64,000 nucleotides of DNA from the NCBI GenBank assembly GCA_045127235.1, contig JBGVPY010000065.1, positions 5,546-69,545 of the forward strand, given 5' to 3'. Origin of the DNA: Eubacteriales bacterium (lineage in GTDB: Bacteria; Bacillota; Clostridia; Oscillospirales; CAG-272). Below are positions 1 to 64,000 of this stretch, one piece after another. A program made the position numbers and the translations under genes. A model generated the notes under the pieces. That model ran no database searches and was not told the origin of the DNA. It was given only the letters and a program-made list of their open reading frames with translations. Position 1 is the first letter of the stretch. Every line of letters begins with the position of its first letter.

Positions 1-800
1 ATTACTTGGTTTGACATGCCGCCAACCTTATTTGTTCTCATAAGTGATTTAGCGGCTAAGAATAAATGGTCTGGTATAATGCGAGGGAACATATTTGTAT
101 AAACTCCCTCTTTGTGGTGTCGATAAATGCCTGTATATCGTTCATTGCGAAGAATACGATATATATTTTTTGTTTCAAAAGGTTTACCATTGGTCTGAGT
201 TATACCTTCATCAGTAAGAGCCTTAACAATATCTTTAGCAATAGTTCCAGCAATGTACATTTCAAATATGCGATTGATAACGGTAGCTTGTTCCTCACAA
301 ACTACATATTTTTTATTTACTACCTTGTAGCCGTATGGAATACCGCCTCCAAAGTAGTTACCTTTGATACGAGTTTCTTTTTGTCCTCTACTTACTTTTT
401 GAGCAAGTTCAACAGAGTAGTATTCAGCCATACCTTCAAGAAGCGATTCCAAAATAATTCCTTCCGGACCTTCTGGAATGTGTTCTTTAGCTGATACAAC
501 TTGAATACCTCTATCTTTTAAGGTTTTCTTGTGAATAGCCATTTCATATTTGTTACGGGAAAAACGGTCAAGCTTATATACAAGCACCATATCCCAATCC
601 GCTTTTTGAGCGTCTTTAAGCATTCTTTGAAAATCAGTTCTATTATCGTTAGTACCTGTCATAGCTCTGTCAATGTATGTACCAACAATGGCAATATCAT
701 TGTATTTAGCATATTCATAGCACTCACGGAGCTGACCTTCAATGGATTGCTCAGTTTGTCCTGCACTCGAATAACGAGCATAAATTACAGCAGTTTTCAT
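1..800 (-). CDS. large serine recombinase (integrase), N-terminal part; 3' end runs off the window
   Basis: Absent from the ORF track because it has no in-window stop. Minus-strand ATG at 800-798 follows AAGGAG (807-812). Translation MKTAVIYARYSSAGQTEQSIEGQLREC...DMVLVYKLDRFSRN...GGGIPYGYKV shows a resolvase catalytic domain (Ser in YARYSS) followed by a recombinase domain, and continues past position 1. Confidence 0.85.
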   Translation of the reverse strand, partial: MKTAVIYARYSSAGQTEQSIEGQLRECYEYAKYNDIAIVGTYIDRAMTGTNDNRTDFQRMLKDAQKADWDMVLVYKLDRFSRNKYEMAIHKKTLKDRGIQVVSAKEHIPEGPEGIILESLLEGMAEYYSVELAQKVSRGQKETRIKGNYFGGGIPYGYKVVNKKYVVCEEQATVINRIFEMYIAGTIAKDIVKALTDEGITQTNGKPFETKNIYRILRNERYTGIYRHHKEGVYTNMFPRIIPDHLFLAAKSLMRTNKVGGMSNQV

Positions 801-1135
801 TTTTATCTCCTTTCGAATTTTATCTTTTTTACTAATTGTAAACTAATTAAGTCCTTCTTTCCAATACTGATATATTTCGAAAAAGCACCTATTTATTCAA
901 CAAGAATTTATGATGAATTTATGATTTCTTACTGATTTATTACTTAAAACAGAAAAAAACCAAAAACATCACCCTCACACGACCATAAAAACGGAAGCTT
1001 GTGAACGTGGCAAAAAATGTGAGTATTTACGAAGATAAAAAAAGTGTCGCCAAATTAAATAATGTAGGGTTATTAGCCCTTATTTTATCTTCTTAACTCT
1101 TCACGAGAACCGGATTTTATGGTATAACCCAAAAC

Positions 1136-1262
1136 AAATCAGTAGTCAATCAGTAATCAATCATATAAAAACCAAAATAAAACCAAAGAAGAAAAGAAAA
1201 AAATAGGTAATCAATCGTAAATGGAATGGGCTAAAAAAGAAGTACCAACATGATGTATATTA
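1136..1262 (+). repeat. repeated intergenic control module, copy A (double 11-mer + conserved promoter-like block)
   Basis: aaatcagtagtcaatcagtaatcaatc (1136-1162), then an AT-rich spacer, then aaataggta...gggctaaaaaagaagtaccaac plus TATATT. Colinear with 3417-3533. Confidence 0.7.
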
Positions 1263-1288
1263 AAGACGGAGAAAAGAAAGGAGGAAAA

Positions 1289-1465
1289 ATGCTAAAGGAA
1301 ATAGAAATAGGGGAAAATCCTTTAGGAATAAAAATATTCATCAACGCAGAGCCGAATTTAGAAAGCGTTCCAAAAGAAGAAATGGAAACCTTAATAGTAG
1401 AAACAGAGGTTCTAATTTCAGAGATATTTGAGAAAAATGTTAAGCGAAGAAAGCCTAAAAAATGA
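1289..1465 (+). CDS. small hypothetical protein (58 aa)
   Basis: The track ORF is 1250-1465. The internal ATG at 1289 sits 5 nt after AAAGGAGG, and the upstream part overlaps the conserved promoter-like block. Confidence 0.5.
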   Translation: MLKEIEIGENPLGIKIFINAEPNLESVPKEEMETLIVETEVLISEIFEKNVKRRKPKK

Positions 1466-1512
1466 TAATGTCGTGATTTCAGGACACCCTCAAAAAAGTT
1501 CAAAAAAGTATA

Positions 1513-1541
1513 TTGACAAAGTGTAATTTATGTAGTATAAT
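1513..1541 (+). promoter_or_regulatory. sigma-70-type promoter of the repressor gene
   Basis: TTGACA (1513-1518), 17-nt spacer, TATAAT (1536-1541). Confidence 0.65.
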
Positions 1542-1548
1542 CAAAAAC

Positions 1549-1561
1549 GAACTACAAGTTC
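1549..1561. promoter_or_regulatory. palindromic operator candidate GAACT-ACA-AGTTC
   Basis: Perfect 5-3-5 inverted repeat immediately downstream of the -10. It resembles the firmicute LexA box but has N5 rather than N4 between GAAC and GTTC. Confidence 0.5.
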
Positions 1562-1588
1562 AATATTGCAAAAAGAGAGGGTGAGGTT

Positions 1589-2236
1589 ATGAAAACCTTC
1601 AATGCAGAAAAATTAAAAAAAGTTGCAGACTTCATAATTTCACATATAAGAAATTATGGCGAAGCTCCATCATTAAGGGAGATTTGTGAAGGATGCAATA
1701 TTAGTTCTAAAGGAACGGTTCAAAATATTCTAATTGAGCTTGAGAGAAGAGAGATAATTTCTTTTGAAAAAAGAGGAAAAAGAAATTTCATTTCAGTACC
1801 AAGCAATTTAGAAAAAGGTGAAATATCAAACGCAGCACTTGTAGGAGCATGTTCTTGCGGTGAGCCAATATTGGCGGTTGAAAATATTGAAGCTACAATT
1901 CCACTACCTGTAGAGATATTTGGAGACGGTCAACACATTATTCTCATAGCAAAGGGCTCAAGTATGATAAAGAGGGGAATATTTAATGGCGACTATATGG
2001 TAGTCAATACCTCTGTATCAGCAAATATAGGTGATGTGGTAATTGCCAGAGTTAACAATGAGGAAGCAACGGCTAAGGTATTAAGGAAAGCAAAAGGAAA
2101 ATATTACTTAGAGCCGGCAAATGACGAAGTTGACGAAAATGGCGAGAGGGTATATAAGGATATTCACCCTAAAGGCGAATGGGAAATAATTGGAGTAGTT
2201 AAGCACATAATACATAATGTAGAAAAAAATGTTTAA
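1589..2236 (+). CDS. LexA/CI-like repressor with S24 self-cleaving peptidase domain
   Basis: N-terminal winged-helix region (SLREICEGCNISSKGTVQNILIELERREIISF). Cleavage-site region ACSCGEPILAVENIE, catalytic Ser in GSSMIKRGI, Lys in ATAKVL. Confidence 0.85.
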   Translation: MKTFNAEKLKKVADFIISHIRNYGEAPSLREICEGCNISSKGTVQNILIELERREIISFEKRGKRNFISVPSNLEKGEISNAALVGACSCGEPILAVENIEATIPLPVEIFGDGQHIILIAKGSSMIKRGIFNGDYMVVNTSVSANIGDVVIARVNNEEATAKVLRKAKGKYYLEPANDEVDENGERVYKDIHPKGEWEIIGVVKHIIHNVEKNV

Positions 2237-2430
2237 CTCAATGTCATAGGAGTGCCAAAGGCATAAAGAAACAAATAAGGTAATTAACTCAACGAAATCC
2301 CCGTTTTAGTTGCAGTAATTATATATTGGTATTAGAATTAACTAATAAAATGTAGGAAACTCCCATTCCGAACAGGAAATTAGTATCTTCTCCAAGATTT
2401 TAATACCGTGGGAACATAGGAGGTGTAATT

Positions 2431-2601
2431 GTGCTACCAGAATCAACAGTACGTTGCCCTGAGTGTTTCAGTTTTATGAATGTAAAGCTACAAGAGAATG
2501 GAAAAGAGTGTGGGACATGCCACCATTGTAATTCTCTGATAGTGTTGCAACGTGCAAAGGATAAGAAAGTTATCAAAATCACAAAGCAGAAAACTAAATA
2601 A
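2431..2601 (+). CDS. small zinc-ribbon protein (56 aa)
   Basis: GTG start 7 nt after GGAGGTG. VLPESTVRCPECFSFMNV...CGTCHHCNS has CxxC...CxxC. Preferred over the antisense track ORF 2400-2582. Confidence 0.55.
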   Translation: MLPESTVRCPECFSFMNVKLQENGKECGTCHHCNSLIVLQRAKDKKVIKITKQKTK

Positions 2602-2693
2602 GAAACGTTTATTAAGCAAAGTTGGTTGTGAGAAAATCGACACGTAATCCCTGCTCAATACTTAATAAATAAGGTTCGTGTAAAGGTATATAG

Positions 2694-2742
2694 CCCCTAC
2701 GGATAAAAGCTCATAGAAGCTTTATTCGTGGGGGTATTTTTT
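2694..2742 (+). terminator. intrinsic terminator
   Basis: Imperfect long stem cccctacggataaaagc / gctttattcgtgggg followed by a T-run. Confidence 0.55.
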
Positions 2743-2759
2743 ATGAAAAGGAGAAAAAT

Positions 2760-3062
2760 ATGATGGAAAAAAATAAAATTATCAAGGATCTCAATGAGAT
2801 TAAATATTATTATTCACATAAGGAGTTTTTCGACAACTCCTACAGCATTACCGGCAACAATAAGGTGCTTAATACAATAGAGCGTTACAACAAAGCAATT
2901 TGTGATGCCGACCAAAAAATTCATGAATTATTTGTACTTATGTACATTCAAGGCTTATCTTGGGAAGTAGTAGCGGCAACAAAGCCGTGTTCAATGGACT
3001 ATATATTCAGACACCATAGAAGATTACTTAAATTCTTCCAAGAACATGTACAAGCTGCGTAA
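2760..3062 (+). CDS. hypothetical regulator, sigma-70 region-4-like HTH (phage late-regulator type)
   Basis: The C-terminal part LFVLMYIQGLSWEVVA...MDYIFRHHRRLLKFF resembles a region 4.2 HTH. Judged by eye only. Confidence 0.35.
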   Translation: MMEKNKIIKDLNEIKYYYSHKEFFDNSYSITGNNKVLNTIERYNKAICDADQKIHELFVLMYIQGLSWEVVAATKPCSMDYIFRHHRRLLKFFQEHVQAA

Positions 3063-3074
3063 GGTGGTGAAGAT

Positions 3075-3335
3075 ATGGCAATGACAAAAAGTGGATATAT
3101 GCCTGACTTTATGGTAGGTGCTAACAACGTTTACAGAACGAAGCAATTTATTGTAAAGCAAGAGATTACGATAGTGATGTCAGCGAATAATGATTCCTAC
3201 ATTATTAGTAATGACACGTATTATTTAAGAAATCCAAAAAGAGATTTTGAGTTTGCTATGTGTTTTAAAAACAGACGTTCTCTTAACGGCAAGAGATTAC
3301 CCTGTTCCTCATACACAAGAAAATATGTAGAATAA
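3075..3335 (+). CDS. hypothetical protein
   Basis: ORF with GGTGGTGA RBS, followed by a terminator. Confidence 0.6.
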   Translation: MAMTKSGYMPDFMVGANNVYRTKQFIVKQEITIVMSANNDSYIISNDTYYLRNPKRDFEFAMCFKNRRSLNGKRLPCSSYTRKYVE

Positions 3336-3340
3336 AATAA

Positions 3341-3378
3341 AATCGGTTGATTTCATACACGGGATCAACCGATTTTTT
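3341..3378 (+). terminator. intrinsic terminator
   Basis: aatcggttgat / atcaaccgatt stem followed by TTTTTT. Confidence 0.75.
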
Positions 3379-3416
3379 AATTTTGCCGACAAAATCAATG
3401 CTAAATAAATCGGTGA

Positions 3417-3533
3417 AAATCAGTAATCAATCAGTAATCTTACCAAAATATATAGTAAAAATTTAAGATAAAAATAGGTAGTGAATAGGTAATGCTTAGG
3501 GCTAAAAAAGAAGTGCCACCTTGTGATAGAATC
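3417..3533 (+). repeat. repeated intergenic control module, copy B, with extended -10 promoter
   Basis: aaatcagtaatcaatcagtaatc (3417-3439), then aaataggta...gggctaaaaaagaagtgccacc, then TGaTAGAAT (3524-3532). Confidence 0.7.
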
Positions 3534-3739
3534 TTAGTGTAATCACGAGAGAGCAAGAAAATAACCGATTGGTTGTAGCGGCAAATCGAGGATGATAAAG
3601 GTGGCCACCTGCCGAGACAGATCGCACAAACAAAACGTTTAGAAGCTCTGATTACAAAGTACAATTTAATATAGCCGATGAGGCAAAAAATTACTATTTA
3701 TTATAGCATGCAAAATTTTAAGAAAAGAGGTAAAAAATC

Positions 3740-4066
3740 ATGGCAGAAAAGAAGAGCGCACCTGTAAAAGCTCCTGCAACTAATACAAGACGTTGGGAGA
3801 CACCTTCCTACCGTGCTGCATATTACGCAGTTGAGAGAAAGAACAAGGTGCATATGAGAGGACAGAAGAACGGACACGAGCTTACACCTACAGAAGCAAC
3901 ATTCCGTTCAGGATATTTGCAGTGTCAGGGCGACCATGCAGCGTCATACAAGTATCATAAGGCGATTGCCGAGGGTAAGACAAAGCAGGAAGCAACACTC
4001 ATTTCCCAGTCTGTAAACTCAAGACCGGCGCAGTTGCCACCGCCTAAGAAAAAGAAAGGCAACTAA
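3740..4066 (+). CDS. hypothetical basic protein (108 aa)
   Basis: AGAGGT RBS. Lys/Arg-rich N- and C-termini (PPPKKKKGN). First gene after a ~210-nt leader. Confidence 0.7.
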   Translation: MAEKKSAPVKAPATNTRRWETPSYRAAYYAVERKNKVHMRGQKNGHELTPTEATFRSGYLQCQGDHAASYKYHKAIAEGKTKQEATLISQSVNSRPAQLPPPKKKKGN

Positions 4067-4136
4067 TTTAGGGTAATAAGTAACCCAAACGAAAAATCTA
4101 TCAAATCAATTTATTAAATTTTAGGAGGTAAAAAAT

Positions 4137-4478
4137 ATGAACAAGACAATTTTTGTCAAGAGAGAAACTTATGAAAAGGACGGTAAGGTACGTTTTACAT
4201 ACTTTGTTGAGGGTAACGTAAGAGGTCAGTATGTTAAGGCATCAGTAGTTCCACACGACTTTGGTGGTTACGGCGTACTTGATATCGTATTTAACGGTGC
4301 AATGGAAGCCGAGCTTATCACTAAGAACTTTGAAATGAAGGATGAAAAGGGCAAGGTAACAGGTACAGTTACAACCTACGCTGTAATTTCAAAGGACGAG
4401 GATGGCACAGTATATGAATGTGCTGTTAAGCCTAATCGTAAGTCCGACAAGGACTATCTCGGTATGCTTGTAAGATAA
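4137..4478 (+). CDS. hypothetical small beta-rich protein (possible ssDNA-binding analogue; speculative)
   Basis: AGGAGG RBS, 113 aa, directly followed by a strong terminator. Size and position resemble inovirus gene V. No motif proof. Confidence 0.7.
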   Translation: MNKTIFVKRETYEKDGKVRFTYFVEGNVRGQYVKASVVPHDFGGYGVLDIVFNGAMEAELITKNFEMKDEKGKVTGTVTTYAVISKDEDGTVYECAVKPNRKSDKDYLGMLVR

Positions 4479-4505
4479 GAAAAGCATAGAATAACTAACG
4501 AAATG

Positions 4506-4541
4506 GGCTTGTGTTCAAATACGAGCACAAGCCTATTTTTT
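4506..4541 (+). terminator. intrinsic terminator / attenuator
   Basis: ggcttgtg...cacaagcc stem plus T-run. Confidence 0.75.
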
Positions 4542-4572
4542 ACTTTAAAATCAAATTTTAGGAGGATTTTTA

Positions 4573-5745
4573 ATGAAAAAGAGAATTTTAGCATTCATTT
4601 TATGTATTCTTACGGTTTTCACTTGTGTAATTATCACAAGCTGCTCACCGGAGGATAAAACAGATAATTCATCCACAGGTACGGAAGAAAAGGACGACGG
4701 ATACAAGGTTGTTCCTGTTGATAATGTACCTGATGTAGCAACAATGGATGGAACAGCAATGGTATCAAATGTGTCATATAAAATGGCACGTAGTGGTATG
4801 GTATTTGCTACTCCTACCGCTTATTCAAGAACAGCAGGCGAGGGCATTACTCTTGAAGCAACAGTTGAGCCTTCATTTGCGACAAAAACAGCAGTAGATT
4901 GGTCTGTTTCATTTGCTAATCCCGAAAGTACATGGGCAACAGGCAAGAATGTAACAGATTATGTAACGATTACACCTACATCCGATGGTAGTTTAACTGC
5001 AAACCTTGTATGTGTGCAGCCTTTTGGTGAGCAGATTATCGTAAAGGTAATGTCAAGGGAAAATGCAGAAATTTCAGACACGTGTCCCCTTGAATATATG
5101 CGTAGAGTAGAGGATGTTTACCTTACTATTGGTAACGATATTACACTCACACCCGATTCACCTACATATGTAGATTTTGAAATTGCATCCGGCAATAAGG
5201 GTAAGGGTGGTAAGGTATTACTCCACGTAGAATTTACCGACGTTTATACCATTGAGTCTTGGGCTGGTGATGGTTATGACGCTTCTGACCTCAGTCAGTG
5301 GGGAGTTATTGCAGGAAATACATCATTAAATGAAAGAGGTTCAATGTCCTCGTTTGAAGGACAGCTCTCAGGCGGCGGAGTTAAATTTACAGGCGTACCT
5401 AATTTCTGCTATGTAGAGTGGACTAAGGATAAGGATATTTACTTTGATGTAGATTACCTTTCTGACCTTGGAGCTTATCTTATGAAGGATTCGGGTGGTG
5501 CTACATATAACATCAACAACGAAGATCCTGAGTTTTTAAATGCAGTTCTTACTGATGCAAAAGCAAGAGGTACAGACACACTCTTCTGGTTTGAGGTTAT
5601 TCACCCTACAAACAACAGAATCCATTTTGAAGTAAAGATTGGCGACATTGTAAATAGTGGTGTAGCACCTAAAAATATTACTCTTAATCAAACAACATAT
5701 GATTTCAACGCAACCGAGCTTGATTATTTGAAGTTTGGAGAGTGA
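4573..5745 (+). CDS. lipoprotein with Big_2-like Ig domain
   Basis: Signal peptide with lipobox IITSC. ITLEATVEPSFATKTAVDWSVS...VTITPTSDGSLTANLVC is Big_2-like. Paralog of 6367-7314. Confidence 0.75.
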   Translation: MKKRILAFILCILTVFTCVIITSCSPEDKTDNSSTGTEEKDDGYKVVPVDNVPDVATMDGTAMVSNVSYKMARSGMVFATPTAYSRTAGEGITLEATVEPSFATKTAVDWSVSFANPESTWATGKNVTDYVTITPTSDGSLTANLVCVQPFGEQIIVKVMSRENAEISDTCPLEYMRRVEDVYLTIGNDITLTPDSPTYVDFEIASGNKGKGGKVLLHVEFTDVYTIESWAGDGYDASDLSQWGVIAGNTSLNERGSMSSFEGQLSGGGVKFTGVPNFCYVEWTKDKDIYFDVDYLSDLGAYLMKDSGGATYNINNEDPEFLNAVLTDAKARGTDTLFWFEVIHPTNNRIHFEVKIGDIVNSGVAPKNITLNQTTYDFNATELDYLKFGE

Positions 5746-5753
5746 TTTAAGAA

Positions 5754-6374
5754 ATGAGCAATAACACAAACAAGGTATTAAGAATTTGTGCAATCGTGGT
5801 TGTAGTGCTTATTTTAGTCGCTGTTATTGCTTTTATAGCTATCAATGTAGTGAGAGAGTCGCAAAAAGCGAATTTCTACTTAGTGCATAATGGCACACAA
5901 ATTACAGAAAGCACAAATGAAATGTTGCTTGAAAGAGGAACACCTGAGAAATTTGAAATAGCATATTTTGAAGGTATGGAAGAAGAAAAACAGGGCTATT
6001 ACGTAACTGTTGAATGTATTCCGGGCGGCAATAATTTCTATTTCAAGATCCAAGGTCAAGACTCTTCATTTTATGCAACGAAATCCGACGTAACAGAGTT
6101 TTTTGAAATTGATAAGCAAGAGGAATATTTTACTATTACTCTTGATGAAGATTATCGAGCAACAGATGTTATTGAGTGGGTTTATTCAGACAAGAGAGTT
6201 TACTTCCCAGAGGAAGTAGATTGCTCAAAAGCCTTCTTTCAAATCGTAGTTCACTTAGAGGATGGCACAAGCGTATATAAAATGCCATTCAGATGTGAAT
6301 ATGTGGCAGAAGGCATCAACATAGACAAAGGAACAGTACCAGACTATTTCGGAGGAGGATTTAGTAATGAATAA
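5754..6374 (+). CDS. N-terminally anchored membrane protein, paralog of 7327-7890
   Basis: TM segment ICAIVVVVLILVAVIAFIAI. Shares the GYYVTVE...FYF...EEYFTIT pattern with 7327-7890. Confidence 0.7.
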   Translation: MSNNTNKVLRICAIVVVVLILVAVIAFIAINVVRESQKANFYLVHNGTQITESTNEMLLERGTPEKFEIAYFEGMEEEKQGYYVTVECIPGGNNFYFKIQGQDSSFYATKSDVTEFFEIDKQEEYFTITLDEDYRATDVIEWVYSDKRVYFPEEVDCSKAFFQIVVHLEDGTSVYKMPFRCEYVAEGINIDKGTVPDYFGGGFSNE

Positions 6375-7314
6375 GATAGCAGGTATTATAATAGCTATTT
6401 TAATCCTTATGGTAGTGGGCTTAGGAATAGGACTTTTTGTACAAGCCTCTCCTGACGAACCTGAGAAATTAGGTGATGTAGTAGAGCCTACACCTTTGGA
6501 TGAACAGCTTAACATGGAAATGGAGAATAGCGAACATATTGAATTGCTCGCAGCTCCTATGACAATCGGTGAAAATTGTGTAACAAAAACACTCACCGCA
6601 GTTATTATTCCAGCAACAGCAGAGGACAAAACGGTAGATTGGAGTGTAGCTTGGGGAGATACAACCAAAACAGAAAATGTACAAGATTACATTAAGGTTG
6701 TACCAACAGGTGATGGCTCAAATGTAGCAAATGTCAACTGTTATAAGCAATTTACAGGTGAAATCATAATCACTGTAACAACAAGAACAGGCGGTTTCAA
6801 GGCTAAATGTACAGCAACATATATTGGTGTACCTACAAGCATTAAGGTAAGTTCAACACTTACTAAAAATAGCAATAACACTTATGAAATTCAGCCTAAT
6901 TCAACAGCATCATTCCTTATTGAACAGGAAAGCATTTTAGGTGATGTAAAAGCAGGTGGATATAACAACTATGAAATCACTACAAAAGGCTTCGGTTCAG
7001 TAATTCTCGGCTATTATGAAACATATAGGAGTGGTGGCGAGAATTGGTATGATGCAAGTGATGAAATCTATAATTATGAAGATTTGATGGAGAATTACAT
7101 CACCATTAAATTAAGTGGCAATTCTGTTCAAGTGGAAACACACGAACCGATTGAAGATTATTATAAGTCGGTTAGTGTAATTGACGGTGGCAGAACAAGA
7201 GCATATAAGGACAAATTCCGTTCTTATGTAAGCGATTGTTACGTTTTAGTTACTGTAACAGAAAAGACTTCTGGTCTTTCAACAAGCTTTAAGGTAGCAG
7301 TTGCTAAGCAGTAA
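6367..7314 (+). CDS. membrane-anchored protein with Big_2-like domain
   Basis: N-terminal TM. LTAVIIPATAEDKTVDWSVAWGD...VVPTGDGSNVANVNC. Overlaps the upstream stop by 8 nt. Confidence 0.75.
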   Translation: MNKIAGIIIAILILMVVGLGIGLFVQASPDEPEKLGDVVEPTPLDEQLNMEMENSEHIELLAAPMTIGENCVTKTLTAVIIPATAEDKTVDWSVAWGDTTKTENVQDYIKVVPTGDGSNVANVNCYKQFTGEIIITVTTRTGGFKAKCTATYIGVPTSIKVSSTLTKNSNNTYEIQPNSTASFLIEQESILGDVKAGGYNNYEITTKGFGSVILGYYETYRSGGENWYDASDEIYNYEDLMENYITIKLSGNSVQVETHEPIEDYYKSVSVIDGGRTRAYKDKFRSYVSDCYVLVTVTEKTSGLSTSFKVAVAKQ

Positions 7315-7326
7315 GGAGGCGATAGA

Positions 7327-7890
7327 ATGAAGGTTATAACATTTATAGTCAAAATTCTTATCGTTCTTATGCTTTTAGTTGCGATAATGGGAGTTATCGT
7401 ATATTTTGGCGGCTATGACTTTTTCGTAACTTGTGAGGGCGAAACCATATTTGACGTGGGTGGAGGCTTCACGGTATCAAAGGACGAGCCGTTAAGGGTT
7501 GATGTAGGGTATGTAAAGGCAAATGGTGGAAATGCGGAAAATAAAGGTTATTCAGTAAGAGTCGTACCTAATCCGATAAACGGAAAGGACTTTGATTTTG
7601 TAATGAATAACGCAATATATTCCTTCCAAGCAGAGCCGGACTTAACTGATGGTTTTATTATTGAGGAACACGATACATATTTTACAATCGCTCCGAAGGG
7701 TGGCATTACTCAAATTTTAAGAGCAGTACACCCTAATTCAGCAGTAGAAGATTGCAGAACCAAAGCATACGACAATATGTATTCTATTATCATTTATTCA
7801 AATGATGGAGATAAGTATGTAAAGGTTAATTTCTCAATCGTAGAAAGCCTTGAGGGTGTAGAGCTTGACAAGGAGGCGATTCAATTTTGA
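7327..7890 (+). CDS. N-terminally anchored membrane protein, paralog of 5754-6374
   Basis: TM VKILIVLMLLVAIMGVIVYF. GYSVRVVPNP...DTYFTIAPKGG. Confidence 0.7.
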   Translation: MKVITFIVKILIVLMLLVAIMGVIVYFGGYDFFVTCEGETIFDVGGGFTVSKDEPLRVDVGYVKANGGNAENKGYSVRVVPNPINGKDFDFVMNNAIYSFQAEPDLTDGFIIEEHDTYFTIAPKGGITQILRAVHPNSAVEDCRTKAYDNMYSIIIYSNDGDKYVKVNFSIVESLEGVELDKEAIQF

Positions 7891-9977
7891 TGCACGCAAG
7901 AGTGGTTAAAAAGATACTGCTCGGCGTAATCGCAATGCTACTTGTACTCATATCGGTATTCGCTACCCCTATGAGTATAGTGGCAGCATCAATAAGTGAA
8001 GAGTCGAGCAGTCCAGATTACAGTAAAACTAATGTGCTTGACGATTTAAGACACTGCACAATAAACGGTAAACCCTTTAATATTGCCGATTTCCCTTATG
8101 ATGAAAGTAAGGATATACAGGTAATAAGCTTTGTAGAATATTGCTATTCCTATAAGGCAAATCAAAGAGATAATTACGGCTTGTATGTTTATGTTTACAA
8201 TCCAAAAGGCTTAGATTTGTCTAAGAGCCAGAATTTTAACAAAATTCAGATGGCAATATCCTTTAATGGCGAGGGTAAACCAAATGATTATTACAAATTT
8301 CCATTGGAATTTTGTTCAAGAGTGGAAAACGGTGATTACAAGAACCTTTTCTACAAATTTAAGGTAGTTGACAAAGAGGTAAACGGAACGCATTTTGCTG
8401 ATAGAGTAAATTCAAATGAACGTAAATATTATGTTTCGGGAATTGAGCTTGCAACATATACAAGCGACAATGCAACTGATTACCCGGTTGGAGGCACTTA
8501 TGTTTTCACGGGATATGCAAAGGGCTACGGACCTGATCCGTTAGCTTCAAGCACACTTGATTGTGATATTGAGTTTCTTGAAACAATAAGCCTTAATGTA
8601 AAGCATACATTTTATCGTTCAATGACATCTGCACTTGGCGCAGGACACCAAAATCAGCTTGACACAGTATATTTTTCAGTCCCTAAAAAGTACATTGATA
8701 CATATGGTAAATTACAGAGAATAAAAGCAGAATGGTATGAGTACAAAACGAAAGAAATTGTTGTAACGAGTAATGAAGATTTTGCAAAAGAGTTAAGAAA
8801 TTTTCTTGGTAAGTATGCGGAAGAATCCGGGGGTATAAATCTTGGAGAGCCTCAACGAGAAAGATTTGATACAGACTATGGTTTGATGACTGATTGGACT
8901 GAACAAGAAGCAAATCTTTGTATTTGGGGTTGGAATGTAGGAGATTGCTATTATGCCTCAGAGGATGCTTGCCCTTCACTCCATTATTTATTTGAAGTTG
9001 ATAATATTGATGAATATGATCCATACGCCGATTTGAAAGACATAGGTGGAGTTCAAAGCAATGCACTATACGAATGGATTAAAACATATAACAAATCTTA
9101 CCGAAACGGAACGTTGCCAATAAAAGAAGGAAACATAAGTGCTGACTTGTTTGAGAGCGATATTGATGAAAGCAGAAAACTTGATAGCATATACGGAAAA
9201 ATCAAAAATGGATATAGCTATTACGATTTTGATGCAGACGTTGATTTACAGGTTCTTAATAGCTGGTCGAGTACATCACCAAGCTTTTGGGATAACTGGA
9301 AGAATTTCGGCTTAGGAGCTGCTTTTTCGGGTGGTCCTGATGAAGAAAGCATTACAGTAGCACCTATTTATATTCTCAAGGAAAGCGACTTACAAGGCAC
9401 AAATAAGGAAATTGCCCAAAGATTGCTTATTAACATAAACGACGTTGACAGTCTTAAAGCAGAGTACAAAAACGCTAAAACTCTTACATCTGTAACCGAT
9501 GAAGAGTGTGAGGTTGTTTTGTTCCGTTTTGCAACAAGCGATTATTTTTCAAAGCCAGCAACTATTTTAATTAAAAATGGTGGTTTCTTATGGACTAATA
9601 AGAAAATAAATGACGAAGCTTATATAGCACAGGAAAGTGTTTTCTTTGATTTCGACATTATTCAGCTTACATTTCAAAGGGATGGCGTATATACAGTAAT
9701 TCCTGTTGTATCAAGTCCGATTGATATTGTTAACGATATAACACCACCAACCGACCACAGTGAAGATGCGTGGTGGAAAATCCTCATAGCAATTTTAATA
9801 CTTATTCTTTTAGTATATTTGCTTTGGCCGGTTCTCCCACAGGTTATTTCACTTATCATATCCATTTTTAGATGGATAATTAAAATCATTCTGTACCCGT
9901 TCAAGCTTATAGGTAAAGCCTTTAAGAAATCAAGGGACAAGCCTAAAGAGGACGATATAGACACAAATACACAATAA
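7887..9977 (+). CDS. large secreted protein with C-terminal membrane anchor (adsorption/pIII-like topology)
   Basis: N-terminal signal peptide (LLVLISVFATPMSIVAAS) and a C-terminal hydrophobic anchor WWKILIAILILILLVYLLWPV... with a basic tail. Confidence 0.7.
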   Translation: MMHARVVKKILLGVIAMLLVLISVFATPMSIVAASISEESSSPDYSKTNVLDDLRHCTINGKPFNIADFPYDESKDIQVISFVEYCYSYKANQRDNYGLYVYVYNPKGLDLSKSQNFNKIQMAISFNGEGKPNDYYKFPLEFCSRVENGDYKNLFYKFKVVDKEVNGTHFADRVNSNERKYYVSGIELATYTSDNATDYPVGGTYVFTGYAKGYGPDPLASSTLDCDIEFLETISLNVKHTFYRSMTSALGAGHQNQLDTVYFSVPKKYIDTYGKLQRIKAEWYEYKTKEIVVTSNEDFAKELRNFLGKYAEESGGINLGEPQRERFDTDYGLMTDWTEQEANLCIWGWNVGDCYYASEDACPSLHYLFEVDNIDEYDPYADLKDIGGVQSNALYEWIKTYNKSYRNGTLPIKEGNISADLFESDIDESRKLDSIYGKIKNGYSYYDFDADVDLQVLNSWSSTSPSFWDNWKNFGLGAAFSGGPDEESITVAPIYILKESDLQGTNKEIAQRLLININDVDSLKAEYKNAKTLTSVTDEECEVVLFRFATSDYFSKPATILIKNGGFLWTNKKINDEAYIAQESVFFDFDIIQLTFQRDGVYTVIPVVSSPIDIVNDITPPTDHSEDAWWKILIAILILILLVYLLWPVLPQVISLIISIFRWIIKIILYPFKLIGKAFKKSRDKPKEDDIDTNTQ

Positions 9978-10018
9978 ATTTTGTATGGTAACGGAATTGT
10001 TACCAAGAAAGGAGAAAA

Positions 10019-11641
10019 ATGAAAAACACAATAACAATTATTTTAGCAGTAGTTTTAGTTATTGCTTTAATCGGAGCAGTAGCAATTTTGTTCAAGCCTG
10101 ATGTGCCTGATACACCTACAGATACCAGCACCGACACAAGCACAGATTCAAGCACTGATAAGCAGCCCGATAACAATGATGACGATTCAGGCATCGGTCC
10201 TCAAAAGCCACCTATCATTTTGGTAGAGGATGTAGAAGAGCTTACAACTGCTCTTACAAGCATTGAAAACGGTGCAACAATAGAAATTCCTTCAAGCATT
10301 GAACTTACTGAAACACTCAATATTGGAAATAAGGATGTAACATTCATATTTTCCGAGGATTTTGACAAAACAGTAAGTGTAGAGCTTGAAGAGGGTAAAC
10401 TTACCATTATGAACGGTCATTTTAACGGTATTGACATTGGAGGTAAAGGCACACTTATTCTTGATAATGTAATGTCTTTAGCAACAACCGAGGGAGATAG
10501 CGGTTTAGCACTCCTTGATGGTGCAGATATCACTGTAAAAATCGTAGGTAATGTATCACTTACCGGTGCAAAAGACGGTGATGGTATTGAAGTACCTTAT
10601 GGAACTAAGCTCTTACTCACAGGTGATAGCCTTGTAGCAGTAGGAAATAACGGTCTTGAATATTTGGCAATAGACGGCTATGGAAACACAGATGATGAAA
10701 CATATCTAAATAAGAGGGGTAGTGGCATAGGAAATGCCGTCAAGAACATAGGTTCACTAACCATTAAGGATATGGCTTCACTTACAGCTAAGGGCTATGG
10801 AAACAAGGCTTTTGGTATTGGTGGTGGAGATAAATCTGTTGTAACCATTGAGAATACCGTTATTGAATACGCAAAAGGCGGTTTTGCACAGGAAACATTT
10901 ATTGCAAGTGATTTAAGCTATGGTAAGGCAGAAGCCGAAGGTGGTTGTGCTATCGGTGTCGGTTGTGGTGTTGACGGCGACTATGACTCTGGAATGCTCA
11001 AAATGAAGAACGTAACTGTTAAAAAGGCAGACGGTGGCTCAAAATCAGCAGCTATTGGCGCTCTTTATTGGACTGCGGTAGATATTTCAATCGTAGATTG
11101 TAATTTCGACCAAATCACAGGTGGAACTGCATCAGCAGGTATTGGTGGTAGCCGAGTATATAAGGGAGTAAGCAAAGACCAGTATGTCAAGATTTTCATT
11201 GATAATTCTAAGATTAACGTAAAGGGCGGTCAGTATGGAGCAGGTATAGGCTCAGGCTATGACTGTTATTGCCAGACAAATTATGGCGTTACTTATATAG
11301 AAATTATCGGTGAAGATACAGTTATCAACGCTCAAGGTGGAATTAACGCAGCAGGTATTGGCACAGGACACCATAGTGCAGGACTTGCGGGATATATTTC
11401 AACCGATTGTAAGGTAACTGCAAAGGCAGGCGAAATGTTCATTTATGAAACTGAATACTCAAAGCCACAGGATATTGGATATGGTATGTGTAAGCCTACA
11501 AATGAGCTTGCAAACGTAGCATATGTATTTGATGTTCAGGGTAATGTGGTAGAGCAGCCAATTTTCTTACCTTTACCGGAAGAAAATGGTGGTTCGGAAA
11601 ATCCTATTCCCGATATAGACGATAATATTCAGGAGGTGTAA
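10019..11641 (+). CDS. membrane-anchored repeat protein (beta-helix-like GxGxG repeats)
   Basis: N-terminal TM, a PDTPTDTSTDTSTDSSTD linker, and recurrent AIGVG / SAGIGG / GAGIGSG / AAGIGTG motifs. Confidence 0.7.
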   Translation: MKNTITIILAVVLVIALIGAVAILFKPDVPDTPTDTSTDTSTDSSTDKQPDNNDDDSGIGPQKPPIILVEDVEELTTALTSIENGATIEIPSSIELTETLNIGNKDVTFIFSEDFDKTVSVELEEGKLTIMNGHFNGIDIGGKGTLILDNVMSLATTEGDSGLALLDGADITVKIVGNVSLTGAKDGDGIEVPYGTKLLLTGDSLVAVGNNGLEYLAIDGYGNTDDETYLNKRGSGIGNAVKNIGSLTIKDMASLTAKGYGNKAFGIGGGDKSVVTIENTVIEYAKGGFAQETFIASDLSYGKAEAEGGCAIGVGCGVDGDYDSGMLKMKNVTVKKADGGSKSAAIGALYWTAVDISIVDCNFDQITGGTASAGIGGSRVYKGVSKDQYVKIFIDNSKINVKGGQYGAGIGSGYDCYCQTNYGVTYIEIIGEDTVINAQGGINAAGIGTGHHSAGLAGYISTDCKVTAKAGEMFIYETEYSKPQDIGYGMCKPTNELANVAYVFDVQGNVVEQPIFLPLPEENGGSENPIPDIDDNIQEV

Positions 11642-11643
11642 TT

Positions 11644-11991
11644 ATGGCAGAAACAGCAACATTTAAGGAAAAGGCATCCCAAACATGGGGTATGGCTAAG
11701 GAAACAGGCAAAGAAGCGTGGCAAAAGACAAAAGAAGGCACGAAGAAGGCTTGGAGTAAAACAAAGGAAGCAACCAAAAAGGGTTGGGAAAAGGGTAAGA
11801 AAACTTACGGTGAAACCAAAACCGATTGGAAGGCTTCGTATAATGTAGGTTATAGCTCTGGTGTAAATGACTATGAGCAGGTAGCATCACGTTTCGGTAG
11901 CAAGTTTATGGCAACAGTTGGTTACAGAAACGGTCTTAGAGAAGCACATAGAAACGCTAAATACTTGAAGAAGCTCAACAAAGAGCAGTAA
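11644..11991 (+). CDS. Lys/Trp-rich 11-mer repeat protein
   Basis: KEAWQKTKEGTKKAWSKTKEATKKGWEKGKK places Trp every 11 residues. Confidence 0.65.
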   Translation: MAETATFKEKASQTWGMAKETGKEAWQKTKEGTKKAWSKTKEATKKGWEKGKKTYGETKTDWKASYNVGYSSGVNDYEQVASRFGSKFMATVGYRNGLREAHRNAKYLKKLNKEQ

Positions 11992-12001
11992 GAGGTAATC
12001 T

Positions 12002-12331
12002 ATGGCTTTCAAGGCATATGATTTTAAAAAGCACTTCGCTTACATAGCAGATGTGTTAGGGGATGAAGTGTCATACGATAATTTATCTTTATACCTTGAT
12101 AGCAGGCTCTTTTTAAGAAACGAAAAAGACGGTAATTTTGCCCAGATTGTTTATCTCACAAATGACAGATTCAGAGTTATTCTGTGTCTAAACAAACTGG
12201 GCTGTATCGTCCACAAAACCTCAAAATCCTTTGAGACGTGTATAAATTTCTTGAAAGATAACGCCTTTATATCAACAGGTATCATTAGAAAATGGAAAGT
12301 AAACAATAAGAAAATAAAGGAGAATATTTAA
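12002..12331 (+). CDS. hypothetical protein
   Basis: ORF in the operon. Its stop overlaps the next start (TAATG). Confidence 0.6.
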   Translation: MAFKAYDFKKHFAYIADVLGDEVSYDNLSLYLDSRLFLRNEKDGNFAQIVYLTNDRFRVILCLNKLGCIVHKTSKSFETCINFLKDNAFISTGIIRKWKVNNKKIKENI

Positions 12332-12495
12332 TGAAAACATATCACATTGTTAGAGCCGAGTACAGATATTTTGTAGCGGTGGAAACATTTAGTTTAAGAG
12401 GAAGAAAGCCATTACATACATTCGAAGCGAAGGACTTCTTGGAAGCTATTGAGTATAAGAATAATTATGTAAGGGAGAAGAAGCTCGTATGGTAG
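12331..12495 (+). CDS. small hypothetical protein (54 aa), not in track
   Basis: The ATG shares an A with the upstream TAA. The 3' end overlaps the ATG of 12489. It fills an otherwise empty gap in a tightly packed operon. Confidence 0.4.
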   Translation: MKTYHIVRAEYRYFVAVETFSLRGRKPLHTFEAKDFLEAIEYKNNYVREKKLVW

Positions 12496-12764
12496 GAATA
12501 TTTGGTTGGTTTAGAAAACGAAAAGAATTAAAGCAGAGCCAAAAATATCATCAAGAGCGAAAAGCAGAATTAGAAGCGAAGAATAGCAGAGGCGGGCTTC
12601 CATTACCTAAAGATTGGATAAATGAGGAATATCATATAAAAGTCTTTAAAAGGCAAAAAGAGCTTAAAAGGGTTTTAACTAAGGATGAGTTGAAACAAGT
12701 GCATCAAGAAACCACTAAAGATGTTTTAGACTTTGTTGATAAGCATTTATTCAAAATATCATAA
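12489..12764 (+). CDS. hypothetical protein
   Basis: ORF in the operon, charged coiled-coil-like. Confidence 0.55.
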   Translation: MVGIFGWFRKRKELKQSQKYHQERKAELEAKNSRGGLPLPKDWINEEYHIKVFKRQKELKRVLTKDELKQVHQETTKDVLDFVDKHLFKIS

Positions 12765-12776
12765 CGGAGGAAAATA

Positions 12777-13118
12777 ATGAAAAAAGTAAAAAGGATATTA
12801 GCAATAGTATTCTTGATACTTGTCATATGGGCGATCGGCTATTTGTGTCTTACAGGTAGCCGATTGTTTTTTAATGACGGTAATGAGGATACGTTAAAAG
12901 GAACATTTTATCAATATAACAATAAAGAGTATTTCTTAGAAATTTCAGATACGTTAGAAGCCAGACTTTATACACAGGGTGTGGGAAAATTGCTAACGTA
13001 TGACAGTTTTAAGGACGGAATAGTTAAATATATAGATGGCGAAACGCCTTATTATTTTGCTATTCTCCCAGAAGGACTATTCGATTTGCAAGAACGCATA
13101 GTGCTGGAGGTGTATTAG
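12777..13118 (+). CDS. small membrane protein (N-terminal TM)
   Basis: GGAGG RBS. TM ILAIVFLILVIWAIGYLCL. The TAG stop lies 1 nt before the next ATG. Confidence 0.65.
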   Translation: MKKVKRILAIVFLILVIWAIGYLCLTGSRLFFNDGNEDTLKGTFYQYNNKEYFLEISDTLEARLYTQGVGKLLTYDSFKDGIVKYIDGETPYYFAILPEGLFDLQERIVLEVY

Positions 13119-13119
13119 T

Positions 13120-15228
13120 ATGAGTAGGAGAATGAGAATAGTTAATATAATTCTAACCACACTAATATTTGGAGGCTTTATAGCTCTTGCAATATTTGTG
13201 TATAAAGACTCTTATGCACGTGTTTGGGAGTCAATTCAAGACCTTTGGAACAGTCTTAAATTCTTCGTAAAGGAAGTGTTTATGCTCAATTTTGAAGCAG
13301 AGCCAACCGTTACAGATTTTTCAAAGGTATTACAGTGGCAAAAAATATTACCAGAGGATTTTGAAAATTTCAAGCTTAAATTTGGAGCATATTTCAGTTT
13401 GTTTGCTACGAAAGAGAATTTTAATTTGTACATGTCTAACGTGGGAACAACACTTGCGAATTTCTCTAAATCATTGGTTATCATAATTCCTGTAGGACTA
13501 ATTTTGTGGTTGATTATTAAAGCCATGTATAGCAAAAGCAATACAAGGCATAATCACGATACGTTACCCCTTAAAATGTATAAAAAGTTTATGGGAATAT
13601 CGTATCATCCAATTAGAAATTTTATTTCGCAGTACATAAGATTTTATCGAAGCAATCAAAATTTAGTAACTGCAACGATAATTTTGTGGCTGCTGAATTT
13701 CAATCTTATAACAGTTTTAATTGAATTTTTAGCTTACTATTTCTTCTTTGTAGTAACCTATGACGTGTCAACGCTTTATATTCAATTTGGCAAGTTATTT
13801 ATAGATTTACAGGCAATATTCATCCACGTCCCCCTATGGATTATCATAATCTTCGTTGTAAGGTGGCTTCATAATCGTAGGAAAAGCATAGCAAAATCGC
13901 AACTTAGACACATGGAAGCAAGAAACTGTGGTTTTATAAATGAATTGCCTATTGTTTCAATGACTTGCGGATCAATGGGAAAGAAGAAAACAACCGTCAT
14001 AACCGATATGGCCCTTAGCCAAGAGGTAATGTTCAAACAAAAAGCATTCGACCTTTTACAGAAGAATGATATGCGTTTTCCAAATTTCCCGTGGATATGC
14101 TTTGAGGACGAGCTTAAAAAGTGTATTGAGTATCATACGGTATATAACCTTGCAACCATTAAGGACTGGGTTAATAAGAAACGTGAACGTTTTGAAAGAG
14201 TAGGAAATGTACATACTCAATTATATGATTACGAGATTGAAAAATATGGGCTTTATTTTGATGATGGCTTAAAGCACTTGTATTTGTTTGATGTTTTAAG
14301 TACATACGCTCAGTTATACTTTGTGTACGTCATTGAAAGCAGCTTAATTGTAGCCAATTATTCCATAAGAACAGAAAACATAATGATAGATGCGGGCAAC
14401 TTTCCTATGTGGATATATGATTTCTTTCCGGAAGCAACATCTTGTGAAGGAAGGCACGCACACATTATTGATTATGATGCTTTGAGATTAGGCAGAAAGG
14501 TTATAGAGGACAATCCTAAAATCGGCAGCTTTGAATTTGGTGTATTAGTAATGTCTGAGATAGGCAAAGAGAGAGGAAACAATCTTGAGCTTCGAGAAAT
14601 AAAAAAGAGCAAGGATGAAACAAACCAGAAAAATGATTTGTTCAATTCTTGGCTCAAAATGTGCAGGCACTCAGCAACTATTGATAACTACCCATTTATA
14701 AAGGTGTTTACTGACGAGCAAAGACCGGAGTCATGGGGAGCAGATGCCAGAGATTTATGTGATATTCTAACAATCGTTTCTTGTGGCGACCAAAGAATAA
14801 CTTTGCCGTTTTACATTTATGAGGAAATGATAGTAGAAATATCGCTTAATTGGTTTTTAGGAATATATTATGATTTTAGACACAGGCGAGGGGATAATAC
14901 ACTTTTTGTGCATATCTTAAAGAGCATTATAACCAAACTGTTCAAATACAATTTGAGAAACTATAACCGATATGGGTATAGTGTAGCATTTATTGAAAAA
15001 GAAAGCGGTAAAATGGATGGAAAAATTAAGAAAAAGAAGTATTTTATTTTGAATAAAAAGATATACGCAAGACGTTTTTCAACCGACTGTTTTAGCGACT
15101 ATTTCAATGATATTGCAAGAAGTACATATATCGGACTTGATGATTACGTTGAATATCAAACCGAGAGAGCCACAGTGGACGAGCTGCTTCAACAGAACAG
15201 TTATTTCATTGACTCTCTATACAGTTAA
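13120..15228 (+). CDS. polytopic-membrane P-loop NTPase, possibly Zot/pI-like assembly ATPase
   Basis: About 270 aa containing several TM helices, then Walker A CGSMGKKKTT, Walker-B-like GVLVMSE, and CRHSATIDNYPFIKVFTDEQRP reminiscent of the Zot HRH...TQ segment. Confidence 0.45.
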   Translation: MSRRMRIVNIILTTLIFGGFIALAIFVYKDSYARVWESIQDLWNSLKFFVKEVFMLNFEAEPTVTDFSKVLQWQKILPEDFENFKLKFGAYFSLFATKENFNLYMSNVGTTLANFSKSLVIIIPVGLILWLIIKAMYSKSNTRHNHDTLPLKMYKKFMGISYHPIRNFISQYIRFYRSNQNLVTATIILWLLNFNLITVLIEFLAYYFFFVVTYDVSTLYIQFGKLFIDLQAIFIHVPLWIIIIFVVRWLHNRRKSIAKSQLRHMEARNCGFINELPIVSMTCGSMGKKKTTVITDMALSQEVMFKQKAFDLLQKNDMRFPNFPWICFEDELKKCIEYHTVYNLATIKDWVNKKRERFERVGNVHTQLYDYEIEKYGLYFDDGLKHLYLFDVLSTYAQLYFVYVIESSLIVANYSIRTENIMIDAGNFPMWIYDFFPEATSCEGRHAHIIDYDALRLGRKVIEDNPKIGSFEFGVLVMSEIGKERGNNLELREIKKSKDETNQKNDLFNSWLKMCRHSATIDNYPFIKVFTDEQRPESWGADARDLCDILTIVSCGDQRITLPFYIYEEMIVEISLNWFLGIYYDFRHRRGDNTLFVHILKSIITKLFKYNLRNYNRYGYSVAFIEKESGKMDGKIKKKKYFILNKKIYARRFSTDCFSDYFNDIARSTYIGLDDYVEYQTERATVDELLQQNSYFIDSLYS

Positions 15229-15588
15229 TTTTGAAAGGAGTTGATTTATTTAATGCCATACGAAAAAATGAAAATTTATTTCGATGGCAGCCATTAGCAT
15301 TATATAGGAATACCTCATACCGAAAAACCCAAGAAAGACAGAATAAAACGAATAGAGGAATTAGTTACGGTTATAGAGGATGAAGAAACAAAAGACGGAG
15401 AAAAAGAAGCTTCTGAACCCACTTTCGCAGACATATTAGAAGCTGAAATTTCGTCCGAAAATATCGCTGTTATCGAAGAAGAAAGCAAAGTCGAAAGTGG
15501 CGAAAAACAGGTTGAAACGCCTGTTAAAACACAAAAAAAGGCAACCCGAAAAGAACTATTTAATGGTTTTTATGAGGAAAGCAAGAAG

Positions 15589-16314
15589 TTGAAAAAAGCT
15601 AAGCGTAAAGAGTATATTTTAGAGCGAATGAAACCGTATTTTAAGTATCATGAGTTAGCTGTAAGATTTGTTGATGAAAATATAGAGAGAATTGAACGAA
15701 ATATAATATGCAGACGAAAACGAATGGTAAGAAAAGTAAACCTACAGGAATTCAATTATTTTTGCACATTTACATATGATGATAAGAAGCATACAGAGGA
15801 AAGTTTTAGAAAGAAATTAACACTATGTTTAAGGCGATTTAGCAGTACAAAAGGCTGGAAATATGTAGGGGTATGGGAACGCTCGCCAAAGACGCAAAGG
15901 CTTCATTTTCACGGCTTATTTTATGTTCCAGAAGGCACAATGCCTACAATGATGATAATAGAAGAAGGATATGATTTTAATGCACATAAAAGGCGTAAAG
16001 TAAAGCAATGCGGATTTTTCTTAGAGAAATTTGGCAGAAACGATTTTGAGGATATAGACCACCCAATGTTAAAAAGTGAAGGTATGCGATACATAATGAA
16101 ATATCTTGAAAAATCAGGTGAAAAGATTGTATATTCACGAGGACTGCCACAGTATTTTATCTCAGATATATGGGAAGAGGATATAGCTTGTCCTTACAAC
16201 GAAGAAGAAACAAAATTTCTACTTTTCGACAACTTCGGTTGTTGGGACGAAGGAGTTTACATAGGACAGGTAAGCCCGGAAGTGATAGAACAAATGCCGA
16301 AATCAAATGTATAA
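15589..16314 (+). CDS. HUH rolling-circle replication initiator (Rep); the frame extends upstream to 15253 through an in-frame TAG
   Basis: Motif 1 FCTFTYD, motif 2 LHFHGLF (HUH), motif 3 YIMKYLEK (Y-x3-Y). The TTG start is the first start after TAG 15295-15297. Codons 15298-15588 are open in the same frame. Confidence 0.8.
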   Translation: MKKAKRKEYILERMKPYFKYHELAVRFVDENIERIERNIICRRKRMVRKVNLQEFNYFCTFTYDDKKHTEESFRKKLTLCLRRFSSTKGWKYVGVWERSPKTQRLHFHGLFYVPEGTMPTMMIIEEGYDFNAHKRRKVKQCGFFLEKFGRNDFEDIDHPMLKSEGMRYIMKYLEKSGEKIVYSRGLPQYFISDIWEEDIACPYNEEETKFLLFDNFGCWDEGVYIGQVSPEVIEQMPKSNV

Positions 16315-16338
16315 ACAAAAAATGACAACGAATAAGCC

Positions 16339-16498
16339 GCCGAGGGTGTTATGCGTTGCTTTGGCAAGCGGTTCAGCGCCAAACACGCATCCCCTCGGCT
16401 TCGTTCATTTTGTTTCTTTGATTCGGTTTCTATCTTTGGGCGTGTGCTTGTCTTCGCCGAGCGAAGCGAGGCGACTTGTATCAAGACAAGCACACGCC
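16339..16498. other. two GC-rich stem-loops, candidate replication origin
   Basis: Hairpin 1: gccgaggg (16339-16346) pairs with ccctcggc (16392-16399), with inner pairings. Hairpin 2: perfect 16-bp stem 16439-16454 / 16483-16498, with GCGAAGC at 16461-16467 in the loop. Confidence 0.5.
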
Positions 16499-16530
16499 TA
16501 AAAACGCGTTACTTCTAATCATTACTTTCC

Positions 16531-16552
16531 GATTACTGATTGATTACTGATT
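16531..16552 (-). repeat. inverted copy C of the 22-bp double 11-mer
   Basis: The reverse complement aatcagtaatcaatcagtaatc matches 3418-3439 at 22/22 and 1137-1158 at 21/22. Confidence 0.8.
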
Positions 16553-16816
16553 AACTTTGAAAATATATTTTCAAATATTTTGGTAAAATGCTTTATTTTT
16601 CATTTCGAATGTGATATAATATTTGCACCACACATCTTCAAAGTGAATAGAGTTTTTTAGTCCATAAGAGGGGATACCATAGGTAAAAGGTATCGTCTCT
16701 CGTTTCATAATACTCTTATGGGCTATTTGAAGAAGTGTGGTAACTTTAGAGGGATGTACTTTTTCGGTGCGTTCTCTTTAAGGGGGCGCACTTTTTATTT
16801 TGTAATTGAGGTAAAT

Positions 16817-17098
16817 ATGATAGATAATCAAGATTGGGACGAAGAAGAGCTTATCCCAGACGATTGGACTGAGGAAGATATAGCTTGGTGGAATAAATTC
16901 GAGCCTTTCTTAAAGGTTGCTTTATTTGAAAGTGCTAAAGAAGAGGTAGAATACTATGATAGCTTGCCTGATGTGGAGATTGAGTTTAGTGATGATTTCA
17001 AACGAGGCATGAATAAAATATTTAGAGATGCTTTTGGAGCTGATTGTAAAATTCCGCATCCAGAGGTTGAAAATATAAACAAGGCAGTAAATGTTTGA
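16817..17098 (+). CDS. acidic hypothetical protein (93 aa)
   Basis: ATG 16817 follows GAGGT. The longer track ORF (16718) runs through a structured leader. Confidence 0.55.
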   Translation: MIDNQDWDEEELIPDDWTEEDIAWWNKFEPFLKVALFESAKEEVEYYDSLPDVEIEFSDDFKRGMNKIFRDAFGADCKIPHPEVENINKAVNV

Positions 17099-17112
17099 TT
17101 AGAGGTGCTTAT

Positions 17113-17292
17113 ATGGAAAACGAAAAAATATTTGATGTAACAGGCGTTGAATTAACTCCCGGTGATTGGGATGCTTGCTTAGGTAATGGAAAGCATTATG
17201 ATAAAAACGGCGAACTTATTGAATGCTGTTGCGACGAGTGTGATTATCTAAAATTGTGCTATGAAAATGGCATGAAAGATAGTGAAGAATAA
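17113..17292 (+). CDS. small Cys-rich hypothetical protein (59 aa)
   Basis: ATG 17113 follows AGAGGTG. ...ELIECCCDECDYLKLC... Confidence 0.5.
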   Translation: MENEKIFDVTGVELTPGDWDACLGNGKHYDKNGELIECCCDECDYLKLCYENGMKDSEE

Positions 17293-17313
17293 TAAGCATT
17301 TCTACTTAAAGAG

Positions 17314-17337
17314 CCCTGTTTTTTCAACAGGGTTTTT
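17314..17337 (+). terminator. intrinsic terminator
   Basis: ccctgtt / aacaggg stem plus TTTTT. Confidence 0.7.
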
Positions 17338-17430
17338 ATATTGTCGTGTTTTCGGGACATCACGAACTTTACAATAAGAAAAAGTGGTGTTATAATTGAA
17401 TTATAACAAATATTTTGGAGGCTTTTTATT

Positions 17431-18066
17431 ATGATGATTTGTCCACAAACCTATGTAAATATGTTCTTAGAAGGTAAAAGTTCAACTGAAATCAAAAAAG
17501 AGATTGACAAGCTCAAACGCAGAGTAAGAGAGTTAAAACGATTGCTTGAAGATCCAAGAGAACAGCTTAATCCGTGCTTTTGTCCTCACCCTTCAGTACA
17601 AATTTCTATGAATTTAGACTACATTGAAGCAGCAAGAAACTATCTTTATGAAAAAACAGGCGAGCTCTATATGACCAAGAGCGATGAAAAAGCGTTAATT
17701 TTTGCAGAAAACCTTGCGAATGTTGAATCTATTGAATTGCTTATAACAGGATTTTTCAATCCATCTGAACCTGTTATAATTAAATTTATTGGTGATGATG
17801 TTGTTCGCGTAGAAAATGAAGAAAAGATTTTAGATTATGACAAAGAGAGCTTTATTGAAGATTTCAAAAGTTTGAATGTTGGTTCTTGGCGTAGGCATTA
17901 CGATACCACACGCTTTGGTTTTGATGTTTGCGATGGGGAACAATGGGAATTAACAGTCAAATATTTGAGTGGTAAAAAAGAAGTATATAGTGGAGATAAT
18001 GCATATCCGTACAATTTTGATAATTTATGTAATTTATTCGAAATAAATTGGGGAATAGAGGAATGA
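17431..18066 (+). CDS. hypothetical protein (211 aa)
   Basis: GGAGG RBS. The stop overlaps the next start (ATGA). Confidence 0.65.
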   Translation: MMICPQTYVNMFLEGKSSTEIKKEIDKLKRRVRELKRLLEDPREQLNPCFCPHPSVQISMNLDYIEAARNYLYEKTGELYMTKSDEKALIFAENLANVESIELLITGFFNPSEPVIIKFIGDDVVRVENEEKILDYDKESFIEDFKSLNVGSWRRHYDTTRFGFDVCDGEQWELTVKYLSGKKEVYSGDNAYPYNFDNLCNLFEINWGIEE

Positions 18067-18440
18067 AAGAGTTATTAGAGTTTATAGAACCATTACAGAA
18101 CTTGGATAAAGTCCAATGGGGTGGAGGCAAACAATCCGACGGAACAATTCAATTCCCGTTTCCGTTATATCCTTTTGAAATACAAAAATTTGAAGAAGTA
18201 TTTTTTAATTCAAGTCTTGTAGATAGAAATTACGGGGATAGAATGAATGAGAAAAATTGGTGGAATGAGCAAACAATGGAAAATGATATTCCTTCAATGT
18301 CTGAGAATGATGTTGGCACTTGCATAACAGCTATTTTTCGAAGAGAACGTTTTTGTGATGGCACAATACAACATTTTTTAGAAAATGGAATTATTATAAA
18401 ATTGTTAGACAGGCTAAAAAACATTAAGACTTTGTCATAA
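18063..18440 (+). CDS. hypothetical protein (125 aa)
   Basis: ATGA overlap with the upstream gene. Conserved-looking FRRERFCDG motif. Family not identified. Confidence 0.6.
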   Translation: MKELLEFIEPLQNLDKVQWGGGKQSDGTIQFPFPLYPFEIQKFEEVFFNSSLVDRNYGDRMNEKNWWNEQTMENDIPSMSENDVGTCITAIFRRERFCDGTIQHFLENGIIIKLLDRLKNIKTLS

Positions 18441-18444
18441 TTTG

Positions 18445-18473
18445 TTGAAAAACTATTCAATTTGTGGTATATT
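18445..18473 (+). promoter_or_regulatory. promoter of the R-M/defence operon
   Basis: TTGAAA (18445-18450), 17 nt, TATATT (18468-18473), with an upstream TG (extended -10). Confidence 0.55.
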
Positions 18474-18508
18474 ATAGTTATATTGATTTAAAAGTAATGG
18501 AGCACAAA

Positions 18509-18685
18509 ATGGCTAATGAAATAAATTGGCAAGCGTTATCAAGTGAAGAGAAGAAAAAACAGTTGTTTTTAAGTCAAAAAGCAACACTTGATTCTTTTCT
18601 TGAAAGAGGTGCAATTAGTCAAGCACAATACGATAAAAGTTATGGCGACTTAAAAGTTAAAATGGGTTTTGATAAGGAGATTTAA
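18509..18685 (+). CDS. small hypothetical protein (58 aa) preceding hsdM
   Basis: ATG 18509 follows GGAG. The stop lies 1 nt before the hsdM ATG. Confidence 0.5.
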   Translation: MANEINWQALSSEEKKKQLFLSQKATLDSFLERGAISQAQYDKSYGDLKVKMGFDKEI

Positions 18686-18686
18686 A

Positions 18687-20183
18687 ATGATAACAGGTGA
18701 ATTAAAGTCAAAAATTGATAAAATTTGGGACACGATTTGGACGGGCGGTATTGCATCCCCGATAACTGTATTGGAGCAAATTACTTATTTGCTTTTTATG
18801 AAATTGCTTGATGATAATGAAACGAAAAAAGAAGGTAATGCGAGAGCTTTAGGAATTACATATAAAAGCAAGGTGTTTCTTGAAGGCGAGTATTGTCCTA
18901 ATGATGATGGCAATATGAAAATACCATATTCTGACCTTCGTTGGAGCAAATTTCATAATGACGAACCAAGTGTTATGATGGAAACTGTTCGTAATTATGT
19001 TTTCCCATTTATCAAGACTGTAAACGGTGATGGAAAAGATACTGCATTTTCACGTTTTATGTCTGACGCTGTATTTCTTATTACAACACCAAAGGTGTTG
19101 GCGGTTTGCGTTGATACATTAAACGAAATTGACACAAGTAATAAAGACATAATGGGCGACGTTTACGAATATTGTCTTTATAAAATGTCATCAGCAGGAA
19201 CTTTAGGTCAGTTTAGAACACCACGCCATATCGTTGATATGATGGTGGCTCTTATGCAGCCAAAGGTAAATGATAAAATTCTCGACCCAGCTATGGGAAG
19301 TGCGGGATTCCTTTTAGGTTGTGCTAAGTATTTACAGGAAAACAATTCTAAAGACCTTATGCGTAAGGATGTGGCACAGCACTATAATACAACAATGTTC
19401 AATGGATTTGATACAGATCCATCTATGCTTCGTATCGGTGCTATGAATATGTTACTTCACGGTGTAGAAGAGCCTAATATTGCAAGACAGGACTCTTTGT
19501 CTGATGATAATACGATAAGAAATGAATATTCATTGATAATGGCTAACCCACCATTTAAGGGTAGCGTATTTGAAGAAGATATTAGCAAAGATATCTTGTC
19601 GCTTTGCAAAACAAAGAAAACGGAACTTCTATTCCTTTCTCTTTTCGTTAAATCATTAAAGATAGGTGGCAGATGTGCTTGTATCGTTCCTGATGGCGTA
19701 TTATTTGGTTCTTCAACAGCTCATAAATCTATTAGAAAAGAACTGATTGAAAATAATAAATTGTTGGCAGTTATATCAATGCCTTCTGGTGTATTTAAAC
19801 CATACGCAGGCGTTTCAACAGCTATTTTAATATTCGCCAAAGACCCTGTTGGAACAGATAAAGTTTGGTTTTATGATATGCAAGCAGATGGTCTTAGCCT
19901 TGATGATAAGAGAAGCCCTGTTAACGAGAATGATATTCCTGATATTATTGCTCGATACCACAACCTTACAGCTGAAGAAAGTCGTGAGCGTACCGAAAAG
20001 AGTTTCTTTGTTTCCAAGCAAGAAATCGTTGATAATGATTATGACCTATCCATCAATAAATATAAAAAAACTGAATATGTTGCTGTAGAGTATCCTTCTT
20101 CTGAGGAAATCATGGATAAACTTGATGCTATCGAGGAGAAAGTTATAACCGGATTAAAACAATTACGAGGAATGTTAAAATGA
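18687..20183 (+). CDS. hsdM: Type I restriction-modification methyltransferase subunit
   Basis: Motif I LDPAMGSAGFLL, motif IV IMANPPFKGS. AAGGAG RBS. Confidence 0.92.
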   Translation: MITGELKSKIDKIWDTIWTGGIASPITVLEQITYLLFMKLLDDNETKKEGNARALGITYKSKVFLEGEYCPNDDGNMKIPYSDLRWSKFHNDEPSVMMETVRNYVFPFIKTVNGDGKDTAFSRFMSDAVFLITTPKVLAVCVDTLNEIDTSNKDIMGDVYEYCLYKMSSAGTLGQFRTPRHIVDMMVALMQPKVNDKILDPAMGSAGFLLGCAKYLQENNSKDLMRKDVAQHYNTTMFNGFDTDPSMLRIGAMNMLLHGVEEPNIARQDSLSDDNTIRNEYSLIMANPPFKGSVFEEDISKDILSLCKTKKTELLFLSLFVKSLKIGGRCACIVPDGVLFGSSTAHKSIRKELIENNKLLAVISMPSGVFKPYAGVSTAILIFAKDPVGTDKVWFYDMQADGLSLDDKRSPVNENDIPDIIARYHNLTAEESRERTEKSFFVSKQEIVDNDYDLSINKYKKTEYVAVEYPSSEEIMDKLDAIEEKVITGLKQLRGMLK

Positions 20184-21376
20184 AAAAATATTCATTTAGA
20201 GAATTAGTAGTGGATGCCCGAACAGGATTGAACCCTCGTAAAAATTTCACTCTTGGTAACGGAAGCAATTATTATATAACGATTAAAGATATTCATGATG
20301 GTAAAATTATAATTACCGACAAAACCGATCGCATTAACGATGAAGCCATCGCTATGATTAAGAAGCGTTCAAGGATTAAAAATGGCGATATCTTATTTAC
20401 AAGCATCGGTCGCATAGGCGAGACCGCTATTGTAATCGACAAAAACGACACATGGGATGTCAACGAATCGGTATTCATCTTTACACTTGATACAAAAATA
20501 ATAACTCAAGAGTATTTTTGTGCGTTAATGCTTTCTAAAAGTGTTCAAGATAAACTTCAAAGGGATAGTTCTGGTTCAACGTTCAAAAGCATCAAGATGA
20601 ATCAACTTGAGAAAATGGAATTTTTTATACCTTCTGTTGATGTACAGATTGAAATTACTCAAAAATTGAACCAAATCAAGGAGTTGATTTTGGCTAGACA
20701 AGAACAGATTGCATTGCATGATGATTTAATAAAATCCCGATTTATCGAGATGTTTGGTGATCCAATATTAAATCCATACAATTGGAATATTGTTAACATT
20801 ACTGAAGTGGTGGGTGGCAAGGTAACAAATGGGTTCTTTGCTAAGCGAGATGAGTACACAGAAAACGGAAATGTCAAAGTTTTGGGAGTAGCCAATATAG
20901 TAAACAGAATGTATTCTAATGTTGCGGATCTGCCGAGAACAAACGGAACTGCATCAGACATTCAAAAATTTGAAGTTCGCTATGGAGATATGCTTTTCTG
21001 CCGTTCATCACTTGTAGCAGAAGGTATAGGTAAAGCTTCTATCGTTCCACACGATGTGCCACCAAAGACATTATTCGAATGTCATGTGATACGATTGCCG
21101 TTAGACTTAAACAAATGTGTACCTGAGTTCATGCAGGTATTAAGCACAACGGATTATTTTAGAAACCAAGTCATAGCACAATCAAAAACGGCTACAATGA
21201 CTACAATTGGTCAAGATGGAATATTAAAAACAATGATCATTTTGCCACCAATAGAAAAACAAAAGCAATTTTTAGATTTCGTTAAACAGACCGACAAATC
21301 GAAATTTGAAATACAAAAAAGCCTTGAACAGCTTGAAATTTTGAAAAAATCTTTAATGCAAAAGTATTTTGGCTAA
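20180..21376 (+). CDS. hsdS: Type I R-M specificity subunit (two TRDs)
   Basis: TRD1 - conserved KSRFIEMFGDP - TRD2 - conserved TDKSKFEIQ. ATGA overlap with hsdM. Confidence 0.9.
   Translation: MKKYSFRELVVDARTGLNPRKNFTLGNGSNYYITIKDIHDGKIIITDKTDRINDEAIAMIKKRSRIKNGDILFTSIGRIGETAIVIDKNDTWDVNESVFIFTLDTKIITQEYFCALMLSKSVQDKLQRDSSGSTFKSIKMNQLEKMEFFIPSVDVQIEITQKLNQIKELILARQEQIALHDDLIKSRFIEMFGDPILNPYNWNIVNITEVVGGKVTNGFFAKRDEYTENGNVKVLGVANIVNRMYSNVADLPRTNGTASDIQKFEVRYGDMLFCRSSLVAEGIGKASIVPHDVPPKTLFECHVIRLPLDLNKCVPEFMQVLSTTDYFRNQVIAQSKTATMTTIGQDGILKTMIILPPIEKQKQFLDFVKQTDKSKFEIQKSLEQLEILKKSLMQKYFG
20735..20757 (+). repeat. 23-bp conserved hsdS core repeat, copy 1
   Basis: tcccgatttatcgagatgtttgg, identical at 22432-22454 and 23485-23507, all in direct orientation. 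Confidence 0.9.
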
Positions 21377-21428
21377 AAATAGTGGTGTAGGATGTTGGTA
21401 TATTCTAAAAATTAAGGAGTATACCAAC

Positions 21429-22424
21429 ATGAAAAACACAATTATTACTGATATTGAGCAAGGAATGCAAGGATTTCTTGACAATGCACAAATGAAAAAG
21501 CTTCACGAGATACTTACACATGCACTTTTTGGAGTTGAAATTGTTAAAACAGAAGAATTTTCCGAGAATAGCGAGGATTTTGATAATCAAACCTTGCTCA
21601 CAACCTTCCTTTCAGCTAAAAAAGTCGAGGGATGTAGTGAAAAAACATTAAAATACTATAAAGCTACTATTGAAAGAATGTTTGTTGATATTAAAATAAG
21701 CGTTTCCCATATAACGACAGACGATTTGAGAGAATACCTTGCTAATTATCAGCAAATAAACGATTGCAGTAAAGCAAACATTGATAATATTAGGCGCATT
21801 CTTTCAAGTTTTTTTGCGTGGCTTGAAGATGAAAATTACATATTGAAAAGCCCTGTTCGTAGAATCCATAAAATACGGACTACGAAAACAGTAAAAGAAA
21901 CATATACAGATGAGGCTCTTGAACAAATGCGAGATGCTTGTACTAATTTGCGAGATCTTGCACTAATAGACTTGCTATCTTCTACCGGAATGCGTGTTGG
22001 CGAGCTTGTAAAACTCAATATTTCTGATATAGATTTTGATAACAGAGAGTGTATAGTTTTTGGAAAAGGAAGCAAAGAACGTCCTGTTTATTTTGATGCA
22101 CGAACAAAAATACATTTGAAAAATTACGTTCAAAGTAGGAACGACGATAATCCTGCCTTGTTTGTTTCGCTTTTAAAACCATACAACCGCCTTGAAATAA
22201 GTGGTGTGGAAATCAGGATGCGACAGCTCGGAAGAGCGTTAGGAATAGATAAAGTTCATCCGCATAAGTTTCGAAGAACCCTTGCAACAAGAGCTATTGA
22301 CAAGGGAATGCCCATAGAACAGGTTCAACAATTGCTTGGACACGCCAAAATTGATACTACAATGCAATATGCAATGGTTAGTCAAAACAACGTAAAACTT
22401 TCGCACCGAAAATATATCGGTTGA
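21429..22424 (+). CDS. tyrosine site-specific recombinase (XerC/D-like) embedded in the hsd locus
   Basis: HPHKFRRTLATRAID...LLGHAKIDTTMQYA (HxxR...H...Y). AAGGAG RBS. A 10-bp hairpin at 21393-21429 spans the RBS and start. Confidence 0.88.
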   Translation: MKNTIITDIEQGMQGFLDNAQMKKLHEILTHALFGVEIVKTEEFSENSEDFDNQTLLTTFLSAKKVEGCSEKTLKYYKATIERMFVDIKISVSHITTDDLREYLANYQQINDCSKANIDNIRRILSSFFAWLEDENYILKSPVRRIHKIRTTKTVKETYTDEALEQMRDACTNLRDLALIDLLSSTGMRVGELVKLNISDIDFDNRECIVFGKGSKERPVYFDARTKIHLKNYVQSRNDDNPALFVSLLKPYNRLEISGVEIRMRQLGRALGIDKVHPHKFRRTLATRAIDKGMPIEQVQQLLGHAKIDTTMQYAMVSQNNVKLSHRKYIG

Positions 22425-22431
22425 TTTCAAA

Positions 22432-22454
22432 TCCCGATTTATCGAGATGTTTGG
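22432..22454 (+). repeat. 23-bp conserved hsdS core repeat, copy 2
   Basis: Identical 23-mer beginning 8 nt after the recombinase stop. Confidence 0.9.
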
Positions 22455-23010
22455 AGAGTGCGAGAATACAGTGCGTCTTGGTGATTGTTGTGAAGTTCAT
22501 GCAAGAATTGGATGGCAAGCACTAACAAGAGATGAACATATGAAAACGGGCGAATATATGCTTGTAACGGGAACGGATTTTAAAGATGGAGAAGTCAACT
22601 ACTCAACGTGTGTATATGTTGCTAAAGAACGGTATGAAATGGATAAACACATTATTTTAAGAAATGATGATGTGCTTATAACGAAAGATGGTACGATTGG
22701 TAAGGTAGCGATAGTTCATAACCTTCCTAAACCTGCGACTTTAAATGCAGGTGTATTTGTCGTAAGGCCTGACGAAATATTTAATAAAGAATATATTGCA
22801 AATGTTTTCAAAGGTCCATTATTTAGCGATTATGTAGAAGCGTCTAAAACGGGTGCGACAATAAAACACTTGAATCAAAAACACTTAGTAGAGTTTATGA
22901 TTCCTGTGCCTTCCTTAGAAGAGCAAGAAGCGTTTTCTCAATTTATAAAACGCATCGACAAATCGAAATATCATGGTGAATTCGCCTACAGATCGGAGGT
23001 AGCAGCATGA
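22447..23010 (+). CDS. half-size hsdS cassette (single TRD, no N-terminal TRD or independent start)
   Basis: The frame is open from 22396 and reads FKSRFIEMFGE. The only start is the Met inside that conserved repeat. It ends with the conserved IDKSKY. Confidence 0.7.
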   Translation: MFGECENTVRLGDCCEVHARIGWQALTRDEHMKTGEYMLVTGTDFKDGEVNYSTCVYVAKERYEMDKHIILRNDDVLITKDGTIGKVAIVHNLPKPATLNAGVFVVRPDEIFNKEYIANVFKGPLFSDYVEASKTGATIKHLNQKHLVEFMIPVPSLEEQEAFSQFIKRIDKSKYHGEFAYRSEVAA

Positions 23011-24098
23011 TAAATGAAAAGCTATTTACGGAATTGTACACGGATATAACCAAGAAAGCAACAAAAATTCCTCAAGAAAACTATCTTGACGAGGGAAACT
23101 ATCCTATTGTAGACCAAGGAAAAGGACAAATTGCAGGTCGTTGGAATGAAGCGGAAGGTTTGTGTGTCGAAATACCAGCTATAATCTTTGGTGATCATAC
23201 ACGAACTATTAAATATATTGACGAGCCGTTCTTCATTGGAGCAGATGGTGTAAAAGTTCTACGTCCAACAAACCAAGCGGATAATCCCAAGTATTACTAT
23301 TATGCTTTACAAGCGGCAAGAATTCCGAATTTAGGGTACAGTAGGCACTTTAAGGTTGTAAAAGAACTGATGATTAGGGTGTACACTCGTGCAGATCAAG
23401 ACCAAATTGTTTCAATCCTTGAAAAAATAGATGAAGTTATCGAAATCCGTCAAGCCGAGTTGTTGGCTATAGAACAGCTCGTCAAGTCCCGATTTATCGA
23501 GATGTTTGGCTCAACAGGAAAACAAGTTCCGTTGATAGATTATGTTTGGTTTCAAGAAGGTCCGGGTGTTCGTTCTGCTGATTTTACGGAAAAAGGAACA
23601 GTGCTGTTGACAGGCTCAAATATTAACGATAATGAAATATCATTTGGTTATAAAAGTGATAGACACATTTCAAATGAATTGGCATCAGGCAAATATGCTC
23701 ATTTTATGTGTGATAAAGATGATATTTTGGTTGTGTCTTCTGCTATTGACCCTGATAAGTTTGATAAAAAGGTCGTAGTAGTTGGTGTTGATAAGAAATA
23801 CTGTTTAAACACTGGTATTATTAGATTTAAACCTAATAAACAATATTTAACTCTTGGGTATTTTAGAGAGTTTTTAAAAACAGATTATTTTAAGCATCAA
23901 GTGAGCAACGAGATGAGAGGAATTGCTCAAATGCATTTTGGGCCATCACATCTAAAACAGATGACTATTTTACTACCAGACTCGATTGATAGTCAAATTG
24001 AGTTTGACGCATTTATGCAACAAGTCGATAAATCGAAATATTATTGTGTTTTAGCACTAAAAATCATAGAAAAATTACTCGCAGAGGTGAAATTATGA
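23007..24098 (+). CDS. hsdS: second full-length Type I specificity subunit
   Basis: TRD - VKSRFIEMFGS - TRD - VDKSKYY. ATGA overlaps with both neighbours. Confidence 0.85.
   Translation: MINEKLFTELYTDITKKATKIPQENYLDEGNYPIVDQGKGQIAGRWNEAEGLCVEIPAIIFGDHTRTIKYIDEPFFIGADGVKVLRPTNQADNPKYYYYALQAARIPNLGYSRHFKVVKELMIRVYTRADQDQIVSILEKIDEVIEIRQAELLAIEQLVKSRFIEMFGSTGKQVPLIDYVWFQEGPGVRSADFTEKGTVLLTGSNINDNEISFGYKSDRHISNELASGKYAHFMCDKDDILVVSSAIDPDKFDKKVVVVGVDKKYCLNTGIIRFKPNKQYLTLGYFREFLKTDYFKHQVSNEMRGIAQMHFGPSHLKQMTILLPDSIDSQIEFDAFMQQVDKSKYYCVLALKIIEKLLAEVKL
23485..23507 (+). repeat. 23-bp conserved hsdS core repeat, copy 3
   Basis: Identical 23-mer within the second hsdS. Confidence 0.9.
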
Positions 24099-27000
24099 GT
24101 AAATTTGAAATTTTAAACGAAAAAACTGAATATAAGGAGATATTGCGTTTGTGCAATGAGGCAGAAAATGAAGCTAATCCTTCTAATGTAGCATTAAAAT
24201 GTCGAGATGCTCTTAATGGGATAATTGCGTTCATTTATGAAAAAGAAGAAACTTACATGCCTCAATCTGCCACAATGCTTGAACTTATTGACGGAAAAGT
24301 TGTTTCCACCTTTGCACACTATTCTGTTATAATTGATTCTTTGCATTATATTCGTAAACTTGGAATGAATGCACAACACGGTGTTCATATAAAGAAAACT
24401 CAAGCTAATCTTGCACTTGATAACCTCGCTTTCTTTGTTGAATATCTGTATAAGAAAATAGAAAAACCAGACGAAATTAAAAACATTATTTTGCCGAAAT
24501 ATATGAGTGAAGCAGACACTCGTAAAATATATATTGACCTTTATTTAGGCGAAGCAGGTTGGAACGTTATGGAACCGAATACAACAACAAAGCTTGAAAG
24601 TGGCGCTGTTGTTCGTTGTGGTACTGTATATCCTTCTTGTGCTTGTTGTGAAATAAAAGTAGAGGGTTTACCTAATAAATCCGGAATTGGCTTCTGTGAT
24701 TATGTTCTTTATGGCAAGGACGGAAAACCACTTGCCGTTGTAGAGGCAAAAAAGACAAGTGTTGATGCAAATGTTGGTATTGCACAGGTTAAAGAATACG
24801 GAGAATGTATGCGTAAACAATACGGATATATTCCGGTGTTATACTATACAAACGGTTATGAAATTTGGGTTATTGATGGTACTTATCCATCAAGAAGGGT
24901 AATGGCTTTCCACACTCTTGAAGAATTAGCTTACATAATTCAAAAAAGAGATAGAAAAGACATAACTGACCTTACTATAAATGATAAAATTTCGGGCAGA
25001 CCGTATCAAAAAATGGCTATTACAAATATCTGTGAACGTTTTAACGAAAAACAACGTCGTGGGCTTATTGTAATGGCTACAGGAACGGGTAAAACAAGAG
25101 TTTCAATATCTCTTGTTGATGTATTGTTACGCAATAAATGGATTAAAAATGTTTTGTTCCTTGCAGATAGGACAAGTCTTGTAGAGCAGGCATTTAAAAA
25201 CTTCAAGAAGATATTGCCTGATATGAGCTATTGCGTTCTTTCCGATAAATCACTTGCGGATGAACCAAATGCAAGAGTAACATTTTCAACCCACCAAACA
25301 ATGATAAACTATATTGACGCAGAGGACAAGGAATATTCATCTGCACGATTTGATTTGATTATCATTGATGAAGCTCACCGTTCAATATTTAATAAGTACG
25401 GTTCAATATTTAAGTATTTTGACTCCCTTTTGGTAGGTCTTACCGCTACTCCAAAGGAAGAAGTAGATGCTAATACATATCAATTATTTAATTGTGAAAA
25501 TGGAGAGCCTAACTTTGCATATTCATTAGAAGAAGCAGTAAAAGACAAATATCTTGTTCCGTATAAGGTGCAAGCAAGAACAACAAAATTGTTATCTCAC
25601 GGAATAAAATACTCTGATTTATCGCAAAAAGATAAGGATACTATTGAGTCTATTATTGATTTGGGTGGAGTAGAGGACGACTTTGTAATACCTAAAGAAA
25701 CTTTGTTTAAAATTTTCTATAACAAGGACACTTGTAAACGTGTTTTAGAAGATTTAATGCAAAACGGATTAAGAGTTGAAGCTGGTCAAAAGGTAGGTAA
25801 AACAATCATTTTTGCATACAATCATATACACGCTGACTTAATAGTTAAAACCTTCCACGAGGTTTATCCTGCGTATGGTGAGGATTATTGTCAACTCATA
25901 GATAATAAAGTAAAACACGCAAATCGCTTGATTGAAAAATTTGATATGGACGACAACTTTAGAATTGCTGTATCTGTTGATATGCTTGATACAGGTGTTG
26001 ATATTCCTGCGGTTTTAAATCTTGTATTCTTTAAGCCTGTACGTTCTAAAATCAAATTTGTTCAAATGATAGGACGTGGTACTCGTTTGTGCGAAGGATT
26101 AATTGATGGAAATGATAAAACTCATTTCTTGATTTTTGACTATTGTTCAAACTTTGAGTACTTTGACAAGCATCCAGACGGAGCAAACAATCAAAACGGA
26201 AAATCGTTATCTCAAAAATTGTTTGATATTCGTATGAATATTTTAGTTGAACTTCAAAGATACGAACATCAAAGCAACCCTGAACACAAGGAATATTATG
26301 ACGAATTAAAGCAGTATTTGTTTAATAAGGTTCAGGAAATCAAGAAAAATTCTGCCCGTATTTCTGTAAGGGAAGAAATGGCTTATGTTGATAAGTATAT
26401 TGACTATGACAGATGGGCAGCAATATCTCAATTAGCTAATAAAGAAATTCAGTTACATTTAACAAAACTCATAGACAATGAATTGGACCAGAAAAAAGGT
26501 AGCTTGTCATTTGATTTAAGGATGCTTGATATTGAATTATCGGTATTAGCAGAAGGAAATATAGGCAAGGCTATAAAATCTGTGGAAACAATTCGCAGGG
26601 TTTCAAATATTTTGTTAAATGAAGCAGGTTCTATAACAGCAGTAATAAATCAAGCAGAAACACTACAAAAGCTTGTAAGTGTTGAGTTTTGGAAAAATCC
26701 TAAAGTTAAGGATTTGGAAGAAATTCGTGAACAAGTGCGTGAACTGATGCAATATTTACCACCTAAAGTTCCACCAGTAGAAATAGATGTTGAAGATGAA
26801 ACTGAAGATAGTGGATATGATGTATCAGGCTTGATTGATATAAGAACCTATAAGGAAAAAGTAATAGATTATCTTGCTGAAAACACAGATAATGCAACTA
26901 TTAAGAAAATTCAAAATCTTGAGCCTATCAATGCTGAGGATGTAAAAGAGCTTGAAAGAATTTTGTGGACCGAGCTTGGAACAAGAGAAGATTACGAAAG

Positions 27001-27292
27001 TGCAACCGATATTGATAATTTGGCAGTTTTCATTCGTTCTATTGTTGGTATAGAGCAATCCTCTATAAACGAAAAGTTTGGAGAATATTTATCAGGAAAT
27101 ACACTTAATTCTGAGCAACAAGAATTTCTTAAGGCTATTATTGATTATGTTCGTGAAAATGGTGATATCAAGGCGGAAGATTTAATTGAAAAATCTCCAT
27201 TTGACAATTATGATATTGTAACATTGTTTGGTAGTTATGTTCCAATTTTGTTGAATATTGTAAATACGATGCATAATAGTATAGTTGCGTGA
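24095..27292 (+). CDS. hsdR: Type I restriction enzyme R subunit
   Basis: Nuclease motif DYVLYGKDGKPLAVVEAKK, Walker A VMATGTGKTR, DEAH box IIIDEAHRS, QMIGRGTR. ATG 24095 follows GAGGTGA. Confidence 0.92.
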   Translation: MSKFEILNEKTEYKEILRLCNEAENEANPSNVALKCRDALNGIIAFIYEKEETYMPQSATMLELIDGKVVSTFAHYSVIIDSLHYIRKLGMNAQHGVHIKKTQANLALDNLAFFVEYLYKKIEKPDEIKNIILPKYMSEADTRKIYIDLYLGEAGWNVMEPNTTTKLESGAVVRCGTVYPSCACCEIKVEGLPNKSGIGFCDYVLYGKDGKPLAVVEAKKTSVDANVGIAQVKEYGECMRKQYGYIPVLYYTNGYEIWVIDGTYPSRRVMAFHTLEELAYIIQKRDRKDITDLTINDKISGRPYQKMAITNICERFNEKQRRGLIVMATGTGKTRVSISLVDVLLRNKWIKNVLFLADRTSLVEQAFKNFKKILPDMSYCVLSDKSLADEPNARVTFSTHQTMINYIDAEDKEYSSARFDLIIIDEAHRSIFNKYGSIFKYFDSLLVGLTATPKEEVDANTYQLFNCENGEPNFAYSLEEAVKDKYLVPYKVQARTTKLLSHGIKYSDLSQKDKDTIESIIDLGGVEDDFVIPKETLFKIFYNKDTCKRVLEDLMQNGLRVEAGQKVGKTIIFAYNHIHADLIVKTFHEVYPAYGEDYCQLIDNKVKHANRLIEKFDMDDNFRIAVSVDMLDTGVDIPAVLNLVFFKPVRSKIKFVQMIGRGTRLCEGLIDGNDKTHFLIFDYCSNFEYFDKHPDGANNQNGKSLSQKLFDIRMNILVELQRYEHQSNPEHKEYYDELKQYLFNKVQEIKKNSARISVREEMAYVDKYIDYDRWAAISQLANKEIQLHLTKLIDNELDQKKGSLSFDLRMLDIELSVLAEGNIGKAIKSVETIRRVSNILLNEAGSITAVINQAETLQKLVSVEFWKNPKVKDLEEIREQVRELMQYLPPKVPPVEIDVEDETEDSGYDVSGLIDIRTYKEKVIDYLAENTDNATIKKIQNLEPINAEDVKELERILWTELGTREDYESATDIDNLAVFIRSIVGIEQSSINEKFGEYLSGNTLNSEQQEFLKAIIDYVRENGDIKAEDLIEKSPFDNYDIVTLFGSYVPILLNIVNTMHNSIVA

Positions 27293-27346
27293 TGAAATGT
27301 AGTTTTAAGTATGTTTTGTGATTATTAAAGCGAAGGAAAGAGTTTT

Positions 27347-29119
27347 ATGGAACAACAACTTTTTGACACGACACCATTAAAGGTAGGACAGTTACTTGAA
27401 AAAATAGAAACTGGAGAATTAGGTTTGCCAGATTTACAAAGACCTTTTGTTTGGGAAGACTCGAAAGTAAGGGATTTGTTTGACTCAATGATGAAAGGTT
27501 ATCCAATCGGATATTTGATGCTTTGGGAATGTCCTGAATTAGAAAAGAAAAAGTCTATTGGTGTTGAGGCACACAATTACCCCACACCAAAAGAAGTTAT
27601 AATTGACGGACAACAAAGATTAACTTGTCTGTATGCTGTTATTAAAGGAAAGAAAATTTTTGACAAAAAACAGCAAGAGAGGGAAATAGTTATTTCGTAC
27701 AATCCTTTGACAAATATTTTTGAAGTAGGAAATCAATCTACTTTGAGAGATAAACATTGGATATATAATATCAGCAGTGCTTATACCACACCTCAATGGA
27801 AATTTATGAATTCGTATATTTCTACATTGGCGGAAATCCGAAATGCAAAAGGGACTCCTTTAACAAGTGAAGAGGAAACGATAATAGGTGAGAACTTAAC
27901 TGCGTTGTATAATTTGACTCAATTTATTCTACCTGTATTTAATATTAAATCGGATGCTGATGAAGAATCTGTGTCAAATATTTTTGTTAGAGTAAATTCG
28001 GGTGGTGTAAAATTAAAAGAGAATGATTTTATTTTAACCTTGTTATCTTTATATTGGGCAGAGGGCAGAAAACAAATAGAAGAATTTGCACGTCAATCTA
28101 TAACGCCAAGTAAAGAACCAACTTCTTATAATCTTTTGACCGAAGTCGAACCGCAAGATATTGTTAGAGTTATTATTGCATATGGTTTTGATAGAGCAAG
28201 ATTGAAATACGGCTACAAGCTCTTAAGGGGTGCAGACTTTGATAAAAAAGGTGTAGTTGACATATCATTACGTGATAAGAGATTTGATGTTCTTAAAGAA
28301 AAATTACCTGATATTCTAAACATTCATACTTGGCACGAGTTTTTAAAGGCTGTTATGAATGCGGGTTACTTAGGAAAGGAACAGATTTCTTCTGGAACAT
28401 CTGTGTTCTATGCGTATGCTTTTTATCTTATCGCAAAGTACAGATTTAATGCATCTTACAATGAGAATATGTTAATAACATCAAAATGGTTTTACTACAT
28501 ATCTTTAGTTTCATTGTATTCGGGTTCGTTCGAGTCTGTAATGGAAGGTCATTTGAACGTTATAAAAACATTAAATACATTTGACGAATACAAAGAATTC
28601 ATAAACCAAAAGATTAGTGAAAGACTTACAAATGACTATTTTGAATATACACTTGTTGGTTCGGAAGGCTTGGCAGTTTCAGGAAAAGGAAATCCGGCTT
28701 GGAACGCGTATTGTGCTGCACTTAATATTTTAGATAGTCATATATTGTTTTCAAAGGCTACGCTGCTGGTTTCTAAACTTTATGAACCGGGAGTTGATGG
28801 TACAAGAAAATCACTTGAAAAGCATCATTTGTTTCCTAAAGCATATCTCAAAAAATTGGGTTATACTGACAGCAAAATAAATCAGATGGCTAACTATGCT
28901 TATATTGATTGGAAAGACAATGCTGAAATATTAGATGAAGCTCCTTCTGTTTACTATCCAATAATTTGCAAGGGAAGAACAGAAGAAGAAATTATAAAAA
29001 TGGAAGAAGAGAATGCTTTACCAAGAGGTTGGGAGAATATGTCTTATGAAGAATTTCTTGTGAAAAGACGTGTTTTGATGGCGAAAAAGATAAAGGAAGC
29101 ATTTGAAAGGTTGAATTAG
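27347..29119 (+). CDS. GmrSD-like Type IV (modification-dependent) restriction enzyme, DUF262 + DUF1524-type His-Me finger
   Basis: N-terminal LPDLQRPFVWE...IIDGQQRLT (DUF262/ParB-like). C-terminal EKHHLFPKAYL...ANYAYIDWKDN (HNH-like). Confidence 0.8.
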   Translation: MEQQLFDTTPLKVGQLLEKIETGELGLPDLQRPFVWEDSKVRDLFDSMMKGYPIGYLMLWECPELEKKKSIGVEAHNYPTPKEVIIDGQQRLTCLYAVIKGKKIFDKKQQEREIVISYNPLTNIFEVGNQSTLRDKHWIYNISSAYTTPQWKFMNSYISTLAEIRNAKGTPLTSEEETIIGENLTALYNLTQFILPVFNIKSDADEESVSNIFVRVNSGGVKLKENDFILTLLSLYWAEGRKQIEEFARQSITPSKEPTSYNLLTEVEPQDIVRVIIAYGFDRARLKYGYKLLRGADFDKKGVVDISLRDKRFDVLKEKLPDILNIHTWHEFLKAVMNAGYLGKEQISSGTSVFYAYAFYLIAKYRFNASYNENMLITSKWFYYISLVSLYSGSFESVMEGHLNVIKTLNTFDEYKEFINQKISERLTNDYFEYTLVGSEGLAVSGKGNPAWNAYCAALNILDSHILFSKATLLVSKLYEPGVDGTRKSLEKHHLFPKAYLKKLGYTDSKINQMANYAYIDWKDNAEILDEAPSVYYPIICKGRTEEEIIKMEEENALPRGWENMSYEEFLVKRRVLMAKKIKEAFERLN

Positions 29120-29144
29120 CATAACAGGAGAAAGGGGAATAAAG

Positions 29145-29705
29145 ATGGACGAACAAACGAGTTTAATTATAGTTTGTAACGACAAAATGATGGAATACGC
29201 AAATTTTTTAGTTCAACTTATTGGATTGAAAGATGATGGCGAAGAAGTTGTTGGAATAGAAGATGGCTCTGTTTCTGCTGCAATTTGGACTGAAAAGCAG
29301 TATAAGGATAACCTTGCTCAAATTACTTCTGACACACATATTTTGTTTATCGGTAATAGCAAATTAGTAAAATTGCAAGCTGCAAATGTTAAAATTATGT
29401 ATTCACAGTATGGTATGAATTATGGTTGGCTTGGCAAGAGAGCTGTAATGTTTGTTGATGATAAGATGCTTAACAAAGAACAATATGATAAGTTTTTTGA
29501 ATATGCAAAAGATTACGAGCAAAATTTCAATGAGAAAGCACTAATCACTTGGGAAAAAGTTGTTCCATTTATAGGCGGGGTTATTGCAATAGGTGCATCT
29601 GTTGCGAGTGTGATTTTCAAGAAAGATAAGATGCATAATCAACAGTATTCTTGCTTAACAAGAGTGTTGTATATTGAAGGACTAAAGAATTTTTTGGAGG
29701 CTTAA
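29145..29705 (+). CDS. unknown protein: ~140-aa alpha/beta-looking domain + one C-terminal TM
   Basis: Begins 25 nt after the DUF262 gene. TM VVPFIGGVIAIGASVASVIF. No motif recognised. Confidence 0.65.
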   Translation: MDEQTSLIIVCNDKMMEYANFLVQLIGLKDDGEEVVGIEDGSVSAAIWTEKQYKDNLAQITSDTHILFIGNSKLVKLQAANVKIMYSQYGMNYGWLGKRAVMFVDDKMLNKEQYDKFFEYAKDYEQNFNEKALITWEKVVPFIGGVIAIGASVASVIFKKDKMHNQQYSCLTRVLYIEGLKNFLEA

Positions 29706-31265
29706 ATGGAAGGCTTCAACGAAGGGTATAGTTATTTTGCTAAAAATGCAGGTGTTCTCTCTGCTGCTTTTAAGTCTGCTATTGACGGAGAAAAAGGTGC
29801 AATACATAATGATTTTATATCAAAAGCTAATGCAGAAATAGATTCTTTAGTAAAAACTTTAAATACTACATTTGAAGGTCATAAAACTCCAACAGCTCAA
29901 TTAAAAGGTAATGTCGCTGAGCATATCCACGCAAGCTCATTTAATGTAAATGCACACCTTAATCATTCGTCAAGCAGCGCAGAGGTTTTGAAAAGTAATA
30001 AGTATGGTTCTGTTGATATACAGGTAACTTGTGAAGATGGTACAATTAAAAATTTCAGTTTGAAATATGATAAGTCGGGTGGAGAATCTGCGAAACAACA
30101 AGCGATAACCGTTATGGAAAAATTCCACAAATATAAAAGTGCCGGTGGAAAAGAGGACTTAGCAACTTATCTTGAAAAAAGAGGTTATGATGAAGAAACC
30201 GTATATACAGATTTGGTATATTCGGGACAGTATAGAGTAATCCCTAAAGGTCAGCTAACAGAAGCGGTAAGCTGGTTAAAAAGAAAAATTGGAGAGAATG
30301 AATTAACAAGACCTGAACAAGCTGCTCGTTATCGTGAAACGTTAGAAATGCTTGAAACTAAAATAAGTGATAATGCCGGGATTGAGTCTATTGAATTCAC
30401 TAACGAAGAAATGGCAAAAATTGCGGAATTAGCAAAAAAAGGTGATGTAACACGAGAGGATCTTGAGAAACTTGGATTTATTGTTCCTGACGGATATGGA
30501 TTAAAGTATGTGTTGGGGCAGGCTTTTAAAGCAGGTTTATCTGCTGCACTAATTTCTTTGGTGTTAAATGTTGCACCCGAAATATTAAGGGCTATAACAC
30601 ATCTAATTAAAGAAGGATATGTTGATAAAGAACAGTTTAAGAATATTGGTTTTGCCGCTATAAAAGGAGCTTCCGAGGGCTTTGTTACAGGAACTATTTC
30701 TGCAGCAATTACAGGAGCTTGCAAATTAGGATTACTTGGAGAAGCGGCTAAGAACGTAAACGCTTTGATTATTGGAGCGATAACTGTTATTGCATTTAAT
30801 GCGATTAAGAATGCTTATAACGTATCTAAAGGTAAAATTACAAGAACGCAAATGGCAAATGCTCTTGTGAAAGATGTTATTGTTACAGGTTGTTCGTTGG
30901 CTTTAGGAACGGTTTCTCAATATTTTATTCAAATACCTATTTTTGGGTATATGGTAGGTAGCTTTATAGGTTCAATTATAGGCACTTTCACATATGAATT
31001 TGGTTATAAAGGTGTTTTATCTTTATGTGCAAGTACAGGTTTTACGATGTTCGGTTTAGTTGAACAAGATTATACTTTACCAGAAGATGTGATACAATCA
31101 ATCGGTATTAAAGTTTTTGATTATGATAAATTTAATTTCAAAAAATTTGAACTAAAACCGTTTGAAGTTAAGCAATTTTCAGTAAAATCACAGGGAATGA
31201 AAATGTTTGAGATAAAACCATTACGCAGGGGCGTAATAGGAGTGTCAACTATAGGATATGTATAG
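29706..31265 (+). CDS. unknown protein: ~270-aa soluble N-domain + Gly/Ala-rich multi-TM region + short F-x-x-K repeats
   Basis: ATG immediately follows the upstream TAA. TM-like segments AGLSAALISLVLNVA, GTISAAITGACKLGLLG, ALIIGAITVIAFNAI and IPIFGYMVGSFIGSIIGTF. Tail FDYDKFNFKKFELKPFEVKQFSVK. Confidence 0.65.
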   Translation: MEGFNEGYSYFAKNAGVLSAAFKSAIDGEKGAIHNDFISKANAEIDSLVKTLNTTFEGHKTPTAQLKGNVAEHIHASSFNVNAHLNHSSSSAEVLKSNKYGSVDIQVTCEDGTIKNFSLKYDKSGGESAKQQAITVMEKFHKYKSAGGKEDLATYLEKRGYDEETVYTDLVYSGQYRVIPKGQLTEAVSWLKRKIGENELTRPEQAARYRETLEMLETKISDNAGIESIEFTNEEMAKIAELAKKGDVTREDLEKLGFIVPDGYGLKYVLGQAFKAGLSAALISLVLNVAPEILRAITHLIKEGYVDKEQFKNIGFAAIKGASEGFVTGTISAAITGACKLGLLGEAAKNVNALIIGAITVIAFNAIKNAYNVSKGKITRTQMANALVKDVIVTGCSLALGTVSQYFIQIPIFGYMVGSFIGSIIGTFTYEFGYKGVLSLCASTGFTMFGLVEQDYTLPEDVIQSIGIKVFDYDKFNFKKFELKPFEVKQFSVKSQGMKMFEIKPLRRGVIGVSTIGYV

Positions 31266-31309
31266 ATAAAATATTGTTAGATTCGGAAAATTATGAAAGG
31301 AGGACATAT

Positions 31310-31534
31310 TTGATATTTGAAATTTTAGGTGTAATATTAGAAAGCTTTTTTGGAACGATTAAAGGTTTGATACCTGTTATCCCTTCCATTTTAGATTTGA
31401 AAGATACATTAGAACAACTTACACCTATGGGAATGTTGCAAACAGGATTAGCTGCAGTAGGTGTTCCTGCATTAGTTGTAACTATACTTGTTTTTGTTGT
31501 TAAATTTGTAATCAGCAAAATACAGATGAACTAA
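31310..31534 (+). CDS. small two-TM membrane protein (74 aa)
   Basis: TTG start 6 nt after AGGAGG. Hydrophobic segments ILGVILESFFGTIKGLIPVIP and GLAAVGVPALVVTILVFVV. Confidence 0.5.
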   Translation: MIFEILGVILESFFGTIKGLIPVIPSILDLKDTLEQLTPMGMLQTGLAAVGVPALVVTILVFVVKFVISKIQMN

Positions 31535-31570
31535 TAAATAGTTAAGTTATACGTTAACTTACCAAAGTAT

Positions 31571-31603
31571 AAAAAAAGCCATCTCGTTTGAGATGGCTTT
31601 TTT
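31571..31603. terminator. bidirectional intrinsic terminator between convergent blocks
   Basis: A-run, then agccatctc / gagatggct stem (9 bp), then T-run. Confidence 0.85.
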
Positions 31604-31614
31604 GTGTTAATTAG

Positions 31615-31926
31615 TTATTTTTTAGGTATATAGTATTTGAAATTAACGCATACTGCCTTTTTGGTAGCACCGTTATTATTTACATATTTGTAATCAGGCT
31701 TACCGTTTTGCGTAGCTCTAATTACAATCTTCTTAGGGTATTTTTCAGTTATAGGTGTATTACCTTCAAAAAACTGTTCGGGTGTACCCACCTCAATGAT
31801 ATTGAAACCCTTTTGTATAAGCATAACGCTGAATTGCCATAGCTCTTCAAACATTTGGTAAGTGTCAAGTATAACAGAGAAGTCCTTTTCTTTGTGGTAA
31901 GCTGTTATTCTAAAATAAGTATTCAT
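31615..31926 (-). CDS. hypothetical protein
   Basis: Last gene of the minus-strand block. AGGAGA RBS. Confidence 0.6.
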   Translation of the reverse strand: MNTYFRITAYHKEKDFSVILDTYQMFEELWQFSVMLIQKGFNIIEVGTPEQFFEGNTPITEKYPKKIVIRATQNGKPDYKYVNNNGATKKAVCVNFKYYIPKK

Positions 31927-31944
31927 TTTGTTTCTCCTTTTTAA

Positions 31945-32127
31945 TTAAATAAGTTCAATGCAGTATTGATAATCAATTTCTTCACCCATAACGGTTATTG
32001 TGTTTCCATTTTCGAAAAATTCAAATAACCATTTGTGAAACTCTTCTGGACTATTAAAATCATATTGTTTTTCTTTCAAATATGCTTTTAATTGTTTGTA
32101 GTTGAAGAACGTAATTTCAAGTATCAT
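31945..32127 (-). CDS. small hypothetical protein
   Basis: GGGGG/GGTG RBS region. 60 aa. Confidence 0.5.
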   Translation of the reverse strand: MILEITFFNYKQLKAYLKEKQYDFNSPEEFHKWLFEFFENGNTITVMGEEIDYQYCIELI

Positions 32128-32140
32128 ATAATCACCCCCT

Positions 32141-33463
32141 TTAAGCTGCTTTTAATAATTTCTTTAATTGTTTGTTAGCGTATGGTAGCCAAGTTCCATT
32201 AACATAATTTAATATTTCTTCACTTGGTGTAGAATTATGTTCACCACGAACCTGTAATATTTGATGTCTGGAAAGAGAATATTCAATCGTTACAAGTGGT
32301 GTTTTTGGATGTTCTTTATCCCTTACAAAGAAGATTAAAGTATTTTCATCAACGAATTTTTTATCATAACCCATTCTTCCAACGCAGTGGTGTAAAGTAT
32401 TTCCTTCTTTTTGAAGTTCGTTTGGAGATTTGGCTATAATACAAATAAATGAGCCTTTACATTTTTCCTGTAAAGACTCATATTTTTTCGCAATAATTTT
32501 GAATTGAGCATTAAATTCTTTTCTCGCTTTAGCATCAGCTTTTGCTTTGGCACTTGAATATTCGTCAATTCTTGTATCGTGCCAAAACTTAAAATCGTGA
32601 GGATATCTGTTTTTATCAATGCTCATATCAATACCTAAATAGATGCAGGCATTAAGATAATCTAAGTAACTTCTGTTAGAGGTTTTTTGTGTTTCTATGT
32701 AAGATATGAACTTCTCATAATCACCTTTTTGTTTAAGCATATCTCTAACAGGCTGCATTCCTTCCTCGTGAATGAGTCTTTTTCTTGCTGACTCATAAGA
32801 TTGAGCTTTATCTAAGTCCCAACCTTTTTTATAGGCTAAGAGAATAGCAGTTACATGATAGCCAAAATGTTTTATTCTAAGGCGATTTTTATATAGCCAT
32901 TTGCAAAACTGTTTATCTTTTTTACATTGTCTTAAAAGCATTATGCTCATAGCCCTTGCTTCCAATCCCATTTTTACCAAATATTCAGCTTGAGGGAAGC
33001 GTTCATATACTTTTAAGTATTTGAAAAAATCGCCATAAGGATATTGTTCATAAGCACAGTATTTGTATTCTGGGAATTTGGCTACATATTCTTTGTTTAT
33101 GCAAGGACACCAAATGTGGAAATACTTATCATCTGCCTTTCCCCATTCACCATCTGCATACCAAACTTCACGTCCATAACCTTCATAGAACCAATTTGTT
33201 ACATATCCACCCAACCAAAAGTAGGCAATATCTTTGACATAGCAATCTTTTGAGTGCATAGAGTGAATAACAACCTGTTTGCAAATCCATTTCTTGTATC
33301 TCGATTTAACAGCTACAATAATTTGAACAAGTTCACCGTCATTTTTAGTAAGATAAGAGTAATATCTTGTGTGTCCGTCTTGAGCTTTATAGCTTTCCAA
33401 ATCCTTTTTCTTAATGAGATTTAATATATATTTTGGGATTGGCTTAATTTTCTCAATTTTCAT
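32141..33463 (-). CDS. PcfJ-like protein (conjugative-element associated)
   Basis: C-terminal GNTLHHCVGRMGYDKKF...LIFFVRDKEHPKTPLVTIEY is PcfJ-like from memory. The start at 33463 lies 8 nt after GGAGGG. Confidence 0.55.
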   Translation of the reverse strand: MKIEKIKPIPKYILNLIKKKDLESYKAQDGHTRYYSYLTKNDGELVQIIVAVKSRYKKWICKQVVIHSMHSKDCYVKDIAYFWLGGYVTNWFYEGYGREVWYADGEWGKADDKYFHIWCPCINKEYVAKFPEYKYCAYEQYPYGDFFKYLKVYERFPQAEYLVKMGLEARAMSIMLLRQCKKDKQFCKWLYKNRLRIKHFGYHVTAILLAYKKGWDLDKAQSYESARKRLIHEEGMQPVRDMLKQKGDYEKFISYIETQKTSNRSYLDYLNACIYLGIDMSIDKNRYPHDFKFWHDTRIDEYSSAKAKADAKARKEFNAQFKIIAKKYESLQEKCKGSFICIIAKSPNELQKEGNTLHHCVGRMGYDKKFVDENTLIFFVRDKEHPKTPLVTIEYSLSRHQILQVRGEHNSTPSEEILNYVNGTWLPYANKQLKKLLKAA

Positions 33464-33464
33464 T

Positions 33465-34685
33465 TTAACAACCCTCCAAGTTTTCCATTCCAAACATTTC
33501 TGCTAAGATAGCGACGTGTTCAATGCTATATGGCATTTCTTCGTCAACTACCTCACCTGTCTTTTTGTCTATTGTAATTCCTTCAACCTTGACAGGCTCT
33601 ATTTTATCCCTTACCATTTCATTGCCATTTTCACGAATTACAAGGGAATGATTTAACGTTATTTTATTGAAATACGATTCGGCAGCGTGATAAGGGAAAC
33701 CAATCATTGCAAATCTACCGTTGCCTAATTCTCGGCTCGTTATTGTCATGTTAAGTTCATTACCTATCAACTTAGCATTATCACCGAAAATCTCGTAAAA
33801 ATCGCCCAAACGCACGGCTATAACGTGGTCTGGATATCTGTTTTGAATTTCCATATACCTTTCGTAGAGAGAAGGTTTTGGCTTTTCTTCTACAGGTGGT
33901 ATAAATTCTTCTTTTCGTTCAATGGCAAAATCAGGTTCTACTTCTATAATGTAGTCATAGAACCTTTGAATATTTTCATCAAGTGAATAATCGTCGTCAT
34001 ACGGAAAATCGTATTTGCGAATAATTCCTACGTTTGTAGCGGGCCCTGCGTACATTATTTGTTTTTCATATTCAAGGAAGAAGCAGTCGCCACTTGGAAA
34101 TCTTAATAAGTTAGATTTTAAGTTTGCTAATGGGTTTATAGGTTCTTCTTCAACAGGTTCTTCCTCAATTATATCGTCCTCTACAGGCTCGATTTTAACA
34201 GCTTCTTCTTTTTCTTCATTATCTGAGCCGTTATTGTCTTTGTCAGTCATAAATATGTCTTCTAAGCCCTCAAACATAGAAATAACTTCGCCCTCTTTCT
34301 TTACAGGTGGCTTAGGTTCAATTTTAACTTCTGGCTTAGGAGTGGTTTTTCTAACGGGTGTAGGCTTTTTATATTCGCTGCCATCCTCGTTATATAAAAT
34401 TCCTTCAATGGAATCTTCTGCAAAGTAATGTATTAACCAACCGAATACAACCTTATCTTCAACCATGGCACTTCTTGCACCTTTTTCAGCCAATTTCTTA
34501 GCTTCTTCTGTTGCAAATGTCATAAATGTTTCAAGTGTCTTTTTGTTTATAAGTGTTTTTCCGTCCTTTTGGATTTTCACACCATTGTTTATTTTTTCAA
34601 TCAGTAATTCACCGGCATTTTCCTCAAGGTATGCTTTAAGAAATTCTTGTTCTTTTGTTTTTGTTTTTATTTCTAATTTGCTCAT
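33465..34685 (-). CDS. fusion protein: N-terminal unknown domain, acidic/Pro-Lys linker, C-terminal MutS domain I-like module
   Basis: RYPDHVIAVRLGDFYEIFGDNAKLIGNELNMTITSR...MIGFPYHAAESYFNKI parallels the MutS N-terminus (YPD..LF.R.GDFYE.F..DA...LT.R...M.G.PYHA...Y). No ATPase domain. Confidence 0.7.
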   Translation of the reverse strand: MSKLEIKTKTKEQEFLKAYLEENAGELLIEKINNGVKIQKDGKTLINKKTLETFMTFATEEAKKLAEKGARSAMVEDKVVFGWLIHYFAEDSIEGILYNEDGSEYKKPTPVRKTTPKPEVKIEPKPPVKKEGEVISMFEGLEDIFMTDKDNNGSDNEEKEEAVKIEPVEDDIIEEEPVEEEPINPLANLKSNLLRFPSGDCFFLEYEKQIMYAGPATNVGIIRKYDFPYDDDYSLDENIQRFYDYIIEVEPDFAIERKEEFIPPVEEKPKPSLYERYMEIQNRYPDHVIAVRLGDFYEIFGDNAKLIGNELNMTITSRELGNGRFAMIGFPYHAAESYFNKITLNHSLVIRENGNEMVRDKIEPVKVEGITIDKKTGEVVDEEMPYSIEHVAILAEMFGMENLEGC

Positions 34686-34753
34686 TTTTAATAATCTCCT
34701 GTTTTCTTATAATTTTCTGTATAAAGTAAAAAATCCCAACTGCGTGTACAACG

Positions 34754-34984
34754 TCAGAAAGGAACATCTTTTTCGGCTTGTGCAGCCTCATATTTAGTTA
34801 TAGGAACGATTTTCCATTTGGATTTTTTAACAGCATCCTTTGGTTCTCCCAAAACGATTATTTTTCGTTTTTTGAACATATCAATTATTTTTTCTGCAAA
34901 GTCATAAGTAGGACAATAGTGGGCGAGTTTGTATTTCTCACCCTCCTTTTGTCTTAAAAGTTTATAACCATACGGATTATTCAT
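34754..34984 (-). CDS. hypothetical protein
   Basis: 76-aa ORF abutting the upstream gene. Confidence 0.5.
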   Translation of the reverse strand: MNNPYGYKLLRQKEGEKYKLAHYCPTYDFAEKIIDMFKKRKIIVLGEPKDAVKKSKWKIVPITKYEAAQAEKDVPF

Positions 34985-35524
34985 TTAGCAAGCACCTACC
35001 AATCTTGAAAAGTAAGGCAAGGTAGAGAAAAGGTTATATTTCATAATAGTTTCGTGAATAGTTCTATCATTCATATACAAGTTATTATCTGCGTATTCTC
35101 GCCCTTTGTTTGTGAGCTTTTTAAGTTCATATCTATCACGTCCGTCGTGGTGATAGCCTTCTATGTAGAAATGTCCGTTTTCCTCATAGAAGCAAGTGTA
35201 ATCTAAGTGGCGAATAAACTCAAATAACTCATCAGTTGAGTATATAAATCTGCCACATTCAGCCGGACCGTTCCAACGTCCACAGACACCTTTTATTAAG
35301 AACATTTCATTTTGTTCAAAAAGGTCATCAAGGTAGAGCTTTAATTCTAACCATTCAAGTCTGTGAAGCTCATTTAATTCGTAATAAACAAGAGAGTCGG
35401 AAATCTCATCAATGGACTCCCAACCCTCTTGTTCTGCATAGCTATCAAACATATATTGTCTTGTTTCTTCAAGCAATTCATAATCACTTGTATCGTCATA
35501 AAACTTAGTGATTTTAGTTTTCAT
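34985..35524 (-). CDS. acidic hypothetical protein
   Basis: 179 aa, Asp/Glu-rich N-terminal half. Confidence 0.6.
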   Translation of the reverse strand: MKTKITKFYDDTSDYELLEETRQYMFDSYAEQEGWESIDEISDSLVYYELNELHRLEWLELKLYLDDLFEQNEMFLIKGVCGRWNGPAECGRFIYSTDELFEFIRHLDYTCFYEENGHFYIEGYHHDGRDRYELKKLTNKGREYADNNLYMNDRTIHETIMKYNLFSTLPYFSRLVGAC

Positions 35525-35526
35525 TG

Positions 35527-35736
35527 TTAAGCCTCCTTTATAACACCGTATTTATCATCAGCGTAATAACTGCCTGTAAATACATTGTAAATTGCTGTGC
35601 ATTTTGTTCCGTTGTAATCAACGATAAATGCGTTTGGAATTGGATGTCCGAACATATCATCCTGTTTTAATACTGTTATTTCTTTCATTTCACCATTAAG
35701 CGTGTGAATATGAGCCATTGTCTTAAACGGTTTCAT
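35527..35736 (-). CDS. small hypothetical protein
   Basis: Start chosen at MKPFKT behind AAGGAG. The longer track ORF reaches 35766. Confidence 0.5.
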   Translation of the reverse strand: MKPFKTMAHIHTLNGEMKEITVLKQDDMFGHPIPNAFIVDYNGTKCTAIYNVFTGSYYADDKYGVIKEA

Positions 35737-36088
35737 TTCTTTCAATCTCCTTATAGTATAATTCAACGGGGAATCCCGCTTTTGTTAAAACATTAGCTAT
35801 TTGCAAGCTATCTTTGAAAAAGGTGTTGAGTTTCCATTTACCCCAAACACTCTTGTATATGTTAGTATATTTTCCTTCGTAGTCTTTTGTAAGACCAACA
35901 CAAGTTTTTAAGTGAATTAAATCGTTGAAAAATCCGTGGAATATATACTTTTCAACTTCTTTTTCCTTAAATTCGTAGATAAGTACGCATAGGCAATTAC
36001 CTCTATATACATTCACTGTATAAACGCCATCTTCGTCCTTGTATTCTACAGTTCCCATTTTGTCCTTCCAATACCAATTAACACTCAT
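35723..36088 (-). CDS. hypothetical protein
   Basis: 121-aa ORF in the operon. Confidence 0.55.
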   Translation of the reverse strand: MSVNWYWKDKMGTVEYKDEDGVYTVNVYRGNCLCVLIYEFKEKEVEKYIFHGFFNDLIHLKTCVGLTKDYEGKYTNIYKSVWGKWKLNTFFKDSLQIANVLTKAGFPVELYYKEIERNETV

Positions 36089-36089
36089 T

Positions 36090-36395
36090 TCATTTTACCT
36101 CAACTTTCTTTAAATCAATATTTGTAAAATTCTCGCTTCCACGACCTATTTCGTAGAAGTTCCACCAGAGGTCAGATTCTTCTTCCTCTAATCTTTCGAT
36201 GGTATCAAGGAAATAACCATCAAGAGCAGTACCATCTTCTGCTAAGTGATTTCCAATCCATTGATGATTGATTTCTTCGTAGATAAGTTCTTTGAAGTTA
36301 TCGTAAGCGTCGCTATAATTTTCAAATAAACAATAGTCAACGCCTGTTTCACCCTCATATCCCCAATGGAATAAAACTAAGAATACAGTTTTCAT
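36090..36395 (-). CDS. acidic hypothetical protein
   Basis: 101 aa, strongly acidic (EEEESDLWW). Confidence 0.55.
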   Translation of the reverse strand: MKTVFLVLFHWGYEGETGVDYCLFENYSDAYDNFKELIYEEINHQWIGNHLAEDGTALDGYFLDTIERLEEEESDLWWNFYEIGRGSENFTNIDLKKVEVK

Positions 36396-36410
36396 TTATT
36401 CACCCCCTTT

Positions 36411-36968
36411 CTATCGAAGCTCTATAATGCCATTAGCATATTCGTAAAAGCCTTCATAGCTTAAATCTCTGCCATAAGCATCATAGTCTATATAGTTTTC
36501 TAAATATTTTGGAATCTCGTAGCAGCAAACCTCATGTATCATATGGTAAGCTAAATCGTTAAAGTCCATATTAGGATAGAGAATAATGTCATCATCCCAA
36601 TTTGTTCCATAACTATCAACGAGTTCTTCCCAATCTCTAAAGCTTCTAATTTCAAGATAAGCTTCAAATACATCTCTTTTATAGCTATCATCAAGAATGC
36701 CTGATGCTTTTAGTGTTTCAAACAGATTTTGAGGATGAACGTAATCCCAATTTTGACTGTTACAAGGTATTCCTTCAACATCTTGAATAAACAATTCTTC
36801 GTCTATACCGTCAAGTTCAAAACCTTGTTTTTCGAGTTCTTCTACGATTTCATCCCAATCGTTATAATCGGTTAAATCAATCCAAGAAGAACCTAAGGCT
36901 CTTTCGTTACATTCGTTATATGAACCCCAAGAGCCTATTACAATTCCGATGTCTGGCAAACCCATCAT
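36411..36968 (-). CDS. ardA: ArdA-like antirestriction protein
   Basis: GSWGSYNECNERALGSSWIDLTDYNDWDEIVEEL...EELFIQDVEG matches the ArdA N-terminal pattern (YN.G.L.G.WIDL...E). Very acidic. Confidence 0.7.
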   Translation of the reverse strand: MMGLPDIGIVIGSWGSYNECNERALGSSWIDLTDYNDWDEIVEELEKQGFELDGIDEELFIQDVEGIPCNSQNWDYVHPQNLFETLKASGILDDSYKRDVFEAYLEIRSFRDWEELVDSYGTNWDDDIILYPNMDFNDLAYHMIHEVCCYEIPKYLENYIDYDAYGRDLSYEGFYEYANGIIELR

Positions 36969-36972
36969 TTTC

Positions 36973-37608
36973 TTATTCCTCCGTTTCTTCCCAGCCTTTT
37001 TCTTTGAATATTGGCTGTATTAAATCATAATCTTGTGGTATTTCGTCGGTGATATTTATTTCATCCCAAGCCCAACTACCAACTAAATCAAAAGTAGAAG
37101 CATCAGTATGGGCGATGTAATCTCCACCACCAAGTCCATTGCCGATACAGGTTAGTAGTGAAAGTGGATGCAAACACCATTCTTCGTCATAGCATTTCAT
37201 AACGCTTGATTTGTAGTAAAGAGAGCAGTCAACATATTCCTTTTTGGTATGATTGATTATGTATTTATCCATAAAATTAAAAGCAACTCGGTCAATAGCC
37301 TTACTTCTATCAGGCTCTCTCCAAGCTGCTCTATGATAATTGTAAATTTGAGTTTTTGTTAAACCGTTAAAATTATCTTTGAAATAACATTCAAATTGAT
37401 TAGCATAATCACCCATCCAAATAAGTCTTACAGGCTTATCTGAGTTGTAAATTTTGTCGCAAACGGCTTCCATAAACCAGTTTCCAACCCATGAATGTTC
37501 TGTGATTTTTGCTGAGGTGTATTCCTCTTGTCCGTCAATGATTAAGTTTCTATTTAGAATTTCAATTCTATTATTTGCTTTGATTATTGGTCTGTAGTAT
37601 TGTCCCAT
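36973..37608 (-). CDS. unknown family protein, paralog of 38054-38827
   Basis: Shared blocks YYRPI, PVRLIWMGDY, INHTKKEY, LLTCIGNGLGGGDY and GSWAWDE. Confidence 0.65.
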   Translation of the reverse strand: MGQYYRPIIKANNRIEILNRNLIIDGQEEYTSAKITEHSWVGNWFMEAVCDKIYNSDKPVRLIWMGDYANQFECYFKDNFNGLTKTQIYNYHRAAWREPDRSKAIDRVAFNFMDKYIINHTKKEYVDCSLYYKSSVMKCYDEEWCLHPLSLLTCIGNGLGGGDYIAHTDASTFDLVGSWAWDEINITDEIPQDYDLIQPIFKEKGWEETEE

Positions 37609-37624
37609 TTTTATTTCCTCCTAA

Positions 37625-38041
37625 TTATCCTATTCTTCTAATTCCGCCGCCGAAGCTTTGTACAAATACAGTTCCAAGTTCGCTATCGTCATCATAACTT
37701 TTGTTCCAAACATAAGCGAAAGCATAGTGTTTATTACCTATTGAGTCGAGTGTGAAGCTCCATTCATCCTTGTACTTGTTTACATAGAGGAAGGAGTAAC
37801 ATTCACCAAATGATGTCATTTCGTGAGTGATAGCATAAATGGTAATGTCAAATTCTTCTTCAAGTTTCTTCATTTTGGCTTCAATTTCCGGTTCTTGATA
37901 AACCCAAAATCCACCAAAATTTTCAAAGAAGCAAACCTTATTTTCTTCTTTGAAGCCCTTTATGTAAGGCTTGTAAATATCAAGCTTTTTCATAAGCTCG
38001 ATTGCAAATTCTTTTCTTTCTTCTTGTGTAGCGTATTTCAT
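37625..38041 (-). CDS. hypothetical protein
   Basis: 138-aa ORF with AGGAGA RBS. Confidence 0.6.
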   Translation of the reverse strand: MKYATQEERKEFAIELMKKLDIYKPYIKGFKEENKVCFFENFGGFWVYQEPEIEAKMKKLEEEFDITIYAITHEMTSFGECYSFLYVNKYKDEWSFTLDSIGNKHYAFAYVWNKSYDDDSELGTVFVQSFGGGIRRIG

Positions 38042-38053
38042 TTTTTATCTCCT

Positions 38054-38827
38054 TTAATATATTTTACTTTTGAATGTTAAGTTGATTTCAGTGTAATCTG
38101 CTGGTGGTTCGTGATAGATTGAAAGGTCATCCCAAGCCCAAGAGCCAATTAAATTGAAGTTAGAGTCCTCAGTTGGATGGTTGTAATCACCATCTCCTAA
38201 GCCATTTCCAATACAGGTTAAAAGTGGAATAGGGTTAAAGCAAATACCATTTACAACGCTATTTTTGTAATATTTAGCACCGTAAAAGTATATTCGCTTA
38301 GAGTGATTGACTATAAATTTATCAATGATAGAGAAGTCGCTTGCAACTGCTGATGTGGTATAAACATCTTTGTTCCAATATTTGAAGCAATAATGCTTAA
38401 TTTTTATTGGCGAAATTCCATTTGCAAAGCATACAGGCGAGTCCATCAGTCTGTGAGATTTGTTGCCAAGCCAAATAAGTCTTACAGGAAAGTGAGAGTT
38501 ATATATTTTTTCACATATTGAATTTACAAATTTATCACCTATTCGTGCATGGTCAATAAGTCTATCAGATGTACGATATTCACGCTTATGATAGATATAA
38601 GTTCTGTCATAAACGGAAGTTTTTCTATTCGACTGAACGATTGGTCTGAAAAACTGTTCTGATAACTCATCATTTTCAAATTCAATTAAAGAGCGTATAT
38701 AGTTAAATTCGTGATTGCTAAAATCGCACATTCCTTGTGCTACAAAGTCTGAATGCCCTTCGATTTCTGTAAAATCATAAATGAAACGGCTTAAAGCTCT
38801 TTCTAATCTTTCTTTTGAAATGTTCAT
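38054..38827 (-). CDS. unknown family protein, paralog of 36973-37608 with extra N-terminal ~60 aa
   Basis: Start at 38827 follows GGAGGA. FFRPIV, PVRLIWLGN, VNHSKRIY, LLTCIGNGLGDGDY and GSWAWDD. Confidence 0.65.
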   Translation of the reverse strand: MNISKERLERALSRFIYDFTEIEGHSDFVAQGMCDFSNHEFNYIRSLIEFENDELSEQFFRPIVQSNRKTSVYDRTYIYHKREYRTSDRLIDHARIGDKFVNSICEKIYNSHFPVRLIWLGNKSHRLMDSPVCFANGISPIKIKHYCFKYWNKDVYTTSAVASDFSIIDKFIVNHSKRIYFYGAKYYKNSVVNGICFNPIPLLTCIGNGLGDGDYNHPTEDSNFNLIGSWAWDDLSIYHEPPADYTEINLTFKSKIY

Positions 38828-38837
38828 TTTCTTCCTC

Positions 38838-39068
38838 CTAAATTTGTTTAAAAACATCGTGAATAATGGCAGTTATACTATCTGCCGTAACTTCAATTTG
38901 ACGGCATCTTACACCATCTTTATCTAACAGGTGAACGTATTCGCCTTGATTTGGTATGTATTCATATTCAGCTCCATACCAACCAGAGTTAGACATTACT
39001 AATAAATCGGAAAGGACTTCCGTTACGAAAGCCCTTTTATCCTCTTTAGTTCCTCGGTAGATTTTCAT
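38838..39068 (-). CDS. hypothetical protein
   Basis: 76-aa ORF. Confidence 0.5.
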   Translation of the reverse strand: MKIYRGTKEDKRAFVTEVLSDLLVMSNSGWYGAEYEYIPNQGEYVHLLDKDGVRCRQIEVTADSITAIIHDVFKQI

Positions 39069-39172
39069 TTTCTCACCTCACCTTCAATATATAATTTTTC
39101 TTCTATTCTATCTTTAGCTTCGTCTAATAACTCAGCTAAATCGAATATTGGCTTTTGGTTATCAGTTATCAT
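39065..39172 (-). CDS. very small ORF (35 aa), not in track
   Basis: ATG at 39172-39170. TGA overlaps the next ATG (ATGA). It fills the only gap in the block. Confidence 0.35.
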   Translation of the reverse strand: MITDNQKPIFDLAELLDEAKDRIEEKLYIEGEVRK

Positions 39173-39174
39173 AA

Positions 39175-39486
39175 TCAAATCTCCTTTTCTAACCATTTCT
39201 TTATAGTTTCCGCATGGCATCTTTTTGGATAACACCAACAAAACAAATTAACCTTGCCATATTGCTTATATGCTCTTAAAATCTTTACCAACTCTGCCTT
39301 AAATGCAGCATCAGTTTTAAGTTTTTTGTAGAAATACATTTCATATTTATTACAAACCTCATCCCTCATACATTCATCAAACATATAGTAAGGATTTCCT
39401 AAAACGCTCGACCTATCAACCTTAAAATCATAAGCGTTATTTGGTTTTTCATTTCTTAAATTTTTAATACAAATCATTTTAATCAC
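39175..39486 (-). CDS. DUF4326-like protein
   Basis: SVLGNPYYM...NLFCWCYPKRCHAETI matches the DUF4326 pattern (GNP...C.C.P..CH). Confidence 0.6.
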   Translation of the reverse strand: MIKMICIKNLRNEKPNNAYDFKVDRSSVLGNPYYMFDECMRDEVCNKYEMYFYKKLKTDAAFKAELVKILRAYKQYGKVNLFCWCYPKRCHAETIKKWLEKEI

Positions 39487-39489
39487 CTC

Positions 39490-39714
39490 TTATTCAAAAT
39501 CTTTAATATAAATTTTGTCATAATCAACACCGTACTCGAAGTATAAATCTCCATTTTTATCTTCAATTATTGGATAATCAGTTACAATTATTTTTCCTAA
39601 ATCGCTAATTGCAACATGAACGATTTCATTCGCAACATTCAGCTCAATTAAGCCGAATGTTACGAAGTTATAACCATTATGAAAATCATAAAATTTTTGA
39701 TTTATAGTATTCAT
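39490..39714 (-). CDS. small hypothetical protein
   Basis: 74-aa ORF with GGAGGTG RBS. Confidence 0.5.
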   Translation of the reverse strand: MNTINQKFYDFHNGYNFVTFGLIELNVANEIVHVAISDLGKIIVTDYPIIEDKNGDLYFEYGVDYDKIYIKDFE

Positions 39715-39726
39715 ATTTTCACCTCC

Positions 39727-40053
39727 TTAATCTTCGATAATCTTGTACCAAATGGTGTAATTAAGCTGAATTTCGATTGTTTCATAACTCTTAATTTCTG
39801 GATTGCGTTCACGCTCATCAGTTACAGGAACGTCGCAAGTTACAAATTCTGAGTAATTACCTTTAAATTCATCTGTTTTGTTCATTACAGGGAAACAGTA
39901 TTTTAAGCAATCTTCAAAATTCTTAATATAAGCTGTACCCTTTCTGCTCAAGCGAGCTATGAGCAAATCGCTCTCAGTGATAAAGCCGACTCCTGTGAGC
40001 TTGTCATTTTCCTTTTTAGATTGCTTTGTGATTGAATAGACTACCTTTTTCAT
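39727..40053 (-). CDS. hypothetical protein, first gene of the minus-strand block
   Basis: GGAGGAAG RBS at about 40060-40068. Confidence 0.6.
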   Translation of the reverse strand: MKKVVYSITKQSKKENDKLTGVGFITESDLLIARLSRKGTAYIKNFEDCLKYCFPVMNKTDEFKGNYSEFVTCDVPVTDERERNPEIKSYETIEIQLNYTIWYKIIED

Positions 40054-40082
40054 TTCGTCTTCCTCCGATTTTTATTTTTTTG

Positions 40083-40093
40083 GCGCGAAGCGC
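40083..40093. other. GCGCGAAGCGC mini-hairpin in the 5' region of the minus-strand block
   Basis: GC-only stem with a GAA loop, isolated in AT-rich sequence. It contains the GCGAAGC motif also seen at 16461-16467. Confidence 0.5.
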
Positions 40094-40667
40094 TGACACC
40101 ACATTTGGAGACCATAGACAAATAGAATAATGTAAATGTATATTTGTCAACATGCCCGAACCGTTAAGTAAACGAAAAAATATTGTCGGCAGGTTATAAA
40201 AAAGAAAAAAGCCAAGTAGAGTTATCCACTTGACTTAGCAAAAGACTTTTTTATGAAATTAAGTCATTCGCCATATTTTTTCTAAAATAGGCGTGTTGAC
40301 AAATACGGAAAATGTGGTAAAACAGAATTGCAAAAAAATAAAAACCGGGGGGAGACAGAAAGAAATGAAAGGTAGTCGTGATTCAACACAAAGCAATCGT
40401 GAAGAAAAGGAAATTGACAAACAAAGCGAACAGGACAAAGGCTTTAGAACCCTCCCCCAAAGACGATTTGCTCATAGTGAACGATCAGAGCAGATAGGGT
40501 ACAAAGCGGATTTCAAGTGTGCAAGGTTGCAGTTGAAATTCACTAAGAGTGTACAAGGTAAATGCACTCTTGAAAAATCGGCAAAACCCTTGTAAATAGT
40601 GATAAAAGACCTCTTTAATATGTTTATTTTAGTTCAAGAGTGCAAAGTTTGAATGGGTGAGCAAAAG

Positions 40668-41000
40668 CTATTTCATTTGGTTGAATAATTCAAACATAAC
40701 GTTGCGACTTGCAGTTGACATTTTTCTGTACCTGCGAATCAATTCTTTTTCTTGGTTGTTGAGTGGGTAATCAATGCTTTCAAAAACAAACAGTTCCCAT
40801 AAAGCAATACCTAAAGAATCACATAAACGATTAAGTGTACGGATGCTCGGTACACTTCTTTTTTTGAAAAGGTCATTTAAGGTGTTAATGGATAGATTAG
40901 CTCTCAATGAAAGCTCATAAATAGATAGGCTTTCTTCAACTCTAAGACTATCAATTTTTGCTACGATAAAATCAATGATTTGTTGGTTAGTAAGTATCAT
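40668..41000 (-). CDS. XRE-family HTH regulator
   Basis: Start at 41000 lies 6 nt after GGAGG. LSIYELSLRANLSINTLNDLFKKRSVPSIRTLNRLCDSLGI is an HTH_3-type motif. Confidence 0.8.
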   Translation of the reverse strand: MILTNQQIIDFIVAKIDSLRVEESLSIYELSLRANLSINTLNDLFKKRSVPSIRTLNRLCDSLGIALWELFVFESIDYPLNNQEKELIRRYRKMSTASRNVMFELFNQMK

Positions 41001-41150
41001 ATAAGTCCTCCTTAAGAGGTCTTTTAACACCAAAAATGAAAAATGGGGTGGCAAAATGAAAGCAAATTGGGTTTTTGGGGTGGTAAAGTGCGTTGAAATA
41101 ACAGTTTATTGATAGTAAAATTATGGCATATTTTTTACTCGGAGATAATA

Positions 41151-42104
41151 ATGGAAAGTGCAGAAATCAATTTAACCTATTTTGATGAAATAAATAGTAA
41201 AAGTGTTGAATGGTTATGGTATCCGTATATTCCGTATGGAAAAATTACGATTATTCAAGGAGATCCGGGAGAAGGCAAAACTTCTTTGATTTTAAGTTTA
41301 GTTGCGTTATTGTCTAATAACGGTAAATTACCTTGTAGCGACAAAAAGGTAAATGGAATAACTATCTATCAAAATGCTGAAGATGATATGGCAGACACAA
41401 TCAAACCTCGATTAGAACGATATGGAGCTAATTGCAATAATGTATGTTTTGTAAATAGCTATGATTATTCTAATTCGTTTAGCGAAAACGGAATTGAAAA
41501 GGCAATATTAGAAACTGGAGCAAAACTCCTTGTCCTCGATCCAATACAATCTTTTCTTGGAGAAAATGTTGATATTAACAGAGCAAATTCTATTCGCCCA
41601 TTTATGACAAGTTTAAGTGAAACTGCTCGTAGAACAGGTTGTGCAATAGTCCTTATAGGTCATTTGAACAAAAATTCAAGTGGTAAGGCGAATTATAGAG
41701 GACTGGGCTCAATAGATATACTTGCAGCAGCAAGAAGTGTTTTGTTAGTTGGTAGAACCTCTGCAAACGAAAGTATAAAGGTGATGGCACATCAAAAAAA
41801 TAATCTTGCTCCTTTAGGTAAGTCGATAGCATTCAAATTGCAAAGCGGCAAGGTAATATGGATAGGAGAGCAAGATATATCAGCAGAGGATGTTATTACA
41901 GGCGGAAGTGTAAAATATTCCAAATTAGAAGAAGCTATGGAATTTTTGCTTAATTTTCTTGAAGATGGAATGAAACCATACAAGGAAATCGAAGAACAGT
42001 TTTTGGAACTTCAAATATGTAGAAGAACATTTATGAAAGCAAAGGCACAATTAGTTATTAAATCAGTCAAAAAAAGTGATGGCTGGTATTGGGAATTGTC
42101 ATAA
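41151..42104 (+). CDS. RecA-fold AAA ATPase (AAA_25/RepA-like)
   Basis: Walker A IIQGDPGEGKTS. Walker B KLLVLDPIQSF. Confidence 0.7.
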   Translation: MESAEINLTYFDEINSKSVEWLWYPYIPYGKITIIQGDPGEGKTSLILSLVALLSNNGKLPCSDKKVNGITIYQNAEDDMADTIKPRLERYGANCNNVCFVNSYDYSNSFSENGIEKAILETGAKLLVLDPIQSFLGENVDINRANSIRPFMTSLSETARRTGCAIVLIGHLNKNSSGKANYRGLGSIDILAAARSVLLVGRTSANESIKVMAHQKNNLAPLGKSIAFKLQSGKVIWIGEQDISAEDVITGGSVKYSKLEEAMEFLLNFLEDGMKPYKEIEEQFLELQICRRTFMKAKAQLVIKSVKKSDGWYWELS

Positions 42105-42110
42105 TGGAAG

Positions 42111-43901
42111 GTGAATATGGATTTTAATTTTCAAGGTAGTGGTGTAGTTAGTCAAAAGCCAGAAGGAGCGTCAAAATTTATTCCTGCTATGGCAAAAACA
42201 AATATTTATGATGCTAATAGAGTTTTTAAGGCTTGTGCGTATTGTAGAGTATCAACAGATAATGATGAACAAAAAACTTCGTTTGCCTTACAAAAAGACC
42301 ACTATCAGCAGCTTGCAGGTTCACATCCGAATTGGGATTTAAGGCATATTTTTGCAGACGAAGGTATTTCGGGTACATCACTTAAAAATCGTGTTCAATT
42401 CTCTGAAATGATAGAACGGTGTGAAGCTGGAGAATTTGATTTAATATTAACTAAGAGTGTATCTCGTTTTGCAAGAAATCTTGTCGATTGTCTTTCGCTT
42501 GTACGTAAGCTTAAAAATCACAATCCACCGATAGGCGTTTTCTTTGAAACGGACAACCTGTTTACTCTATCTGAGGACTCTGAATTAAGACTTTCAATAT
42601 TAGCTTCTTTTGCTCAAGAAGAATCTGTGAAGAAAAGTGAAAGTATGAACTGGTCGCTTCAAGAACGCTTCAAAAAGGGTGATTTGTTGATGCCAGAGCT
42701 TTATGGTTACAGGAGACCGAGAAATTCAGAGGGCAAGATTATAAAACACACCAAGCTTGAAATTTACGAACCGGAAGCTATAGTTATTCGTTTTATTTAT
42801 GATGCTTTTTTATCTGGATATACATCCGAGAGTATCGCTAATATTTTAACTGAAAATGAAATTCCAACTAAAACAGGTAGCAATAAATGGCATGAGGGTT
42901 CTGTTAGTTACATACTTAAAAACGAAAGATATTGTGGTAGTGTTTTAACGTGGAAAACTTTTACTGCCGATATTTTTGAACACAAAAAAAGGAAAAACAA
43001 CAGAAATAGAGACCAATATTTATATCAAGACAATCACGAACCCATCATATCTGTTGAAAAGTACGAAGCTGTTCAAGAACTTATGGAAAATCGCAAACAC
43101 GGTATGAGAGGCTTGCATGTAATGCACGTTATTGATATGGGTGTTTTTGCTGGATATGTTCCAATAAATCACCACTGGATAAATGATGATGTGGAAGCTT
43201 ATTTTGAAGCATCAAATAGTGTAAGAACAGTACGACAGGAACGAAGAATACCAAAATCATATTTTAGTGCGTTTGATTTGCAAGGCTATGAGGTTGTAAG
43301 AGAGCAATTTTTAACAACTCGTCATGAAATGCCCGCATTAACCATTGCAAATGAAAAGATTTCTTTTAACAGTAAGTGTTTTAAGAAAATGGTAGGAGCT
43401 ACCCATATTCAACTTTTGTTGCATCCTACACAACGAAAAATAGCAATAAGACCATGTACGTATGAATATCCGTATGCTATTTCAATTCAATCACGAACAG
43501 GTGATACAGTATCAAGTAAGGCTTTGAGTTGTGCTTCATTTATACGAATTTTATATTGTATTATGGGTTGGAATCCCGACTATTACCAGAGAATAATAGG
43601 AACGCTCATTGAAAAAGGAAACGACCAAATTATAGTTTTCAATTTGTGTAATGCTATGCCGTTAATGCTTCTTGATGAAGAAAAGAAAAAACGTGTTGGT
43701 GTTTGTCCCGAAGAATGGGATGATTTTGGTAGCGAGTTTTATGAATATGTAGAAGAAAACGATTTGTTTTATTTGCCCAATAATACTAACTTAGGATTGG
43801 ATGCAAAGGGAACTCCAATTTCAGGACAACTTCCATTTGAAATAGATTGGAAAAGACATTTGGAAATGTATAGGGAAAGGAATGTAACGGAAAATGAATA
43901 A
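42111..43901 (+). CDS. large serine recombinase with C-terminal extra domain
   Basis: ACAYCRVSTDNDEQ (catalytic Ser), LTKSVSRFARN, LYGYRR recombinase domain. The C-terminal ~130 aa is homologous to the three downstream ORFs. Confidence 0.88.
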   Translation: MNMDFNFQGSGVVSQKPEGASKFIPAMAKTNIYDANRVFKACAYCRVSTDNDEQKTSFALQKDHYQQLAGSHPNWDLRHIFADEGISGTSLKNRVQFSEMIERCEAGEFDLILTKSVSRFARNLVDCLSLVRKLKNHNPPIGVFFETDNLFTLSEDSELRLSILASFAQEESVKKSESMNWSLQERFKKGDLLMPELYGYRRPRNSEGKIIKHTKLEIYEPEAIVIRFIYDAFLSGYTSESIANILTENEIPTKTGSNKWHEGSVSYILKNERYCGSVLTWKTFTADIFEHKKRKNNRNRDQYLYQDNHEPIISVEKYEAVQELMENRKHGMRGLHVMHVIDMGVFAGYVPINHHWINDDVEAYFEASNSVRTVRQERRIPKSYFSAFDLQGYEVVREQFLTTRHEMPALTIANEKISFNSKCFKKMVGATHIQLLLHPTQRKIAIRPCTYEYPYAISIQSRTGDTVSSKALSCASFIRILYCIMGWNPDYYQRIIGTLIEKGNDQIIVFNLCNAMPLMLLDEEKKKRVGVCPEEWDDFGSEFYEYVEENDLFYLPNNTNLGLDAKGTPISGQLPFEIDWKRHLEMYRERNVTENE

Positions 43902-44484
43902 TGAACAGGAATATATCTATGAAATAGGTGATGATGAAGAAAAAGAAGAAGTCAATCTTGCGGGCTACCAAGTAACAAAAGCAGAACTTTTTGCTCATTC
44001 AAGAGAGCCATCAGTTACAATATGGCAGAATAAAATTAAATTCAATATGGCTTGTTTGAAGCGATTTCCAAAAGTAACGCATGTGTTGATTTTGATTAAC
44101 CAAGATCAAAAGCGCTTAATTGTAAAACCTTGTAGTCCAGATACACCAGATTCTTTAAGGTGGGCTACAGGTGGTGGCGAAAAGGAAGTCAAGGCAAGAG
44201 ATATGTTATGCTACATTTTCTCCGAAAAAATATATCACTTAATGGAGTGGAGCAAAGACTATAGATATAAAATACTCGGAAAGCCTGCTGTTTGTAATGA
44301 TGAAGCACTATATTTATTCAAATTAACCGATTTTGAATTATTTATAGCGAAAGGTAAATACAAACGTAGGTCGTATTTGCCTGAGGATTGGCGAGATTGT
44401 TTTGGTACTCCTATAGAAGAACATGAAGATGTGTATAATATTGATTTAGCAGATGGTTACATAATAACCGGAAAGAAGGATTAA
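43894..44484 (+). CDS. unknown-domain protein, paralog set member 1
   Basis: VTIWQNKIKFNMACLKRF...HVLILINQDQKRLIVKPC...YRYKILG. Confidence 0.65.
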   Translation: MNNEQEYIYEIGDDEEKEEVNLAGYQVTKAELFAHSREPSVTIWQNKIKFNMACLKRFPKVTHVLILINQDQKRLIVKPCSPDTPDSLRWATGGGEKEVKARDMLCYIFSEKIYHLMEWSKDYRYKILGKPAVCNDEALYLFKLTDFELFIAKGKYKRRSYLPEDWRDCFGTPIEEHEDVYNIDLADGYIITGKKD

Positions 44485-44485
44485 G

Positions 44486-44950
44486 ATGGGTTCATATAGT
44501 TTTGATACTGAATTAGAGGAAATTTCTCTTAATGGCTTTCAAATAGTTGGAAACAAATATTTTGGTAGGGTGCAAGGTGCAACAATGAGCCTTCAAAAAA
44601 GGTGTGTTGTGTTTAACACGGTTGCAGTTAAAGAATTGAATAACTGCGAAGCAATTCAAATTTTGATTAACGAAAAACAAAAGTGTGTTTTGATAAAACC
44701 TATTTCTTCTCATGATAGTGATGCGATTATTTGGAATAAAGGCAAAGAAAAACAGTTTTCAAGATTAGAATGTAGTTCTTTTTCAAAGCATTTATTCGAT
44801 TTATGGGGATTGGATGTAAAGTTGAAGTATATTGCAGATGGAAGGCTCGTAAGAGTTGATAATAAGGTAATGATGATATTCAATTTTAATAATCCTATAA
44901 TCTATGATGGCAAAAAAAGGTTGAAAGAAGATTATGAAGATAGAAACTAA
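44486..44950 (+). CDS. unknown-domain protein, paralog set member 2
   Basis: MSLQKRCVVFNTVAVKEL...IQILINEKQKCVLIKPI...LKYIADG. Confidence 0.65.
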   Translation: MGSYSFDTELEEISLNGFQIVGNKYFGRVQGATMSLQKRCVVFNTVAVKELNNCEAIQILINEKQKCVLIKPISSHDSDAIIWNKGKEKQFSRLECSSFSKHLFDLWGLDVKLKYIADGRLVRVDNKVMMIFNFNNPIIYDGKKRLKEDYEDRN

Positions 44951-45293
44951 AATATCTTTTTACTTAGCCAATAACACTATAAGAATTTTTAAGAGTACAA
45001 TTCGTTTTATGGGTGAGCCGAAGTTTATTAGGTTTAGAATAAGCGAAGATAGAAAATCTATGATTTTAGAACCATATCATAAAAAGACGTTTACTTCTTT
45101 CAAAATACCTAAAAATTTATTTGACTATGGCGGCAGTATGCAGGTTCATAGTAAAGCATTTTGTAGCTTGTTAGCAGCTCAGTTGAATTGGAATGCAGAA
45201 TGTTCTTACAGAATAGTGGGAGGCTTGCTACATAAGCCAAAACAAATGGCGATATTTGATTTAACATCTGCGGAGGTTATACGCCAAGAATAA
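44934..45293 (+). CDS. unknown-domain protein, paralog set member 3
   Basis: NNTIRIFKSTIRFM...IRFRISEDRKSMILEPY...SYRIVGG. Confidence 0.6.
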   Translation: MKIETKISFYLANNTIRIFKSTIRFMGEPKFIRFRISEDRKSMILEPYHKKTFTSFKIPKNLFDYGGSMQVHSKAFCSLLAAQLNWNAECSYRIVGGLLHKPKQMAIFDLTSAEVIRQE

Positions 45294-45312
45294 ACTGAAA
45301 GGATTGAATTTT

Positions 45313-45516
45313 ATGGATTTTGCAGATGAAGTAAAATATGTTCGTAATAAATTATGCTTATCTCAAGCAGAAATGGCAAAGCTATTAGACGTAACTGAAC
45401 AAACAATAAGGCACTGGGAAAATAGAGAATCAAAGCCAAGATGTATTTCTATACGTAAGTTGAAAGCTGTTTGTGCAAAAAATAAAATAGATCTATCCAA
45501 ATTCGCTGAAAAGTGA
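45313..45516 (+). CDS. XRE-family HTH protein
   Basis: LCLSQAEMAKLLDVTEQTIRHWENRESKP. Confidence 0.75.
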   Translation: MDFADEVKYVRNKLCLSQAEMAKLLDVTEQTIRHWENRESKPRCISIRKLKAVCAKNKIDLSKFAEK

Positions 45517-45533
45517 TACTTTATCAATTATAT

Positions 45534-45578
45534 TCGTTGAAATAGTAGATGTCAATATAAAATCTACTCTAACAACGA
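45534..45578. promoter_or_regulatory. nested inverted repeat, operator candidate
   Basis: tcgttg..agtagat..atctact..caacga, lying upstream of a TATAAT-like box and the next HTH gene. Confidence 0.45.
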
Positions 45579-45629
45579 ATAAAATTACACCTTGTATGCG
45601 TTATAATAGAATATAGGGTGGTGATAAAA

Positions 45630-45935
45630 ATGCAGATGGAAGATATCAAAAAGAGAATTACCGAATTGAGAATTAAAAAAGGTGTATCGGCAAGAGATAT
45701 GAGTCTTTCTATCGGTATGGGTGAAGCTTATATTAGCAATCTTGAAAATGGTAAAGCTATGCCATCCATTGAAGTTTTATTCTATATCTGCGAGTATTTT
45801 CAAATCACACCAGCAGAGTTTTTTGATGAAGATATTAAAGAGCCGACCAAAGCTTATGAAGTATATCAACTTATCAAAAAATTGAACAACGACCAATTAG
45901 ATGTAATAAAGTCTATGGTTGAACAGATGAAATAA
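45630..45935 (+). CDS. XRE-family HTH protein
   Basis: KGVSARDMSLSIGMGEAYISNLENGKAMPSIEVLFYICEYF. Confidence 0.8.
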   Translation: MQMEDIKKRITELRIKKGVSARDMSLSIGMGEAYISNLENGKAMPSIEVLFYICEYFQITPAEFFDEDIKEPTKAYEVYQLIKKLNNDQLDVIKSMVEQMK

Positions 45936-45940
45936 AAAAA

Positions 45941-45977
45941 GGGTAGAGCTTTGTAAAACTCTATCCTTGTTTTGTTT
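45941..45977 (+). terminator. intrinsic terminator
   Basis: gggtagag / ctctatcc stem plus T-rich tail. The 3' half is repeated at 47053-47072. Confidence 0.65.
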
Positions 45978-45990
45978 ATGGGAGAAAATT

Positions 45991-46185
45991 ATGAAAAATA
46001 AAATTATTAAAAATGCTATTCAATGTAAACGATGTGGTGATATAATAGAGTCAAAGCATGTACATGATTTTGTAACTTGTAAATGTGGAGCTTGTTCAGT
46101 TGATGGCGGACACGATTATTTACGACGCTGCTTTGCTGAAAAAGATTGCTACATAGATTTATCGGAGGTAGAGAAAAATGATTGA
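45991..46185 (+). CDS. small zinc-ribbon protein, paralog of 56515-56718
   Basis: IIKNAIQCKRCGDIIESKHVHDFVTCKCGACSVDGGHDYLRRC has two CxxC-type pairs. Confidence 0.7.
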   Translation: MKNKIIKNAIQCKRCGDIIESKHVHDFVTCKCGACSVDGGHDYLRRCFAEKDCYIDLSEVEKND

Positions 46186-47026
46186 TAGAAGAAAGAAAAA
46201 TGCGGAAATTTTTTCGCACACACAAAGCTTTTATTCTTCTAATTTAGAGTTGAAAAATAATATATCGCTATCAATAGATAATCAAGTTTTTATATCTGAG
46301 AAGTCTGAGGTTGTATTACCAAAAGCGACAAAGAAAGAGAAAGCACAAATTATTGTAAGTGGTAAACGTACATTTGAAGCTGCTGAGCATTATGTAAAGC
46401 AAGGGAAAAAGACTTGTGTTCTTAACTTTGCATCTGCCACAAATGCCGGAGGTGGAGTTGTAAATGGCTCTTCTGCTCAAGAAGAGTGTTTATGCAGATG
46501 TTCAACCCTTTATCCTTGCTTGAGAGTAGATAAGTTGTGGAAGGAATTTTATTTACCACATAGAGAAGCTAACAACCCACTTTATAATAATGATTGTATA
46601 TATACACCTGATGTATATGTATTTAAAAGCGATATTGATTTTCCAGAATTACTATCAAAAAATGAATGGTGGAAAGTGAATATACTTACTTGTGCAGCAC
46701 CAAATCTAAGAGAGAAGCCAAGCAATGCAATGAACCCTAATGCAGGTAGTAAGCAAGCGAAAATAACAATACAAGAATTAGAGAAGTTGTTAGAATCTCG
46801 TATTAGAAGAATTTTTGAAATAGCCGCTTCAAATGAAAATGAGGTTTTAATTCTGGGTGCTTTCGGATGTGGAGCTTTTAGAAATCCTCCAGAGGTCGTT
46901 GCGAAGGTGTTTAATAGAGTAATGAAGGAATTTGTATATTACTTTGATATTATTGAGTATGCAGTTTTTCATAGAGTAGGGGAACTTGCAAATTATGAAG
47001 CATTTCAAAGGAACATAGAAAGATAA
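46178..47026 (+). CDS. macro-domain protein of the TIGR02452 / microbial PARG-like type
   Basis: VLNFASATNAGGGVVNGSSAQEECLCRCSTLY and LGAFGCGAFRNPPEVVA. Overlaps the Zn-ribbon gene by 8 nt. Confidence 0.8.
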   Translation: MIDRRKKNAEIFSHTQSFYSSNLELKNNISLSIDNQVFISEKSEVVLPKATKKEKAQIIVSGKRTFEAAEHYVKQGKKTCVLNFASATNAGGGVVNGSSAQEECLCRCSTLYPCLRVDKLWKEFYLPHREANNPLYNNDCIYTPDVYVFKSDIDFPELLSKNEWWKVNILTCAAPNLREKPSNAMNPNAGSKQAKITIQELEKLLESRIRRIFEIAASNENEVLILGAFGCGAFRNPPEVVAKVFNRVMKEFVYYFDIIEYAVFHRVGELANYEAFQRNIER

Positions 47027-47033
47027 AAAATAA

Positions 47034-47070
47034 GGATAGGGCTTGTTGTCTGCTCTATCCTGTTTTGTTT
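47034..47070 (+). terminator. intrinsic terminator
   Basis: ggatagggc / gctctatcc stem plus T-rich tail. Confidence 0.65.
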
Positions 47071-47084
47071 ATAAAACGAAAAAA

Positions 47085-47111
47085 GACTACTCGGTTTGAG
47101 TAGTCCTTTTT
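47085..47111. terminator. bidirectional intrinsic terminator
   Basis: A-run, gactactc / gagtagtc stem, T-run. Confidence 0.7.
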
Positions 47112-47166
47112 CATGCCTCTAATTAAAATCGGGCTTATAATCCCTGTGGTTCGAATTAGAGACGCT

Positions 47167-47216
47167 TGGTCGAAGTGCGGAGGTTCGAACTCCGGGCCTC
47201 ATGGTCCCGAACCAAT
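47167..47216 (-). other. tRNA-Pro(CGG)-like 3' fragment (anticodon loop to CCA), probable att remnant
   Basis: The minus strand reads attgg-TTCGGGA-ccatg-aggcc-cggag-TTCGAAC-ctccg-cacttcg-a-CCA. The T-arm and the 7-nt anticodon loop format are canonical. The anticodon stem is degenerate, and there is no D-arm or 5' acceptor strand upstream. Confidence 0.6.
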
Positions 47217-47548
47217 ACTAGACAGTTTTTGCCATCATTTCCCCTCATCTTGACACCTTTCCTCTCGGAAAACCATGCTTTCGTAACCTCTTACGAACAC
47301 TGTTTCCACCTAGTCCACTCCCGTATATGGTCTACACTGTGGTCAAAGCCATAAATCAACCACAAAAAATCCACCCTGTGTGCGATTTTAATCCCACCAC
47401 CATGTTAACATATAATCCTCAAATTTGCAACCCTGTGTCAAAAAACCACACACCGTTGCATTTTTCTTTTTCAGCATTCAAAAATTGCCCCGCAGTAAAC
47501 AAAGAATACACCCGGAGTAAATTTTTGCAATGTTCTTGTCGAAAGCTC

Positions 47549-47577
47549 TTGTGCAACGATTTAAAAAGGTGTATAAT
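47549..47577 (+). promoter_or_regulatory. promoter candidate for the endonuclease gene
   Basis: TTGTGC, 17 nt, TATAAT (47572-47577). Confidence 0.4.
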
Positions 47578-47673
47578 ATTTATATTAAGGTGATTTCGTG
47601 TATAAAAGCGTTATTCACTAGATCATATTGCAAACAGAACTGAATATAGAAAAACATTTAGAAAGGAATAACG

Positions 47674-49059
47674 ATGGACAATTTATGGTTGCTTACCGAA
47701 GAACGCCCTAAGCTTTCTGTTGTATTAACAATTTTGGACGAATATAACAACGACTTTGGCGCGTCCGTAACGGTTAGTGAGAACTTTAATATTAGACCTA
47801 TTATCAAAAACGGTAAATTTACATTTGAATATTTGGTAGAGGGTGTATCTGTTCAAGGAATCGCAAATGTCTTTATAGAAATAGTCAGCGGTAATTCAAG
47901 TTTTGTTGATTACATGCTTATTCGACAGGAAACGAAGCCTACAGATCATTCTTTAGACAATGTTCTTATGGCGATTGAAGAAACAAAGACAAGTGACGCC
48001 GAATCAAGAAACACAGGCATATATCAGCGTGCATCAAAATTTGTTTACATAGACAACTACTGCCCTCATGCAAAGAAGTACATGTTATACAATGAGGAAA
48101 TGACGCCTGATGAAGATAGAACTCCCACAGATACAAATAGATTTGGAACGAACATGCTTCTTACTTTGGGAGTAAAGTTTATCGGCAAAACCATGAGAGG
48201 TTTTAGAGCTTTTGGAAATGTCGATGAGATGGTTGCACAAAAATCGAGCATGCGTCTGCCGAATCATACGAATGTTCCCATTCTTCTTCACAAGTATGCG
48301 GATAGGATTACTGTTTCTGGACGATTGGCAAAGCCAAAAGATGCCGGAAATATTGGTCATGACCCTAATATTGGTGCTCTTTCTTGCATTGGATACACGC
48401 TCCGCAAGCTCGGTTGGGATAAGGATATTGTTGTAACACATCACGGAGTTTCTCAATCCTATGTTGACAGAACGAGAGGGAGAAATAAGTGTTTGTTCCT
48501 CTTCAGCATGAATCAGATGAAGTTGGACGGCATAACTATGCCTTCCATCGTTCCTATGCCAGAATTTTATTGGAACTACTCATGTTCTTCTGAAAAAGTA
48601 GCGTCAATCTTCTTGCACCTTACATGTCAATATTCAGGAATTCACGGAATCTATGAAAATCACGCTGGTTGTGAACGCGGATATTTCAGAACACAAACAG
48701 GAGCTTTTTTGGCATTACCGAAAAAGGATAGATTTGGAGAAAACCTTTTACTTCCTGATGTCGTTTTGTGTGACGATGCAATAAGAGAAATCTACAATGT
48801 TGAAGGAAAGAAATTATCCACTCTTTATGATGGCGTCGCAGAGGTTGACACATACGATTCAATAGAAGATGAGTTCATAAAACCTTACTATCGTGGATAT
48901 TCTATTCAACGTTGGATATCTATTTTCGGAGGAAATCTAAAAAGAATTCCTCACGAAAAAGTTTTGATTTATTTAAATGAATCAGGAGAGGTCTATATAA
49001 ATAATGCCGCTCCTGCGAACATTAAAGCTGCGTTCAACAGAATCGGCATTACTTGTTAA
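47674..49059 (+). CDS. putative restriction endonuclease (unknown family)
   Basis: Convergent with and overlapping the methyltransferase gene end. Possible PD-ExK elements FVDYML...AIEETK. Assignment is mainly by context. Confidence 0.5.
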   Translation: MDNLWLLTEERPKLSVVLTILDEYNNDFGASVTVSENFNIRPIIKNGKFTFEYLVEGVSVQGIANVFIEIVSGNSSFVDYMLIRQETKPTDHSLDNVLMAIEETKTSDAESRNTGIYQRASKFVYIDNYCPHAKKYMLYNEEMTPDEDRTPTDTNRFGTNMLLTLGVKFIGKTMRGFRAFGNVDEMVAQKSSMRLPNHTNVPILLHKYADRITVSGRLAKPKDAGNIGHDPNIGALSCIGYTLRKLGWDKDIVVTHHGVSQSYVDRTRGRNKCLFLFSMNQMKLDGITMPSIVPMPEFYWNYSCSSEKVASIFLHLTCQYSGIHGIYENHAGCERGYFRTQTGAFLALPKKDRFGENLLLPDVVLCDDAIREIYNVEGKKLSTLYDGVAEVDTYDSIEDEFIKPYYRGYSIQRWISIFGGNLKRIPHEKVLIYLNESGEVYINNAAPANIKAAFNRIGITC

Positions 49060-50018
49060 TATTTTCGGAATATCAAAATGTATTGATGGATTTGATTTGC
49101 TACAAAATCAAAGGGATACCCGTATGGGAACAGCTTAACAGACTGATCGGCCCATATCTTCATTCCTCGATAGTATAGCTTAGGTATTTCGTTCAAAGCA
49201 TCTATAATTCGGGCATGAAGTAAATTTGTTTCTTTCTTTTTAGGTTGCATGTCCTTGCAGAAAACAACCAAATATCCTTTGGACTTTAGATAAACTAAGG
49301 ATTTTTCGACAATGGTTTTCAAAGTGGGGATAAATTTATCGGGATCGATATTTCCCAAATCAACATCATAATTAGTAAACGGGGTTGCGGTTTTACCATA
49401 GACATCTATGTCCGCTCCCGTTTTTTCTTTTGACATCATGTTGGCATATGGTGGATCAATAAGGATCATACCTACTTTTTCTCCACGTAAAACTCGGTCC
49501 ATTTCGTCTTGATTTGACAAAACATTGTTGCAATCACCGCAGATGCAAGGAAATGCCGTAAGTTTTAAACTTTCAGCAGCTAATTTGTAGGCATCAATAT
49601 AAGCTGAATTTAACTCGATTCCGACAGCTCTACGATTGCATAAAGCGGCACCCAAAAGAGAACCGCCAACTCCTGCAAAATAATCTAACACAATTTCGTT
49701 TTCTTTTGTAAAAAATCGAATTAGATCGCGCATAAGCTGTGGAGGTTTGGGAGTAGGATGGACCTTTCGGATTTTATGTGCATAACTATCCTCGCCTTTG
49801 GTAGAATAGCACGTATTTATCACGGAACAAATTTGAGTAGTCCATTCTGCACCAGATAAATCGTTAATTTGATTTGTCATACAATATCTTTTTCCATTGG
49901 AAATTTGTATATTAATGTTACTGTCTTCCACAAATATTGCATTATCGATATCCGCCTTAACCCAACTAGGTAAAGCAGATATTTCTTCTTCTGATAAAAT
50001 ATCTTTTACTTTTCTCAT
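49056..50018 (-). CDS. DNA methyltransferase (N6-A or N4-C, DPPY type)
   Basis: HPTPKPPQL, LDYFAGVGGS (motif I), ILIDPPYANM (motif IV). Confidence 0.85.
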   Translation of the reverse strand: MRKVKDILSEEEISALPSWVKADIDNAIFVEDSNINIQISNGKRYCMTNQINDLSGAEWTTQICSVINTCYSTKGEDSYAHKIRKVHPTPKPPQLMRDLIRFFTKENEIVLDYFAGVGGSLLGAALCNRRAVGIELNSAYIDAYKLAAESLKLTAFPCICGDCNNVLSNQDEMDRVLRGEKVGMILIDPPYANMMSKEKTGADIDVYGKTATPFTNYDVDLGNIDPDKFIPTLKTIVEKSLVYLKSKGYLVVFCKDMQPKKKETNLLHARIIDALNEIPKLYYRGMKIWADQSVKLFPYGYPFDFVANQIHQYILIFRKY

Positions 50019-50033
50019 GGCATCGTTCGTATT

Positions 50034-51980
50034 TTAGTAATTTGTGATTAAAACTTCAATTGTTTCCGTTGATTTGTCTTTTAATTGGTAATTACAATTG
50101 GAGTAACTACTGTTTATATAATTGATATTGTATTTTTTGGACCACTCCATTAAAATCTTGTTTTCTTTTCCTTTGTGCTTTAAAACATTGGAAAGTGCAA
50201 AACGAATTCCTTTTTTGTTGGCTTCATCTAGGTATGCACATAGAGCTTTTTCTTCTTCTTCACCCCAGTCATGAAACCCACGATTTCCATCATTGTAGGA
50301 TCCGGTAGTTATCAAATATGGAGGATCGCAATAAATAAAATCATTGCAGTCTAAAGCAGATAGACTGATTTCCCTAAAATCTCTAGTGTAAAATTCAATG
50401 TTTTTCTTTTTTAGTGTTTCCATAAAAAGAATTAGATTGCGTCTTGTTGTTTCAGAATATTGGCTTCTGTTTCTTCCAAAAGGATTGTTGTATTCCATTT
50501 GGTTGTTAAATCTAAATTGATAATTAAAAGAGAAGCATGAAAGTGTGAACAAGTCTACTGGATTACCAGTTTGATTATAGTAATCTCTAAAGGCTTTATA
50601 ACCGGCTTCATTTTCTTTTGACAAGTTATATTCTTTTATTTTGTCATCAATTCTTTTTAAGACGGTAGGAATATCGGCAAAACAAAAGAAACGTACCATT
50701 TCAACAATACGAGTATTAAGATCATTGCAAATAGTCCTGTTTGCATCAACATTAACAGAAACATTGAATCCACCTGCAAACAAGTCGACAAAGGTATCGA
50801 TATTTTGTGGGAATAAACTCATTAGTTGAGGTAAAAGTTTGTATTTACCACCTATATAATTCATAGGACTTTTGACAAATCTTTTTGAGTCAACACCTGG
50901 TATTAACAACGTTTCTTGCGTTTTTGGTTGCGTGATTGGTTGAAAGTTTTCTTTCACTTGTTTTTTTGCGTAAAATATGTATTCGAAGTGATCAGCTTTC
51001 CCGTTTTGAGGTTGTTTAGATTTATACCTGCTATAAGGGATTTTATATAGCTTTACTGTGTCTGCTATGCAATTGGATTTTAAAATATCTATAATTTCAT
51101 CGGCAGAAAGAAGGCCGTCATCACTGTAGCTGATAATGATATGTTTGAATTCGGCATCTGAAATTAAAGATTCAAATGAAGATTTTACAGATTTTTTTAC
51201 GCAATAGTTGGATTTTTCATTGCCGTATGGACGAACACCAGTAACACCCTTTAAAGAAGGAGAGTCGTATTTTGCAACGGTCTCAAGTAGATGATAGTTA
51301 GGCAAATACTGACGTTCGTTGTATGGGGGATCTATATACAAGATGTCACCACTTATTTTTTTAATGAGTTCGTTGGCGTCTTCGTTATAACAAATGTTTC
51401 TTTGATCGTTGTCAATAACACTTAATTTTATTAACTCAAAACGTTTGAAAACGCGCTTGTCCCATGATTTTAAATACGCACCGTAAGTTCCGGTTATGTT
51501 TGAAACGTATGGGATACCTTCGATTAATGCCGCCAAAAGATATTTGAATTCGTTAGAATCTATCAAACCGCTTTTTTTCCAAGTGTCAATTGTAGTTCTA
51601 ATAAAATCAATTCTTCGAGCGCTTTCTTCGGTTAGATACATGCGACCAGCAGGACCAACAGGAGAATATTCTTGTGTAACAAAACCTTGAAAAGAAGAAA
51701 CATCTGTAGACTCAAGATAAGCAAATGGGTCATCTATGCCAGATGCTTTTAATTTTTCAAAGGTGGGAACTGTGTTGTTTTCAATAGTAGCAGCAGTTAA
51801 TATATGTGAAAAATAGAGAAGATCATTACTTATTATTTTGTAATATGGTTTGAAAAATCTAGAAACTGAACCAGTTCCAGAAAAGATATCACAAAACACT
51901 TGACTGCCGTCGTTGCAATTTTCGTCAATGACTTCTTTTATATTTTCTAATAGGTTGCTTTTATTTCCTATAAATCTCAT
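50034..51980 (-). CDS. two-domain (tandem Dam/D12-class) adenine methyltransferase, M.FokI-like architecture
   Basis: Domain 1: MRFIGNKSNLL, DIFSGTGSV, LYIDPPYNERQY. Domain 2: NYIGGKYKLL, DLFAGGFNV, IYCDPPYLITTGSYN. Confidence 0.88.
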   Translation of the reverse strand: MRFIGNKSNLLENIKEVIDENCNDGSQVFCDIFSGTGSVSRFFKPYYKIISNDLLYFSHILTAATIENNTVPTFEKLKASGIDDPFAYLESTDVSSFQGFVTQEYSPVGPAGRMYLTEESARRIDFIRTTIDTWKKSGLIDSNEFKYLLAALIEGIPYVSNITGTYGAYLKSWDKRVFKRFELIKLSVIDNDQRNICYNEDANELIKKISGDILYIDPPYNERQYLPNYHLLETVAKYDSPSLKGVTGVRPYGNEKSNYCVKKSVKSSFESLISDAEFKHIIISYSDDGLLSADEIIDILKSNCIADTVKLYKIPYSRYKSKQPQNGKADHFEYIFYAKKQVKENFQPITQPKTQETLLIPGVDSKRFVKSPMNYIGGKYKLLPQLMSLFPQNIDTFVDLFAGGFNVSVNVDANRTICNDLNTRIVEMVRFFCFADIPTVLKRIDDKIKEYNLSKENEAGYKAFRDYYNQTGNPVDLFTLSCFSFNYQFRFNNQMEYNNPFGRNRSQYSETTRRNLILFMETLKKKNIEFYTRDFREISLSALDCNDFIYCDPPYLITTGSYNDGNRGFHDWGEEEEKALCAYLDEANKKGIRFALSNVLKHKGKENKILMEWSKKYNINYINSSYSNCNYQLKDKSTETIEVLITNY

Positions 51981-52084
51981 AAATCCTCCAAATTACATCC
52001 TATAACATCCTTGATTATGATTATAACTTAGTTCGCGCGTAAAGTCAAGAGTTTGGGAAAATAAAATTAAATGTTGTAATATTG

Positions 52085-52113
52085 TTGCAGACGATTGATT
52101 TGTTTGCTATAAT
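52085..52113 (+). promoter_or_regulatory. promoter candidate for the STAND gene
   Basis: TTGCAG, 17 nt, TATAAT (52108-52113). Confidence 0.45.
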
Positions 52114-52204
52114 AAACTTATAAATTACAAGTTTACTAAAAATGTAAAAATTTAGTTGAAATAAACGTTGTCAACCAAAACAATATTATCAGGAGGAGCG
52201 TACA

Positions 52205-55200
52205 ATGAATTGGGGGACTTTTCAGACATATAATGATGCATCTGACAAAGCTTTTGAAGTTTTGTGCAATCAACTTTTTGAAAATTGGTGTAGAAGCGAG
52301 TATAAAGAAAAAATAGAATCTTTCAATGTTGTTAATGGTGCCGGTGGTGATGGAGGAGTAGAGTCTTATGCAACATTAACCACAGGGGAAATTATTGCTA
52401 TGCAAGCAAAGTGGTTTTTAACTAGTATAGATAGTAATAAAATTTCTCAAATTAGGAATTCGATTAAAACTGCTATAAGCTTAAGACCTAATATTAATAG
52501 ATATATCGTATGCGTTCCAAGAGATCTTTCTTCGTTAACAGCTAAAAGTGAAAATACAGAAGAAAATCGCTGGAATAACTTGGTTGCAGAGTTTCCAAAA
52601 ATTCAGATTGAACTATGGAATGACACACGAATAACAACGGAAATACAAAAGGATACTTCGGTTGGAATAAATCGTTATTGGTTTTCAAAAACGGAAATTT
52701 CAAAAGACACTATAAGATTTGCTTTTGAAAAAGGAAAATCAAGTTGGCTGTCATCAAAATATGTTCCTGATTTAAATGAAAATGGTGTGATAAAACAGAA
52801 TATATGTAGATTCTTAGGCGACGAACAAGTGCATGTTCAATTAATTAAAAAAATAGATAAAATAAAAAAACTATATAGTAATTTTGACTTTTCTTTTAAA
52901 CAATTATTAGAGATTGCTAAATCTAAAATTTCCGATATAGAAACCATATTTTTAAATATTCAAACAGAACATTCAAAAATTAGTTTAATATTAGAACAAA
53001 TAGATAGATGGTTGACAAATGACACAAACGAGATTTCGGAAATAGCAGAATCTTCTTTTTATGTTAACTATGAAGAGTATATAGAAAAAATACAAGAGAG
53101 CCGTGCTTGGCACGAGCATTATTTTCATACATCAGATATTGTCAAAATACTTAAGAAACTTTCTCAATTTGATTATTATCAATTAGTGCATAATGTTAAA
53201 GAGTTAATAGATAGAACAAGTTACTGGTGTATAGGAGATCCGGGCACTGGTAAAACGCATGGAGTTGCTTCAACGGTAGAAGAAATAATTAAAGATGACT
53301 ATCATTCAGCCATAATTATTCAAGCGAAAGAAATACCTCAAACATATACATGGCATAACATCGTCATGGCTCATTTGGGATTGTCTTCGTGGGGAGAAGA
53401 TGAATTATTTCAAGGACTAATTTCGATGGTTAATCGAAATAGGTTTAAGCCGGAGAACTTAAATAAAACAGTAAAAATACAACCTAAATTTTTAATTATA
53501 GTTGATGGAATTGATGAATCATCTCTTCACGAAAAATGGATTGAACGAATAAAAGAAACTGCAGCAATTGTGGAAAAATATCCGCAGCTACGATTTTTCT
53601 TTACATCAAGACCATCTGTTTTTCCACGTGATTTGGGAAATGCTAGAACTTTAAGATTGAGAAGTGATGGGGATGTTTCAATTAGTCTTTTGTTTGACAA
53701 ATACATAAAAGCATATAATGTCAATGCAAAAAACAAAGGTTGGTTGAAGTATGCATTAACCACGCCTCTTTCATTGAAATTGTTTTGTGAATTAAATCAA
53801 AACAAGAAGGTAAGTTATTCTAAGGGTGCTGACCTTGCTCTTTCTAAATTGTTGAGAGAAAAAATTAATAAAATAGAAGAGGAATTTGTCAAACAAGCAG
53901 ATATAGATTTTGCTAATCAATATATTCATAGGACTATAATGCTTTTGACTAAAGAATTTTATACCGCTTCAAAATTGGAACGTTCAAACCTTGTATTGCG
54001 CATAAAAAATGAGTTGAATGTTGAAAAAATATGTGCAGAAAAATTACTTAAGTGTTTAGAACAATATGGTATTATTCGTTTATACTGTGAGCATAGTAAC
54101 ACATTTTTGAGCCCCAATACATATTTTTATTATTCTGGCATTCAAGGGTACTTTGATTATGCGTCTGCTCTTTTAATTCTTGATGAATGTGAGCATCCGG
54201 AAAAGATACAGTTTGATAAATATCCAAACATCCCTCAAAATTCATTGTATGGACTAGCTGTAATATCGATGCAGGAATACGGATATTTAATAACAAAAAA
54301 TCCTACCATAAAAGACATAGCATCCGAGTGGACGATATTGGAAATACAATTTTGGGCACTGAGACATTCATCTGCGGAGCAAGCACAACAGTATAAAGAA
54401 AGATGTTTAGAATTGATGGCAGAATCTGCGGATAATCTTATTACTATAACAAACAGCCTAATCTTGCCACTGTCTAGAGATGTGGAGCATCCTCTTGGAG
54501 TAATGCTATTAGATGAGTTTTTGCTAAGCTTTTCTTTGCCTGCTGAAAGAGATATTATTTGGTCAGTTTCTGGATATTTACGTGATGCCTATGGCAAACG
54601 TTGGTACAGAAGCGAGGAGCTTAAGTTGGGAAAAGATGAATACGGTTTGACAGAAGAGGATGTTTATAATGGTTGTCCGATCGTTTATGCATGGGCTCTT
54701 GCTTGTGTGAACAATTCTGTTCGTCAAACATATCGAAACGAATTAATGAAATGGGCTAAAAAAGTTCCGGAAGAATTTTTAAAATTGTTTTTAAAATTTT
54801 CGACTGTTAATGATCCTCAGATACTCAGCGACATGTTTTCTATAATGATGTGTTTAGTGTATGAATTACCTAGAGCTACCATTATCAAGGAAGTGAGTCA
54901 ATGGATCATGGCAAACGTTTTACATCCCAGCAAGATAGATTTAAACAGAAATATATCAGTACGATATTATTCGATTGCAATTCTTAGAAAAGCTATTTCT
55001 ATGAACATTATTTCAGTAACCGAAGCTATTTCTTGTTTGCCACCATATCATCTTGGGACATATGATATTAAATTGAGTAAAGAAGCGCTTGCTGGAACAA
55101 GAATGTCTGGTTATAGTGGTATAAATTACGATTTAGCAAGATATGTTTTAGTTGATCATTTTGAATCTGCATTTTATGATTTTAGGCATCGTAAAGAAAA

Positions 55201-56449
55201 AAAGTTAGAAAGATTAATAAAAAAAGTTGTTGAAAACAATCCAGACTTTTGTGGAATAACTGTTGAAAAATTCATTATTTCTGCAGCATTTGCGTATATA
55301 ACTGAAATGGGCTGGAAAGAATCCGAATTTCGCAATTTAACAAAAAATGAAACAGACTCGGATATAATAGGGGGTGTTGATTGCGACATAGGAAGGACGT
55401 ATTATCATGCCACTCACGGACAAAAAAGCAATGTGATGACCATTGCTGAAAAATATGTATGGCAAGCAAAAGATTATATAAGTGGTTTTTTGTGCGATAG
55501 ACTGCCTTGCGGTGAAAGATATGATTACATAACTGATTATGGAATGCTTAACGATTTTACCATACCAGTCCAAGAAATGATGCAAATAGATCCTGATAAT
55601 ATTCCAGAAGATAATCCTTGGCATAATCCTGAACCAAACGTTGCTTCTTTGTCCGGAAATAACAGTAGCAAAGAAGAAGTTATTAGGGATATTGTTAATG
55701 CGCCAGATTTTGATTGGGTGAAATGGATAGATGTTTCTAATAACGACAAAAAGTATAAATTAGAAAGTGAAGAATTGTTGGCATTGAGTTCATTTTCGTG
55801 TTTCTACGGGACAGCGGGAGTGGAAACATGTTTGTTCATTAACTCTATAATTTTAAATGAAAACGAATTTGATAAATTTATATTAAAATTACAAGAAAAT
55901 GAATTGTCTCCTATGTTATGTAATCCCACGGATTGGTATGGTGGAATAGAAACTTTATGTTATATAACCCCTAAAGAGGTTTGTTGGTTTGATTGGAAAA
56001 ATCGATATGAAAGTATGAACTGTGAGAGCTTTCCTGAAATAGAAATAACATCCGCTGTAGACAAATGTTGTTATAATTATTTGGAATATGGCGATGTGGA
56101 GTACTATATGCCTTCAACATTATTGCGTGCAATGCTAAATATAAAAGATTCGGATGGATATGCTTTTAAAGATGACAACGATGTTGTAAAAGCGGAGTAT
56201 TGCGTAACTGGCGAAAAGTGGGGAACATACCAAGATTATGTTTTAGTAGACAAAAAAATATTACTTTCTCAATTACATGCACAAAACAAAAAAGTGGTTT
56301 GGATTATGAAAGAGTATCGAAGAGAAGATGGAAAATCACGAGAAAAACATGGTGGCTTTTATGCGGATAAAGAAAAAAGCTACATAGGATATTTCAATGG
56401 CTCCAATTTTGAAGTTAAGGAAATATATTCAAGGATAGAACGTGATTGA
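52205..56449 (+). CDS. 1414-aa STAND NTPase with N-terminal Mrr-like nuclease (Avs-like antiviral sensor candidate)
   Basis: N-terminal GAGGDGGVESY...IIAMQAKWF (Mrr_cat-like D...QxK). Walker A CIGDPGTGKTHG (about 53233-53259). Walker B FLIIVDGIDES (about 53491-53520). About 900 aa of helical C-terminal region. Confidence 0.75.
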   Translation: MNWGTFQTYNDASDKAFEVLCNQLFENWCRSEYKEKIESFNVVNGAGGDGGVESYATLTTGEIIAMQAKWFLTSIDSNKISQIRNSIKTAISLRPNINRYIVCVPRDLSSLTAKSENTEENRWNNLVAEFPKIQIELWNDTRITTEIQKDTSVGINRYWFSKTEISKDTIRFAFEKGKSSWLSSKYVPDLNENGVIKQNICRFLGDEQVHVQLIKKIDKIKKLYSNFDFSFKQLLEIAKSKISDIETIFLNIQTEHSKISLILEQIDRWLTNDTNEISEIAESSFYVNYEEYIEKIQESRAWHEHYFHTSDIVKILKKLSQFDYYQLVHNVKELIDRTSYWCIGDPGTGKTHGVASTVEEIIKDDYHSAIIIQAKEIPQTYTWHNIVMAHLGLSSWGEDELFQGLISMVNRNRFKPENLNKTVKIQPKFLIIVDGIDESSLHEKWIERIKETAAIVEKYPQLRFFFTSRPSVFPRDLGNARTLRLRSDGDVSISLLFDKYIKAYNVNAKNKGWLKYALTTPLSLKLFCELNQNKKVSYSKGADLALSKLLREKINKIEEEFVKQADIDFANQYIHRTIMLLTKEFYTASKLERSNLVLRIKNELNVEKICAEKLLKCLEQYGIIRLYCEHSNTFLSPNTYFYYSGIQGYFDYASALLILDECEHPEKIQFDKYPNIPQNSLYGLAVISMQEYGYLITKNPTIKDIASEWTILEIQFWALRHSSAEQAQQYKERCLELMAESADNLITITNSLILPLSRDVEHPLGVMLLDEFLLSFSLPAERDIIWSVSGYLRDAYGKRWYRSEELKLGKDEYGLTEEDVYNGCPIVYAWALACVNNSVRQTYRNELMKWAKKVPEEFLKLFLKFSTVNDPQILSDMFSIMMCLVYELPRATIIKEVSQWIMANVLHPSKIDLNRNISVRYYSIAILRKAISMNIISVTEAISCLPPYHLGTYDIKLSKEALAGTRMSGYSGINYDLARYVLVDHFESAFYDFRHRKEKKLERLIKKVVENNPDFCGITVEKFIISAAFAYITEMGWKESEFRNLTKNETDSDIIGGVDCDIGRTYYHATHGQKSNVMTIAEKYVWQAKDYISGFLCDRLPCGERYDYITDYGMLNDFTIPVQEMMQIDPDNIPEDNPWHNPEPNVASLSGNNSSKEEVIRDIVNAPDFDWVKWIDVSNNDKKYKLESEELLALSSFSCFYGTAGVETCLFINSIILNENEFDKFILKLQENELSPMLCNPTDWYGGIETLCYITPKEVCWFDWKNRYESMNCESFPEIEITSAVDKCCYNYLEYGDVEYYMPSTLLRAMLNIKDSDGYAFKDDNDVVKAEYCVTGEKWGTYQDYVLVDKKILLSQLHAQNKKVVWIMKEYRREDGKSREKHGGFYADKEKSYIGYFNGSNFEVKEIYSRIERD

Positions 56450-56514
56450 AATTGAAAGTAAACTTAATTTTATAGTTGCGAATCATACGATTTCAAAACA
56501 AGAAAGAGAAAAAT

Positions 56515-56718
56515 ATGACCAAAATAATAAAAAATGCAATTCAGTGCAAACTGTGTGGAGAAGTTATTGAATCCAAGCATGTTCACGACTTTGTGCAATG
56601 CAAATGCGGAGCATGTGCAGTTGATGGCGGACATGATTATTTGCGTAGGTGCTTTAGAGATAAGGACTGTTACATAGACCTTTCCGAAAGTATCGAAATA
56701 TCTGAAGAAGATTCGTAA
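56515..56718 (+). CDS. small zinc-ribbon protein, paralog of 45991-46185
   Basis: IIKNAIQCKLCGEVIESKHVHDFVQCKCGACAVDGGHDYLRRC. Confidence 0.7.
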   Translation: MTKIIKNAIQCKLCGEVIESKHVHDFVQCKCGACAVDGGHDYLRRCFRDKDCYIDLSESIEISEEDS

Positions 56719-56781
56719 TAACACTGGACTTTTGAAAACTTGTGTGATATTGTGATGTTACCAAACAAAGGAGGTAGCATT

Positions 56782-57033
56782 ATGATATTAGAAGCGTTGA
56801 AAAGTTTGTATCCAAATGCGAGTGAAAAGGTGCTCATAGCTGTCAAGGAAGATCTTGAAAAGCTGCGTGGAAAGCAAGTAAGCACAGTAGAGCTTGTAGA
56901 TTGGATGGACAAGCTTGTTGCAGCACACACAATTAATGAAGCATTAAAAATAGAGGACGATTCAAAGCCGACCAGTGTCGGTAATGAGTCGTCCTTTGTT
57001 TATGTGGAGGGCAGTGATGAAATCAATGATTGA
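56782..57033 (+). CDS. hypothetical protein
   Basis: ATG follows AAAGGAGG. Confidence 0.55.
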   Translation: MILEALKSLYPNASEKVLIAVKEDLEKLRGKQVSTVELVDWMDKLVAAHTINEALKIEDDSKPTSVGNESSFVYVEGSDEIND

Positions 57034-57283
57034 TGAGCTGTGGTATGGGAATGTATCTCCAATGGATGATACAAGAAACAACACGGAAGAAATGAAGGAG
57101 CTGATGAGCTACATAGCTAGGCATCAGGAAGAACTCGTGGCAACACTAACGGACGAGCAGAAGGCGATTTTTGAGAAGTTCGATGACTGTTGGAGCGAAT
57201 ACGCAAGCAAGGCAGAAAAAGCGATATTTTCATATGCCTTCAAGCTCGGAGCAAGGCTCACGCTCGAAACACTAACCGACTGA
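57017..57283 (+). CDS. hypothetical protein
   Basis: ATG follows GGAGGG. Overlaps the upstream gene. Confidence 0.55.
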   Translation: MKSMIDELWYGNVSPMDDTRNNTEEMKELMSYIARHQEELVATLTDEQKAIFEKFDDCWSEYASKAEKAIFSYAFKLGARLTLETLTD

Positions 57284-57286
57284 AAA

Positions 57287-57309
57287 GCACGGCAAAAACC
57301 GTGTTTTTT
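57287..57309 (+). terminator. intrinsic terminator
   Basis: gcacgg / ccgtg stem plus TTTTTT. Confidence 0.65.
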
Positions 57310-57352
57310 CTTTGCCAATTTTAAGATGTCTTGAAATCGCGACATGCAAGAC

Positions 57353-57381
57353 TTGACAAATTTTTCACTATCCGGTAAAAT
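57353..57381 (+). promoter_or_regulatory. near-consensus promoter with no obvious downstream ORF
   Basis: TTGACA, 17 nt, TAAAAT. The next credible CDS starts at 58063. Confidence 0.5.
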
Positions 57382-57654
57382 AGAAACACATAGAGCTACG
57401 ACCTTGTGTTATGGCTCATAAAATAGTTTGTTACTGTTCTTTTTTATGCTGATAATGCAGAGTACTTAGCAGGCTTGCCTGCACAAATAAATATCTACGA
57501 AGGTAGGTATCATTACATATTTAAGTAACAAGCGAAAGGTAAAAACTACGATTTTGTGCGTGGTTCTTTTCGCTATGCTTGAATGTGAAGTGATGCCTAT
57601 CTTTTTTGCGTTTAGTAAACAATTTGTAAACATTTTCAAAAAGGGGAATATTTT

Positions 57655-58005
57655 TGCCGTTTTCGATGGCTACCAATTGAGGGATAAAAATATTTTCTGA
57701 AAAAGTTGCCCTTTTTATGCGTTTTCGGTGACCTATTAGAGGGCAAAAAATATTTTTCAAAAAACCTTATATTTTCTTCATTTTCAATGGCTACCTATTG
57801 AGGGGATAAATTATTTTCAAAAAAAGCTTGACAAAAAGCCATTTTCAATGGCTACCACTTGAGAGTAAAAAATATTTTTCAAAAACACGCATATTTTTTG
57901 CATTTTCACTGCCTACCTATTAGAGGGCAAAAAATATTTTTCTTAAAACCTTATATTTTCTTCACTTTCGCTGCCTACCAATTAGAGGGATAACTGTTCA
58001 AAAGG
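57655..58005 (+). repeat. six ~60-bp direct repeats (iteron array)
   Basis: Units similar to ATTTTCAATGGCTACCTATTGAGGGATAAAAATATTTTTCAAAAA begin near 57659, 57721, 57780, 57841, 57901 and 57964. Confidence 0.8.
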
Positions 58006-58062
58006 TGTATCGCTGTAATCAAAGAATACATAACTCAAAAAATTAAAACAGGAGGAGCCTTA

Positions 58063-58476
58063 TTGAACAAAGAAATCGACAAATCAGGAAACTATTTCTT
58101 AGCACCGAAAAGCATTTTCAGCCTGGGCTTATCATCAGGCGAGATAACCTTGTATCTGTACCTTATGTTCTGCGAGGACAGAAACACCTACAAGTGCTAC
58201 CCAAGCTATTCCACCATAGGAAAAGCGACAGGAATGAGCAACAATACTGTTCGCAAATATGTGGAAAGCTTGGAAAGACGAGGTCTTATCTTCACCGAGC
58301 ATACAACTGTCATAACCAAGGACGGCAGAGCTCATAACGGAAGCCTAAGATACACTATCAATCCGATACAGCCTATCGAGGAAATGTATTTTCAAAGGCA
58401 GCTAAGAGAAGCGAACGCAAGAAGAAAACTAATCGAGTACGAAAGGAGAAAGCAAAATGAAAAAGTCAATGTATAA
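58063..58476 (+). CDS. winged-helix replication-initiator-like protein
   Basis: TTG start after AGGAGG. YPSYSTIGKATGMSNNTVRKYVESLERRGLI is an HTH. Lies adjacent to the iterons. Confidence 0.55.
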   Translation: MNKEIDKSGNYFLAPKSIFSLGLSSGEITLYLYLMFCEDRNTYKCYPSYSTIGKATGMSNNTVRKYVESLERRGLIFTEHTTVITKDGRAHNGSLRYTINPIQPIEEMYFQRQLREANARRKLIEYERRKQNEKVNV

Positions 58477-58672
58477 GAGCAAGGATGAGCTACCAATGTT
58501 CTTGTCAGTTATGGATTTAGCCGACCTACTTGGAATCTCACGAGCAAGCGCATATGAGCTTGTAAACGAGGAGGAATTTCCAAAGCTAAAAATTGTGCAA
58601 GGAAGAACTATCATACCAAGAGATAGACTCCTTGAATGGCTAGATGAAAAGACCAGATATGACAAGATTTGA
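58457..58672 (+). CDS. xis: excisionase-type (MerR-like HTH) DNA-binding protein
   Basis: LSVMDLADLLGISRASAYELVNEEEFPKLKIVQGRTIIPRDRLLEWL. Confidence 0.7.
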   Translation: MKKSMYKSKDELPMFLSVMDLADLLGISRASAYELVNEEEFPKLKIVQGRTIIPRDRLLEWLDEKTRYDKI

Positions 58673-58709
58673 TATCTTGTTATTGGAGCAGGATAAAGCC
58701 GTGTCTTGA

Positions 58710-58741
58710 CTCGGCATACCACATCGCACGGCAATGCCGAG
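58710..58741. other. inverted repeat, oriT candidate
   Basis: ctcggcat / atgccgag 8-bp arms. Flanked by direct repeats cgtgtcttg at 58700 and 58781. Lies upstream of the RHH and relaxase genes. Confidence 0.35.
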
Positions 58742-58880
58742 CGTGTAAGGAGTTATGTGATATTTACGCTATTAAAAAATCGTGTCTTGTGGTAGCCGAT
58801 TTCAAGAAAACAAGTCTAAAACAACAAAAAATCAAGGTGTTACAAGGACACTATAATGTCTAACACCAGAAGGAGAAAAA

Positions 58881-59282
58881 ATGAAAGAAAATAACACACT
58901 TGAAGCACGAGGTGTCAGCCTTACTAAAAATCAATGGGAGCGATGCGAAAGATTGTCAAATGAAAATGGCTATCGTTCTCGAAATGCGTTCATTCGTGAT
59001 GCAATAGATTTCTATTGCTCTTGGCTTGAAAAGGAGCAAAACGAAAGGTTTTTAACACCGGCACTTGAATCGGTTATCGGTGCAAAAATCCGTGATAGTG
59101 AGAGTAGAATTAGTCGAAATCTTTTCAAAATTGCAGTCGACCTTTCTGTGCTTGGAAAGATAATTCTTGACGAAAACGGTGGCGGTTATGATGAAGATGT
59201 TCTTGAAAGCTATCGTCGTGATAGCATACGCGAGGTGTCCGAAACTAATGGCACAATCCGTATGGAAGAGCGCTTTAAATAA
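58881..59282 (+). CDS. ribbon-helix-helix relaxosome accessory-like protein
   Basis: GVSLTKNQWERCERLSNENGYRSRNAFIRDAIDFY is an RHH pattern. Lies immediately upstream of the relaxase. Confidence 0.55.
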   Translation: MKENNTLEARGVSLTKNQWERCERLSNENGYRSRNAFIRDAIDFYCSWLEKEQNERFLTPALESVIGAKIRDSESRISRNLFKIAVDLSVLGKIILDENGGGYDEDVLESYRRDSIREVSETNGTIRMEERFK

Positions 59283-59291
59283 GGAGAAAAA

Positions 59292-61022
59292 ATGGCGAAA
59301 TTAATTCTTAAAGCACCTTACTATAAGCCAAACCATAGAACAGATACAGGAGCAACAAGAGGTGGCTATGTCGAGTATATTGCCAAGCGTGAGGGAGTCG
59401 AAATTCTCCGTAGCGGTATGGCTGAATATATAGGTCAAAGGCAAGGCTCCCACGGAATGTTTTCTGACGAGGGAGTGAGCATTAATCTATCTAAAATCAA
59501 GCAAGAAATTGACGAGCACGCAGGAAATGTGTGGGGCTTAATTATCTCTTTAAAGCGAGAGGATGCAGAAAGGCTTGGCTACAACACAGCCGAACAATGG
59601 ATGAATATTATTCGCTCTCGCAGAAACGATATTGCAAGTCAAATGCATATATCCCCGTCCAATCTTCGTTGGTGTGCAGCCTACCATAACAAGGAGTTAA
59701 ATCCTCATACTCATATTATGGTTTGGTCAAAAAATCCAAGCGAGCCATACCTAACACGCACAGGAATTCACAACCTGAAAGCGGTATTTGCTAGCGATAT
59801 ATTCCGTCAGGAGCTAACCTCTATTTACAAAAAGCAGACTAGTGCTCGTGATAATATCAAGGAAAAATACAAGATAAAAATTAGAAATCTAATTAAGGAT
59901 ATTCGAAATGGCAATCACAATATATCTCCAGAGCTTGTTCTAAAAATGCAATTGCTTTTCGAAAAGCTAGACAAGCACAAGGGCAAAAAGGTGTACGGAT
60001 ATCTTAATAAGGACACAAAAAATCTTGTAAATGAGATAGTAAAATTGCTTGGAAAAGATGAAAAGATACAGGAGCTATACGATAGCTGGTACGGATATAA
60101 ATGCGAAACTGTTCGCACCTATACCGATACAATGCCAGAGAAAATTCCAATCGAGGAAAACGAGGAATTCAAATCTATTCGCAATAATGTTGTGCGTGTT
60201 GCAAGTGAGCTTGGGAAAATATCCGACCAACCCAGCCGTGAAATTGACTACGATTATTCACAATACGAGAACAAAAAAGATGACTTCGATTTTCTCTACC
60301 ATAAGGCAATGATAGAGGACAACCCAATCCTTTATTATCGCCTTGGCAGATATTATCTTGAAAAAACTGACGATATGGAAAACGCAGAATATTGGCTACG
60401 CTTATCAGCCGATAACGGAAATTCCTTGTCTGCCTATCTCATATATAAAGCATATCGTGACCATGAATTTGATGACACACCAAGCGATAAAATGAAATAT
60501 CTTTGCATGTCGGCAGATGCAGGCTTTGGCTATGCCGAATACGAATATGCAAAATATCTTATGGATAAATCTCCAAGCGAAGCTATGGAATATCTTAAAA
60601 GAGCATCAAATCACGGAAGCTTTCAAGCCGAATATGCCTATGGCAAAATGCTATTTGAGCAAGGCAAAAAAGAGGAAGCAAGACAATACTTTGATAAGTG
60701 TGCAAAAGAGGATGCGTGGACGGAAGCAAGAGTAGGACTTTTATACTACTACGAATATCAGGACTACGAAAAAGGAAAAGAGCTATTAAAGGATAGTGCC
60801 GAGCAAGGCTACACACCTGCCAAGGAAGCATTAAAAGCAATCGAGCAAGGCATCAATGCTCAAATCGTAATAGGCGTGTGCGACCTGTTCTATTACGCAA
60901 GCAATATCATAGAGGAAAGGTGCGAGGATATGTATTCAAAAGAGCATCAGGTAAGCTACCACGGAATAGACAGAAAGCAACGCAAGGAAAACCAAGCAAA
61001 AAGGCATGGTATGTCATGGTAA
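59292..61022 (+). CDS. relaxase-like protein (MobL-type from memory) fused to C-terminal Sel1/TPR-like repeats
   Basis: GGYVEYIAKREGV (Tyr motif), NPHTHIMVW (HxH). C-terminal repeats AEYEYAKYLMD and AEYAYGKMLFEQGKKEEARQYF. Confidence 0.6.
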   Translation: MAKLILKAPYYKPNHRTDTGATRGGYVEYIAKREGVEILRSGMAEYIGQRQGSHGMFSDEGVSINLSKIKQEIDEHAGNVWGLIISLKREDAERLGYNTAEQWMNIIRSRRNDIASQMHISPSNLRWCAAYHNKELNPHTHIMVWSKNPSEPYLTRTGIHNLKAVFASDIFRQELTSIYKKQTSARDNIKEKYKIKIRNLIKDIRNGNHNISPELVLKMQLLFEKLDKHKGKKVYGYLNKDTKNLVNEIVKLLGKDEKIQELYDSWYGYKCETVRTYTDTMPEKIPIEENEEFKSIRNNVVRVASELGKISDQPSREIDYDYSQYENKKDDFDFLYHKAMIEDNPILYYRLGRYYLEKTDDMENAEYWLRLSADNGNSLSAYLIYKAYRDHEFDDTPSDKMKYLCMSADAGFGYAEYEYAKYLMDKSPSEAMEYLKRASNHGSFQAEYAYGKMLFEQGKKEEARQYFDKCAKEDAWTEARVGLLYYYEYQDYEKGKELLKDSAEQGYTPAKEALKAIEQGINAQIVIGVCDLFYYASNIIEERCEDMYSKEHQVSYHGIDRKQRKENQAKRHGMSW

Positions 61023-61115
61023 TTGATAACTCTTTGATAACTTTCTGTGTCCTTGCTGGATATATGCTCGAACATGTGGTATCTTGTGAGTACCAAAAAA
61101 CGAAAGGAGAAACAA

Positions 61116-62279
61116 ATGTCAGCTAAAAGACGACCTCAAGGTGACGGAACAATACGCAAGCGAGTTGATGGCAGATGGGAAGGGCGAATTATTATCGGTC
61201 ATAAAAGCAACGGAATGCCCATATATAAATCGGTGTTTGGTAAAACTCAAAAAGCAACCCTTGCCGAGCTACACAAGCTAATCGACCAATACCAAGGCGT
61301 TGATTTAAGCGAGGAATGTAGAATGACTCTTGGCGAGTGGCTAGATAAATGGCTTGATGAGTATATGATTTTTACCATACGAGAAAATACCTTAGCAAGA
61401 TATCGCAATATGGTTGACAACCAAATAAAGCCATATATAGGAAATAAAAGGCTAACCTCGCTAACAACAGTAGATATTCAAAAGCTTTATACCAAGCTAA
61501 AAAAAGAAGGACGATTAAGAGAGCATCCCATACACGGTCGTCAACTCTCCGATAGCATGGTAAGAGGTGTGCATATGATGCTACACCAAGCACTTGAAAT
61601 GGCAGTAACTGAAAGACTAATCGTTAAAAATCCAACCAAGGGAACAACCATTCCCAAAAAGAACTATGCCGAAAAGCAGATTTTGTGCGACAGTCAGCTT
61701 GAAATATTCAAGGAAGCCATAAAGAAAGAGCCATATTGGAGCGACCTGTTCTATGTAGAAATAATGACAGGACTACGCAAGGGAGAGCTGTGTGGGCTTA
61801 AATGGAGCGATATAGATTTTATATTGGGCACAATGTGTATCAGACGTTCAGTTTCAAAGACCAAGGATGGAATTGTTATAGGAGAAACAAAAACTGATGC
61901 AGGGGTAAGAAAAATAATTCTACCACCAAGCGTAATTGAGCTATTGCAGAGAAAAAAGCAAGAAGCAACAAGCGAGTGGATTTTCCCACACTATGCAAAT
62001 CCAAGTGAGCCTATGCATCCCGAGGTTGCTTATCGAAAGCTTAAAACAATACTCAAAAACGCAGGCTTGCCACTAATAAGATTTCACGACCTACGACACA
62101 CATTTGCAACCCATGCACTACAAGGCGGAGTTGATGCCAAAACATTATCTGGAATTTTAGGACACACAAACGCAAGCTTTACTCTTGACACCTACACTCA
62201 TGTAACCAGCGATATGCAGAAAAACGCATCAGATATAGTAGGTAAAATGATGCAGAAATTTATAAGAAAGGACAACTAA
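61116..62279 (+). CDS. int: tyrosine integrase 1
   Basis: N-terminal GDGTIRKRVDGRWEGRIIIG arm-type domain. RFHDLRHTFAT...LGHTNASFTLDTYTH catalytic signature. Confidence 0.9.
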   Translation: MSAKRRPQGDGTIRKRVDGRWEGRIIIGHKSNGMPIYKSVFGKTQKATLAELHKLIDQYQGVDLSEECRMTLGEWLDKWLDEYMIFTIRENTLARYRNMVDNQIKPYIGNKRLTSLTTVDIQKLYTKLKKEGRLREHPIHGRQLSDSMVRGVHMMLHQALEMAVTERLIVKNPTKGTTIPKKNYAEKQILCDSQLEIFKEAIKKEPYWSDLFYVEIMTGLRKGELCGLKWSDIDFILGTMCIRRSVSKTKDGIVIGETKTDAGVRKIILPPSVIELLQRKKQEATSEWIFPHYANPSEPMHPEVAYRKLKTILKNAGLPLIRFHDLRHTFATHALQGGVDAKTLSGILGHTNASFTLDTYTHVTSDMQKNASDIVGKMMQKFIRKDN

Positions 62280-62280
62280 T

Positions 62281-63696
62281 ATGCCAAGACAAATGAGAAA
62301 GCAAGGCGAGGGAAGCATATTCCAACGCAAGGACGGAAGATGGGAAGGCAGAGTAATGATAGGCTATAACGAAAAGGGCAATCCCAAGACAAAAAGCGTA
62401 TTTGCCCATACCAAGGGCGAGTGCGAGGAAAAGCTCGAAAGATTAAAAGCCGAGTGTGGTAGAAGAAACGACCGAATGAAGCCGGATATGAATTTTGGCG
62501 ATTGGATGGACTTGTGGTATCAATATTTTTGCAAGCCAAGGCTTCGTATAACAACACAAGCTTGCTATGAGGGAAGAATTTATACTCATATAATCCCCGA
62601 AATAGGTCATATTCCACTGAATAAGCTAACACAAAATGACCTTCAGCAATTCTACGCAAGAATAAAAAGAACAGGCAGAAAAAAGAATGTAGAGAAAAAA
62701 GGCACAGCCTTGTCCGATAGAAGTGTTCGTTCCTGTCATGCAGCATGTCATTCAGCACTTGAAAAGGCAGTAGAGGAAGGACTAATTCAAAGAAACCCCT
62801 CAATCGGCTGTAAGCTTCCACCGAAAAAGGGAGCAGAAATGAAAATATTAACCCAAGCAGAAATAACAAGATTGTTAATTCAAGCCGACTACGAGGGATA
62901 TTATGAAATGTTTCTTCTGGAGCTAACAACAGGAATGCGCCGAGGAGAGCTACTTGGACTTAAATGGCAGGACTTGAACACCGATACAGGCGAGCTAAAA
63001 ATAGTAAGACAATTAACAACAAAAGGAATAAGCACACCGAAAACAAAAAGCTCCATAAGGAGCATATTCCTACCAAGAGATATGGTAGAGCTTCTTATAG
63101 AGCTTAGAAAAAACACTAAAAGCGAATGGATGTTTCCATCACCTGTAAAAAATGGCGAGCCAAGACACCCATCATCAATAACAAAGAAATTTCGCATAAT
63201 GCTTGAAAGAGCAAATTGCAAGCATATACGCTTTCACGACCTACGCCACACCTTCGCTACAATGGCACTTGAAAACGGAATAGATATAAAGACACTATCA
63301 AGCATGATAGGACATGTATCATCAGAAACCACACTCAATATTTATAGCCATGTAACCGATACAATGCGAGTGCAAGCATCAGTTAAAATAGATAGAGAAA
63401 TCGGTGGTACAAACGCACAAATGCCCGAATTTGAGGAAAAAGAGCCAGAGGTAGAGAGCACACCCACAAACGAAAAATTCGAGCCGTCTAAGCCAAAGCA
63501 CCGCAAAAACGGAACAGGCTGTATCACAATGATAAATGACCACCTCTATGAAGGCAGATATACCCCCTGCCTAAACGGAAAAAGAATCTCCAAAAATGTT
63601 TATGCCAAAACAAGGGAAGAGTGCGAACAAAAGCTCGCTGAGCTAATCGTGCAAATGAAAGCAGAAATAGCTAAGCTAAAAAAGAAAAATGCATAA
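62281..63696 (+). CDS. int: tyrosine integrase 2 with a C-terminal repeat of the N-terminal arm-type motif
   Basis: GEGSIFQRKDGRWEGRVMIG. RFHDLRHTFAT...IGHVSSETTLNIYSH. C-terminal NGTGCITMINDHLYEGRY...TREECEQKLAEL. Confidence 0.9.
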   Translation: MPRQMRKQGEGSIFQRKDGRWEGRVMIGYNEKGNPKTKSVFAHTKGECEEKLERLKAECGRRNDRMKPDMNFGDWMDLWYQYFCKPRLRITTQACYEGRIYTHIIPEIGHIPLNKLTQNDLQQFYARIKRTGRKKNVEKKGTALSDRSVRSCHAACHSALEKAVEEGLIQRNPSIGCKLPPKKGAEMKILTQAEITRLLIQADYEGYYEMFLLELTTGMRRGELLGLKWQDLNTDTGELKIVRQLTTKGISTPKTKSSIRSIFLPRDMVELLIELRKNTKSEWMFPSPVKNGEPRHPSSITKKFRIMLERANCKHIRFHDLRHTFATMALENGIDIKTLSSMIGHVSSETTLNIYSHVTDTMRVQASVKIDREIGGTNAQMPEFEEKEPEVESTPTNEKFEPSKPKHRKNGTGCITMINDHLYEGRYTPCLNGKRISKNVYAKTREECEQKLAELIVQMKAEIAKLKKKNA

Positions 63697-63857
63697 AAAT
63701 AGATGGGTGAGCAAACGCTCACCCATTAAAAAATCGACCTTTAATTCTCAAAAATCGAGAATAAAAAAATCGAAACAATATATAGACATTGGTGAAATTC
63801 TTTGTTAAAATTAAGGTGTAAGTTGTACAGCTTAAAAAATGCAAGGGAGCTGATAAA

Positions 63858-64000
63858 ATGAAAATCACATTAGCAGATAATATTAGAAATTTAAGAAAGG
63901 CCAAAGGATTAACACAAGAGCAATTTGCTGAAATAATGGGCGTTTCTTTGCAAAGCATAAGTAGATGGGAAACAGGTGTTTCAGAGCCTAACATTCAGAT
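63858..64000 (+). CDS. XRE-family HTH protein, 5' part (runs off the window)
   Basis: MKITLADNIRNLRKAKGLTQEQFAEIMGVSLQSISRWETG. Confidence 0.75.
   Translation, partial: MKITLADNIRNLRKAKGLTQEQFAEIMGVSLQSISRWETGVSEPNIQ

Follow-up and report, generated by a model that had tools for sequence, protein, structure and literature searches.

Why should a large serine recombinase (LSR) be followed by three small open reading frames that resemble its own C-terminal tail? The question arises from the 64,000-nucleotide stretch of DNA analysed here (the window), where all four genes lie exactly at the positions that a preliminary description had given them. On the plus strand, the LSR gene (42111..43901) encodes 596 amino acids and is followed by orfA (43894..44484, 196 aa), orfB (44486..44950, 154 aa) and orfC (44934..45293, 119 aa). 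The LSR gene and orfA overlap by 8 nt, orfA and orfB are separated by 1 nt, and orfB and orfC overlap by 17 nt. We refer to these four genes as the module. The operon begins with a plus-strand gene for an AAA_25 (RecA/DnaB-like) ATPase (41109..42104; Pfam AAA_25, E=1.5e-22), whose PHROG matches are primase/helicase and DnaB-like helicase domains and a homolog of which lies directly 5′ of the atypical LSR in 30 of 61 loci. A divergently transcribed, minus-strand gene for a Cro/CI-type HTH regulator (40668..41054; Pfam HTH_26/HTH_3) likely encodes the repressor of the module operon, and an opposite-strand HTH gene occupies the same place at loci L001-L008. From the module to the right limit of the element there is variable plus-strand cargo (45304..47026), identified by Pfam as two HTH proteins, DUF7695 and a microbial PARG.

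An atypical recombinase and its C-terminal domain

The LSR is composed of a Resolvase domain (residues 42-191; PF00239, E=1.8e-26), a Recombinase domain or DBD1 (residues 222-328; PF07508, E=3.2e-24), a linker and a novel C-terminal domain. Among 68 orthologs the catalytic domain is the best conserved part of the protein, with the catalytic motifs CAYCRVST and TKsVSRFARN conserved at 95% or above, and the enzyme is predicted to be catalytically intact. The nearest solved catalytic domain is that of a C. difficile conjugative-transposon recombinase (PDB 3G13, E=4e-33), and TnpX (PDB 2MHC) also matches. PDB alignments end at about residue 327, the alignment to SprA (PDB 9DXH) covering residues 86-327, and the C-terminal 266 amino acids match no PDB chain at E<=10. 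The zinc-ribbon/coiled-coil domain (DBD2; PF13408, Zn_ribbon_recom) gave no match in the atypical LSR at E<=1, while the same scans detected it in adjacent canonical LSRs. There are no CxxC pairs in residues 329-596, and DUF4368 (PF14287) does not match the protein. As judged from its sequence, the zinc-ribbon DNA-binding domain has been replaced in this LSR by a novel basic domain.

Within the LSR, this domain spans residues 387-546 (nt 43269..43748; HHalign ranges), with a core at residues 412-517 (nt 43344-43661). The second copy fills amino acids 19-177 of orfA (nt 43948-44424) and the third amino acids 9-138 of orfB (nt 44510-44899), both located by BLASTP and HHalign, and the fourth, located by HHalign, is reduced to the core and fills amino acids 11-115 of orfC (nt 44964-45278). 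Searches of Pfam, NCBIfam and PHROGs found no Resolvase or Recombinase domain in A, B or C. The proposed kinship of the four copies is borne out by profile comparison, in which each class (LSR C-terminus, A, B, C) was represented by a 51-sequence profile and all six HHalign pairs were significant (94.6-99.9%). The strongest pairs are LSR-A (99.9%, E=2e-35), A-B (99.9%, 7e-33) and LSR-B (99.8%, 1e-27), followed by B-C (98.1%, 9e-14), LSR-C (97.9%, 4e-13) and A-C (94.6%, 7e-8). Direct pairwise BLASTP also relates the LSR C-terminus to A (E=1.5e-23), B (1.4e-9) and C (9e-6), and A to B (5.6e-17). The A-C and B-C pairs were not significant by this method, as would be expected if the similarity were due to chance, low complexity or an ORF-calling artefact, but significance in every profile-profile pair, the retention of each ORF as a family across about 80 species and a family of 2,077 clusters in a 50%-identity library leave that explanation with virtually no probability.

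The preliminary description was correct that a domain is shared but not about its extent. Instead of ~120 aa, the common core measures about 105 aa (LSR 412-517, A 45-146, B 39-141, C 11-115), and a further motif, L.G(Y/F)(Q/E)(V/I), precedes the start first noted by about 20 aa in the LSR, A and B. A C-terminal motif, P(E/D)(E/D)W..FG, is common to the LSR and A, while orfB has the N-terminal motif and lacks the C-terminal one. Throughout the A family and in the three other copies in the window, four residues do not vary (P79, C106, G129 and F142 in A numbering). The four cores carry a net charge of +5.5 to +6.1 and have a pI of 9.3-9.6, with a median charge of +5.9 for the LSR core. OrfA combines an acidic N-terminal tail with its basic core, orfB is basic (pI about 9), and orfC is the most basic (pI about 9.5). 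Mean pairwise identity is 0.69 for A, 0.51 for the LSR C-terminus, 0.43 for B and 0.42 for C, which makes A the most conserved protein of the module, above the recombinase itself.

The domain is a novel basic α/β domain of about 105 aa. As the preliminary description had supposed, searches of Pfam, NCBIfam, PHROGs, the PDB and the literature brought up nothing equivalent that has been described; the family profile had no matches at E<=10 among all PDB sequences, and none of the more than 870 clusters of orfA relatives at 90% identity is annotated. The AbrB N-domain has a β-β-α-β-β topology, and the same order of elements is found in the first half (first ~40 core residues) of the AF2 model of orfA (core pLDDT 80-90), which recalls the earlier suggestion that the copies are small, basic swapped-hairpin transition-state regulators of the AbrB/SpoVT type. 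This resemblance does not extend further. PF04014 was not matched at E<=1 by the four window copies or by 119 diverse members, Foldseek against the PDB returned no AbrB, MazE or MraZ structure (its top matches are noise, E 0.04, TM 0.18), the PDB sequence search was equally empty, and the present domain is twice as long as that of AbrB/SpoVT/MazE and single-chain. The AbrB/SpoVT reading is largely refuted at the level of sequence and fold searches, and we give it very little credence. PCNA/β-clamp matches made up most of the Foldseek PDB list, but a TM of about 0.18 and an rmsd above 14 Å mark them as noise. DUF6128 (PF19623) was also set aside, since orfA (15.7 bits) and P0121 (16.4 bits) remain below its gathering threshold of 27 bits; it is not among the families matched by at least two of the 119 members, nor is it mentioned in the literature searched. 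The charge of the domain and its place in the LSR suggest that it binds DNA, with a fold that has no characterised structural neighbour.

Synteny and genomic context of the module

Counts of synteny refer to GTDB genomes of about 80 Clostridia species, in which the order LSR-A-B-C is nearly invariant. B is present in 75 of 76 loci and C in 70 of 76, and orfC is also present, though uncalled, in L001-L004. The same arrangement occurs in metagenomic contigs. Linkage to a recombinase had been named in advance as the observation on which the idea of an accessory complex hinged. The LSR lies 5′ of A in 67 of 70 loci, the three exceptions being broken LSR genes, and distant members of a phage lineage are linked as well; in every contig looked up for a family member, an LSR or a fragment of one was adjacent. 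In 76/80, 80/81 and 73/74 gene pairs, the next gene has an in-frame start within −20 to +25 nt of the preceding stop, and the module genes are translationally coupled. In two independent assemblies (L087, L088) a 1-nt deletion joins the LSR and A into an 813-aa protein, and natural fusions join the LSR C-terminal domain to A (P0122) and A to C (P0156). This coupling, together with the LSR-A and A-C fusions, would fit a hetero-oligomeric complex.

The module belongs to mobile elements of gut Clostridia and is found in defence islands, mobilisable elements, an intervening element that splits the sporulation gene spoIIID, and Heliusvirales, which are very prevalent gut phages. The gut "Heliusvirales" phages carry an LSR-A-C version without B, placed in an early operon behind a Cro-like HTH gene and beside a ParB-like gene. 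A megablast search with the module gave no matches in collections of phages and plasmids, and no exact-protein record was found for the other window proteins. Islands L005 and L006 are 98% identical only across HTH-AAA-LSR-A-B-C, the module being the sole block common to these otherwise different islands. The distance from the module to a defined element end is 0.65-2.2 kb in L001-L004, L016 and the window.

Canonical Zn-ribbon LSRs are also carried at 32 of 80 loci, often as doublets or triplets adjoining the module. In the phages, the spoIIID element, the L061 group and the L016/L035/L074 groups, it is these canonical enzymes that sit at the edge, where they are the more obvious integrases. 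Since many host elements carry them, the atypical LSR is not necessarily the integrase of its element, and the reaction it performs may be integration, resolution or another one. No other serine recombinase was detected in the window, where two Tyr integrases at 61-63.7 kb are part of a neighbouring element, or within 8 kb 5′ of the module in L001-L004.

At the right side of the window element, a related contig of run X3 skips the stretch with PARG (46163-47071), and a minus-strand 3′ remnant of a tRNA gene (47167..47214), recognised by its T-arm/acceptor/CCA pattern, is the right limit of the sequence common to related elements. The sequence past this limit belongs to a different element, and the related elements have nothing in common to the right of ~47.2 kb. 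The remnant has a depth of 150-180x, and loose ends there continue as a tRNA D-arm; it belongs to the junction of the neighbouring element. Repeats of 'TTGACCACA' occur at the L001 end and, inverted, at 47189/47346 in the window, but as a general end signature these repeats and a tRNA-like 3′ end are rejected, being absent from the other 80 loci and without extended homology. A k-mer census of 62-68 loci revealed no general DNA motif or inverted repeat 5′ or 3′ of the module. An 844-bp segment that is inverted between L016 and L019 was considered as a substrate and rejected, as its junctions have no inverted repeats; in four metagenomes it occurs in one orientation only, with no sign of an active switch.

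Possible roles of the free copies

On balance, we lean towards the view that A, B and C serve the LSR as non-catalytic, DNA-binding accessory subunits and, together with its C-terminal domain, control synapsis, direction or site choice. At or next to the recombination sites, the free copies would form an assembly with that domain of the recombinase. A may contact the enzyme directly, because both flanking motifs are common to A and the LSR, and B and C would bind DNA. Together with the LSR domain, they would decide which sites synapse and in which direction, a role taken elsewhere by the coiled-coil motif with a directionality factor (RDF), or by resolvase subunits bound at accessory sites. 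It is by inference that we propose a physical complex, its binding to DNA and a part in directionality or site selection. The LSR and A-B-C appear to be co-transcribed, which sits uneasily with a directionality factor that acts as a simple on/off switch. That the module represents a new architecture of serine recombination, in which an LSR without a zinc-ribbon/coiled-coil forms a hetero-oligomer with two to three non-catalytic paralogs that set synapsis and direction, is a tentative proposal to which we give somewhat less than an even chance.

The module could instead be a replication-coupled resolution system, or another intramolecular one, and not the integrase of its element. The LSR would then resolve multimers or cointegrates of an excised element whose replication is driven by the AAA_25 helicase, with A, B and C at accessory sites providing resolution selectivity, like the extra resolvase dimers at res sites II/III. 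An AAA_25/DnaB-like ATPase directly 5′ in about half of the loci is in keeping with this, as is the early-operon setting in the phages, and canonical LSRs at element edges would cover integration and excision. The ATPase gene is missing from the other half, however, and the k-mer census found no res-like repeat array. The window and L001-L004 show no second serine recombinase in the stretches given above, and in some islands the module is the only conserved core. We consider resolution unlikely. A separate proposal holds that A, B and C arose from a duplicated recombinase DNA-binding domain and serve as stand-alone transcription regulators or nucleoid-type DNA binders with no role in recombination. 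Small proteins with basic cores, in an operon that includes HTH regulators and is probably controlled by a divergent repressor, could be of this kind, but such a role would be hard to reconcile with their place behind the LSR, which is almost never lost and keeps its order between widely diverged members, with translational coupling, with in-frame LSR-A fusions, and with two motifs common to A and the LSR outside the DNA-binding-like core. With every looked-up contig also carrying an LSR or LSR fragment, we judge it decidedly improbable.

LSRs are leading tools for large-DNA insertion. To our knowledge, what is understood of how they choose sites and direction comes only from the zinc-ribbon/coiled-coil domain and idiosyncratic RDFs. 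A widespread lineage of more than 2,000 clusters at 50% identity, which lacks that domain and always brings paralogous mini-subunits with it, suggests that a serine recombinase may be controlled by another, perhaps modular, route. If the accessory-subunit reading is true, direction and target logic would reside in separate, exchangeable subunits, in place of a coiled coil and an RDF unrelated to the integrase. Many genes so far annotated as 'hypothetical' can now be named; they form a large block that is the conserved core in defence islands, mobilisable elements, the sporulation-gene element and Heliusvirales, and the small size of the four-gene system makes it directly testable.

Comparison with known serine recombination systems

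The module looks like a multi-subunit recombinase of an undescribed kind. In the Tn3/γδ system with res sites II/III, and in Sin/β recombinase with Hbsu/IHF, DNA-bound subunits that do not catalyse build a synaptic complex that imposes direction. The likeness to these small serine resolvases is one of functional analogy only, in the DNA-bound accessory subunits, which in those systems are the resolvase itself or a protein of the host and not dedicated domain paralogs; nor was a res-like site array found here. CcrA/CcrB of SCCmec and the serine-recombinase triplets of Firmicutes ICEs are multi-protein systems encoded by adjacent genes, as here. The LSR shows sub-threshold similarity to CcrB (NCBIfam, E=9e-26, far below the cut-off). 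In both of these systems the subunits are all full recombinases that include a catalytic domain, whereas A, B and C consist only of the C-terminal domain.

TnpX and TndX (Tn4451, Tn5397) are likewise LSRs of clostridial mobile elements with a non-canonical C-terminal region, but the DUF4368 of their multi-targeting clade (Durrant et al., PMC10083194) is absent here. The literature searched holds no report of TnpX/TndX-type LSRs with free paralogs of their C-terminal domain.

In known LSRs, a zinc ribbon with a coiled coil selects the partner sites and is switched by directionality factors. Known RDFs have neither a sequence relationship to the integrase nor synteny with it, and they bind at the DBD2/coiled-coil junction (PMC12286644), a docking site that the atypical LSR does not have. 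The canonical LSRs (phiC31, Bxb1, A118/LI, SPbeta SprA) share with the present enzyme the catalytic domain and the Recombinase DBD1, a location in phages or integrative elements near element ends, and the expectation that small accessory proteins modulate the reaction. They differ from it in that their DBD2 gives way here to the novel basic domain, and in that the accessory genes here number two to three, are paralogs of the integrase's own domain and are fixed directly 3′ of it.

Recombinase and domain copies

In the window, an AAA_25 ATPase gene (41109-42104) is followed on the plus strand by a 596-aa large serine recombinase (LSR; 42111-43901) and by three short ORFs that abut or overlap, orfA (43894-44484), orfB (44486-44950) and orfC (44934-45293), while a Cro/CI-type HTH gene (40668-41054) is divergent from all five. 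Pfam scans of the recombinase detected Resolvase (aa 42-191) and, after it, Recombinase (aa 222-328), but neither Zn_ribbon_recom nor DUF4368; related loci contain canonical LSRs in which the same scans detect Zn_ribbon_recom. Searched against PDB sequences, the protein matched 3G13, a recombinase of a C. difficile conjugative transposon (E = 4e-33), its alignment with SPbeta SprA was restricted to residues 86-327, and its last 266 residues had no match even at E ≤ 10.

The preliminary description held that this C-terminal region (LSR-C) recurs in A, B and C, and both pairwise and profile comparisons agree. BLASTP related the window's LSR-C to A (1.5e-23), B (1.4e-9) and C (9e-6), and A to B (5.6e-17), the same relations recur in two further diverged elements, and HHalign with alignments of 51 sequences per class gave significance for all six class pairs, from A-C (94.6%, E = 7e-8) to LSR-C-A (99.9%, E = 2e-35). 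A core of ~105 aa is present in all four copies, an additional upstream motif, L.G(Y/F)(Q/E)(V/I), in LSR, A and B, and a downstream motif, P(E/D)(E/D)W..FG, in LSR and A. Accordingly, the copies are nested in the order LSR-C > A > B > C, in which each in turn keeps progressively less of the full domain.

The shared domain does not appear to be a known one. A, B and C belong to no family in Pfam, NCBIfam or PHROG; DUF6128, their sole match, was rejected as sub-threshold (15.7 bits where 27 are required). Among 119 diverse family members scanned at E ≤ 1, SpoVT/AbrB was unmatched and DUF6128 not consistently matched, and the family profile matched nothing among all PDB sequences. In the AlphaFold2 model of A, residues 40-155 form a confidently predicted core (pLDDT 80-90) with elements in the order beta-beta-alpha-beta-beta, then beta-alpha-beta-beta. 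Foldseek of this model returned only noise from the PDB (best E = 0.04, TM about 0.18), and its matches among predicted viral structures were limited to uncharacterised phage proteins of 110-130 aa, such as Lactococcus phage KSY1 Gp105 (TM 0.64 on target). Given these profile and structure searches, the AbrB/SpoVT resemblance suggested earlier for the first half of the domain is unsupported and would be a topological echo at most.

Across 68 orthologs, the catalytic domain is the best-conserved region of the atypical LSR and the motifs CAYCRVST and TKsVSRFARN are at least 95% conserved; as an enzyme, the protein is strongly constrained. Mean pairwise identity is highest for A (0.69), followed by the LSR C-region (0.51) and B and C (about 0.42). 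The domain core is basic in each of the four copies (median net charge +5.5 to +6.1, pI 9.3-9.6), and the overall acidity of A and the LSR tail is due to acidic flanking segments. Natural fusions also occur. An 813-aa LSR-A protein is encoded in frame through a 1-nt deletion (GCCGGC to GCGGC) in two independent assemblies, an Acutalibacter intestini isolate and a MAG (L087:8132-10573 and L088:8132-10573), while family members P0122, from a separate lineage, and P0156 are LSR-C-A and A-C fusions, respectively.

Distribution and linkage to the recombinase

When 1.84 billion representatives were searched with a profile, 2,077 clusters were found (1,106 at E ≤ 1e-10), among them both free-standing proteins and Resolvase+Recombinase proteins with the domain fused at their C-terminus. 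Clustered at 90% identity, orfA by itself forms over 870 clusters, none annotated. One-genome-per-species data yielded 80 loci, nearly all in Clostridia (Oscillospiraceae, Lachnospiraceae, Christensenellales and Acutalibacteraceae). The proposed linkage to recombinases held, as homologs were not found detached from them: a domain-bearing LSR lies directly upstream of A in 67 of 70 loci, and the other three have broken LSR genes. Gene order is invariant, with B after A in 75 and C in 70 of 76 loci, and in 76/80, 80/81 and 73/74 gene pairs an in-frame start falls -20 to +25 nt from the upstream gene's stop. Distant relatives (~40% identity) occur as LSR-A-C, without B, in the temperate gut phages 'Ca. 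Heliusvirales', and other distant members, on short contigs, have the C-terminal end of an LSR upstream and a C-class ORF downstream.

In one decayed module (L006:7089-8011), a large internal deletion has left 91-aa and 196-aa fragments of the atypical LSR, with A, B and C intact and 98-100% identical to those of locus L005.

The repeated domain of the preliminary description is confirmed and extended, and its accessory complex stands in part. Genomics strongly suggests that LSR-A-B-C is a recombinase-linked multi-subunit system, and we infer that it acts in directionality, in choosing targets or in resolution; the AbrB link is unsupported.

Surroundings of the module

The module is a conserved core amid variable surroundings. 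Loci L005 and L006 have only HTH-AAA_25-LSR-A-B-C in common (98% identity) and differ in their flanks, and module-associated cargo is mostly defence (ThsA-Macro, Schlafen-AlbA, WYL, methylases, McrB). The window shares about 14-17.3 kb and about 31.9-47.1 kb with related elements in other metagenomes (ruminant and gut), whereas the PARG gene and the block of type I R-M and GmrSD are variable. These elements share nothing with the window to the right of ~47.2 kb. The window element, which has PcfJ/PcfK-like genes, is at least 33 kb long, and the module thus lies near its right end. Elsewhere, an identical element within four different flanks (L001-L004) ends about 650 bp past C, and another with four different flanks (L016) about 2.2 kb past C.

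At the junction with a different element on the right (47215-64000) lies what is left of the 3′ end of a tRNA gene (47167-47214, minus strand), which that element truncated; in metagenomes the remnant has a depth of 150-180x and its loose ends run on as D-arm. A weak Rfam tmRNA match (47167-47322, E = 0.05) is accounted for by this remnant. Two DNA methylases are encoded in the right-hand element at 49056-51980 and a 1414-aa STAND-like NTPase at 52205-56449. It also has a MobL relaxase (59292-61022) and, at 61047-63696, two tyrosine integrases. In L001, four copies of TTGACCACA, arranged as two tandem pairs (9829-10074; identical in L002-L004), sit 150-250 bp before the right end of the element. 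That end adjoins a tRNA-like 3′ end whose T-stem differences between host contigs are compensatory. One copy also lies, inverted, in the window at 47346.

Variable cargo missing from related elements (18669-29119) is made up of a type I R-M system, with HsdM (18669-20183), HsdS (20180-21376) and HsdR (24044-27292), and of GmrSD (27347-29119). Around 20760-21285, metagenomic contigs are joined in many alternative ways, and one joint links 21308 to 26007 on the opposite strand (run X6), a pattern suggestive of shuffling or inversion of hsdS. The module is followed directly by overlapping genes for DUF7695 and a microbial-type PARG (poly-ADP-ribose glycohydrolase; 45967-47026), and a related contig (run X3), in which 18 nt stand in place of 46163-47071, identifies the PARG stretch as exchangeable cargo.

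About 450 bp downstream of orfC, an 844-bp segment is inverted between assemblies (L016:11889-12732 vs L019:2564-3405). A 325-aa ORF with an AbiH-like N-terminus is intact across the junction in L016, and its 5′ end is flipped away in L019. No inverted repeats were found at the junctions, and four metagenomes contained a single orientation.

Canonical recombinases and known systems

Canonical Zn-ribbon LSRs are also present in 32 of the 80 loci, as upstream doublets or triplets or one gene downstream at the extreme edge of the shared block. Two adjoin the module in Heliusvirales phages. A Coprococcus phage of this group (L011, PV036435.1; 7137-14748) has three serine recombinases. Its atypical LSR lies with A and a C-class ORF in the early operon behind a Cro-like HTH, with a ParB-like/DUF6551 gene next, and the two convergent canonical LSRs adjoin lysis genes; all these genes are annotated 'hypothetical' except one canonical LSR, labelled 'integrase'. 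In Acutalibacter spp. and relatives, the sporulation regulator gene spoIIID is interrupted by a ~9-kb skin-like element (L083:7036-16253, also L086-L090), splitting it at ...STVH|KD...; the joined halves match PF12116 (E = 1.4e-36), and the literature searched holds no description of an intervening element in spoIIID. A 515-aa canonical LSR adjoins its right junction, like SpoIVCA in skin. Besides the atypical LSR-A-B-C, the element has NikA/MobC-like genes and a toxin-antitoxin pair (MNT-HepT). Given these canonical LSRs, the atypical LSR may not be every element's integrase. Replication-coupled resolution is a serious rival function for the module, and an AAA_25/DnaB-like ATPase directly upstream in half of the loci is consistent with it.

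Recombination directionality factors (RDFs) show neither sequence conservation nor synteny with the integrase, and the DBD2/coiled-coil junction is where they dock, as the 2025 RDF survey (PMC12286644) emphasises. Accessory proteins paralogous to the integrase's own domain are not described in that survey or by Durrant et al. (PMC10083194), and the Heliusvirales paper does not mention recombinases. Typical LSRs combine Resolvase and Recombinase with Zn_ribbon_recom, and the multi-targeting TndX-like clade carries DUF4368 (Durrant et al., PMC10083194); the atypical LSR keeps the first two domains, but lacks both Zn_ribbon_recom and DUF4368. We classify the module as a large serine recombinase with a novel replacement domain and putative dedicated paralogous accessory subunits.
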